Assembly: GCF_009617975.1 (NCBI RefSeq)
Contig: NZ_CP040089.1
Span: 270,001-302,000 of the forward strand
Direction: 5' to 3'
Length of the DNA: 32,000 nt
Origin: Candidatus Nanohalobium constans
Lineage (GTDB): Archaea > Nanohalarchaeota > Nanosalinia > Nanosalinales > Nanosalinaceae
Part shown: positions 1 through 32,000 of the stretch, one piece after another
Position numbering within the stretch: the first letter of the stretch is position 1
How the letters are laid out: the number at the start of each line of letters is the position of its first letter
Position numbers and translations under genes: made by a program
Notes under the pieces: model-generated
Seen by the model: the letters and a program-made list of their open reading frames with translations, nothing else
What the model was told of the DNA's origin: nothing
The model's database searches: none

Positions 1-931
1 GGAACTCTATCTCTTTGGGCTTCATGCCTGGTCTTACTTTCAGTACTCCGACTTCCTCATCTAATTCTGTATTTTTCTCGTATTCTTCATCGTCTTGATC
101 GAAATTAGTCTCTATTCTTCCGGTCTGGTAGTTTACTGAGCCTAATTTCTCCGCATTTATCGGCTTAAAAGCGTCTCTCTTTGAAGTATGCATTTTTCGG
201 ACTTTCTGCGGTGGTAGGATGTTGCATGTGTCGTCGCTACTGGTTTCATGCATGCAGACTCCGAATCCTGTGAAATCTGTTTCTGTCAGGAATCTGGATG
301 CACAGTACATGTTCATTTTGGCGTCTGTGCTTGGCCGGTCGGATGATCTCTGTGAACCTACTATCATTACTCCTGTATCCAGATTCTGAAGCATCAGGCT
401 GAGTCCTGCTCCTGTCCAGCTCATAGTGTCGGTTCCGTGACCTAGGATAATTCCGTCATAATCGTCTTTGACTTCGTCAATTGTTTCTGCGATATCTTGC
501 CAGTGACCTGGCTCCATATCTTCTGAAAGCATCTGTGCGACGACTTCAGAATGAAGATTTACTTCCTCTGCCAGTTCCGGATACATCTGAACAAGGTCTT
601 CTGGGTCGAAAGCCGGCTTGACTCCTCCTTCCTCATAAGAAACTCTTGAGGCGATTGTACCTCCTGTGTGTAGTACTAGTATATTTGGTTTGTTCTCTGA
701 GTGTTTTAGGTCGATATCTAATTCTCCAGAATCTTCGTTTTTTTCTATCAGTTCTATTTCTTCTGGTTCTAGACCTATGTTGTATCCTGAGTCCAGTTTT
801 AGATTCAGGATTTCTGGGTCGCCTGTTCCGGGTTTGGGCATCAGTCTGCCTTTTCTGCCGTTTACCTGGATGCGGTCTCCTGTTTCTATGTTTTTGTTTT
901 CGAGGAGTTGCTGGATGTTTTCAGAATACAT
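1..931 (-). CDS. gatD: Glu-tRNA(Gln) amidotransferase subunit D (GatD), N-terminal ~310 codons; 3' end lies beyond window start
   Basis: Not in ORF track because it is open at the window edge. My minus-strand translation from the ATG (complement of 929-931): MYSENIQQLLENKNIETGDRIQVNG...NILVLHTGGTIASRV...IILGHGTDTMSWTGA...MIVGSQRSSDRPSTDA. A ~90-aa N-domain followed by asparaginase-type TGGTIAS and HGTDTM motifs matches GatD architecture. Confidence 0.85.
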   Translation of the reverse strand, partial: MYSENIQQLLENKNIETGDRIQVNGRKGRLMPKPGTGDPEILNLKLDSGYNIGLEPEEIELIEKNEDSGELDIDLKHSENKPNILVLHTGGTIASRVSYEEGGVKPAFDPEDLVQMYPELAEEVNLHSEVVAQMLSEDMEPGHWQDIAETIDEVKDDYDGIILGHGTDTMSWTGAGLSLMLQNLDTGVMIVGSQRSSDRPSTDAKMNMYCASRFLTETDFTGFGVCMHETSSDDTCNILPPQKVRKMHTSKRDAFKPINAEKLGSVNYQTGRIETNFDQDDEEYEKNTELDEEVGVLKVRPGMKPKEIEF

Positions 932-1063
932 ACGGTGAAAGTGTTTACCAAAACTTAAGAAGTAGTCGTTGACTGGTTCTCTTTTAAAAAGATGTGCGCC
1001 GAATCTGTTATTATACACTTGCTAAAATACGCGAGAATTTACTAATCAGAGGTTTTTCTAATT

Positions 1064-2374
1064 ATGAAAGTACACACAATTGGAGGCTACGAAGAGATCG
1101 GCAAGAACATGACCGCCGTCGAAGTTGACGGAGAGGTCGTCGTATTCGATATGGGATACGACATGGAAAATGTTGTCGGCTCTGACGAGCAAATCGACGA
1201 ACTTACAACAAATCAAACCCTAGAAACAGGAGCAATCCCTAAAGACGAACAAATCTACGAGAAGAATGTCGTGGCAATCGTTATCGGCCACGGACACCTT
1301 GACCATGTAGGAGCAATTCCAAAATTGGCAGGAGCATACGACGCACCGATTATATGCACACCGTTCACGGAGAAGATTATCGAGAACGGCTTAGAGAGCG
1401 ACAGGAAGAACATCAACAATCAGATCATCTCCATGGAGCCAGGAGAAGAGTTTGACATCTCAGGCAAGATGGAGCTAGAGTTCCTGCATGTCAACCACAG
1501 CATCCCAGACGCAACACTCTCACTTCTCAAGACTCCGGACGGAAATGTCATCTACGGAAACGACATGAAGTTCGACAGAAGACCGGTAATCGGAGAGAAC
1601 ACTGATATCGACCGACTGAAAGAAGTTGGCGAAGAAGGAATAGAACTGATGATCCCAGGAACAACTTCCGTCGACGAAGACGGAAGAGTACCGCCTGAAG
1701 AATCAGTCAAGGTTGAACTGGAAAATGTTCTGAACGCTTCATACGAAGCAGGAGGAGCAGTAGTCATCACAACATTCTCCAGCCAGATCGCACGACTCAA
1801 CTCCATCCTTGAAGCAAACGATGGAAGAAGAAAAGTCGCATTCGTAGGAAGAAGCCTGAAAGAGTACACCAAAGGCGCAGAAGAATGCGGACTGATCGAT
1901 CTTTCACAGGTTGAAGTAGTTTCATACTTCGATGAATGTGAAGACTTGATGAGAAAAGTTGATGGTGAAAGAGAGGAATGGCTTGTAGTTGCTACAGGTA
2001 ACCAGGGAGAGCCTGGAGCACAGATGGACAAGATTGCATCCGGAACATACCCATTCGACTTCGAGAAAGGAGATCACGTAATCTTCTCCTCCAGAACAAT
2101 CCCAACGCCGCCAAACAAGGCAAACAGGTACAAACTGGAGAAGAAACTCTCCGAACAAGGCGTAAGACTTTACAAGAACATCCACACATCTGGACACGCC
2201 AAGAAAGAAGATCACAGAGACTTCATTACCTTCCTAGATCCAGATCACATTATTCCAAGCCACGGTCATCTTGGCAAACTTGGAAGCTATGTAGAACTGG
2301 CTCGTGAGGAAGGATACAGCCTAGGAGAAGATGTACACTTGTCAGAGAACGGCAAGGTCATCGAACTCAATTAA
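1064..2374 (+). CDS. rnj: archaeal RNase J (metallo-beta-lactamase / beta-CASP ribonuclease)
   Basis: 436 aa. N-terminus MKVHTIGGYEEIGKNMTAVE...VVFDMG and HGHLDH zinc motif. The C-terminal part has HTSGHA and PSHGH motifs typical of beta-CASP. AGAGGT lies ~10 nt upstream of the ATG. Confidence 0.85.
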   Translation: MKVHTIGGYEEIGKNMTAVEVDGEVVVFDMGYDMENVVGSDEQIDELTTNQTLETGAIPKDEQIYEKNVVAIVIGHGHLDHVGAIPKLAGAYDAPIICTPFTEKIIENGLESDRKNINNQIISMEPGEEFDISGKMELEFLHVNHSIPDATLSLLKTPDGNVIYGNDMKFDRRPVIGENTDIDRLKEVGEEGIELMIPGTTSVDEDGRVPPEESVKVELENVLNASYEAGGAVVITTFSSQIARLNSILEANDGRRKVAFVGRSLKEYTKGAEECGLIDLSQVEVVSYFDECEDLMRKVDGEREEWLVVATGNQGEPGAQMDKIASGTYPFDFEKGDHVIFSSRTIPTPPNKANRYKLEKKLSEQGVRLYKNIHTSGHAKKEDHRDFITFLDPDHIIPSHGHLGKLGSYVELAREEGYSLGEDVHLSENGKVIELN

Positions 2375-2828
2375 AACGGTCAGGGATTACAACCCTGTCA
2401 CCTTCTTCTACATTTTCTCTTTCTACAAAACTTGAATTCGTTTCTATCACATATTTTGCTGGAGCGTCGCTTCTGTAAGTCTTCAGGTTCTCATCAGAGG
2501 TATTTGGCTCTGGAACTGCTTCCTCTATGTTGATTATCTTGCCTTCAGAGTCTACAAAGATTATGTCGAGAGGTATCAATGTGTTTTTCATCCAGAATCC
2601 TCTGTCATCTTCTTCTGGGAATACGAATAGCATTCCTTGTTCTATCGGAAGTTTTTCTCTGTACATCAATCCTTTTTCTCTTTCCTGTGGTGTATCAGCT
2701 ATTTCCACATCTAGAGAGGTTGATGAGTCTGGAAAGTGTACCTGTGTTCCTCCTCCCAGTACAAATGCAACTGCTATCTGTGCCGTCAGGATTAGTGGGA
2801 GGATCTTGAAGGGGTTGAAGTCTTTCAT
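2367..2828 (-). CDS. DUF192 (COG1430) family protein with N-terminal membrane anchor/signal
   Basis: 153 aa. The core GLMYREKLPIEQGMLFVF...FWMKNTLIPLDIIFVDSEGKIINI is the DUF192 signature as I remember it. Hydrophobic N-terminus. The 3' end overlaps the rnj stop by 8 nt (convergent). Confidence 0.8.
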   Translation of the reverse strand: MKDFNPFKILPLILTAQIAVAFVLGGGTQVHFPDSSTSLDVEIADTPQEREKGLMYREKLPIEQGMLFVFPEEDDRGFWMKNTLIPLDIIFVDSEGKIINIEEAVPEPNTSDENLKTYRSDAPAKYVIETNSSFVERENVEEGDRVVIPDRFN

Positions 2829-2863
2829 AGTTGATAAAAAAGACTGCTGGAATATTAACTGTT

Positions 2864-3454
2864 ATGGAACTTGAATTGGACTTGGAACTTGACAAGGCTA
2901 AAGCCGGTTTCCTGACGGCAGGAATCTTAATCGGAATAATTGCTTCTTTCGGATTCGCAAACTCTCCAATAGCAAGTCCAGACAACTCTCAGAGGCTTGT
3001 CTCATTCCTAGAGAACCAGTCAGGACAAGATCTCGAAGCATTAAGTACTGAGAACGCCGGTCAGTTCCAGAAAATCGATGTAAGAACAGAAGACGACCAG
3101 TTAACAACATACTACACAGATGGGGAAAAATTCACCTCACAAATGCAAGACATCGAACAACTAAGACAACAGACCCAGAGGCTTGCCGACTTCAGCCAAT
3201 GTCTACAAGATTCAGGGACAGTAATGTTCGGAAACACTTCTCAGAGATCAACACAAGCCCAGATCCAAGCACTAGGAGGAACACAAGTAGTAGCACCGAT
3301 ATACCAAGATGTATCAAACAACCAAACGATAGAAGCAGTCAGACAGATCGGACTCCAACAAGTACCAGCATTCTACAGAAACCAATCAGCAATCCAAGGA
3401 ACACAGCAACTCGACCAAGTAGAACAGTTCACAGGCTGTAGCCTAGAAAACTAG
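2864..3454 (+). CDS. membrane-anchored Gln-rich protein with a cysteine-less thioredoxin-like C-terminal domain
   Basis: The track ORF 2831-3454 starts at TTG; I prefer the in-frame ATG at 2864 (MELELDLELDKAKAGFLTAGILIGIIASFGFA, one TM). The C-terminal half follows the pattern of VKOR-associated Trx-like domains, but the CxxC position reads SQRS. Confidence 0.6.
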   Translation: MELELDLELDKAKAGFLTAGILIGIIASFGFANSPIASPDNSQRLVSFLENQSGQDLEALSTENAGQFQKIDVRTEDDQLTTYYTDGEKFTSQMQDIEQLRQQTQRLADFSQCLQDSGTVMFGNTSQRSTQAQIQALGGTQVVAPIYQDVSNNQTIEAVRQIGLQQVPAFYRNQSAIQGTQQLDQVEQFTGCSLEN

Positions 3455-3461
3455 AGAATCA

Positions 3462-3596
3462 ATGGTAGAAACAGCATTAGAAATAACCTGTGACTCCTGC
3501 AGCAACCGCTTCTGGTACTCAGGAGAGAAAAAGTACCCTGAGACAGTTGAATGCTCTAAATGCAGTAAGGAGAATAAGATACCAGAGGAAGGCTGA
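3462..3596 (+). CDS. 44-aa zinc-ribbon mini-protein (CxxC...CxxC)
   Basis: Below the ORF-track size cutoff. ATG 3462 to TGA 3594-3596 translates to MVETALEITCDSCSNRFWYSGEKKYPETVECSKCSKENKIPEEG. Two CxxC pairs are spaced 18 residues apart, as in a rubredoxin-like knuckle. It fills an otherwise empty 170-nt gap. Confidence 0.55.
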   Translation: MVETALEITCDSCSNRFWYSGEKKYPETVECSKCSKENKIPEEG

Positions 3597-3632
3597 AAAA
3601 GCTAAAAAATTCTCGATAACTAATTGTATAAT

Positions 3633-4256
3633 ATGCCTTCCATGGACCCTCATCCGGAAGAAACAATAGAAAATTTTGGATTAGGTGATGTTGTAGATTT
3701 TGACTGGATAGAGGAGGATTATCTTGAAGGCGGTGCGGTAGCTGCGACCGCCAGGAAACCTAAACTGGAGCCTGTAGATAATCTTGGAGATGCTAAAAAT
3801 TATGAAGGGCTTTTTGCAGGTCCTGACGGTCAGTTATATGGTGTAAGCGAGGATAAGAGTATAGGTTTTATTGGAGATATTGAATCTTACTCTAATTTTG
3901 ATTATCCAACTATAGAGCATTCTAATCTACATGAATCACAGCATTACATCCAGTTCGACGAAGACCAGCTCTGGGGAGATACGATGGACGAGGTATATGG
4001 CGTTTCAGATGATTTAAGAAAACAACTTAACAAGGTTGATAGACTGAGGGACTTGAACGATCATCCTCTCTACGGCAGATTTATCGACGATGCAAGGGTT
4101 ACAGGTGTGGTAGAAGGATACACGGAAAGAGTTACTCAGTCGTTACAGGAAAACGGAGAAGAAATTGGAGAAGGCTTCTACCCTGGATACACACAACTTG
4201 CGGAGAATACGATGAAAGCAGATGGAATCGACATAGACGAAGAACTGGAGCCATAA
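3633..4256 (+). CDS. acidic hypothetical protein containing an HExxH motif
   Basis: The track ORF starts at TTG 3624; ATG at 3633 (MPSMDPHPEE) is more likely, with TATA-like TTGTATAAT immediately upstream. HESQH is encoded at 3930-3944. I recognise no family. Confidence 0.65.
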   Translation: MPSMDPHPEETIENFGLGDVVDFDWIEEDYLEGGAVAATARKPKLEPVDNLGDAKNYEGLFAGPDGQLYGVSEDKSIGFIGDIESYSNFDYPTIEHSNLHESQHYIQFDEDQLWGDTMDEVYGVSDDLRKQLNKVDRLRDLNDHPLYGRFIDDARVTGVVEGYTERVTQSLQENGEEIGEGFYPGYTQLAENTMKADGIDIDEELEP

Positions 4257-4295
4257 ATCCATCAAGAGTAAAAATTTTCCTGACAAACCCGTAAC

Positions 4296-5708
4296 ATGGC
4301 TTCTATCATTCTCCCAAACCAGCTCTTCCCCGAACCAGTGGAAGAAGACAAAAAGTACTTGGTGGAACACTCACGCTACTTCACAGACTTCAAGTTCCAC
4401 AGGAAGAAACTAGTACTACATAGAGCCTCTATGAAGGTCTATAATGAAGAATTAGATGGAGAGTATATAGGATACGATCAGGACTTAGCTAAGATATTCA
4501 AAAAAGAAGACCGGATCCGGATGTACGACCCGGTAGACCACAAAGTCCGGAACCAGATTGAGGCACTGGCAGAAAAACATGATGCAGAACTAATTTTTGA
4601 GGAAACTCCGGGTTTCATGGCTTCGATGGAGTTCAACGGAGAATACTTTGAGAGCCACGAATACTTCCAGCTAAACTACTACAAACAGATGCGGAAGAAA
4701 CATAATGTACTCGTCGACGAAGACGGCAAACCTGAAGGCGGAAAATGGAGCTTCGATCCGGAAAACAGGGAGAAAATGCCAGAAGACATCGACAAACCAG
4801 AGATACCACAGTTTTCATCCCAGCATGTAGAAGAGGCCAAAGAGTACATTCAAGATAACTTCCCGGACAATCCCGGGAAAATTGAGGACTTCTTCTGGCC
4901 AGTAACACGTGAACAGGCGCTGGAGAACCTGGAAGACTTTCTTGAAAATAGACTGGAGAATTTCGGTGATTATCAGGACGCAATCGACTCCGACCTCAAG
5001 TTCGGCTTCCACTCACTGCTTTCATCCTCAATAAACATCGGTTTAATCACTTCAGAAGAGGTCGTGGAGAAGACTCTTGAGTCGCATGAGAAACATGATT
5101 ATCCGATGAATTCTCTGGAAGGATTCTTGCGGCAGATCATCGGTTGGCGGGAGTTCATCCGGGCAATGTACGAACTGGAACCTGAGATGAGTGAAGTGAA
5201 CTTCTGGGATGCAGACAACGAACTGCCTGAAGAGTTTTACACCGGCGAGACGGGCCTTCCACCTGTAGATGATTCGATTCAGCACGCTTTGGATGATGCT
5301 TACTGTCATCACATCGAGCGGTTGATGGTGCTGGGTAATGTGATGCTGTTGCTGGAGGTAGATCCTGACGAGGTCTACGACTGGTTCATGGAGATGTTTA
5401 TCGACTCGTATGACTGGGTGATGGTGCCGAACATCTACGGCATGAGCCAGTACGCCTACGAAAACATGATGACCAAACCCTACATCTCATCCTCAAACTA
5501 CATCAACAAAATGAGCCACTACACCGGCGGAAAATGGGAAAACCACTGGGACGGCCTCTACTGGAACTTCATATCCAAGCATGAAGAGAAGATTTCGGAT
5601 ATCCACAGAATGAGCTTCATGACCTCAACACTCAACAGGATGAACGAAGAAACAGTAGAAGAGCATCTGGAAAATGCTGAGAATTTCAGGAGTAACCTGT
5701 CATCTTAG
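4296..5708 (+). CDS. cryptochrome/photolyase-family protein of the COG3046 (photolyase-related / FeS-BCP, prokaryotic 6-4 photolyase) type
   Basis: 470 aa. Remembered COG3046 motifs are present: ILPNQLF, GGKWSFDPENR, HSLLSSSINIGLI, EGFLRQIIGWREF, HHIERLMVLGNVMLL, DSYDWVMVPNIYGMSQYA, KPYISSSNYINKMSHY. Confidence 0.85.
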   Translation: MASIILPNQLFPEPVEEDKKYLVEHSRYFTDFKFHRKKLVLHRASMKVYNEELDGEYIGYDQDLAKIFKKEDRIRMYDPVDHKVRNQIEALAEKHDAELIFEETPGFMASMEFNGEYFESHEYFQLNYYKQMRKKHNVLVDEDGKPEGGKWSFDPENREKMPEDIDKPEIPQFSSQHVEEAKEYIQDNFPDNPGKIEDFFWPVTREQALENLEDFLENRLENFGDYQDAIDSDLKFGFHSLLSSSINIGLITSEEVVEKTLESHEKHDYPMNSLEGFLRQIIGWREFIRAMYELEPEMSEVNFWDADNELPEEFYTGETGLPPVDDSIQHALDDAYCHHIERLMVLGNVMLLLEVDPDEVYDWFMEMFIDSYDWVMVPNIYGMSQYAYENMMTKPYISSSNYINKMSHYTGGKWENHWDGLYWNFISKHEEKISDIHRMSFMTSTLNRMNEETVEEHLENAENFRSNLSS

Positions 5709-6146
5709 TCATTTTATGAAGAAAGATACAAAATCTTGTAGAATCTCGGTGTTGAATTCTAAATCCCATCCTAGACTTCTCCGCTCAATCTTTCCATAGA
5801 AACCCTTATTCTGATCATGGTGTACTGTAATCCTCACATCTCTGGCCCAATAATCTCCTTCCTCGGACGGATCAATTGTACTCCATTCCTGAACCTGTGA
5901 TCCAAACTCGGGATCGCCTTCAGTACAGCCATATTTCACGATATTTTCTTGGACGATAATTTTGCATTCTACTTTCCCATATTCATTAGGATCGTCCTTC
6001 TGCCAAGTAAACTCACTTCCTGGAGATATATAGCCTTCAGCGTATGTATTGAAGAACTGCGCGCCGCCCACTCCAAAGACTAGAAATAAGACAATGGCTA
6101 TTTTCAAATAACTCCATTCCGAAAGCGGCATATTCTTACAGTACAT
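5709..6146 (-). CDS. hypothetical membrane-anchored/secreted protein
   Basis: 145 aa. N-terminal hydrophobic segment YLKIAIVLFLVFGVGGAQFF, then a soluble domain with two Cys. Its stop abuts the stop of the convergent photolyase-like gene with a 0-nt gap. Confidence 0.6.
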   Translation of the reverse strand: MYCKNMPLSEWSYLKIAIVLFLVFGVGGAQFFNTYAEGYISPGSEFTWQKDDPNEYGKVECKIIVQENIVKYGCTEGDPEFGSQVQEWSTIDPSEEGDYWARDVRITVHHDQNKGFYGKIERRSLGWDLEFNTEILQDFVSFFIK

Positions 6147-6189
6147 GCAAACTGTTTTTTATTTAAGCTAGAGACGAGAATACAGAAGA

Positions 6190-6795
6190 TTATCGTATTT
6201 CAAATATTTCTCCACCAGGCCTCCTCCAGTTTCTGTCTTCTTCTTTCGGGTATCCGATCGGGAAGATAAGGATAGGCCTTTCAGTTTCCTTCAGATCTAG
6301 TTTCTCGGATAGTTTGTCTTGGTCGAAGCCTCTTACTGGGCAGCTGCCGATTCCGTGTGTTTTGCATGCGAGCATGAAGAATGTGGCAGGTATGACGGTG
6401 TTTCTGGTGAGCCAGCCTGTCATGAACTCGCTGTCCCTGTTCTTGTAGTCGAAGTACATTTTACGCAGATTCTCTGCTTTCTCCTCGTCGATCCTGCCTT
6501 CCTCCAGTTTGTGCTCCAGGACCTGGTCGGCGTTCACATCTATCTCTTCGTCTCCGACCAGGACTACTATCTTGTCGGCGTACCTGATCCAGCCGTTCAC
6601 CGGTATCACGGAGCTTGTGGCTTTCTCCATTGCTTCCTCGGAGTCCAGGACGATGAACCTGTAGGGTTGGAGGTTGAACGCGGTCGGTGCCTTCGTAGTC
6701 AGTTCGAAGATCTTCTCCAGTTTCTCCCTCTCTACTTCTTCATCTGTGAACTTCTTGACTGATGACCAGTTCTCCATCGCGTCTTCCAGATCCAT
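6190..6795 (-). CDS. nitroreductase-family flavoprotein
   Basis: 201 aa. SVKKFTDEEV...KIFELTTKAPTAFNLQPYRFIVL is the classic nitroreductase N-terminal motif. The start overlaps the nth stop (TAATG). Confidence 0.85.
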   Translation of the reverse strand: MDLEDAMENWSSVKKFTDEEVEREKLEKIFELTTKAPTAFNLQPYRFIVLDSEEAMEKATSSVIPVNGWIRYADKIVVLVGDEEIDVNADQVLEHKLEEGRIDEEKAENLRKMYFDYKNRDSEFMTGWLTRNTVIPATFFMLACKTHGIGSCPVRGFDQDKLSEKLDLKETERPILIFPIGYPKEEDRNWRRPGGEIFEIR

Positions 6796-7517
6796 TATTC
6801 CATCTCCTCCGGAGGATATTCTTCAGGTGTTAAGTCGCCGTTTTCCACCAGTTCGTATCTCGAACAGTACCTCTTCAGCTTTGTTTCTTCGCATGTCGGG
6901 TTTCTGGCGGAGCAGTTGTTTTTCCCATGTTCGATTATCAGCATGTGGAAGCTGTTCTTGATATCATGTGGCACTGCCTCGTTCAGTAGTTCATGGGCTT
7001 TTCCGTTTGATGCTGAGAAAGGAATCAAACGGAATCTTTTGGCGATTCTTTCTACATGTGTATCGACCGGCATTACATCTGCGTCGAAGTGGAAGTTGAG
7101 TAGTACTGATGCTGTTTTCGGCCCGATGCCTTTAATCTCTTCAAGCCAGTCCTGAGCATCTGAATCTTCCATATCGCCGAGGAACTCCACTGAGTAATCC
7201 TCTTTGTCTCCATGTTCTCTTAGCGCTTTCAGGGTTCTCTGGATTCTCTGTGCTTTGGTTTGTGGTAGTCCTGCGGGATTGATTGAATCGGCTAGTTCGT
7301 CTACTGATGCGTTTTCTATTTCCTCATAGTTTTTGAAGTCCTTGAACAGGTTTTCTGCTGCTCGTGCCGTGTTTTCGTCCGCTACATTCTGTGATAGTAT
7401 TGTAACGAGTAGCTGTCTGACTCCGTCTTTGTCGTCGTGCCAGTCTTGTTCTCCGTATACTTCGAGTAGATCCTGATGTATGTTTCTGATGCGTTCCTCT
7501 GAGTTGTCGATTTGCAT
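6795..7517 (-). CDS. nth: endonuclease III (HhH-GPD DNA glycosylase/AP lyase)
   Basis: 240 aa. HhH element IKGIGPKTASVLL, catalytic-Asp context MPVDTHVERIAKRF, and a C-terminal Cys loop CSARNPTCEETKLKRYC. Confidence 0.88.
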   Translation of the reverse strand: MQIDNSEERIRNIHQDLLEVYGEQDWHDDKDGVRQLLVTILSQNVADENTARAAENLFKDFKNYEEIENASVDELADSINPAGLPQTKAQRIQRTLKALREHGDKEDYSVEFLGDMEDSDAQDWLEEIKGIGPKTASVLLNFHFDADVMPVDTHVERIAKRFRLIPFSASNGKAHELLNEAVPHDIKNSFHMLIIEHGKNNCSARNPTCEETKLKRYCSRYELVENGDLTPEEYPPEEME

Positions 7518-7651
7518 GTATGTTATTGTTGCCGTTAACCTCTAGTTTCTGACTGTGTTGCCTCAAGGGGTTTTTGGTGAGGAAGGTAAAGGAACGGTTT
7601 TTTCTCTTTAGTCGCTATTTTGATCGGAGCTGGATTACTTTTTCTACGATA

Positions 7652-8251
7652 TTAGATCATGGAGTTCAGTTTCAGGTAGAGCTTTGAGGCTTTCTCTGTA
7701 ATGTTGACTCCTACTATGTAGATTGTCAGTCCTGCGATAACTGCTGCTGTAAGTTCTGGTGGTGTTGTCAATGTGGTTCCGTAGACTTGGAAGTCGATGG
7801 TCCTGTACAGCAGTGGTGAGAGTACGAGTGCTGTGCTGAGTGAGATATAGGTCGTGATTAGAATTAGGGACGCCATTCCTACAGGGAATTTTGCCAGTGA
7901 GATCAAGAGTGCTTTCCAGGACTTAGTATCTAGGTACAGTTCCTTGCTTGTCTCCAGCAAATCGCCACCCTCAATCGATGGAATCATATTTAGTTCAATG
8001 TCGTGGCGTTTTGCCTCCTTTTCCAGGATACTGAGCTCCATGTTTGAAGCTTTTCTGATCACATACAATGTGGCAGCGCCTGCTAAAACTCCTATCGGGG
8101 CTGTAATTATTCCAGCTACGAGACCTAGAGCTGCGGAGAAACCTGAGACAGCGATCAAAAAGTAGATGTTGCCAGTGATAAAAGATGAAAGAAGAACTGC
8201 GTGACCACGCAGCATATTGGGAACAAATACGTTCTTTAATTTATTTTTCAT
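7652..8251 (-). CDS. multi-pass membrane protein, unknown function
   Basis: 199 aa with about four hydrophobic segments separated by a charged loop (ILEKEAKRHDIELN). It lies 6 nt downstream of the 8258-8473 ORF on the same strand. Confidence 0.65.
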   Translation of the reverse strand: MKNKLKNVFVPNMLRGHAVLLSSFITGNIYFLIAVSGFSAALGLVAGIITAPIGVLAGAATLYVIRKASNMELSILEKEAKRHDIELNMIPSIEGGDLLETSKELYLDTKSWKALLISLAKFPVGMASLILITTYISLSTALVLSPLLYRTIDFQVYGTTLTTPPELTAAVIAGLTIYIVGVNITEKASKLYLKLNSMI

Positions 8252-8257
8252 AGTCGG

Positions 8258-8473
8258 TCACTCCTTCATGTTCTTTACTGCAAACAGCATCGTCAAGCCT
8301 CCTGCAATAAGCAGCAGCATTCCCTGGACATCTGCAGGAACCAGAGCTGGGACACTGAAACCAAGGTCTACCTTGGGAATCAACATTCCTTCGTTCGTAA
8401 TCAAGGTAAGTATCCCTGCGATTTCAAGTAGAGACGCGACCGGCAACAAATATTTACCATCTATGTGGCTCAT
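8258..8473 (-). CDS. small two-TM membrane protein
   Basis: 71 aa with two hydrophobic helices. It sits immediately upstream of 7652-8251, and an AT-rich promoter-like region lies upstream of it. Confidence 0.5.
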   Translation of the reverse strand: MSHIDGKYLLPVASLLEIAGILTLITNEGMLIPKVDLGFSVPALVPADVQGMLLLIAGGLTMLFAVKNMKE

Positions 8474-8574
8474 GATTTAGGCTTTGTATATTTAATATAA
8501 AAAATCAGTCAACTGCTCCAATCTAGAATTATTCCTGTTATTTATTTTATAAAACAAGGAACATCAACCAGGTA
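8474..8574. promoter_or_regulatory. AT-rich divergent intergenic region with TATA-like boxes
   Basis: Contains TATATTTAATATAAAAAA and TTATTTATTTTATAAAA, between divergently transcribed genes whose starts are at 8473 (minus) and 8575 (plus). Confidence 0.3.
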
Positions 8575-9372
8575 ATGTTAGCCATGAAATACGACAAACA
8601 AAACTTAAGCCTTTTAACCCTGATAGCATTAACAATCGTTGCTTCAGGATGTATTTCAAACAGTTCAGCAAATCTAGACCAGGATTTTAACGGCGAATAT
8701 ACATCTATTGACACAAATATTTCGGGAGAGTCATTACTTAACGAGACATTCTCCAGCACGTCGGAAGATTACGATATGAGTTCAAAGACGCAGTTACTTT
8801 TCAACACGCCAGTGACTTCATTCAGATTAAACCTGACTTCTGAAGGAGTTTTCCAGCAAAACATGTCTGAAACCACTTCAGTTACCAGGATTGGTTTAGG
8901 AGCAATTGATGGAGAGAATAAGTCTGATTGGGCTCAAAAAACAATTAAGACCAGTGGAAACAGCTCTACAATCACTGTAAATTCTGAGGGAAACCAGAGT
9001 TCAGAGACAGTTGATGCAATCAGTGATGAAGAACTTGGTGTTTCAATCGAAGCTTTCAAACAGATCGGATACAGCGATGTAGAAGTACTGGGAGCTACGG
9101 GAGAAAATCAGTCCGGAATCGCCTTAGAGATCGAAGCAGACAACGCTGATCTAGCACAGAACTATGAGAACATCTTCAAGAATCATGCAGTGAACGAGGA
9201 TGAGGGGTCATCGATGGAGGATGGAGAAGAGGTCTCTCAATTCAATCAGTCAAAGACCTACGCAGTCATCGACAGGGACGCGAAAAGATTAGAGAGCTAT
9301 TCTTACTTCGGCTCAGCAGCTAACGGAAGCATGCAGGTAAGAGTAGACGCAGACTTCAATCACAAAGAGTGA
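8575..9372 (+). CDS. predicted secreted lipoprotein, sequon-dense, acidic
   Basis: 265 aa. Signal plus lipobox LIALTIVASG|C. I hand-counted 11 N-x-S/T sequons after the signal peptide. Confidence 0.7.
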   Translation: MLAMKYDKQNLSLLTLIALTIVASGCISNSSANLDQDFNGEYTSIDTNISGESLLNETFSSTSEDYDMSSKTQLLFNTPVTSFRLNLTSEGVFQQNMSETTSVTRIGLGAIDGENKSDWAQKTIKTSGNSSTITVNSEGNQSSETVDAISDEELGVSIEAFKQIGYSDVEVLGATGENQSGIALEIEADNADLAQNYENIFKNHAVNEDEGSSMEDGEEVSQFNQSKTYAVIDRDAKRLESYSYFGSAANGSMQVRVDADFNHKE

Positions 9373-9407
9373 AACAATCTCTTCCTTTTTTCTTATTTAT
9401 TCTGAAA

Positions 9408-9812
9408 TTATTCAGTTTCTACCTCAATTTCTCCGTTCTGGATATCCTGAAGTATCGAGCCGTAGAAAAGCGTGCTCATCAATGTTACGAATACCGTTAT
9501 TGCTACTATCTCTGCCAAGGCTTTTGGAAACCCTTTTTCGACCGTCTGTATGTACAGGCTCATCACGAAAGCGAGGATTCCTGCGAAAGCTCCGGACCAC
9601 AAGTTCCAGCCCTCACTTCTCTTGAACGCTAGCCTGACTCCAAACTGGCTCTTGAACTTCTTTGAAGCGACAACTGTGGCTAGTAGAGTAATAGTTGTGA
9701 AGAGGTATATGATAGGTGTCTGAGCCGCCTGATTTATGACTGTGACCAGTACAAGACCAAAGATACCCCACAATTCAATGTTTCTTTCCTTCAAAATATT
9801 TCTCAATTCCAT
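9408..9812 (-). CDS. four-TM membrane protein, unknown function
   Basis: The track ORF extends to 9842. The in-frame ATG at 9810-9812 (MELRNILKER...) removes the 29-nt overlap with the upstream gene, whose stop is at 9814-9816. Confidence 0.6.
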   Translation of the reverse strand: MELRNILKERNIELWGIFGLVLVTVINQAAQTPIIYLFTTITLLATVVASKKFKSQFGVRLAFKRSEGWNLWSGAFAGILAFVMSLYIQTVEKGFPKALAEIVAITVFVTLMSTLFYGSILQDIQNGEIEVETE

Positions 9813-9813
9813 A

Positions 9814-10695
9814 TCACTCACCTTTCTGTGCATCATTTTCACTTTGTTGCTCTAGAGATGGTGCTCTGGCTTCTACCCAGAAAGTATTGCCTCTGTAATC
9901 AACAATCCATGTCCTGCTGTAGCCATCTTCTTCAACCGGCTGGCCTTCTTTCAAGGCCTCTAACACCCTGTTTAACTCCTCAGTCTCATCACCGTAGTAA
10001 GTCTCTTCTATAGCCTTCTGTATAAATTCTTCAGACAGGTTTGAGGCATCTAATTCAAACAGGTATTTTTCTCTTAACTGAGAGGAGTATTCCGAAAGAT
10101 TTGAAGCCACTTTCTTACTTGTATAATTGTAGAGCTTTTCAGAAGAGTTTTCCTCCAACTCCTTGGTTACTCTAACTGTTGTATTTTCTCGTGAAAAAGT
10201 AGTATCGTTCCTATCTATGAGAACTGATTCATTTTTATCTTCAGGGCTGTAGAACTGATTGTAGGTCATTATGCTTATGTTGCTTCCAGTGCCAGCCTGA
10301 TCAAGTATCATATCGACCATATCTGCCTCGTCTGTAATAAGATTAACTTCATCGCCCTGAGATTTTCCGACCTTTTCTGCCTTATACTTCACCAGTATTC
10401 CTTCCTTCTTTCCTGCTTCGGTTCTGTTCAAAGAGTAAAGGCTTCCGTTGTAGAGTACAGGAATACCGTTTTCCAGTACGTCTCTTGGAGGGTTCTCAGT
10501 TGTCAGAGAAGTACCCTCCTGGATAACTCTCTCAAAATCAATGTGCATATTGACAATATCCACGGAGGCCTTCTCTCCCAAATCAGTTCCGCCAACTTCC
10601 TCCATACTCAAAGAAGCCTCTGCATCGATACAACCGCTGGAAACAACTACAAGCGTTAAAAGACCTAAAACCAAGATAAAACTATTATTTCTCAT
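9814..10695 (-). CDS. predicted secreted lipoprotein, sequon-dense
   Basis: 293 aa. Signal plus lipobox LLTLVVVSSG|C. I hand-counted 10 N-x-S/T sequons after the signal. It is directly followed by the membrane protein 9408-9812. Confidence 0.7.
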   Translation of the reverse strand: MRNNSFILVLGLLTLVVVSSGCIDAEASLSMEEVGGTDLGEKASVDIVNMHIDFERVIQEGTSLTTENPPRDVLENGIPVLYNGSLYSLNRTEAGKKEGILVKYKAEKVGKSQGDEVNLITDEADMVDMILDQAGTGSNISIMTYNQFYSPEDKNESVLIDRNDTTFSRENTTVRVTKELEENSSEKLYNYTSKKVASNLSEYSSQLREKYLFELDASNLSEEFIQKAIEETYYGDETEELNRVLEALKEGQPVEEDGYSRTWIVDYRGNTFWVEARAPSLEQQSENDAQKGE

Positions 10696-10760
10696 AAGTT
10701 TCCATTCGGTAACCGCGTTTAAATTTCTGATCCCCGATATCTCAATATGGGTAAGGTATA

Positions 10761-11114
10761 ATGGAAATCTTGGGAAGAGAAATATCGTTTACTCCGTTCA
10801 ACGTGGGCTTTGTGATCGGTACTTTGTCGGTAGTCGCTATCTTCTATGTTGAGTCTTCTCTGGCAAGAAACTTCCTCGGCTTCTTGATCGGCTTAGGTTT
10901 TTCACCGGCATTCACTTCCGAAAGCTCTCATTCAAACAGATATTTTGCCCTCGCATTCGTATTTATAGCTTTTACACTCATGATTCTCGCAGGATTCCGC
11001 TGGCCACTCATCATATCATTCTTCATACTCGCAATTTCAGCTACCGTAGAGGCGGATAGCAGAGCAACCATGGAAGCAGTTAGGAAGTGCAGAGAAGAAA
11101 ATCCAGGTTACTGA
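10761..11114 (+). CDS. small membrane protein (about 3 TM)
   Basis: 117 aa, hydrophobic throughout. I recognise no family. Confidence 0.55.
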   Translation: MEILGREISFTPFNVGFVIGTLSVVAIFYVESSLARNFLGFLIGLGFSPAFTSESSHSNRYFALAFVFIAFTLMILAGFRWPLIISFFILAISATVEADSRATMEAVRKCREENPGY

Positions 11115-11294
11115 GGTGTTTTAGCGGTGACAGAAACTTAGATCTGGTAAACCTAGAACTGTGAACAAATACTTTATCCATATTGAATTATTTCTGGTTC
11201 TTGCACTCCGACAGAAATTTAGAATAGGCAGAAGAAAGGGTTTTAGCACAGGATAACCAAACTCATAAAACGCTTCGAGAAAAGGAAATAAATC

Positions 11295-11801
11295 ATGGTC
11301 CTAGATCAAGCAATAAGGTTTCTAGTATTTGATTTAGGAATCAAACTAACCAAAACGGCTTTATTCTTGGGTTTCGCAGCTTTAGGCATCAGATTTGCCT
11401 CAGACATCCTCAGAAGTATTGCCAGCCGCAAGTACTCCGAGCCTGTAGTAGTTGAACTAATAGCTGATGCCTGCAAGTTTTTCATGTGGTTCTGGGCGAT
11501 TCTAATCTCGCTTAGCATCTTAGGTTTCTCAGGTATCGCGACCTCCATGGGAACAGCCTCAGGTTTTGTAGCACTAGGAGTAGCTTTCGCCCTGAAAAAT
11601 GTGATATCTGACACAGTAGCAGGAGCATACCTTGCTCAAGACCCGGACTTTAACTCAGGAGACAGAGTAGAAGTCGATGGAAATGAAGGAGTTATCGAAG
11701 ATGTCGGTCTGAGAAAAACTCGCTTAAGACTGGAAAACGGCGATTTAAGGGTCATCAACAACTCTGATGCCGAGAAGAAGTGGACTTTGAAGTCGAATTA
11801 G
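11295..11801 (+). CDS. short MscS-family mechanosensitive channel-like protein
   Basis: 168 aa. TM helices are followed by GVAFALKNVISDTVAGAYLAQDPDFNSGDRVEVDGNEGVIEDVGLRKTRLRLENGDLRVINNS, which matches the MscS pore-helix/beta-domain pattern. The usual C-terminal alpha-beta domain is missing. Confidence 0.75.
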   Translation: MVLDQAIRFLVFDLGIKLTKTALFLGFAALGIRFASDILRSIASRKYSEPVVVELIADACKFFMWFWAILISLSILGFSGIATSMGTASGFVALGVAFALKNVISDTVAGAYLAQDPDFNSGDRVEVDGNEGVIEDVGLRKTRLRLENGDLRVINNSDAEKKWTLKSN

Positions 11802-11955
11802 ACTTTTCTTCTCTTTATGAAATAGATCGTGTAGAATGCTAGAGACAGTAAAACTGCTTCCTTGAAACCTATCGGCAGAGGGATTGGCAGAATCATATTC
11901 TAAGGTTAGTCTCTGTTCCATTTAATTTAAACAGTTTTTCTCCGCAGTTCAGAGT

Positions 11956-13632
11956 ATGGAAATCGAAGAGGTAGCTCGAAAATACGCACTTAGAAATGCT
12001 GTAGAACACGGCGGAGAATGCAACCCTGGCGCAGTAATCGGAAAAATATTCGCAGAAGAAGAATTCGAAAACAAAGGCGAAGTACAGCAAAAAGCACAGC
12101 AGGTCTGCCAAGAAGTCAACGAGCTATCACTAGAAGAACAGGAAGACGAACTGGAAAGCTACGAATTCAAGGAACAGGAAGAAGAGGAACACGACCCAGT
12201 ACCAGATCTAGAAGGCGCAGAAGACGGAGAGGTAGTTCTCAGGTTCGCACCGAACCCTAATGCACCACCCCATATCGGTCACGCCCGTGGAATGGTTATC
12301 AATGGCGAACTAAAGGAGAAATACGATGGAAAACTGATCCTCAGGTTCGACGATACAGATCCACAGACCAAGAGACCGCTAAAAACAGAAGAATACGACG
12401 CGTACCAGATGCAGCAAGAAGACTTTGAATGGCTCGGCTATGAGATTGACGAGGTCAGGAAATGCTCGGAAAACTTCGACACATACATCGAATACGCTGA
12501 AGAATTAATCGAAATGGGGAAGGCCTATGTTTGTCAGTGCAGCCAGGAAGAAGGCCAGAAATACAGGAAAGAAGGAGAATCATGTCCTCACAGAGATCAG
12601 AGCGCTGAGGAAAACATGGATCTCTGGGAAGAAATGCGTAATGGCGGTCTAGGTGAAGGTGATGCTGTTCTCAAGATTAAAACTGATATGCAGCATAAAA
12701 ATCCTGCTATCAGAGATTTTGTGGCATTTAGGATAATTGAAGACGCAGATCACCCGGTTACAGGCGATGAGTATCGTGTCTGGCCGATGCTTGACTTCCA
12801 GGGTGCGATTGAAGATCATGAGATGGGAACAACCCATATTTTTCGGGGTAAGGAGCTTCGAGCCTCTGCAGAAAGACAGAAGTTCATCTATGAATACTTT
12901 GGTTGGGAGTATCCTAGAGTCAATCACTGGGGTCAGGTTCAGATCTCCGGCTTTGATGCACCTGTCAGCGGATCCAAGCTAGGAGAGATGGTAGAGAATG
13001 GAGGGCTTGATGGCTGGGATGATCCAAGAGCACCAACCCTTCGAGCTCTCAGACGGAGAGGTTTCCAGCCTGAAGCGATTAGGAACTTCTTTGTGGATAT
13101 GGGAGTAACTGAGAACGATGTTGAGGCCTCAGTAGAGAGCTTGGAGAAGGAAAATACGCGAGTAATTGATGCCAGTACTGAGAGAAGGTTCCTGGTTCGA
13201 GATCCTGTCGAATTAGAAGTTGAAGGAATTCCGGAAGATGTTGAAGTGGGTATTCCAAGGCATCCGGAAGAGGAGATGGGAGAGAGAACCTTCGAGCTCG
13301 AAAGAGAGAACGGAAAGATCACTGTTTTAGTTGAAGAAGATGACCTAGAAGACGGGTTTATCCGTTTGAAAGGACTGTGCAATATCCGAGTAGAAGATGG
13401 TAAAGGAGAGTTTGTTGAAGGAGACCATAAAGTCGCTCTAGAAAAGGATGGCGATATCATTCACTGGGCTCCAGAAAACGCTGATACATCGGAGGTCTAC
13501 ATGCCTGATGGAAGTGTTATTGAAGGTAGAATTGAGCCATCTAACTATAAAGTGGATGAGCTGTACCAGTTTGAGCGTTTTGGATTTGTCAGGTGTGATG
13601 AGGAGAATGTTTTCTATTACGGACATCAGTGA
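11956..13632 (+). CDS. gltX: glutamyl-tRNA synthetase, archaeal/eukaryal type
   Basis: 558 aa. Class I HIGH motif (PPHIGHARG) and a KMSKS-like VSGSKLG. About 95 aa precede the catalytic core (YALRNAVEHGG...GAVIGKIF). Together with gatD in the same window this fits the indirect Gln-tRNA route. Confidence 0.92.
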   Translation: MEIEEVARKYALRNAVEHGGECNPGAVIGKIFAEEEFENKGEVQQKAQQVCQEVNELSLEEQEDELESYEFKEQEEEEHDPVPDLEGAEDGEVVLRFAPNPNAPPHIGHARGMVINGELKEKYDGKLILRFDDTDPQTKRPLKTEEYDAYQMQQEDFEWLGYEIDEVRKCSENFDTYIEYAEELIEMGKAYVCQCSQEEGQKYRKEGESCPHRDQSAEENMDLWEEMRNGGLGEGDAVLKIKTDMQHKNPAIRDFVAFRIIEDADHPVTGDEYRVWPMLDFQGAIEDHEMGTTHIFRGKELRASAERQKFIYEYFGWEYPRVNHWGQVQISGFDAPVSGSKLGEMVENGGLDGWDDPRAPTLRALRRRGFQPEAIRNFFVDMGVTENDVEASVESLEKENTRVIDASTERRFLVRDPVELEVEGIPEDVEVGIPRHPEEEMGERTFELERENGKITVLVEEDDLEDGFIRLKGLCNIRVEDGKGEFVEGDHKVALEKDGDIIHWAPENADTSEVYMPDGSVIEGRIEPSNYKVDELYQFERFGFVRCDEENVFYYGHQ

Positions 13633-13728
13633 CTCAAAGGTAGTACCGATGTTATGAACATGCTTTCCTCCACACATTTCTTTATACCGTGGACCTCAGC
13701 AATACTGAAGTAGGAGGGGAGTATATCT

Positions 13729-13860
13729 TTGAACGATGCTCGGCTAGGGCTTTGCGTAATCTGCGGAAGTCGTGTTCATTCTGGCGAAAGTCATGTTGAA
13801 GCCATAGAAGGCTACTGCCACAGAACCTGTTTGGCAACCACAGACATAATCAAAGCCTGA
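13729..13860 (+). CDS. possible 43-aa Cys-rich mini-ORF (TTG start)
   Basis: GGAGGGGAG sits about 8 nt upstream of TTG 13729. Translation: (M)NDARLGLCVICGSRVHSGESHVEAIEGYCHRTCLATTDIIKA, giving CxxC plus CxxxC. T-tracts follow at about 13878-13900. Speculative. Confidence 0.25.
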   Translation: MNDARLGLCVICGSRVHSGESHVEAIEGYCHRTCLATTDIIKA

Positions 13861-13944
13861 ACAAAAAAACACACTTCCTCTTTTTCCCTTTTTCTTAACA
13901 CAGAAACTCAGGTAACTATCTCAAAAAACCACAAAGCTCCAAAT

Positions 13945-13962
13945 GGTTTTTAATATTTTTAC
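13945..13962 (+). promoter_or_regulatory. TATA-like box upstream of the thermosome gene
   Basis: GGTTTTTAATATTTTTAC lies about 40 nt upstream of ATG 13996. AGGTGA at 13979-13984 is a candidate Shine-Dalgarno. Confidence 0.35.
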
Positions 13963-13995
13963 ATACATCAACAAAAACAGGTGAAAAATAATTCT

Positions 13996-15669
13996 ATGGC
14001 AGGACTAGGTGGACAACCGGTCTTCATAATGTCTGAAGACGCGGAACGGCAAACTGGCGAAGACGCACAAGAAAACAATATCAACGCATGCAAAAGCGTG
14101 GCAAAAGCAGTAAGAACCACTCTTGGACCGAAAGGAATGGACAAGATGATGGTAAACAGCGTAGGAGACCTCGTAGTCACAAATGACGGTGTAACAATAC
14201 TAGATGAAATGGATCTCGATCATCCAGCAGCTAAAATGATGGTTGAGGTCGCAGAAACACAGGAAGAAGAAGTAGGCGACGGAACCACAACAGCAGTAGT
14301 TCTAGCAGGAGAACTTTTGAAACAATCCGAAGATCTTCTCGATCAGGAGATCCACCCAACTGTCATCACCAAAGGATACAGACTAGCACGAGAAAAAAGC
14401 AACGAAGTACTAGACGACATCGCAGAAGAAGTAGACCTCTCAGACGACGAAGTACTACAGAGAGTAGCAATGACAGCAATGACAGGAAAAAGTGCAGAAA
14501 CAGCAAGAGACTACCTGGCCGACATCGCAGTTCAAGCAGTCAAAGGCGTAGCAGAAGAAAGAGAAAACAAGTTCGTCGTCGACAGAGACATGATCAAACT
14601 AGAGAAAAACGAAGGAGCATCCGTAGAAGACACAGAACTAGTAAACGGCGTAATCCTGAACAAAGAGAAAGTTCACGGCGGAATGCCGGAAAAAGTAGAC
14701 GAAGCAAAAATTGCACTACTCGACTCACCGATCGAAGTAAGAGAAACAGAGACAGATGCAGAAATCAACATCTCCGACCCAGGACAGATGAAGAACTTCG
14801 TCGAACAGGAAGAAGAACAACTCAAGGAAATGGTAGAATCCATTGACCAAGCAGGAGCAAATGTAGTCCTCTGCCAGAAAGGCATCGACGACATGGCACA
14901 ACACTTCCTTGCTAAGAAAGGAATCTACGCAGTAAGAAGAGTAAGCAGCGGCGATATGGACAAACTAGCCAAAGCCACTGATGCAAACATCGTAACAAGC
15001 ATCAACGAAATAGAAAGCAGCGACCTAGGAAACGCAGGAACAGTCGAACAGAGAAAAGTAGGCGGCGACTCCATGACCTTCGTACAAGACTGCCCAGAAG
15101 CCAAATCAGTCTCCATCCTCATCAGAGGAGGAACAGAACACGTAGTAGACGAAATAGAAAGAGCAATGGAGGACGCAATCGGCGGAGTCTCCTCAGCACT
15201 GAGAAACGGCAGAGTAGTCGGAGGTGGAGGAGCCACAGAAGTAGAACTAGCACAAGAACTCCGTGACTACGCAGACAGCGTAGGAGGACGAGAACAGCTG
15301 GCGATCAACGCCTTTGCAGATGCACTGGAAATCATCCCAAGAACTCTGGCAGAAAATGCAGGATTTGACCCAATCGACACACTAGTCGACCTCAGAAATA
15401 AGCACGACGACGGAGAAACCTGGAGTGGTATCAATGTCACCTCAGGCAAATCCGAGAAACTATTCGATGAAGGGGTTGTCGAGCCACAGCAGACAAAGAC
15501 ACAGGCAGTCTCATCAGCTAGTGAAGCCGCAGAGATGATCCTCAGAATCGACGATGTCATCAGCGCCTCTGGAATGGGCGACGATGACGGAGCCGGCGGC
15601 CCGCCTGCAGGAGGCCCTCCAGGTGGACCAGGTGGTGGAATGCCAGGTGGCATGGGAGGAATGATGTAA
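13996..15669 (+). CDS. ths: thermosome subunit (group II chaperonin)
   Basis: The track ORF starts at GTG 13981; ATG 13996 ([12 protein letters not shown]) is the more likely start. Signatures: [42 protein letters not shown]. The C-terminal tail is Gly/Met-rich ([19 protein letters not shown]). Confidence 0.95.
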
Positions 15670-15687
15670 TTCCTTCTTTCTTTCCTG

Positions 15688-16098
15688 CTATTTTTCTAAA
15701 GTTACATATTGGAAGTCTTCTTTTCTGGGTATTCCCATAGGTAATTCATCTATCTTCCAGTATCCTTCCACCCAACTGGCGGAATAAGAATCGGCTCTGA
15801 AATATTCAGGGTGTTGAAAGTCTCTGGTGAGGGTTGTATCACTATATCCTGTCTTTTCTGCCCATGTGTCTTCTATTTCGTCTTCTGGGACTGAGATGTC
15901 TAGTACGATTTTAGTTTCGCCAGTTACTCCTCTTGGATTTGTTCCTGCATATTCTGCTGCATCTGAAAAATCTCCGCTGAACCATAAGTAGCGTGTTTGT
16001 GCTTCTGCATCTTTGGTTCTGGCTTTTATTGTTCCATCGGCTTCCAGAGCTCTAAATGCTTCATGGCTGGTGCCAGAAAAGAGTTGTTTCCAAGACAT
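15688..16098 (-). CDS. hypothetical cytoplasmic protein
   Basis: 136 aa, no signal peptide, no motif I recognise. Convergent with the thermosome gene. Confidence 0.55.
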   Translation of the reverse strand: MSWKQLFSGTSHEAFRALEADGTIKARTKDAEAQTRYLWFSGDFSDAAEYAGTNPRGVTGETKIVLDISVPEDEIEDTWAEKTGYSDTTLTRDFQHPEYFRADSYSASWVEGYWKIDELPMGIPRKEDFQYVTLEK

Positions 16099-16218
16099 AG
16101 TAACTGATTTTAGGGCTGCTCTTTAAGTTCTTAAGTTATAATAATCTGGTTGGATTGACCATGCCTTATTTATACCGGGAGCGGGAATTTTTGGGTATAA
16201 CGAGGTTTTGAGAAAATT

Positions 16219-17004
16219 ATGTCTGATGATGAGGTTGAGCTTGGTGGTAAGCAGGGTGCCGGTGATGATTATGAGGTTGTTCCGGTTGGCCCTTTGAGGA
16301 AACTTGAGAGAAGAGTTGATGAGCTGCAGGAGCAGAATCAGCAAGGCGGTGGTTCCGGTGGTGCTGATGATGAACTGGTTCGTGATGTTTTGGATATCAT
16401 GAAGTCGAATCAGAAAATCGTCAATGACATGACTGAGTCAACTCACGAGCTCAAAAACTCGGTTGAAGACCTGACTCATAAGATGGATGAGGTCGTTGAT
16501 AATATGAATAATTTCATGGATCTCTTGACCGAGGCTTCTGAGATGGATATGGAAGGTGAGATGGTTGGTGATATGGAAGGTCGTATCGCTGAGGCTATTG
16601 GATCTAAGATGGATGATGTTGCTCAGGATATGAAGCAATCGAATCAGGAAGTAGTCGAGCATTTAAACGATATTAATGATAGTTTGAGGAAGAGTTATGC
16701 TTCTCAGAACAAGGATGGCTTGGTTTCCCGGTCTCGTGATCAGAATGTTGGAGGTCAACAGGTTCAGTCTAGTTCGCAGCCTCAGCCGCAATCTCAGTCT
16801 CAGAGACAATCTCGGTCACAGTCTCAGGGCATGGATGGCGGTCAGTCAAGTCCTCAGCAGTCAATGGGCGATCAGGGTCGTGATTCTATAGGTAAAAACC
16901 GTTCACGTCAGCAAGGCAATGATTTAGATCTTGGTTCCGATAATTCAGATCGAATGGATAGGCTGAGAGAAAGATTTAACAAGACAGGAAAAAATGAAGA
17001 GTAA
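16219..17004 (+). CDS. acidic coiled-coil protein with Gln/Ser-rich low-complexity tail; first gene of the pilus-like locus
   Basis: 261 aa with no signal or TM. The central region has a heptad-like pattern rich in D/E/M (VNDMTESTHELKNSVEDLTHKMDEVVDNMNNFMDLL). The tail reads SSQPQPQSQSQRQSRSQSQ. The 3' end overlaps the first pilin gene by 11 nt. Confidence 0.7.
   Translation: MSDDEVELGGKQGAGDDYEVVPVGPLRKLERRVDELQEQNQQGGGSGGADDELVRDVLDIMKSNQKIVNDMTESTHELKNSVEDLTHKMDEVVDNMNNFMDLLTEASEMDMEGEMVGDMEGRIAEAIGSKMDDVAQDMKQSNQEVVEHLNDINDSLRKSYASQNKDGLVSRSRDQNVGGQQVQSSSQPQPQSQSQRQSRSQSQGMDGGQSSPQQSMGDQGRDSIGKNRSRQQGNDLDLGSDNSDRMDRLRERFNKTGKNEE
16765..16827 (+). repeat. imperfect CAG/TCT-rich hexanucleotide-like low-complexity tract encoding (S/P/R)Q repeats
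   Basis: Sequence: cagtctagttcgcagcctcagccgcaatctcagtctcagagacaatctcggtcacagtctcag. Confidence 0.6.
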
Positions 17005-17485
17005 AGGCGTTTCACCTGTTGTGGCTACTGTATTACTTGTTGGTATAGCTATTGCTTCTGTTTCCTCTGCTGCCATAGTTCTTCAAGGAACTTTAACTGA
17101 TATCCAGGGTAATGTTGAGGACTGGATTGGGCAGGAGGATAGGGAAGAGTCTACGAAGATCAGTGTAGATTACGGCTATAATCAAAGTGATTATCTGCTT
17201 GTTGACCTGAGGAATACAGGCTCTTCATCCATAGAAATCGTAGAGGATGGCGGTACTTCGCTAAACATGTATCTTGAGGGGGTGCCGGAAGACTGGAGCT
17301 TTGTATCAGGAAGCCCATACGAGTCTCAGAGCACGGTGATACTCGATCCGTCCGCTACATTGACGCTTAACACTACTGAAAAATTCCCGGTTGAAGGAGA
17401 GAGTGTTGAAGTCGAGTTTGCAGGTCCTTATGAAACATCAACAACCTATATCTGCTTCAACGAAAACGGTGCCTGTGAGAGCTGA
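16994..17485 (+). CDS. archaeal type IV pilin (PF07790/DUF1628-type N-terminus)
   Basis: 163 aa. Class III signal MKSKG|VSPVVATVLLVGIAIASV. The C-terminus carries two Cys (YICFNENGACES). Confidence 0.85.
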   Translation: MKSKGVSPVVATVLLVGIAIASVSSAAIVLQGTLTDIQGNVEDWIGQEDREESTKISVDYGYNQSDYLLVDLRNTGSSSIEIVEDGGTSLNMYLEGVPEDWSFVSGSPYESQSTVILDPSATLTLNTTEKFPVEGESVEVEFAGPYETSTTYICFNENGACES

Positions 17486-17545
17486 AGCACTTAGCTAGAA
17501 CCTATTTAAATCAGGTTTATACAAATAATACGTAAGAGGTATATT

Positions 17546-18124
17546 ATGTTTAAACAGAGCAAGGGTATAACGCCCGTAATCGCGATCGTGCTACTACTAC
17601 TCGTCACCGTAGGCGCAGTAGGAGTAGTATACACACAGTTCCAAAACATAGCAGACCAGGGAGACACGCAGTTCAGCACAGACGCTAAAAACACCGAAGT
17701 CTCTCTAGTCTCAATCAGTGAGAACTCAGACAACAATGACTCCATGCAGTTGACATGGACAAACAAGCAGGACTCAGTAGAGATCAACCAGACAGAGATG
17801 CTTGAAATGACTTTCATCCCAGAAGATGGAGAGTCAGGTGTGCTTTTCCAGCAGGTAGAAACAGGAAGCTTCAACTCGCTTGATGTAGCAAGCAGTGATT
17901 TCCCATCTGGAGCATCCTCAACGCCTCAGATAGAATGTTTCAATGAAGAGGCTATTGCTGAAGAAGATCATCTGGTGACGACAGGAGAGACAGTTACCTG
18001 TGACACCAATGTCAAGTTCCCTGGTGCAACTGAGAGTATTTCAGTTGTTGTCAATGTCAAAGGTGGAGACAAGTCTTGGACTTACGAGTGTTCGCCTTCC
18101 ACATCTAGCAGTCAGACCTGTTAG
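17546..18124 (+). CDS. archaeal type IV pilin (PF07790-type N-terminus)
   Basis: 192 aa. MFKQSKG|ITPVIAIVLLLLVTVGAVGVVY. AAGAGGT lies before the ATG. Four Cys, with the last residue being Cys (SSSQTC). Confidence 0.85.
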   Translation: MFKQSKGITPVIAIVLLLLVTVGAVGVVYTQFQNIADQGDTQFSTDAKNTEVSLVSISENSDNNDSMQLTWTNKQDSVEINQTEMLEMTFIPEDGESGVLFQQVETGSFNSLDVASSDFPSGASSTPQIECFNEEAIAEEDHLVTTGETVTCDTNVKFPGATESISVVVNVKGGDKSWTYECSPSTSSSQTC

Positions 18125-18148
18125 ATAGGTAGGTTGCTCGAGCCCCCA

Positions 18149-18184
18149 TCTTTTCTCTTCTTTCTTTTTTCCCTCTTGTTTTAT
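18149..18184 (+). terminator. oligo-T rich putative archaeal terminator after the two PF07790-type pilin genes
   Basis: Sequence tcttttctcttctttcttttttccctcttgtttt immediately after the stop at 18122-18124. It is followed by the TATA-like TTTTATATTC (18179-18188), about 25 nt before ATG 18212. Confidence 0.35.
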
Positions 18185-18211
18185 ATTCTCAGATATTTGA
18201 ATTGGTTTTAC

Positions 18212-18868
18212 ATGAAGGGTCAAACACAGGCTGTAACTGCTGTTCTAATCACTGGCGTCATTGTAGGAGGAATTGCTTCGGCTTATGTATGGGGTGTTCC
18301 CCTGATTGAGAAGAGGCAAAGTCAGTCCGAGCTTCAATCAGTGGAGTCAAGCTCCGAGCAGCTCTTGGAAACGATTAGATCTGTCTCTAATGAAGGAAGT
18401 CAGAGCAGCAGTGAAGTTGATTTCTCTTTAAATAATGGACGGGTTGAGGTGAACTCGGAAGAAAACTATATTGATATCATAACTTTCTCAGACTCCTCAA
18501 ATTATCCTAAAGGGTCTTGGAGTCTTCTTGAAGGTAGCAGCCGACAGGGTCTTTCCTTCGGCGCAGGTAAATACGCGTTAAGAGGTGAGGATTCCTCAGG
18601 TGTTCTCGCAGTGAAGGCACGGAAAGGAGGTAACTCTCTTATCAGGTACAGGGTTGAGTTCAGAAACCTCAGGACTGATACTGTTTCTGGCTCCGAGTTA
18701 AGACTGGTGGATTTACAGGTTTCGGGAGCTGATGAGGCATCTGGCGATGTAACGGTTGAATTAACGAATAAAGGCGAAGAAGTGGACTCAGGTGACGACA
18801 GCTTCACCTTGTCAAGCGGCGATGAACTGGTAAGGAGAAGAACTGTAGTGGAGGTCGATCTGAGGTGA
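18212..18868 (+). CDS. class III signal (KGQ-type) pilin-like protein
   Basis: The track ORF 18134-18868 starts at TTG inside the T-tract. The in-frame ATG 18212 gives MKG|QTQAVTAVLITGVIVGGIASAYVW, a short prepilin-type leader. Confidence 0.7.
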   Translation: MKGQTQAVTAVLITGVIVGGIASAYVWGVPLIEKRQSQSELQSVESSSEQLLETIRSVSNEGSQSSSEVDFSLNNGRVEVNSEENYIDIITFSDSSNYPKGSWSLLEGSSRQGLSFGAGKYALRGEDSSGVLAVKARKGGNSLIRYRVEFRNLRTDTVSGSELRLVDLQVSGADEASGDVTVELTNKGEEVDSGDDSFTLSSGDELVRRRTVVEVDLR

Positions 18869-18874
18869 TTCACA

Positions 18875-19288
18875 ATTAAAGGACAGAACCTTGCTGTTGA
18901 AACCGTCTTTACATTTGGCCTTGGGCTTGTAGCAGCCATAGGAATAATAGCTCTGTTCAATAACTACAGGGCGGGCGCCCTAGACTCAGTTGAGCCTGAT
19001 CAAGCAGAAATAATTTCATCAGATCTAAAAACGGGTTTAAACACGGTTTCCCAGACAGGAACCTCGCCTAACAGCAGTTTTTACTATGATGAAAAGTTTC
19101 CTGAAAGATTGGCAGGAAATCAGTATGTTTTAAGACTGGAAGGCGATAGAATACTGGTTGAGTCGGGAGGAGAAACTTACTCTACGCCGCTGACAGGGTT
19201 TAAGGATTATGATTTGTCGGGAAGTATTCGAGGTGGAGAGGCAACTATTTTCAAGAGAGGAAACAATATTAAACTGAGGTCGTCCTGA
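18875..19288 (+). CDS. class III signal pilin-like protein with apparent ATT start codon (absent from ORF track)
   Basis: The frame is open from 18869 to TGA 19286-19288, with no ATG/GTG/TTG before the hydrophobic helix. ATT AAA GGA CAG at 18875 reads (M)KG|QNLAVETVFTFGLGLVAAIGIIALF. GAGGTGAT (18862-18869) lies 6 nt upstream. Confidence 0.55.
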   Translation: MKGQNLAVETVFTFGLGLVAAIGIIALFNNYRAGALDSVEPDQAEIISSDLKTGLNTVSQTGTSPNSSFYYDEKFPERLAGNQYVLRLEGDRILVESGGETYSTPLTGFKDYDLSGSIRGGEATIFKRGNNIKLRSS

Positions 19289-19290
19289 AA

Positions 19291-21003
19291 ATGCCTAATG
19301 CTAACTTGTTAAATATAATTGGAAATCTCAGGAAGGTTAAGCATCCTGAGGCATTTGAGAAGAAGGAAGAGGAGAGCGATGTTGATGAGGGTGAAGGAAT
19401 CGAACTCCCATCGCCTGGAGAGTTCAAGGAGGAGTATGTTGAAGAGACAACGGACGATGAAGATTTAACCGATGTCGATATCACTTATCCATTGGTGCCT
19501 GCTGACCCTGATGAAGGTGAGATGGTGTATGCCTGGGCACATATCCACTGGAATGAAAGAGAAGGAGAGCTCGTCTACGAAGTCGTCGAACCTGAAAGAA
19601 CACCGGAACTGGATCAAAAGATTGAACACATAACCGACATAATGGAGAGATCATTTGACATCGACTTCAACCAGTTAGAGGGCGGTGAAGCCGACGAATA
19701 CCTGACAGAGAAAATAGACATGATAGTAGACAAATACGATATATCACTTACAGATGAGCAGAGAGAAGTTGTCAGGTACTACACTAAAAGAGACTTTGCT
19801 GGACTAGGAAAACTTCAACCATTGATGAACGATACAGAGGTTGAAGATATCTCCTGCGACGGAGTAGACATTCCTGTATACGCATACCACAGAAACCCGC
19901 AGTACGGATCAGTTAAAACAAATATCGAATGGCACAGCCAAGACGAACTGGACAGCTTCGTTATGAAACTGGCACAGAGGTGTGGTAGAAGCATATCCGT
20001 CTCAAGCCCGCTTCTCGACGGTTCGTTACCCGACGGTTCTCGTGTACAGGCAACGCTCGCAACAGATATTGCTAGAAAAGGTTCAAACTTTACTATAAGA
20101 CGTTTCACAGAAGATCCATTGACTCCGATCCACATGATGGACTATGAGACGGAGAACGCTCAGATGCTGTCTTATCTTTGGACTTTGGTAGAACATGGAA
20201 AATCTACGCTTGTATGTGGAACAACAGGAGCAGGAAAGACCTCTCAGTTGAATGCTCTTTCGCTTTTTATCCGTCCTGAGAAGAAGATTGTCTCGATTGA
20301 GGATACACCGGAGCTGCGTCTTCCTCATGATCACTGGGTGCCGGAGGTTGCCCGTTCAGGTTTCGGAAGCAGTGCTGAGTCTGGTGGGGAAGTATCTATG
20401 GACAATCTATTGAAGGAGTCTCTGCGTCAGCGTCCAGAATACATTATTGTTGGTGAGGTTCGTGGTGAGGAAGCCTATATCCTGTTCCAGCAGATGGCTA
20501 CAGGTCACACAGGGCTCTCAACTATCCACGCTGACAGCCTTGAGATGCTTATGGATCGCCTCACAACAGATCCTATTAATCTTTCCGGAAGCCTTATTGA
20601 GACTCTGGACTGTATAATGCTTATTAAGAGGATTAGAAGGGATGGAAGTTATATCCGTCGTATCACCGGGCTTTATGAGGTTCTTGGTTACGATAAGAGG
20701 AGAGGTATTGATTCTAACAAGGTGTTTGGCTGGGATCCGCAGAATGATCAGTACAGGACTGAGAACAAGTCTGTCCTGCTTAAGGATATTGCTGATCAGT
20801 CTGGTATCGATTATTCGAAGATTAAAAGAGATCTTAGGAACAAGCAGCATGTTTTGAACTACATGCAGGAGGAGCAGATCAAGCATTACCGTGAGGTTGG
20901 AGATATCATCTCGAGATATTACAGTGATCCTAAATCAGTGATGGAGGATGTTGGGCAAACATTTAATTCTCAAGATGACGAATTAGAAGTCAAGGATGCT
21001 TGA
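19291..21003 (+). CDS. FlaI/PilB/GspE-family type IV pilus (secretion) ATPase
   Basis: 570 aa. Walker A GTTGAGKTS, Walker B region PEYIIVGEVRGEEA, His box GHTGLSTIHA. It has an acidic N-terminal extension. Confidence 0.92.
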   Translation: MPNANLLNIIGNLRKVKHPEAFEKKEEESDVDEGEGIELPSPGEFKEEYVEETTDDEDLTDVDITYPLVPADPDEGEMVYAWAHIHWNEREGELVYEVVEPERTPELDQKIEHITDIMERSFDIDFNQLEGGEADEYLTEKIDMIVDKYDISLTDEQREVVRYYTKRDFAGLGKLQPLMNDTEVEDISCDGVDIPVYAYHRNPQYGSVKTNIEWHSQDELDSFVMKLAQRCGRSISVSSPLLDGSLPDGSRVQATLATDIARKGSNFTIRRFTEDPLTPIHMMDYETENAQMLSYLWTLVEHGKSTLVCGTTGAGKTSQLNALSLFIRPEKKIVSIEDTPELRLPHDHWVPEVARSGFGSSAESGGEVSMDNLLKESLRQRPEYIIVGEVRGEEAYILFQQMATGHTGLSTIHADSLEMLMDRLTTDPINLSGSLIETLDCIMLIKRIRRDGSYIRRITGLYEVLGYDKRRGIDSNKVFGWDPQNDQYRTENKSVLLKDIADQSGIDYSKIKRDLRNKQHVLNYMQEEQIKHYREVGDIISRYYSDPKSVMEDVGQTFNSQDDELEVKDA

Positions 21004-21871
21004 AGATTACTCTGATTTCTGCTACGAAGCAGTAGGTAGCATAGCCTTAAAGTATATAGACAACTTTGAAGGCTTAAGAAGACAGTTATCCAAGGCTAAC
21101 ATAGAGATAACCTTGCCAGAGTATGTAAGCATGATGTTTTTCACATCAGCCGCGGTTGCGGTAGGCTCCCTCCTGTTCTTTGGATTAATTTTTACCTTGT
21201 CCATGGGACTACCCGGACTGGTGTTTGCGTTTGTTTTAACAATGATACTGGGCTCTTTTTCTGCTGCAGCGTTTTATCTCTATCCGGGTATAATGATGAA
21301 GAGCAGAGCATCTAAAATCAGGGATACCTTACCTTTCGCCACAATGTATCTTTCAACCTTGGCAGGTACAGGAACTTCACTTCCTGAGATCTTCAAGAAC
21401 CTGGCAGAAGTAGATGAATACGGTGAAGTATCCAAAGAGGCGGAGAAAATTTCAAGAGACATAGAAACATTTGGAATGGATGCAGGTGAAGCAATGGAGA
21501 GAGCAGCAAACAGAACACCGAGCGAGGATTTCAAAGAGCTTGTATGGGGAATAAACCATGTTATAACTACTGGAGGATCTTTGAAGCAGTTTTTACAACA
21601 GAGATCTGAGCGCTTGATGGAAGACTACCGTAGAAGAGTTGAGGAATTCTCGGAGCAGCTTTCATTGCTTGTTGAAATGTATATAACTGTTATAATCGTA
21701 GGTTCGATTATTTTCACTTCCATGACGGCTGTAATAAGCTCTTTCTCCTCCAGTATATCGCCCAGTCTCTTGGTTAATATACAGGTTGTAGCAGTATTCT
21801 TTGGAATCCCTATGATTTCGGCAATGTTCATAATACTGGTTGATGGCATGTCACCAGGAGGTATAAGATAA
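20996..21871 (+). CDS. type IV pilus platform protein, FlaJ/PilC/TadB-like (corresponds to the N-terminal T2SSF half)
   Basis: 291 aa. TM pair, then the cytoplasmic domain LPFATMYLSTLAGTGTSLPEIFKNLAEV...GMDAGEAMERAANRTPS...TTGGSLKQFL, then TMs. Overlaps the ATPase gene by 8 nt. Confidence 0.8.
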   Translation: MLEDYSDFCYEAVGSIALKYIDNFEGLRRQLSKANIEITLPEYVSMMFFTSAAVAVGSLLFFGLIFTLSMGLPGLVFAFVLTMILGSFSAAAFYLYPGIMMKSRASKIRDTLPFATMYLSTLAGTGTSLPEIFKNLAEVDEYGEVSKEAEKISRDIETFGMDAGEAMERAANRTPSEDFKELVWGINHVITTGGSLKQFLQQRSERLMEDYRRRVEEFSEQLSLLVEMYITVIIVGSIIFTSMTAVISSFSSSISPSLLVNIQVVAVFFGIPMISAMFIILVDGMSPGGIR

Positions 21872-22902
21872 TGGACTTCTTCACAGACGACGAGTACGAA
21901 CCAGGCTACTCGATAGAGCAGAAGGTAATCTACGGATCCCTAGGCATAGGCGGAGGAATAACGATCACAGGGATGATGATATACTTCCTAGGCTCTGTAA
22001 GGGTTGGAGGAGCCCTACTAATACTTGGAATGATAGCTGGTCTCCTTCCGTACGGCGTCCTAAGCTTCCTGAAAAACCGGGCGGTCAGAGAAATGGAGAA
22101 CCAGTTCCCATCATTCCTGAACGACCTAGCAGAATCAAAGAGGGGAGGTATGACGATACTGAAAGCCTTCGAATCAGCTAAGGACACCGACTACGGAAGA
22201 CTGAACTCCGAGGTCGAAAAAGTACATACAGACCTCACATGGGGAATACCTTTCCCAGAAGTAATGGAAAGATTCTCAAAAAGAATGAAAGCAAGCCCTG
22301 TAATCCAGGAATCTCTCTCCATCATTATCCAGAGCTTTCAGAGCGGAGGAAACATCACAGACACAATCGAGTCCGTAGCAGAAAATGCTTCCGACCTAAA
22401 AGAAGTACTACAGAGCAAGAGATCCCAGCTTAAGCAACAGCTCTTCATAATGTATATTATCTACTTCCTGTTTATAGGGATTACAATAGGAATCTATGTC
22501 ATGCTTTCACAGCTTCTCGGACTTGGAAGTCAGGAAGCTGGGGCACTTCAGGGAATAGGAGAAGTCTTGGGTGGTGACGGAGGGTCGGCAGGACCGACAA
22601 ACTTCTGCGGAAAAGATATTCTAGCCGCCAGACCTTTCTGCTCAACAGCCAAGATATTCGGATTCATACCCACTAATATCACAGATCTTGGTAGCAGCTA
22701 CGCCACCAAGTACGCTTACGGAAAGATGGCATACTACAAATCGCTGCTTTTCACCATGCTCATGGTTCAAGGAATGTGTACCGCAGCAGTATCAGGACAG
22801 ATAAGCGAGGGAAGCCCTTCAGCAGGAGTAAAACACGCAATCATAATGATGCCAATAGCGTTCATAGTATTCATGCTGGTCCTAAGACCTATGGGGGTGT
22901 AG
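21871..22902 (+). CDS. type IV pilus platform protein, FlaJ/PilC/TadC-like (corresponds to the C-terminal T2SSF half)
   Basis: 343 aa. FPSFLNDLAESKRGGMTILKAFESA...WGIPFPEVMERFSKRM...QSGGNITDTIESVA, then TMs. TAATG overlap with the previous gene, in a different frame. Confidence 0.8.
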   Translation: MDFFTDDEYEPGYSIEQKVIYGSLGIGGGITITGMMIYFLGSVRVGGALLILGMIAGLLPYGVLSFLKNRAVREMENQFPSFLNDLAESKRGGMTILKAFESAKDTDYGRLNSEVEKVHTDLTWGIPFPEVMERFSKRMKASPVIQESLSIIIQSFQSGGNITDTIESVAENASDLKEVLQSKRSQLKQQLFIMYIIYFLFIGITIGIYVMLSQLLGLGSQEAGALQGIGEVLGGDGGSAGPTNFCGKDILAARPFCSTAKIFGFIPTNITDLGSSYATKYAYGKMAYYKSLLFTMLMVQGMCTAAVSGQISEGSPSAGVKHAIIMMPIAFIVFMLVLRPMGV

Positions 22903-22905
22903 AAA

Positions 22906-23757
22906 ATGCCTTCAACTAAGGGACAGTCCACAATCGAATTCCTCGGAGGAATGTTCATAGTAATACTGGCATTGGTAGCCGCCCTGTCAGCCAACTCCGG
23001 TAAAATACCTGAGTTTGAGTCAAGCGTCGAACAATCCGCCAGAAACATGGAGATATACTCGCTTACAGAAAAAATACTGAGCAAACCAGGATACCATACT
23101 AATGGAACGGGGGGTACAGAGTGGGAAGACAATATATCCCATACCTCGGAGTTTGGACTGGCTAAAGACTACCTCGTTCTAGAAAAAGAGAAAATCGATG
23201 CACTGCAAACCACCGGCGATTCAAGCTTCAACTACAGCCAGTTCAAAAAAGTTACAGGAGCTGACAACCAGTACCACTTCACATTCATCTGGCAGCCAAT
23301 AGTTGAAACATCAAACTCATTCACCAGAACAGAACCTGAAAACGGTATAGACGAGCCCGGCACCACAGGAAATCCGGACCCACTTTACTCCCAAGCTGAA
23401 AACAGGGTGCACTACGGAAACTTCACAATACAAGCACAGACCTACTGGTTCCTGGTAACAGCCCATGACGGAGTTTACAACACTACAAGAATCTCCACAG
23501 ACAAGGACTTTGACTCTGAGTTGACACTAGGAACAGGAGACACATACAGTTTAGCAGGTACAGAATTTGAACTTCAGCGGTTCCAAAACCGGGAAAGAAA
23601 GCCTGGAGCCGCAGTAGTACTCTCAAATGAGCTTAAATCCTTCGGACCATCATCAGAAAACGTAGATCAAAGTGTAACCAAACTCAACCGCTACGCTGTC
23701 CTTGAAGAGCCTTTAACAGATTCTGAGCCAATAAGAATTGAGGTATTATCATGGTAA
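22906..23757 (+). CDS. class III signal peptide (PF04021-like) pilin-like protein
   Basis: 283 aa. MPSTKG|QSTIEFLGGMFIVILALVAALSA, with Glu at +5 after the predicted cleavage site. Confidence 0.8.
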   Translation: MPSTKGQSTIEFLGGMFIVILALVAALSANSGKIPEFESSVEQSARNMEIYSLTEKILSKPGYHTNGTGGTEWEDNISHTSEFGLAKDYLVLEKEKIDALQTTGDSSFNYSQFKKVTGADNQYHFTFIWQPIVETSNSFTRTEPENGIDEPGTTGNPDPLYSQAENRVHYGNFTIQAQTYWFLVTAHDGVYNTTRISTDKDFDSELTLGTGDTYSLAGTEFELQRFQNRERKPGAAVVLSNELKSFGPSSENVDQSVTKLNRYAVLEEPLTDSEPIRIEVLSW

Positions 23758-25529
23758 AGAAAAAAGGACTAGGATATTCGATCGAGGCAATTGTAGCGAT
23801 TGCAACAGTTTTCATATTCATCTTTGGCGCTGTCAACGTACCTCAAGGACAGGACTGGAACAGCTTCAGAAGCCAGGTATCTGCCAACGACTTAACATAC
23901 ACTCTTCAAGAAGCAGGATACATAAACCATGCTTTAAGAAACGGCGAGACAGGATCTATCCAGACAGCTTTCTCAACTATAACAGAGAGAGACGTAGAGG
24001 TATCAGGATTGGTCTCCAACCTTCCAATAAACGATAACCGCGTAGCTTTCCACGTAGTTAACTCAGACAGGTACAATCAAAACCTGGATGAAGTTGAATC
24101 AAGCGATAAATGTGAAGGGGATTTAGAAGAGATAAAATCCAGGTCAGATCAACCTGTTCTAAGATCTGAAGGAGGATTAGAGAACAACCGTCTCTACATA
24201 GGTGATCTAGATCCTCAGATAAGCGGAGGTAACTCTGAACAGGACTACGACTCGGTATGGGTCGACAACGGTACAAAATGCCAGTTCTCTAACAGCGAGG
24301 GACCTTTCAACATTGAAGAGATTTTCAAATGGGATAACAACTACTATGATATTAAATCAATTGAATCTGACAAGTTAAGGATCTACAATGCTACACAGCC
24401 AGTCAGATTTAGGGACATGTTCGATCGTGATGTTAACAGTGTTAAGACGTTTACTTCTGTTGATACTGTTAACTTTACCCGTCTCGACAGAAGAAGCTAT
24501 GATACTGCAGTCATAAGAAGAGAGGAAGCAGTTCAAGAGATCGACACTGATACCGATAAGAGGGAAAAGTTTGAAAACTTCCTGAAACAGGGATCAGCTC
24601 TAATTTTAGCTAATCTGTCAAGCAGCAGTTTTGAAAACGGTGACTTCCTAGATGATACCGGGTTTGAATACGTTGATGTCTCATATCAGGGTTCCTATGA
24701 TGGAGACTCGGCAGAATCAGGTTTTGATTCAAGTACGTCCGCTCAAGAAGCACAAACCAGTTTCCTGGGCTTGGAGGGAGAAGAAGACAATCTGGAGATG
24801 GCTCCTTCAACCAAGGTCATATCTGACACTGAGAGAACACTGGAATCTGGAAAGGCACTGGTTAAATCCTCTAAGCTCTACGACTTCAGCGAGTGGAACA
24901 GGGAAAAACAGAACATGAACTCTGTAACTCCAGAGGAGGTAGAAGGAAAGCCTGACAGCAAATGCCTAGACAATAAACCAGAGGCATTGACAGAGGCAGT
25001 CTTCGACTTCCCGGATTTTGATTACAACGTGTTGAACGCGGAACTAGGTACATCCGATAGTTACTGCAACAACAATAACGTCAGAGCGGTAAAGGTTGAC
25101 CTAGATCGTGATGGAGACTACTTAGATGAGAATGAAGGTCCGTTCCTGAACGGTGATCAAATCACTATAGATAACAGAGTCTACAACCTGAACATTACAG
25201 TATACGACCCTGATCCGAATATAGGCTGCGACCAAGAAGGAGGCTGCGTAAGTTTCGAATACCGAGGAGATGAAAAAGTCGAAGTCATTCCTAGGAGAAG
25301 ATCTCTCAAAAACCTGCCCTCCGGAGGAAAAATAGCCTTAACCTCATACAGACAGAATTATGACGCTGAAAGCTTGAAGGCGATTGTATCTACTATTTAC
25401 TGGCTTAGAGGCAGCCAAACAAGTTTCACAGGGCAGAAAACTCCGGGCGAAACATCTACGAAAACCTACTCAAGCATCAAAGAGGAAACATATCTTCCAT
25501 ACGAAATAAACTTCAGGTGGGGTCAGTGA
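23751..25529 (+). CDS. large (592 aa) pilin-like protein with class III-type N-terminus and acidic extracellular domain
   Basis: MVKKKG|LGYSIEAIVAIATVFIFIFGAV. Overlaps the previous gene by 7 nt. The large D/E/N-rich domain has several Cys. Confidence 0.7.
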   Translation: MVKKKGLGYSIEAIVAIATVFIFIFGAVNVPQGQDWNSFRSQVSANDLTYTLQEAGYINHALRNGETGSIQTAFSTITERDVEVSGLVSNLPINDNRVAFHVVNSDRYNQNLDEVESSDKCEGDLEEIKSRSDQPVLRSEGGLENNRLYIGDLDPQISGGNSEQDYDSVWVDNGTKCQFSNSEGPFNIEEIFKWDNNYYDIKSIESDKLRIYNATQPVRFRDMFDRDVNSVKTFTSVDTVNFTRLDRRSYDTAVIRREEAVQEIDTDTDKREKFENFLKQGSALILANLSSSSFENGDFLDDTGFEYVDVSYQGSYDGDSAESGFDSSTSAQEAQTSFLGLEGEEDNLEMAPSTKVISDTERTLESGKALVKSSKLYDFSEWNREKQNMNSVTPEEVEGKPDSKCLDNKPEALTEAVFDFPDFDYNVLNAELGTSDSYCNNNNVRAVKVDLDRDGDYLDENEGPFLNGDQITIDNRVYNLNITVYDPDPNIGCDQEGGCVSFEYRGDEKVEVIPRRRSLKNLPSGGKIALTSYRQNYDAESLKAIVSTIYWLRGSQTSFTGQKTPGETSTKTYSSIKEETYLPYEINFRWGQ

Positions 25530-25846
25530 ATAAAGGACAGTTCATGATCATATCCGTAATAATAGCAAGCCTCATCACCATAAGCCTAGCAGCAACCATA
25601 TCACAGATCCAGCTACAGAGACACAATGTAGAAGAAACCTCGCTTCATACAAACAAAATAGAGACGGAAATAGAGAAAATAACAGCCGATGGCGTAATAA
25701 CAACTAAAGAGGAAAGAAACTTCAGAAAACTACTGGGATACATCGACAACTACGAGACAGAACCGGTATTCAACCACTCAGGTCCATGCATCAAAGTAAA
25801 AATGCGGTCCACAGACCGCAGAATAGAAACAGAATGCATCAACTAG
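25526..25846 (+). CDS. small pilin-like protein
   Basis: The track ORF starts at GTG 25517. GTG 25526 (GTGA overlap with the upstream stop) gives (M)NKG|QFMIISVIIASLITISLAA. It ends in a CTAG shared with the convergent rfcL stop. Confidence 0.6.
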   Translation: MNKGQFMIISVIIASLITISLAATISQIQLQRHNVEETSLHTNKIETEIEKITADGVITTKEERNFRKLLGYIDNYETEPVFNHSGPCIKVKMRSTDRRIETECIN

Positions 25847-27030
25847 AAGCCATGGATAAACTCAACTTCCTCATCCTCCAGCTCCAACTGACCCTGAAGA
25901 CCATCATAATGATCAAGGAAATCACCAAACATAGGAAGAGAAGACTTCACATCCCTCTGCGACATATGCAGCTTCTCACCCATCTTTGAAGAAATACTGT
26001 CAAGCTTGTTCCTAGCAGCTCTCGAACTTCCCATCCTCTGAATCTTCGACGGATATTGATACTTCGTCCAACCACTGTACTTCTCATCCTTCGCCAACGC
26101 TACACCAACTGTAGAAAACTGGAAAACATACTTCATCAACTTCCAGTTCATCCTCTTCCTAATCCTGCCATTGAACAGATCTGCCTCCGAAATCCAATAA
26201 TAAGCACGAGCCAAATCCTCACTCCTCTGATACTCTCGAGGAGCATTCTCCCTGATCCACTGCAAAAAAGTATCCGCATCCTCATCCAAATTCTGCGTAG
26301 CCTGATTAGCAGTTGACGCAGTAGAAGTCTTAAACACGATTTTCAAAGCATCAAAGATATCCTGCCGATCGTCACGAGAAGCCTGCTGCTTAACATCCTC
26401 AACAGTCAACTTCTCCCTTCCAAGCGCCAATGCTTGTAAGTCGTTAATCGCTGACCGCATCTGTCCGCCAGCACTCCTGGCAATCCTCTTCGGAGCACCA
26501 TCCTCATAATCAATACCTTCGTTGTCTAGTATTTCACGGAGATGAGCAGCAATACTGTTAGTATGTACGGAATCCAGTTTAATTTCCTTTGCTCGGTTCC
26601 TCAAAGATCGGATACTTTGATCATACGCATCGTTTGCTGTCATGATTACCGGGAAGCGTGAATTATCTACTATGTTTCCAATTTCCTTGACGCCACCTCT
26701 ATCCGAGTTGCCAGACATGCCGTCAACTTCGTCGATCAGTATCAGTTTTTTGCCGCCGTAGAAAGATTGCTGAAGAGTAGCCTCTTTCAACTCTTCCTTT
26801 AATTTTTTCTTGGTTCTTACATCGGAAGCATTCGTCTCAACGAGTTCATAACCTACATCGTTCGCAAGAGCTTCAACAAGAGAGGTCTTACCGGTTCCTG
26901 CCTGTCCATGAAGCAGTACAGGTTTATCTCCCTGTTCCCAGTCTTCTATCCATTCCTGAAGTTCTTTTTTCTCACTGGATGCTCCTCTGTACTCATCCAG
27001 CGTTTCCGGCCTATATTTCTGTACCCACAT
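25843..27030 (-). CDS. rfcL: replication factor C large subunit
   Basis: The track ORF runs to TTG 27099. ATG at 27028-27030 gives the canonical MWVQKYRPETLDEY. Walker A GQAGTGKTS and DEVD box are present. Confidence 0.88.
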   Translation of the reverse strand: MWVQKYRPETLDEYRGASSEKKELQEWIEDWEQGDKPVLLHGQAGTGKTSLVEALANDVGYELVETNASDVRTKKKLKEELKEATLQQSFYGGKKLILIDEVDGMSGNSDRGGVKEIGNIVDNSRFPVIMTANDAYDQSIRSLRNRAKEIKLDSVHTNSIAAHLREILDNEGIDYEDGAPKRIARSAGGQMRSAINDLQALALGREKLTVEDVKQQASRDDRQDIFDALKIVFKTSTASTANQATQNLDEDADTFLQWIRENAPREYQRSEDLARAYYWISEADLFNGRIRKRMNWKLMKYVFQFSTVGVALAKDEKYSGWTKYQYPSKIQRMGSSRAARNKLDSISSKMGEKLHMSQRDVKSSLPMFGDFLDHYDGLQGQLELEDEEVEFIHGF

Positions 27031-27148
27031 GGTGTTATACTCAACTCGAAAATCTTTGATTTTCTGCGTTCCCAGAAACTCCAGAAGGAGTTTCGTCAAT
27101 CACGCAATAAGCCACGCTTCGGCGGCTTTCAGGTTTTGAAGTTTCATT

Positions 27149-28099
27149 TTAATTATGTTCCAGGTCTGCCATTTTGGCGAGGAAAGCTTCTATCTGGATG
27201 TCTGCACTTCCGCCTTCGCTGATTCTGAATTCGAACTCGCCCAGGTTTTCGATTATTTCTAGTTTGGCTCTTTCTGAGATGTCGAGGTCGAAAATCTCTC
27301 GGTGAACGGAGTCTATCACATCCTGTCCATCCAGTCCTCTGTCAATCATAAGGTCGGCTAGTGTGTCTCTGGCGTCCATGAAGTTGCCGCTGAGAGAGTC
27401 GTCCAGGATTTCTCTGATTTCGTCCGGCCTTAGACTGGCTGCGATACCGTAAATATCATCTTCCTCGATCTCATCATTGTTGATCGAAGCAGTCTGCAGA
27501 ATGTTTGTGACTCTCCTGAGGTCGCCTTCTGCGACCCGCATAACTGCTTCAACGGCTTCTTCGGAGATTTTGAAGTCTTCATCTTCACCAAGCCTTGTAA
27601 TATAGTTTTTGACATCGCTCTCTTCCAAACGATTGAATCTGAATACTGCGCATCTGGACTGAATAGGATCAATAATCTTTGAAGAATAGTTACAGGATAG
27701 AATAAATCTGCAGTTATCCGAAAACTGCTCCATAGTTCTTCTCAAGGCTTGCTGAGCATCTGAAGTAAGAGCATCGGCCTCGTCAAGGAAGATTATCTTG
27801 TAATCAGCTCCGATACTTTTGGTCCGAGCGAAGTTCTTGATCTTTTCTCTTACAACATCGATACCTCTCTCATCGGAAGCATTGGTCTCCATAAAGTTCT
27901 GCTTCCATTCATCACCATACAAGTCTTTGGCGAGTGCGATTGCTGATGTTGTTTTTCCCGTTCCCGCTGGGCCTGCGAACAGCATGTGTGGTACTTCGTC
28001 GTTTTCCACGAATGCTTCAAGTCTGTCTACAATGTTTTCCTGTCCGACAACTTCGCTCAGTGTATCCGGTCTATGTTTTTCCGTCCAGACATCTATCAT
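27149..28099 (-). CDS. rfcS: replication factor C small subunit
   Basis: 316 aa. MIDVWTEKHRPDTL, Walker A GPAGTGKTT, DEAD-type FLDEADALT, SRC motif (IQSRCAVFRF). Confidence 0.93.
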   Translation of the reverse strand: MIDVWTEKHRPDTLSEVVGQENIVDRLEAFVENDEVPHMLFAGPAGTGKTTSAIALAKDLYGDEWKQNFMETNASDERGIDVVREKIKNFARTKSIGADYKIIFLDEADALTSDAQQALRRTMEQFSDNCRFILSCNYSSKIIDPIQSRCAVFRFNRLEESDVKNYITRLGEDEDFKISEEAVEAVMRVAEGDLRRVTNILQTASINNDEIEEDDIYGIAASLRPDEIREILDDSLSGNFMDARDTLADLMIDRGLDGQDVIDSVHREIFDLDISERAKLEIIENLGEFEFRISEGGSADIQIEAFLAKMADLEHN

Positions 28100-28167
28100 C
28101 TGAGATTCACCTCAGCTGATGGTCTCTGGAACGAGAAAACTCGTTTTAGGTTCCAGACATCTATCAT
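28084..28167 (-). repeat. exact 16-bp direct repeat (tccagacatctatcat at 28084-28099 and 28152-28167) duplicating the rfcS start
   Basis: Read directly from the sequence. On the minus strand both copies read ATGATAGATGTCTGGA (MIDVW). Confidence 0.8.
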
Positions 28168-28220
28168 GAAAAATCAGTCTGGTTTCAAGCTTTTATGCCC
28201 TCCGACTCCAAAATGTATTT

Positions 28221-28721
28221 GTGAAGATAACGCTTACGGGGACGCCTGGAACAGGGAAAACAACTGTCTCAGATAAACTTGCTGAACGAGGATATGATGT
28301 AGTTCATCTCACCCGGTATTTTGAGGAGAATGATATAGGTGAGGAGAAAGCCGGTGAGCGAGAGGTAAGAATCGGTCAGATGGTTGACTCGCTTGAATCT
28401 GAGGAGTTCCCTGAGGATGTTGTGATTGAAGGTCATCTATCACATCACTTCCCGTCAGATGCCTGTGTTGTTCTGAGATGCCGACCCGATATGCTTGAGG
28501 AAAGGCTTTCCAGCAGAGATTACTCGGATAGAAAAATTGAGGAAAATGTTGAAGCTGAAAAACTAGATATTGTATTATCTGAAGCAGTTCAGAACCAGGA
28601 AACTGTTATTGAAGTAGATACGACAGGGAAGACAGTTGAATCGACTATTAAAGAAATTTTAAACAGTCTTAGTAGGGAAGAAAGTGATTATGGCGGTGTA
28701 GACTGGACAGAGTTCATATAG
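28221..28721 (+). CDS. AK6/Fap7-like nucleotide (adenylate) kinase
   Basis: 166 aa, GTG start. P-loop MKITLTGTPGTGKTT. Size and layout fit archaeal COG1936. TATA-like GCTTTTATGCC lies about 25 nt upstream. Confidence 0.8.
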   Translation: MKITLTGTPGTGKTTVSDKLAERGYDVVHLTRYFEENDIGEEKAGEREVRIGQMVDSLESEEFPEDVVIEGHLSHHFPSDACVVLRCRPDMLEERLSSRDYSDRKIEENVEAEKLDIVLSEAVQNQETVIEVDTTGKTVESTIKEILNSLSREESDYGGVDWTEFI

Positions 28722-28760
28722 TCTGAAAACTTAAATTCTAAGGCAGTCCACACTGTAACC

Positions 28761-29540
28761 GTGGGGTCTTCAAAAGGACAGTCAGCAGTAGAGTACTTAA
28801 CAACCTACGGATGGATGGTTCTAGTCCTAACTGTAGCGGGATCGGCAGTTTTTACTACGGTCTCGCCAGGCTGCCAGGTAAGTGTTCAAGCAGGACCCGC
28901 CAGCTCTTTAACTGCCTCAGAATCAGGTCTTGAAGAAGGCAACACTCTTTCAGTTATCTTACGTAATTCTGAGTCATCTCTGATTGAAATCCGCTCGGTA
29001 AAACTCGAAGGACGCCAAGAATCAGCAAAAAACACGCAAATACCGGTCGGAGAAGAGAAAAAATACGAAGTAACCTCGGTTAAACCTTCTGGAGAATGCC
29101 AAGAATACGACATGACCTTAGCATACAGTACACAGAACTTACCAAACCTTGAGCAAAAATTCACGGTCAGAGGCAAATTCACTCTTCCTCAGATAATAGT
29201 AGAAAAGCTGTTTGTTGCTGGAGACACTATAGAAGAGATTGAGACACGCGAAACTGTTCTGCCGACAGGAAACAATACAATGTGCTTCGGAGACGACTGC
29301 GGGACCACTGAAGGAGGAGAATTAACAGGCTCAGAACAATACCTGAATATCTCCGGCGACTCAATGCAAGGACCACTCAACACAGACGCATTAAATGCTA
29401 ACTGCTACGGCGATCTATGCAGCTCAACTCAGACCAGTGACCTAGGATATGTAAGCAGCCAAAACAATACACTAAATGGAACACTTAATGTCACGGAAGT
29501 TAAACCAATACAAAATCTTTGTGTAGGAGGAACATGCTAA
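28761..29540 (+). CDS. class III signal peptide (PF04021-like) secreted protein with C-terminal CxGxxC loops
   Basis: 259 aa, GTG start. (M)GSSKG|QSAVEYLTTYGWMVLVLTVAGSAVF. The C-terminal third contains MCFGDDC, NCYGDLC and the terminal NLCVGGTC, plus EQYLNISGDSMQGPLN. Confidence 0.75.
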   Translation: MGSSKGQSAVEYLTTYGWMVLVLTVAGSAVFTTVSPGCQVSVQAGPASSLTASESGLEEGNTLSVILRNSESSLIEIRSVKLEGRQESAKNTQIPVGEEKKYEVTSVKPSGECQEYDMTLAYSTQNLPNLEQKFTVRGKFTLPQIIVEKLFVAGDTIEEIETRETVLPTGNNTMCFGDDCGTTEGGELTGSEQYLNISGDSMQGPLNTDALNANCYGDLCSSTQTSDLGYVSSQNNTLNGTLNVTEVKPIQNLCVGGTC

Positions 29541-30397
29541 TGAAAAAAGCAATAATGATTTTAGCACTGATAATATGCGTATACACTGCTACTGCAGATA
29601 TGGAATTCCGATCCAGCACGCCTATAGATGTCTACAGCCAATTCAACATGCATAACAATCAAATAACAAACCTTCAAAACCCTGGGGCAGACTCACACGC
29701 GCTAAACCTTGGATACGCTAACGAAAAATACCTTCAAAGAAACGGAGACAGCATAGACGGCAACCTCGACATGCAAAACAACAGAATACTAAACTTGCCA
29801 ACTCCAGCATCCGGGACAGATCCAGCAACCAAAAACTATGTCGATACTCAGGTAACATCAACACCACAATCACTATCTCAAGTGCTCGAAGAAGAAAACA
29901 CAGCCAATCAGAGCATCGATATGGATCAAAACCGTATAAGAAACCTGGCACAGCCAAAAACCAGCAACGACTCAGTAACACTTGGATACGCCAACAACGC
30001 GTACCTTCAAAGAAATGGAGACAGCATAGACGGAAACCTCGACATGAAAGGAAACTCCATCAACAACATCGGAGAAATAACCGGAAACAACAACATAAAC
30101 AACAGCATACAATTCAAATCAAACAGCATAAACTTCAATCAGGATGGAGCAGGAACAATACTTAAACTCCAAGAAACAGGGCAAATCAACGCCACAAACT
30201 CCAGGATTACAAATCTGAAAGACCCAAGCAATCCACAGGACGCAGCAACACAAAGCTATGTACAAAGCTACTCCAAAACCAACGACCAATACATAGGAAA
30301 CAATAAGACACACCAAGTAGGCGGCAACATCAACATGACAGACCAAAACATCACCACAAACACCCAAAACCGGATATGCACAGGCAACCAATGCTAA
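29534..30397 (+). CDS. Sec-signal secreted repeat protein with tail-fibre/adhesin-like motifs
   Basis: The track ORF starts at 29519. ATG 29534 (or 29540, a TAATG overlap) follows GTAGGAGG. MLMKKAIMILALIICVYTATA is a signal peptide. Repeats of N-x-I-x-N-L-x-x-P-(4-5)-D-x-x-x-x-x-Y and YLQRNGDSIDGNLDM. It ends in RICTGNQC. Confidence 0.75.
   Translation: MLMKKAIMILALIICVYTATADMEFRSSTPIDVYSQFNMHNNQITNLQNPGADSHALNLGYANEKYLQRNGDSIDGNLDMQNNRILNLPTPASGTDPATKNYVDTQVTSTPQSLSQVLEEENTANQSIDMDQNRIRNLAQPKTSNDSVTLGYANNAYLQRNGDSIDGNLDMKGNSINNIGEITGNNNINNSIQFKSNSINFNQDGAGTILKLQETGQINATNSRITNLKDPSNPQDAATQSYVQSYSKTNDQYIGNNKTHQVGGNINMTDQNITTNTQNRICTGNQC
29708..30052 (+). repeat. two ~73-bp direct repeat copies (about 29708-29780 and 29980-30052) inside the repeat-protein gene
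   Basis: cttggatacgctaacgaaaaataccttcaaagaaacggagacagcatagacggcaacctcgacatg versus cttggatacgccaacaacgcgtaccttcaaagaaatggagacagcatagacggaaacctcgacatg. Both encode LGYAN..YLQRNGDSIDGNLDM. Confidence 0.8.
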
Positions 30398-30409
30398 AAA
30401 ACTGATACT

Positions 30410-32000
30410 ATGACAGACGAAATCCAAGAAATAGTAGACGACCAAGAAAAAGCAGACAAACTACAGCAAATAATAGAGAAAAAAGTCCAAAAAGAAGTAC
30501 AAAAAACAGTAAAAAACCTGAAACAATCAGAAGAGTCCAAAGAAAAAACAGAAAACAGTTCAGAAGAAGTTTCAAGACGCTCATTCTTAAAGAAACTGGG
30601 AGCAGGAGCAATCGGCCTAGGAGCGGCCTCACTACTACCCTCCGCATCAGCATACAAAGTCAAAAGCGGTCACGGCTTCGATGTAACATCAGACGGAACA
30701 GAATACTTCGATGTCGACCCTAGCGGAAAAGTCAAAGTCAAAAACGCAGCCCTACAAATTGACACAGGACAGTCAATTGAAGACAACAACGGAACCAAAG
30801 CCATAAACCTCCTAGGAAACGGCAGCGTTGAGATTCCGATCGGAAACCTCCGCCTCAACAAAGGACAGTTCATTGAAGACGGAAACGGCACAGAAAGAAT
30901 AGCAATTGACCCAAGCGCAGGATTTGGCACTCATATATACAACGACGATGGTAAATTTGCATTTAGAGCAGTAGGAAACTTTGGACAAGCAATCTACGCA
31001 AGAAGCAACGAACCAGTAAGAATCCAAGACAACGAAGGAGACTTTACAGCCGTCAAATATGACACCGACACAAGTGCTGGCGTGCTGAAAACACCGAACG
31101 CCGGAATAGTAGCACAAGACAACGGAACACCATCATCAGGAGCAGGTCTAGAATTAACATACACACAAAATAACGATGGACGTGTAACAGCATACGATAG
31201 AAATAACAACAACTACATTCCACTCTACCTACGAGGCTCAAGAATTGACTTCTCTGATACCCCTGCCAACCTCCGCCTCGCCACGGGACAGAGTATCGAG
31301 GATGGTTCTGGTACTGCACGGTTGGATCTCCACAATTATGGCACTGATATTAACAGCGAAGAGGGTTCAACAGGGATTCGCTTCGCTGAGGGAGAAGATA
31401 CATTCTTTAGAGTGTTCGGATCTAAACTTGAGGTTGATGATAATAACGGTGGCTTCATTGCCCTCCAATACACCACGTCATCCAGTGCACCTGGAACGTT
31501 GGAATTGAAGAATGCCAATCTCGACGCTGGGGGGAACGATATTACGAATGCTGGTTCGGTCAGTGCAGAGGAAATAGGTGCTGAACGGCATTTAGCTGAA
31601 GGGTTTGATGGGGCTGATCCTGATTCGCGTCTCGATGCTGCTCTATCAAATGCATCTGATGGTGATGTAATCTACCTTGAAAATGCTGAATACAGTGAGG
31701 TTAGGTCAATATCAGTGAGGGTCTCTCTCATTGGAACGGGGGGAATGGGGGGGGCTGGTACTACCATTAGTGCCGATTGGACGCTTTCTGGTATAGGGTC
31801 AATATTAGAGGCAGTCTCTCTATCAGGAGGGACTATAACGATCAATGGAGTTGCATCAAGAGTCGAAAACATTTATGGGTCAACATCTCAATCAGTAACT
31901 GTGGATGCCGACTATGTTGGTATTTACAATTGTTATAATGTTGATGTAACATTCCAAAGTAATACAAATGGCGGGATGGCAGATGGTCTCCGTAATTCAA
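30410..32000 (+). CDS. Tat-signal secreted repeat protein with pectate-lyase/beta-helix-like C-terminal region; 5' partial, open to the window end
   Basis: Not in ORF track because it has no stop. My translation: MTDEIQEIVDDQEKADKLQQIIEKKVQKEVQKTVKNLKQSEESKEKTENSSEEVSRRSFLKKLGAGAIGLGAASLLPSASA|YKVK.... Three GQ(S/F)IED(x)2GT repeats. Later comes FDGADPDSRLDAALSNASDGDVIYLENAEY. Confidence 0.75.
   Translation, partial: MTDEIQEIVDDQEKADKLQQIIEKKVQKEVQKTVKNLKQSEESKEKTENSSEEVSRRSFLKKLGAGAIGLGAASLLPSASAYKVKSGHGFDVTSDGTEYFDVDPSGKVKVKNAALQIDTGQSIEDNNGTKAINLLGNGSVEIPIGNLRLNKGQFIEDGNGTERIAIDPSAGFGTHIYNDDGKFAFRAVGNFGQAIYARSNEPVRIQDNEGDFTAVKYDTDTSAGVLKTPNAGIVAQDNGTPSSGAGLELTYTQNNDGRVTAYDRNNNNYIPLYLRGSRIDFSDTPANLRLATGQSIEDGSGTARLDLHNYGTDINSEEGSTGIRFAEGEDTFFRVFGSKLEVDDNNGGFIALQYTTSSSAPGTLELKNANLDAGGNDITNAGSVSAEEIGAERHLAEGFDGADPDSRLDAALSNASDGDVIYLENAEYSEVRSISVRVSLIGTGGMGGAGTTISADWTLSGIGSILEAVSLSGGTITINGVASRVENIYGSTSQSVTVDADYVGIYNCYNVDVTFQSNTNGGMADGLRNS

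Follow-up and report, generated by a model that had tools for sequence, protein, structure and literature searches.

Eleven tightly packed plus-strand genes at positions 16219-25846 of the window analysed here (a 32,000-nt stretch of the Candidatus Nanohalobium constans LC1Nh genome) most likely encode an adhesive type IV pilus of the clade-2 type, in the form that cluster-2 DPANN archaea share ('Locus 1'; Hamm et al., 2024). We put the probability of this reading, in which the machine is not an archaellum and is complete except for a prepilin peptidase, at roughly 70%. Its genes encode two PilA-type pilins, five other proteins bearing class III signals, a coiled-coil protein (CCP), an ATPase and a platform split over two genes (Table 1); each gene lies on the strand and at the position given in a preliminary description of this DNA. 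Synteny comparison, which that description had proposed, found the full set of eleven genes in synteny in about 43 nanohaloarchaeal loci; a like architecture, judged by position and N-terminal motif, recurs in Aenigmatarchaeota and Undinarchaeota. The locus, including its coiled-coil gene, is already known: it was described across DPANN in 2024 as a candidate host-contact apparatus.

Table 1. Genes and candidate transcription signals of the pilus locus (window positions; a slash marks the predicted cleavage site).
Feature	Position	Strand	Length (aa)	Description
TATA-like element TTTATA	16169..16174	+		45 nt upstream of g01 ATG; candidate promoter of g01-g02
g01	16219..17004	+	261	CCP
g02	16994..17485	+	163	PilA-type prepilin, MKSKG/VSPVVATVLL
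TATA-like elements TTTAAA and TTTATA	17505..17521	+		25-40 nt upstream of g03 ATG; candidate separate promoter of g03
g03	17546..18124	+	192	PilA-type prepilin, KQSKG/ITPVIAIVLLLLVTVGAVGVVYTQFQ
T-rich run (18150-18172), then TTTATA (18180-18185)	18150..18185	+		after g03, TTTATA 32 nt before g04 ATG; candidate terminator and promoter of g04-g11
g04	18212..18868	+	218	accessory prepilin, MKG/QTQAVTAV, DUF7289 relative
g05	18875..19288	+	137	accessory prepilin, (M)KG/QNLAVE, DUF7266 relative
g06	19291..21003	+	570	PilB/ArlI-family secretion ATPase
g07	20996..21871	+	291	platform, N-terminal half (PilC/ArlJ/TadC)
g08	21871..22902	+	343	platform, C-terminal half
g09	22906..23757	+	283	accessory prepilin, TKG/QSTIEF, Glu at +5, DUF7287 relative
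g10	23751..25529	+	592	large accessory prepilin, KKKG/LGYSIEA
g11	25517..25846	+	109	small accessory prepilin, NKG/QFMIISV

Gene organisation and class III signals

At most junctions within the locus the genes overlap by 1-13 nt or lie 2-6 nt apart, as had been stated for all of them; the exceptions are g03 and g04, which are preceded by gaps of 60 and 87 nt, respectively. Conservation and the TATA-like and T-run motifs, read off the sequence, suggest three putative transcription units.

All seven prepilin-like N-termini (g02-g05 and g09-g11) are present as originally quoted and satisfy a FlaFind-like rule (a [KR][GA] pair, then a hydrophobic stretch), with only two additional matches, both weak, among 80 six-frame window ORFs of at least 80 aa. 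The motifs are far beyond chance, since about 43 orthologous nanohaloarchaeal loci retain every one of them. The start of g05 is unusual, in that no ATG, GTG or TTG codon is available and translation must start from a non-canonical ATT at 18875; 29 orthologues have ATG, TTG or GTG at this position, and ATT or ATA is the only option in four others.

Two of the seven had been assigned to PF07790. Both fall below its cut-off (12.4 and 17.9 bits, against 25.2), and TIGR02537 is passed by g02 only (21.1 bits; cut-off, 20); the Pilin_N match is sub-threshold for g02 and has E = 0.006 for g03. The g02 motif is kept in 38 nanohaloarchaeal orthologues. The first 30 residues of g03 are nearly invariant among nanohaloarchaea, and an ITPVIA-type pilin of this kind occurs in one to three tandem copies in other DPANN loci; judged by this conservation, g03 is probably the major pilin.

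The motor resembles that of a non-archaellum pilus

The presence of a FlaI/PilB ATPase and two platform genes was borne out by Pfam. The product of g06, which matches T2SSE (1e-31) and PilB3_C (31.4 bits; cut-off, 27) and has intact catalytic motifs in its translation (Walker A, GTTGAGKT; Asp box; Walker B; His box), is a hexameric-type PilB/ArlI-family ATPase. Its nearest solved relative is afGspE (2OAP; 364 bits), followed by FlaI (264 bits) and CpaF (147 bits), and afGspE belongs to Clade 2, arCOG01817 (Makarova et al., 2016, Fig. S4). The platform genes match T2SSF (5e-19 for g07, 4e-16 for g08) and can be described more precisely as the N- and C-terminal halves of one ArlJ/PilC, aligned to ArlJ positions 5-241 and 294-461 of 555; the split is kept in every locus that reaches past g07.

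The machinery could instead be a reduced, rotary archaellum, with ArlI and ArlJ as its ATPase and platform, g02 and g03 as divergent archaellins or ArlF/G, and CCP as an ArlX- or ArlC-like scaffold, which would make the LC1Nh filaments genuine archaella. A coiled-coil gene, arlX, stands at the start of the operon in Sulfolobus, and the present locus shares with archaella a coiled-coil protein in this position, a homologous ATPase and platform, and class III-signal subunits. The best NCBIfam models are FlaI for the ATPase and ArlJ for the platform, a KEGG-type annotation calls one pilin FlaF, JGI labels several CCP homologues 'archaellum component FlaC', there are weak matches to ArlX (E = 0.02) and ArlF (E = 0.04), and La Cono et al. 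named the LC1Nh filaments 'long archaella'. However, the ATPase and platform miss both equivalog cut-offs widely (394 and 108 bits, against 550 for each), and g06 is nearer to the non-archaellum afGspE than to FlaI. Of 41 CCP homologues, only six share the ArlX match, ArlX being one of 252 coiled-coil families matched, and we regard the CCP matches to ArlX, FlaC and MCP as generic coiled-coil noise. Scanning the eleven locus genes against Pfam and NCBIfam, and 19 other window ORFs (the majority of the non-locus ORFs that reach 100 aa) against Pfam, revealed no archaellin, KaiC/ArlH, ArlF/G or A24 peptidase, and ArlX/CDE were not detected in the window, in agreement with the absences first reported. 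Moreover, the families of the accessory genes are ones found beside pilB-pilC in haloarchaea. An archaellum is thus unlikely, as Hamm et al. (2019) likewise concluded, and the initial reading of a non-archaellum pilus-like locus in a DPANN context stands, the genome being nanohaloarchaeal.

Accessory prepilins

Three of the five accessory prepilins belong by sequence to named families: g04 to DUF7289 (PF23960; 22 of 31 family members match, best E = 3.9e-8), g05 to DUF7266 (PF23928; 23 of 26, best E = 1.1e-8) and g09 to DUF7287 (PF23958; 14 of 24, best E = 6.2e-6). Conservation of g04 reaches into Aenigmatarchaeota by tblastn. The g10 family is a narrow one, with 130 clusters out of 1.84e9 representatives, and its apparent kinship with DUF7288 is transitive, running through intermediates (10 of 46 remote relatives match; hhalign probability 75%, E = 2.5e-5) and confined to the N-terminal ~60-75 residues. 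The motif of g11 is kept in 36 orthologues; by position and short motif only, g11 possibly corresponds to DUF7261, which one of 15 members matches (E = 0.02) and with which hhalign aligns the N-terminus only.

Structure prediction for the 283-aa and 592-aa proteins, as had been suggested, yielded an AF2 model for each. That of g09 (pLDDT 89.7) has the shape of a pilin, with an N-terminal helix (residues 5-59) and a beta-rich head, and had no fold match in the PDB; that of g10 (pTM 0.71; core residues 95-555 at pLDDT ~90) had no match in the PDB or BFVD. Several remote relatives of g10 bear Laminin_G, GEVED, PKD, fn3 or CBM domains, and lectin and adhesin domains occur among orthologues or relatives of g09 and g10 (Laminin_G_3 at 6.5e-16 and 5.9e-64; PKD, fn3, CBM). 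We regard g10 as the candidate adhesin.

The number and size range of the accessory proteins had been thought unusual, which does not hold up: a haloarchaeal plasmid locus has the order PilB, PilC, DUF7287, DUF7288, DUF7261, DUF7266, DUF7289, such that the five-family set follows pilB-pilC; clade 1 loci have five or more minor pilins each, and Archaeoglobus clade-2 loci have five or six pilin-family genes (Makarova et al., 2016, and supplementary tables). The five proteins are probably a priming or tip module.

Alternatively, the machine might serve mainly for uptake or transfer, as a competence-like pilus or pseudopilus that brings in DNA or nutrients from the host or assists in opening the cytoplasmic bridge to the host, adhesion being secondary. 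Nanohaloarchaeota lack nucleotide, lipid and amino-acid biosynthesis, import of DNA or nutrients by DPANN pili has been speculated upon in the literature, and the many minor pilins, with Glu at +5/+6 in g05, g09 and g10, recall bacterial Com/T2SS pseudopilins. Nonetheless, ComEA/ComEC-like, nuclease and channel genes are absent from the window, as is a second ATPase for retraction, the domains on g09 and g10 relatives are lectin or adhesin domains rather than DNA-binding ones, and the same accessory families are present in free-living haloarchaea, all of which makes an uptake device improbable.

The coiled-coil protein is a conserved part of the locus

As first described, g01 encodes a coiled-coil, Q/S-rich protein with no signal peptide; it also lacks a TM helix, and its Q/S-rich tail is disordered. 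The gene had been called an orphan, but across Nanohaloarchaeota, Aenigmatarchaeota and Undinarchaeota it is the conserved gene that best characterises the locus, with an invariant N-terminal motif (D-Y-E-V-V-P-x-x-P-x-R-K-L-E-R-R, conserved across DPANN), a conserved C-terminal motif (R-x-R-L-R-E-[KR]-F) and relatives in at least 536 clusters. CCP opens most loci for which the upstream flank was recovered (68 of 80 loci), and in these three phyla it usually adjoins a thermosome gene. Similarity of CCP to sigma-1 or nucleoporin proteins (Hamm et al., 2024; PMC11291902) looks here like generic coiled-coil similarity.

It is very unlikely that CCP is a thermosome-associated (prefoldin-like) or housekeeping protein that merely sits between the thermosome and pilus genes, as its lack of a specific pilus-related domain and the thermosome gene just upstream in nanohaloarchaea and many Aenigmatarchaeota might suggest, given that its stop overlaps the g02 start by 11 nt, an overlap with the adjoining pilin gene also seen in the orthologous nanohaloarchaeal pair, that a non-conserved minus-strand gene here separates it from the thermosome gene, that in two loci (L044 and L059) it stays beside the pilins with no adjacent thermosome gene, that prefoldin is absent from the Pfam families listed for its homologues, and that a second CCP lies beside a second ATPase/TadC pair in 'Locus 2' (Hamm et al., 2024; PMC11291902).

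Relationship to described systems

The window is the 'Locus 1' of Ca. Nanohalobium constans, with no essential difference. 'Locus 1' (Hamm et al., 2024, Nat Commun, PMC11291902, Fig. 4), reported from Nanohaloarchaeota, Aenigmatarchaeota and Undinarchaeota, likewise has CCP, PilA/'FlaF' filament proteins, a CpaF-type ATPase, TadC and a chaperonin (thermosome) neighbour, and the same host-interaction role was proposed for it. The main text of that paper gives no separate attention to the three class III proteins encoded after the platform genes, nor does it mention the DUF7287, DUF7288, DUF7266 and DUF7289 relationships. The preliminary description was to fall if the gene set were already a described and characterised pilus family; that is half the case, because the set has been described (Hamm et al., 2024) yet not experimentally characterised.

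The afGspE-nearest ATPase, PilB3_C domain and PilA-type pilin are shared with euryarchaeal clade 2 ('System 2'; Makarova et al., 2016, Fig. 4B), and four or five accessory prepilin families, with the post-platform trio in the same order, are shared with clade-2 haloarchaeal pilB-pilC loci. These differ in having an unsplit platform, DUF7289 and DUF7266 at the end rather than upstream of the ATPase, DUF7288 proteins two to three times smaller than g10, and a 989-aa ATPase with long N- and C-terminal extensions that g06 lacks; the haloarchaeal loci examined have no CCP. Clade-2 loci in the tables of Makarova et al. (2016) have a comparable flavour, for example that of Aciduliprofundum (arCOG02911, FlaI, TadC, TadC). 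The PilA1-6 and PilB3-PilC3 proteins of Haloferax volcanii share the [KR]G/xTPV PilA-type pilins and a clade-2 ATPase with PilB3_C, but there the pilin genes lie in trans, one gene encodes the whole platform and CCP is absent; H. volcanii pili, which act in adhesion, have been characterised experimentally, whereas for the present locus an adhesive function is proposed. The Epd pili of Methanococcus maripaludis (clade 1; System 1) are also an eleven-gene, operon-scale system with two platform genes and several minor pilins, some N-termini having Q at +1 and E near +5. By contrast, the present locus has no EppA peptidase and no ~70-aa Epd-type major pilin, DUF2341 adhesin and MinD were not detected, and g06 is similar to clade-2 and clade-3 proteins and not a deep outlier.

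A possible role in host contact

We propose that a prepilin peptidase encoded elsewhere would cleave the prepilins after KG, and that the ATPase and the g07/g08 platform would extrude a filament chiefly of g03, with g02 as a second pilin. CCP would be a scaffold or regulator acting where the motor faces the cytoplasm. The five accessory prepilins would be a priming or tip module of low abundance, comparable to the minor pilins and PilY1 of bacteria, in which the 460-residue head of g10 would act as an adhesin. Proteins annotated FlaI, FlaJ and archaellin have been detected in the proteome of Ca. Nha. antarcticus (Hamm et al., 2019; Hamm et al., 2024), as have coiled-coil proteins of these loci (2024 re-analysis; PMC11291902), and filaments have been observed on LC1Nh cells (La Cono et al.). 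A part in cell-cell (host) contact, suggested for this locus from the outset and also by Hamm et al. (2019, 2024), is a plausible inferred role: the filament would tether Ca. Nanohalobium constans cells either to a surface or to the Halomicrobium host, and may correspond to the 'long archaella / pili-like stalks' on LC1Nh cells.

Gene organization of the pilus locus

An eleven-gene, pilus-like locus had been proposed in the preliminary description of this DNA, and the gene coordinates, the domain matches and seven class III N-termini bear this out (see table). Neighbouring genes overlap by 1-13 nt or are separated by 2-6 nt, except for gaps of 60 nt ahead of g03 and 87 nt ahead of g04. TATA-like elements precede g03 and a T-run follows it, and TTTATA is found before g01 and before g04. 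We infer that g01-g02 and g04-g11 would form transcription units separate from g03. Scans for sigma-70 promoters and intrinsic terminators, models that are uninformative for an archaeon, gave counts near the shuffled expectation, and the window gave no match to any tRNA or Rfam family.

Features of the pilus locus and its surroundings, in window coordinates. A slash marks the predicted cleavage position; the last column gives the Pfam family matched by members of each accessory prepilin's orthologue set.
Feature	Position	Strand	Length (aa)	Description or N-terminus	Family (members matching; E)
Upstream ORF	15688-16098	-	136	between thermosome gene and g01	
TTTATA	16169-16174			before g01	
g01	16219-17004	+	261	coiled-coil protein (CCP), Q/S-rich tail, no signal peptide	
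g02	16994-17485	+	163	MKSKG/VSPVVATVLL	
TATA-like elements	17505-17521			before g03	
g03	17546-18124	+	192	KQSKG/ITPVIAIVLL	
T-run	18150-18172			after g03	
TTTATA	18180-18185			before g04	
g04	18212-18868	+	218	MKG/QTQAV	DUF7289 (22/31; best 3.9e-8)
g05	18875-19288	+	137	(M)KG/QNLAVE	DUF7266 (23/26; best 1.1e-8)
g06	19291-21003	+	570	ATPase	
g07	20996-21871	+	291	platform half	
g08	21871-22902	+	343	platform half	
g09	22906-23757	+	283	TKG/QSTIEF	DUF7287 (14/24; best 6.2e-6)
g10	23751-25529	+	592	KKKG/LGYSIEA	no direct family
g11	25517-25846	+	109	NKG/QFMII	DUF7261 (1/15; 0.02)
Class III-like gene	28761-29540	+	259	MGSSKG/QSAVEYLTTYGWMVLVL	
Downstream gene	29519-30397	+	292	Sec-type signal peptide (MKKAIMILALIICVYTATA)	

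g05 has no ATG, GTG or TTG start; its frame opens directly past the g04 stop, and within 18869-18880 the ATT at 18875 is the only plausible start. The codon before KGQ in g05 orthologues is ATG in 14, TTG in 10 and GTG in five, and in four further orthologues (from the related loci L014, L022, L026 and L027) ATT or ATA is the sole start available. Since most orthologues have a standard start codon, g05 is a real gene, with a near-cognate start in a minority of lineages. This pattern suggests that near-cognate initiation is tolerated in a tightly coupled operon.

Conservation across DPANN

The g09 and g10 proteins match hypothetical proteins of Ca. Nanohalobium constans at 100% identity. A scan with the ATPase, using one genome per species, yielded 80 related loci (L001-L080). 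In about 43 nanohaloarchaeal loci, tblastn finds nearly all eleven genes in identical order, with a thermosome gene upstream and genes for the large and small RFC subunits downstream; identity to the ATPase is 56-85%, and to the pilin-like genes just 21-60%. The ATPase is about 50% identical in loci from Aenigmatarchaeota, Undinarchaeota and other DPANN, where tblastn recovers the thermosome, g01, g04, the ATPase and both platform halves. Beyond Nanohaloarchaeota, g09-g11 went undetected by tblastn and were found instead by position and N-terminal motif. Reading the ORFs of these other DPANN loci shows one to three ITPVIA-type pilins and a g05-like gene of ~140 aa; after the platform comes a protein of 150-220 aa starting KG/Q..E[FY], then one of 430-670 aa starting KG/.....E, and sometimes a third starting KG/QF.

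Judging from the upstream flanks of the 80 loci, the linkage of the thermosome to the CCP and pilus genes runs throughout Nanohaloarchaeota and many Aenigmatarchaeota, without obvious functional connection; GroEL is shown in Locus 1, the DPANN CCP/pilus locus of Hamm et al. (2024; PMC11291902), with the linkage left unexplained. The minus-strand ORF between the thermosome gene and g01 has no Pfam match and no tblastn match across the 80 related loci, and is therefore a lineage-specific insertion into conserved synteny. One GenBank MAG titled 'Colwellia polaris' (L039, JBLGBK010000003.1) carries a complete copy of the nanohaloarchaeal locus, with an ATPase 77% identical to g06 and thermosome and RFC genes on its flanks; this bin is mislabelled or contaminated.

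ATPase, platform and placement among archaeal filaments

The locus encodes a secretion ATPase of the VirB11/PilB/ArlI family, g06, whose PDB relatives are afGspE, FlaI and CpaF. It matches T2SSE (Pfam, E = 1e-31), contains a PilB3_C domain (31.4 bits, cut-off 27) and has intact Walker A (GTTGAGKT), Asp box, Walker B and His box motifs in its translation. Among solved relatives, the highest score goes to Archaeoglobus fulgidus GspE (2OAP, 364 bits), ahead of Sulfolobus FlaI (264) and CpaF (147), and Fig. S4 of Makarova et al. (2016) assigns afGspE to Clade 2, arCOG01817. A PilC/TadC/ArlJ-type platform is also present, with one T2SSF domain in each of g07 and g08. In alignments g07 covers the first half of ArlJ/PilC and g08 the second, and the same split is found in every related locus that reaches beyond g07; g07 and g08 are a single platform protein split in two.

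The locus differs from an archaellum operon in several respects. FlaI and ArlJ equivalogs are the top NCBIfam models, with both scores far under cut-off (394 vs 550 and 108 vs 550 bits), and no ArlX or ArlC/D/E scaffold was recognised among the locus proteins. No locus protein matches PF01917 (Arch_flagellin) at E <= 1. A weak ArlF match (E = 0.038) covers the hydrophobic N-terminus of g02 only. Archaellin, KaiC/ArlH, the ArlF/ArlG and ArlCDE families, and a prepilin peptidase (Peptidase_A24) were not found in the locus genes or in 19 other window ORFs, which represent most of the remaining ORFs that reach 100 aa; within that scope, the preliminary description was right to report no archaellin, ArlH, ArlF/G, ArlCDE or peptidase in the window. 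Epd pili (clade 1, System 1) share the presence of two platform genes, but EppA, the ~70-aa Epd major pilin, DUF2341 adhesins and MinD were undetected in the locus proteins and the other window ORFs scanned.

We propose instead that the locus sits with the euryarchaeal clade-2 pili, which have their own pilin set, because afGspE is the best solved relative of the ATPase and the accessory families are common with haloarchaeal loci; the assignment uses proxies, namely the best solved relative, PilB3_C and the accessory families. Accessory pilin families of clade 2 (arCOG02911-type; DUF7287, DUF7288, DUF7261, DUF7266 and DUF7289) are represented here, DUF7288 through intermediates and DUF7261 by position and motif only, on an assumed arCOG-to-DUF mapping. 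In the tables of Makarova et al. (2016), the clade-2 locus of Aciduliprofundum comprises arCOG02911, FlaI, TadC and TadC, and that of Archaeoglobus lists arCOG06117, 04652, 07777, 03926, 02911 and 02911. A single platform gene is characteristic of System 2 (Sivabalasarma and Albers, 2026), whereas the platform here is split; a pair of tadC genes is, however, reported for many clade-2 loci (Makarova et al., 2016).

Class III prepilins and accessory families

All seven prepilin-like proteins of the locus pass a FlaFind-like rule, which among 80 six-frame window ORFs of at least 80 aa gives only two weak, unrelated matches elsewhere, and all seven class III N-termini are kept among orthologues. 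The first 30 mature residues of g03 are almost invariant. Pfam Pilin_N matches in the locus proteins are all sub-threshold, and TIGR02537 is passed by g02 alone.

An eighth class III signal-like protein is encoded ~3 kb downstream of the locus (28761-29540). It has a Q-x-x-x-E-Y-L motif resembling that of DUF361/EppA substrates and a Cys-rich C-terminus, has no Pfam match and narrowly fails the crude FlaFind-like rule; tblastn finds relatives in two of the 80 loci (L002 and L043), at different positions. The next gene overlaps its end and encodes a protein in which the stretch GYAN..YLQRNGDSIDGNLDM occurs in two copies and which matches the N-terminal domain of the phage T7 tail fibre (PF03906, E = 6e-12). 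This protein could be a surface adhesin or virus-derived.

Family links for the five accessory prepilins (g04, g05, g09, g10 and g11) come from Pfam scans of whole orthologue sets rather than of single proteins; for the single N. constans proteins, links are weak for g04 and g05, and there are none for g09 and g10. The g10 family is narrow: searching 1.84 billion representatives with its profile yielded only 130 clusters. Of the 46 most remote g10 relatives, 10 match DUF7288 in its N-terminal part, and hhalign pairs the profile of remote relatives with a DUF7288 protein from haloarchaea at 75% probability (E = 2.5e-5); g10 thus appears to be linked to DUF7288 through intermediates. Aligned by hhalign with single haloarchaeal DUF7287, DUF7288 and DUF7261 sequences, the nanohaloarchaeal g09, g10 and g11 profiles gave probabilities of 1-5%. 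Apart from the single Pfam match, g11 has only the N-terminus A/G-Q-[FM]-[FML]-[IL]-I in common with DUF7261, and it is by position and motif only that g11 is suggested to be the DUF7261 counterpart. A literature search on the DUF names found nothing.

For comparison, we used haloarchaeal plasmid loci matched by the ATPase at ~40% identity. The Halobaculum halophilum locus starts with a Pilin_N pilin, a hypothetical protein, a 989-aa ATPase and a 679-aa PilC, followed by DUF7287, DUF7288, DUF7261, DUF7266 and DUF7289; on a Salinibaculum plasmid, PilC is followed by DUF7288, DUF7266 and DUF7289. Taken with the family links, these gene orders indicate that the DPANN locus has the same accessory set as haloarchaea. 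The order of the post-platform trio is identical, whereas DUF7289 and DUF7266 have moved ahead of the ATPase in the DPANN locus. The number of accessory pilins, which had been called unusual, is therefore not so, given that accessory families also follow pilB-pilC in haloarchaea.

Structure predictions and domain gain

The predicted structures of g09 and g10 are confident and match no solved structure. The g09 model (pLDDT 89.7, pTM 0.79) has a generic pilin shape, with an N-terminal helix (residues 5-59) and a beta-rich head; the g10 model (pTM 0.71) has a mixed alpha/beta core at residues 95-555 with pLDDT ~90. Foldseek searches of PDB with g09 (best E = 0.046, TM-score ~0.12) and of PDB (best E = 0.31) and BFVD with g10 returned no match, with nothing below E = 0.04 and TM-scores of at most 0.18, all normalised to the query.

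In some lineages the accessory prepilins have acquired further domains. The 484-aa g09 orthologue of L036 (13605-15056) has an extra Laminin_G_3 domain (6.5e-16), and among remote relatives of g10 there are fusions to Laminin_G, GEVED, PKD, fn3, Ig-like and CBM_5_12 domains. Several g10 orthologues are 829-870 aa long, compared with ~590 aa for most; those of L015, L024 and L038 measure 829-859 aa. The additional domains of g09 and g10 relatives and the longer g10 orthologues lend indirect support to an adhesive role. Length also varies for g11, with orthologues of 289-314 aa in L007, L031, L032, L039 and L040 compared with 109 aa here, and two of the 15 family members scanned match an ILEI domain.

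The coiled-coil protein

The product of g01 had been regarded as an orphan, a view that does not hold: a CCP orthologue is the first gene in most of the loci with a recovered upstream flank (68 of 80), it has a conserved N-terminal motif, and it overlaps a pilin gene. The g01 stop and g02 start overlap by 11 nt, and the orthologous pair overlaps too. In the alignment the motif is [DE]-Y-E-[VIL]-[VI]-P-x-x-P-x-R-[KR]-L-E-[KR]-R, and a helix with the conserved sequence N-Q-[KQ]-[IL]-V-D comes next; a C-terminal motif, R-x-[RK]-L-R-E-[KR]-F, is common to nanohaloarchaea. Related clusters number at least 536 in a profile search, and some of them carry the automatic names 'archaellum component FlaC' or 'methyl-accepting chemotaxis protein'.

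We considered whether CCP belongs to one of the families it resembles. ArlX/FlaX matches at E = 0.02-0.03 (Pfam and NCBIfam), but when 41 CCP homologues were scanned only six matched it, and 252 different coiled-coil families were hit in all; FlaC_arch does not appear in the families listed for these homologues. A PDB profile search retrieved designed coiled coils and MCP bundles. Neither the automatic names nor the ArlX identity holds up: the FlaC, ArlX and sigma-1 readings are, by this evidence, coiled-coil artefacts, and CCP is a DPANN-specific helical protein. It is presumably cytoplasmic, since it has no export signal.

Discussion

Locus 1 contains CpaF, TadC, FlaF and PilA genes adjoining GroEL, and CCPs have been detected by proteomics (Hamm et al., 2024; PMC11291902). 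A CCP gene adjoining PilA/FlaF-type genes, a CpaF-type ATPase, TadC and a nearby chaperonin are all found here, and on gene content we identify the present locus as Locus 1. DPANN pilus islands of unrecognisable pilins had already been noted (Makarova et al., 2019), and DPANN systems with split platforms have been catalogued (Sivabalasarma and Albers, 2026). 'Long archaella / stalks that unwind into thin filaments' have been seen on Ca. Nanohalobium constans cells. Hamm et al. (2019) detected proteins annotated as FlaI, FlaJ and archaellin in the Ca. Nha. antarcticus proteome and argued that they build a pilus-like structure, not an archaellum, which may mediate host interaction. Thus, while the pilus and host-contact interpretation of the preliminary description is reasonable, its gene set is already described, though uncharacterised, and the host-contact idea itself is published; the finding is real, not new. 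What is added here is the assignment of the accessory prepilins to families that follow haloarchaeal pilB-pilC, which would anchor the DPANN locus in clade 2, the rejection of FlaC, ArlX and sigma-1 as readings of CCP together with a specific conserved N-terminal motif for it, and confident models of g09 and g10 without a solved-fold match.

The machine could operate as follows. A peptidase encoded elsewhere would cleave the prepilins after KG, and the ATPase and the g07/g08 platform would assemble the filament. The best candidate for the major subunit is g03, because it has the most conserved N-terminus, is of a type duplicated in other DPANN, and has its own TATA-like elements and a following T-run. 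The five accessory prepilins may assemble into a complex for priming or at the tip, in which g10 would be the adhesin, and CCP may act on the cytoplasmic side.

A bolder, joint reading, to which we give a probability of roughly one in five, has three parts. First, the filaments imaged on cells of Ca. Nanohalobium constans, of which LC1Nh is the cultivated strain, would be built by this single locus. Second, the accessory prepilins would be an ancient tip or priming module common to DPANN and clade-2 Euryarchaeota, in which the ~460-residue head of g10, with a fold matching nothing solved, would serve as the host-recognition adhesin. Third, the DPANN-specific cytoplasmic CCP (invariant N-terminus YEVVPxxPxRKLEKR) would be a new motor-associated component, possibly a functional analogue of ArlX/ArlCDE that gives the filament regulated or dynamic behaviour.

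DPANN archaea depend on physical contact with their hosts. Almost all cluster-2 DPANN carry the locus, and the Ca. Nha. antarcticus proteome includes several of the proteins that it encodes. It is also present in one of the few cultivated nanohaloarchaea, on whose cells filaments have been imaged, and it therefore offers a good experimental handle on how the contact is made.

What the first reader, a model, noticed from the sequence alone, without database searches (positions are those of the whole stretch)
28761..32000. Cluster of three consecutive secreted proteins using three different export signals and sharing fibre/adhesin-like motifs
Gene 1 has a class III (prepilin-type) signal, KG|QSAVEY. 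Gene 2 has a Sec-type signal, MKKAIMILALIICVYTATA. Gene 3 has a twin-arginine signal, SRRSFLKK...ASA. Genes 1 and 2 share Y-L-x-x-(S/N)-G-D-S-(M/I)-x-G-x-L and terminal CxGxxC motifs. Genes 2 and 3 are built from short beta-strand-like repeats. Gene 3 then enters a region resembling the N-terminus of pectate-lyase-fold or tailspike-like beta-helices (FDGADPDSRLDAALSNASDGDVIYLENAEY). So a pilin-anchored protein carrying a fibre-tip-like module sits beside two fibre/beta-helix proteins. This looks like a dedicated surface adhesion or host-recognition module rather than metabolism. No capsid, terminase or integrase is nearby.
Basis: partly seen in the sequence, partly recalled or inferred. Interest (0 to 1): 0.75.

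Follow-up and report, generated by a model that had tools for sequence, protein, structure and literature searches.

The report
Virus-like surface fibre genes in nanohaloarchaeon
Three neighbouring genes of the tiny symbiotic archaeon Candidatus Nanohalobium constans encode exported proteins assembled from pieces also found in virus tail fibres and in proteins of viruses of its host's relatives, so they are a good candidate for the still unknown device with which this symbiont grips its host cell.

Summary
The window is chromosomal DNA of Candidatus Nanohalobium constans. The three co-directional genes are real: g1 28761-29540, g2 29540-30397, and g3 30410 to 47 nt past the window end (545 aa).

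The three export signals hold up:
- g1 has a class III prepilin-type signal.
- g2 has a Sec signal.
- g3 has a canonical SRRSFLKK Tat signal, above the TIGR01409 cut-off, behind a 55-aa helical extension.

g1-g2 adjacency recurs in 7 of 8 nanohaloarchaeal lineages, and a g3-type gene follows in most. The genomic neighbourhoods differ, and tatA/tatC or tatC alone flank the cassette in two lineages.

The parts are virus-like:
- g2 carries two or three ~90-aa units with the T7-gp17-type tail-fibre motif.
- The g3 shaft repeat occurs in a protein at the tail-fibre position of haloarchaeal myovirus-like contigs.
- The g3 C-terminal head is 40-42% identical to Tat-signal proteins of Halorubrum virus V_ICIS4 and of a colinear element on a Halomicrobium plasmid. 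Halomicrobium is the host genus of N. constans.

The beta-helix reading of g3 is not supported, and the repeats are long rather than short strands. No capsid, terminase or integrase gene lies nearby.

Best reading: an undescribed surface fibre/adhesin cassette built from viral receptor-binding modules, probably for host attachment. That function is inferred, not shown.

The parts
28725..28760 (+). Short intergenic region upstream of g1 with an A/T-rich TTAAAT element about 25-30 nt before the GTG start; a possible archaeal TATA box
   Evidence: Read directly from the sequence. Not tested.
28761..29540 (+). g1 (QGA80260.1, 259 aa). Pilin-like protein with a class III signal (KG|QSAVEYL) and hydrophobic helix 17-34. 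Residues 40-141 form a beta-sandwich. The C-terminal region 170-259 carries a fibre-type Y-L-N-x-S-G-D-x-M-x-G-x-L motif and three C-x-G-x-x-C loops (175, 215, 254).
   Evidence: AF2 gives pLDDT 62-82 for the sandwich only. Foldseek lists archaeal type IV pilins 8fk7, 8q30 and 6w8u among the top hits, E 5e-3 to 2e-2. hhalign to the g2 family gives E 3.5e-4. No Pfam, NCBIfam or PHROG hit.
29540..30397 (+). g2 (QGA80261.1, 285 aa). Sec signal 1-19. Two ~90-aa repeats (about 34-115 and 126-180) plus a degenerate third (about 205-285). The repeats contain the phage tail-fibre motif N-x-I-x-N-L-x-x-P-x-x-x-x-D-A-x-T-K-x-Y-V-D. The protein ends in C-T-G-N-Q-C.
   Evidence: Pfam Phage_T7_tail, 5e-12, profile positions 109-150 only. 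PHROG tail-fibre families, 7e-15 to 1e-12, at two stretches. The family profile hits only phage tailspikes and fibres in the PDB, E 2.5e-5 to 2e-3. tblastn finds podophage tail-fibre genes. Repeats have z 18.
30410..30574 (+). g3 N-terminal extension (aa 1-55), K/E/Q-rich and predicted to be a single long helix
   Evidence: AF2 predicts helix 12-44 with pLDDT 72-79. The same kind of extension occurs in Tat-type relatives and in the viral or plasmid homologues.
30575..30649 (+). g3 twin-arginine signal (aa 56-80): SRRSFLKKLGAGAIGLGAASLLPSASA|Y
   Evidence: TIGR01409 scores 21.6 bits against a cut-off of 16.7. NCBI names the protein accordingly. The A-x-A-like site is conserved in paralogues.
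30650..31498 (+). g3 shaft (aa ~81-363): a partial unit plus two ~140-aa repeats starting N-L-R-L-x-x-G-Q-x-I-E-D-G-x-G-T
   Evidence: Repeat z 16. AF2 predicts all-beta structure with pLDDT 70-85 for 250-370. The repeat is shared with signal-less proteins of viral contigs. P0013 lies in a 138-kb contig with ThyX, RNR and HNH genes. The 525-aa protein of L017 lies directly after the tape-measure and baseplate J/I genes. BFVD Foldseek top hits are caudoviral tail fibres, E 6e-6 to 1e-3, with low TM-scores.
31499..32000 (+). g3 head domain (aa 364-545; the last 15 aa lie beyond the window)
   Evidence: 42% identity, end to end, with the C-terminus of WPH59263.1 of Halorubrum virus V_ICIS4. 40% identity with WP_225334244.1, a Tat-signal protein on a Halomicrobium urmianum plasmid. 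44% identity with P0030. 333 representative clusters at E<=1e-3. The fold is unknown.

Best explanation
g1-g2-g3 form a conserved, lineage-specific cell-surface fibre cassette of Nanohaloarchaeota built from virus receptor-binding-type modules.

Proposed mechanism (the signals, homologies and gene order are shown; each step below is inferred from them):
1. g1 is cut by the prepilin peptidase after KG. Its hydrophobic N-terminal helix keeps it in the membrane or in a type IV pilus-like filament. This exposes a beta-sandwich and a Cys-looped fibre-type C-terminus.
2. g2 leaves through Sec, loses its 19-aa signal and forms an extended fibre of T7-gp17-type units. It has no anchor of its own. It probably docks on g1 through the C-terminal module that the two proteins share.
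3. g3 folds, and probably trimerises, in the cytoplasm as viral fibres do. The N-terminal helix may help. It is then exported folded by Tat.
4. g3 displays a shaft of halovirus tail-fibre repeats tipped by a head domain. The same head sits on Tat-signal proteins of virus-like elements of Halorubrum and Halomicrobium.
5. The head, and the LamG or beta-helix proteins that replace or follow it in relatives, would bind the envelope of the haloarchaeal host. This would mediate attachment and host specificity.
For: - Signals: see the observation check.
- Operon-like packing: a 1-nt overlap and a 12-nt gap between the genes.
- Conservation of gene order across lineages and neighbourhoods:
  - window: g1-g2-g3;
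  - L005: g1-g2-g3-395 aa, next to SRP54;
  - L020: tatC-g1-g2-g3;
  - L001-3: g1-g2-short g3-224 aa-3 LamG-3 Beta_helix;
  - L004/L008: g1-g2-one gene-Trx-short g3;
  - L011: 2 LamG-g1-mini g3-156 aa-3 LamG-tatA-tatC;
  - L010/L019 and L021: g1-g2.
- Viral-module homology: g2; g3 shaft; g3 head.
- g3-family member P0017 ends in a Peptidase_S74 intramolecular chaperone domain, which is typical of trimeric phage fibres.
- Tat-type relatives keep the N-terminal region and shaft but carry different C-termini. This is the pattern expected of exchangeable binding heads.
- The cassette diverges fast relative to its flanks.
- N. constans lacks the SPEARE proteins proposed as attachment factors in other nanohaloarchaea, and its host is a Halomicrobium (PMC7443923).
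Against: - There are no data on expression, localisation or binding.
- The structure models are poor. g1 has mean pLDDT 48 and g3 62, and the g3 head is below 50 over much of its length. Fibre or trimer geometry is therefore not shown.
- The g1-g2 similarity is weak.
- The virion role of the V_ICIS4 and plasmid head-domain proteins is unknown; both are annotated only as hypothetical or Tat-signal proteins. 'Receptor-binding' is an inference from position and architecture.
- The family is small in the databases: 5-11 close homologues for g1 and g2, and only 2 loci in the JGI metagenome scan.
- The g1 pilus link is circumstantial. The cassette is not next to pilus genes in other lineages.
Confidence: 0.55

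Rival explanations
1. Accessory or tip proteins of the type IV pilus or archaellum-like filament encoded 3 kb upstream. They would serve general adhesion (to chitin, other polysaccharides, surfaces, or other symbiont cells) or filament function, not specific host recognition.
For: - g1 has the same KG|QSxxE(F/Y)L signal as the 283-aa protein that follows the FlaJ/PilC genes.
- The order pilus locus-RFC-RFC-Fap7-g1-g2 is kept in the closest relative.
- Foldseek places archaeal pilins among the best matches of the g1 sandwich.
- Filaments were seen on N. constans cells and their role is open (PMC7443923).
Against: - In L005, L011, L020 and L021 the cassette lies in unrelated neighbourhoods without pilus genes.
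- The specific homology of the g3 head to proteins of virus-like elements of haloarchaea is not explained by general adhesion.
Confidence: 0.2
2. Envelope-degrading or envelope-remodelling proteins. The g3 head, and the beta-helix or LamG partners in relatives, would act like tailspike depolymerases that open the host S-layer or glycan coat rather than simply binding it.
For: - Related loci carry three NosD/Beta_helix proteins, a fold common in depolymerases.
- The best PDB hits of g2 are N-terminal parts of capsule depolymerase tailspikes.
- Microscopy showed the symbiont penetrating the host S-layer (PMC7443923).
Against: - g1-g3 have no catalytic-domain hit.
- The g3 head shows no similarity to the Beta_helix proteins.
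- The matched part of the tailspikes is the anchor or neck, not the enzyme.
Confidence: 0.1
3. A decaying fragment of an integrated virus (tail-fibre or spike genes) with no cellular role.
For: All three proteins share modules with viral proteins.
Against: - The ORFs are intact, and the order and signals are conserved in at least 7 lineages at 30-60% identity.
- The flanks are housekeeping genes, and the window has no capsid, terminase or integrase gene.
- A class III signal and a Sec signal are not features of tail fibres.
Confidence: 0.05
4. A decoy or exclusion function. Displaying a viral head domain would block receptors, or compete with viruses of the host or of the symbiont.
For: The head domain is shared with Tat-signal proteins of virus-like elements.
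Against: - No hit to defence-system models.
- There is no precedent that I know of.
- The combination with a pilin-like anchor and a second fibre protein fits adhesion better.
Confidence: 0.05

Closest known systems
Archaeal type IV pilins and adhesive pili (e.g. Sulfolobus Aap, Pyrobaculum pili, Methanococcus Epd pilins with Q at +1)
   Same: g1 has a class III signal with K-G|Q, an N-terminal hydrophobic helix and an Ig-like beta-sandwish-type globular domain, here a beta-sandwich.
   Different: g1 is larger. It carries a C-terminal fibre-type repeat with three C-x-G-x-x-C loops. It has no hit to pilin models. Assembly into a filament is untested.
Phage T7 gp17-type tail-fibre and tailspike N-terminal (anchor/neck) region, Pfam PF03906
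   Same: g2 carries the ~35-40-aa motif ...N-L-x-x-P-x-x-x-x-D-A-x-T-K-x-Y-V-D two or three times.
   Different: Only profile positions 109-150 of 157 are matched. The gene is cell-encoded, has a Sec signal and ends in a Cys loop. It has no recognisable distal receptor-binding domain.
Tail fibres of haloarchaeal myovirus-like viruses and proviruses (IMG/VR contigs L017/L018; P0011, P0013, P0033)
   Same: They share the ~140-aa N-L-R-L-A-T-G-Q-x-I-E-D-G-S-G-T shaft repeat at 36-45% identity. The viral protein sits directly after the baseplate J/I genes.
   Different: The viral proteins have no signal peptide and have a virion-attachment N-terminus (phrog_33574). g3 instead has a helical extension and a Tat signal.
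Tat-signal proteins WPH59263.1 (Halorubrum virus V_ICIS4) and WP_225334244.1 (Halomicrobium urmianum plasmid unnamed3)
   Same: The layout is the same: an N-terminal extension (helical in g3 by the AF2 model, not modelled in the other two), then an RR/KR signal, then the same C-terminal head at 40-42% identity through to the last residue.
   Different: They are 244-264 aa and lack the shaft repeats. They lie in membrane-protein-rich virus-like gene blocks. The 567-aa membrane protein of V_ICIS4 is 35% identical to a protein of the lemon-shaped virus LSV-48N (PMC12714723).
SPEARE proteins and LamG/ConA-like lectins proposed as nanohaloarchaeal attachment factors
   Same: The proposed role is the same. 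LamG proteins are physically clustered with g1 and g3 homologues in L001 and L011.
   Different: g1-g3 have no LamG or SPEARE domains. N. constans is reported to lack SPEARE. Sequence comparison with SPEARE proteins was not done.

Membership tests
Archaeal class III (prepilin-type) signal proteins / type IV pilins | Short positively charged N-terminus, cleavage site [KR][GAS]| and a following ~20-aa hydrophobic helix | tested here: met
   MGSSKG|QSAVEYLTTYGWMVLVLTVAGSAVF. The pattern is conserved in 11 homologues, with A at -1 in two lineages.
Archaeal class III (prepilin-type) signal proteins / type IV pilins | Match to curated pilin or archaellin N-terminal models (TIGR02537, Pfam pilin families) | tested here: not met
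   g1 has no Pfam or NCBIfam hit. Neighbouring proteins at 16994 and 17546 do hit TIGR02537.
Archaeal class III (prepilin-type) signal proteins / type IV pilins | Pilin-like globular beta-sandwich domain | tested here: inconclusive
   AF2 models the sandwich 40-141 at pLDDT 62-82. Foldseek finds archaeal pilins 8fk7, 8q30 and 6w8u at E 5e-3 to 2e-2, among many generic Ig-like folds.
Archaeal class III (prepilin-type) signal proteins / type IV pilins | Processing by PibD/EppA and assembly into a filament | not testable with these tools
   Needs N-terminal mass spectrometry and microscopy.
Phage_T7_tail (PF03906), tail-fibre N-terminal domain | Score above the Pfam gathering threshold | tested here: met
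   g2 scores 46.2 bits against a cut-off of 25.2.
Phage_T7_tail (PF03906), tail-fibre N-terminal domain | Coverage of the whole 157-position domain that binds the virion tail | tested here: not met
   Only profile positions 109-150 are matched. PHROG and PDB matches are likewise 35-50-aa stretches.
Twin-arginine (Tat) substrates | (S/T)-R-R-x-F-L-K motif, a weakly hydrophobic h-region and an A-x-A site | tested here: met
   SRRSFLKK, an h-region score of 1.5 and ASA|Y. TIGR01409 scores 21.6 against 16.7.
Twin-arginine (Tat) substrates | Tat translocase present in the lineage | tested here: inconclusive
   tatA/tatC lie beside the cassette in two other nanohaloarchaea, L011 and L020. The rest of the N. 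constans genome could not be read.
Right-handed beta-helix / pectate-lyase-fold tailspikes | Match to Beta_helix, NosD or Pectate_lyase models, or a beta-helix structural model | tested here: not met
   g3 has no Pfam hit at E<=0.1. hhalign against Beta_helix proteins of L001 gives probability 0.1%. The PDB profile search is null. The AF2 head has pLDDT below 50 over much of its length.
Trimeric viral tail fibres | Shaft repeats homologous to those of proteins at the tail-fibre locus of tailed viruses | tested here: met
   The g3 repeat is 36-45% identical to P0013, P0033 and the 525-aa protein of L017, which follows the baseplate J/I genes.
Trimeric viral tail fibres | Homotrimeric, extended structure | not tested
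   Only monomer AF2 was available. Indirect support comes from the Peptidase_S74 chaperone domain in family member P0017.
Integrated provirus | Capsid, terminase, portal or integrase genes, or att sites, nearby | tested here: not met
   The window upstream is housekeeping plus a pilus locus. The downstream flanks in relatives are cellular. The N. constans sequence beyond 32000 was not available.

The most novel reading that the evidence does not exclude
Nanohaloarchaeota have captured receptor-binding modules from two kinds of viruses that infect their haloarchaeal hosts. One is tail-fibre shaft repeats from tailed viruses. The other is a Tat-exported head from lemon-shaped-virus-like elements found in Halorubrum and Halomicrobium. 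They display these modules through three export routes as a modular host-capture organelle. Swapping heads, and hitch-hiking LamG or beta-helix partners, would set the symbiont's host range, in the way tail-fibre swapping does for viruses.
Probability: 0.3. Interest if true: 0.85.

Novelty: new variant of a known kind. Interest (0 to 1): 0.62.

Why it matters
How DPANN symbionts recognise and hold their hosts is an open question. The papers searched here name only large SPEARE proteins, LamG lectins, DGR-diversified lectins and filaments as candidates, and N. constans lacks SPEARE.

N. constans is one of the few cultivated nanohaloarchaea with a defined host, so these three genes give concrete, testable candidates. 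If the head domain shared with Halomicrobium and Halorubrum virus-like elements binds the same envelope receptor, a cellular symbiont and viruses would be converging on, or exchanging, the same host-recognition hardware. It would also tie Tat export of pre-folded fibres to that function.

The cassette further defines three uncharacterised protein families, and a head domain with more than 300 sequence clusters of unknown fold.

Tried and rejected
- Fetching the N. constans contig to read beyond 32000 failed. The exact-protein look-ups are not on record, and the first genome-contig scan found nothing.
- The JGI metagenome scan with the g2 profile gave only 2 loci.
- IMG/VR scans for the head domain found nothing.
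- Structure route: the AF2 monomer models were poor. Foldseek of g3 against the PDB gave nothing meaningful. The BFVD hits to tail fibres have TM-scores of only 0.1-0.2 and count as weak support only.
- The beta-helix hypothesis for g3 was rejected.
- PHROG scans of the V_ICIS4 block gave no functional names. A literature search for 'ICIS4' returned only unrelated papers.
- The supplementary proteome tables of PMC7443923 are not held.
- No tRNA or Rfam hits in the window. The promoter and terminator scan was uninformative, and its sigma-70 model is not suited to archaea.
- No PADLOC defence hit.
- A lipobox in g2 was considered and rejected: the Cys is not preceded by G/A/S and is not conserved.

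Full report
ORIGIN AND CONTEXT

The window is chromosomal DNA of Candidatus Nanohalobium constans, a cultivated nanohaloarchaeal ectosymbiont of Halomicrobium. g1, g2 and g3 are 100% identical to QGA80260.1, QGA80261.1 and QGA80262.1 from a 973,463-bp contig.

Upstream genes are cellular:
- RNase J, a photolyase-related protein, GluRS and a thermosome subunit.
- A type IV pilus/archaellum-like locus at 16219-25846. It has one FlaI/PilB ATPase, two FlaJ/PilC proteins and six proteins with class III signals.
- RFC large and small subunits on the minus strand.
- A Fap7-like kinase.

No capsid, terminase or integrase gene is present.

THE OBSERVATION

Three co-directional genes are tightly packed:
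- g1, 28761-29540.
- g2, 29540-30397. Its ATG overlaps the g1 stop by one base, and a GGAGG lies upstream.
- g3, from 30410 after a 12-nt gap. It runs 47 nt past the window end and encodes 545 aa.

The three signal types are real at the sequence level.
- g1 begins MGSSKG|QSAVEYL followed by a hydrophobic helix. This is conserved in 11 homologues. It matches the signal of the 283-aa protein downstream of the FlaJ genes, KG|QSTIEFL.
- g2 begins MKKAIMILALIICVYTATA|DMEF. The hydrophobic core is strong, and the mature N-terminus is conserved in homologues.
- g3 has a perfect SRRSFLKK motif, a weakly hydrophobic h-region and ASA|Y. It passes TIGR01409.
- No alternative start codon exists between the ATG at 30410 and the RR motif. 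The 55-aa K/E-rich extension, modelled as one long helix, is therefore part of the protein.

The g1/g2 shared motifs exist.
- Their core is invariant in both families.
- A profile-profile comparison aligns g1 189-247 with one g2 repeat, E 3.5e-4 and probability 37%.
- The single-sequence similarity alone is not above chance.

- The repeats are long. g2 has ~90-aa units (z 18), and g3 has ~140-aa units (z 16).
- The beta-helix resemblance of the g3 C-terminus could not be substantiated.

CONSERVATION

The families are small and, as far as names and composition show, restricted to Nanohaloarchaeota. Gene order is kept in different genomic neighbourhoods:

| Locus | Gene order |
|---|---|
| Window | Fap7, g1, g2, g3 |
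| L005 | g1, g2, g3, a 395-aa signal-less protein; beside SRP54 |
| L020 | tatC, g1, g2, g3 (contig ends in g3) |
| L001-3 | g1, g2, short g3, a 224-aa protein, three LamG proteins, three Beta_helix/NosD proteins |
| L004/L008 | g1, g2, one membrane protein, thioredoxin on the opposite strand, a 199-aa g3; same flanks as the window |
| L011 | two LamG, g1, a 104-aa mini-g3, a 156-aa protein, three LamG, tatA, tatC |
| L010/L019 | g1, g2 (contig end) |
| L021 | g1, a long g2 with an M26_N/GLUG C-terminus |

- The refutation condition 'not conserved as neighbours anywhere else' therefore fails.
- The recurrent adjacency of Tat translocase genes supports a genuine Tat substrate.
- Against the closest related contig, the RFC subunits are 89-97% identical. 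g1 is 54%, g2 is 52%, and g3 is 38% with a different architecture.

WHAT THE PARTS ARE

g1
- It has no family hit.
- Its model is confident only for a beta-sandwich at 40-141.
- The best structural neighbours of that sandwich include archaeal type IV pilins, but at modest E-values and among generic Ig-like folds.
- The C-terminal 90 aa carry the fibre-type motif and three C-x-G-x-x-C loops.

g2
- It matches Phage_T7_tail above threshold, but only positions 109-150 of the profile.
- It matches several tail-fibre PHROGs at two stretches.
- It matches podophage tail-fibre genes.
- As a family profile it matches only phage tailspikes, tail fibres and a phage hyaluronidase in the PDB.

g3 is a chimera of three parts.

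(i) The helical extension plus Tat signal recurs in at least ten nanohaloarchaeal relatives with differing C-termini.

(ii) The shaft repeat is shared with signal-less proteins of viral contigs.
- P0013 lies in a 138-kb contig with ThyX, RNR, Ro60, LAGLIDADG and HNH genes.
- In IMG/VR contigs L017/L018, a 525-aa protein with the repeat follows the tape-measure, baseplate-wedge (phrog_6) and baseplate (phrog_1160) genes and precedes an integrase. That is the canonical tail-fibre position.
- One Tat-type relative ends in a Peptidase_S74 intramolecular-chaperone domain.

(iii) The head (364-545) has three clear relatives.
- It is 42% identical, to the last residue, with the C-terminus of a 264-aa protein of Halorubrum virus V_ICIS4.
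- It is 40% identical with a 244-aa 'twin-arginine translocation signal domain-containing protein' on a Halomicrobium urmianum plasmid.
- Both relatives have an N-terminal extension followed by an RR/KR signal.
- Both lie at the end of colinear gene blocks rich in membrane proteins.
- The 567-aa membrane protein of V_ICIS4 is related to a protein of the lemon-shaped Haloferax virus LSV-48N (PMC12714723).

An exhaustive search found the head in 333 representative clusters. Among the 148 listed hits other than g3 and P0030:
- Median length is ~240 aa.
- The sequences are mostly arginine-rich, that is, haloarchaeon-like.
- About a quarter carry an RR signal at a median position of 37.
- The rest have no signal.

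MECHANISM

The best-supported reading is a surface fibre/adhesin cassette whose binding parts are of the viral receptor-binding kind.
- Shown: the signals, the gene order, the homologies and the fast divergence.
- Inferred: that g1 is the membrane or pilus anchor.
- Inferred: that g2 docks on g1 through the shared C-terminal module.
- Inferred: that g3 is exported as a pre-folded, probably trimeric fibre by Tat. This would suit a module that evolved to fold in the cytoplasm.
- Inferred: that the head binds the haloarchaeal envelope.
- Inferred: that the signal-less LamG, beta-helix and 'KLPVY' proteins next to short g3 versions in relatives might be co-exported with them or attach to them.

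Rivals considered are general pilus accessories, envelope-degrading proteins, a dead provirus fragment and a decoy. They are weighed in the Rival explanations section of this report.

COMPARISON WITH WHAT IS KNOWN, AND NOVELTY

The papers on N. constans and on Nanohaloarchaeota that I could read discuss archaella or pili, LamG/PKD lectins, SPEARE proteins (absent from N. constans) and a DGR. None discusses this cassette.

The individual ingredients are known: class III signals, Tat signals and tail-fibre motifs. I did not find the following described:
- their combination in one conserved operon;
- a Tat-exported chimera of a tailed-virus shaft with a head shared with virus-like elements of the host's genus.

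I file it as a new variant of a known kind (cell-surface adhesin/fibre), not as a member of any named family.

LIMITS
- No experimental data were available.
- The structure models are weak.
- The downstream sequence is missing.
- The role of the viral head-domain proteins in virions is unknown.

Noticed in passing
window 16219-25846: Type IV pilus/archaellum-like locus with one FlaI/PilB ATPase, two FlaJ/PilC proteins and six proteins with class III signals. The 283-aa protein at 22906-23757 has the same KG|QSxxE(F/Y)L signal type as g1. It is published as an archaellum operon (PMC7443923).
   Followed up: partly
L001 10036-10350; L004 3380-3694; L008 8429-8791: A thioredoxin gene lies next to the cassette in two related lineages (L001; L004/L008), while g1 and g2 carry conserved C-x-G-x-x-C loops. 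This may be a link to disulfide handling or a coincidence.
   Followed up: no
L011 9476-10387; L020 6266-6949: tatA/tatC, or tatC alone, lie directly beside the g1/g3 cassette in two other nanohaloarchaeal lineages.
   Followed up: partly
L001 2467-8697; L011 2356-4312 and 6008-9435: Runs of signal-less LamG_3 proteins, and three NosD/Beta_helix proteins, follow or surround g1 and short g3 versions. They may be exchangeable distal binding proteins, exported by Tat hitch-hiking or otherwise.
   Followed up: partly
L023 (NZ_CP084093.1, 1-18478): The V_ICIS4-like block on the Halomicrobium urmianum plasmid is present more than once. The identical integrase WP_225334272.1 and proteins WP_225334238-40 occur twice within 18 kb, and the g3 head gave 4 matching places in the record.
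   Followed up: no
L007 (OR762182.1) 1974-8531: The late-looking block of Halorubrum virus V_ICIS4 is almost entirely membrane proteins. They include a 567-aa protein with an N-terminal signal and two C-terminal TM helices that is 35% identical to a protein of lemon-shaped virus LSV-48N. No PHROG function was found.
   Followed up: partly
P0017 (g3-family protein, 542 aa): A Tat-type relative of g3 ends in a Peptidase_S74 intramolecular-chaperone domain, as in trimeric phage tail fibres and endosialidases.
   Followed up: no
P0012, P0033, P0005, L011 5208-5522: The C-terminal motif G-D/Q-M/I-W-Y-D/R-x-D-x-D ends several g3-type and g2-type proteins and a viral tail-fibre-position protein. In L005 and L011 it is followed by a signal-less 'KLPVY...VLKVQTPSG' protein, and the L005 copy hits phrog_18723. 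This may be a docking motif and partner pair.
   Followed up: no
L010 1617-4383: Four tandem nucleotidyltransferase/HEPN (MNT-HEPN-like) gene pairs lie upstream of a 719-aa LamG protein in a Nanohalobium sp. MAG.
   Followed up: no
window 29000-31000: Strong A-over-T skew on the coding strand (0.36-0.51) gives several long spurious antisense ORFs over g2 and g3.
   Followed up: yes
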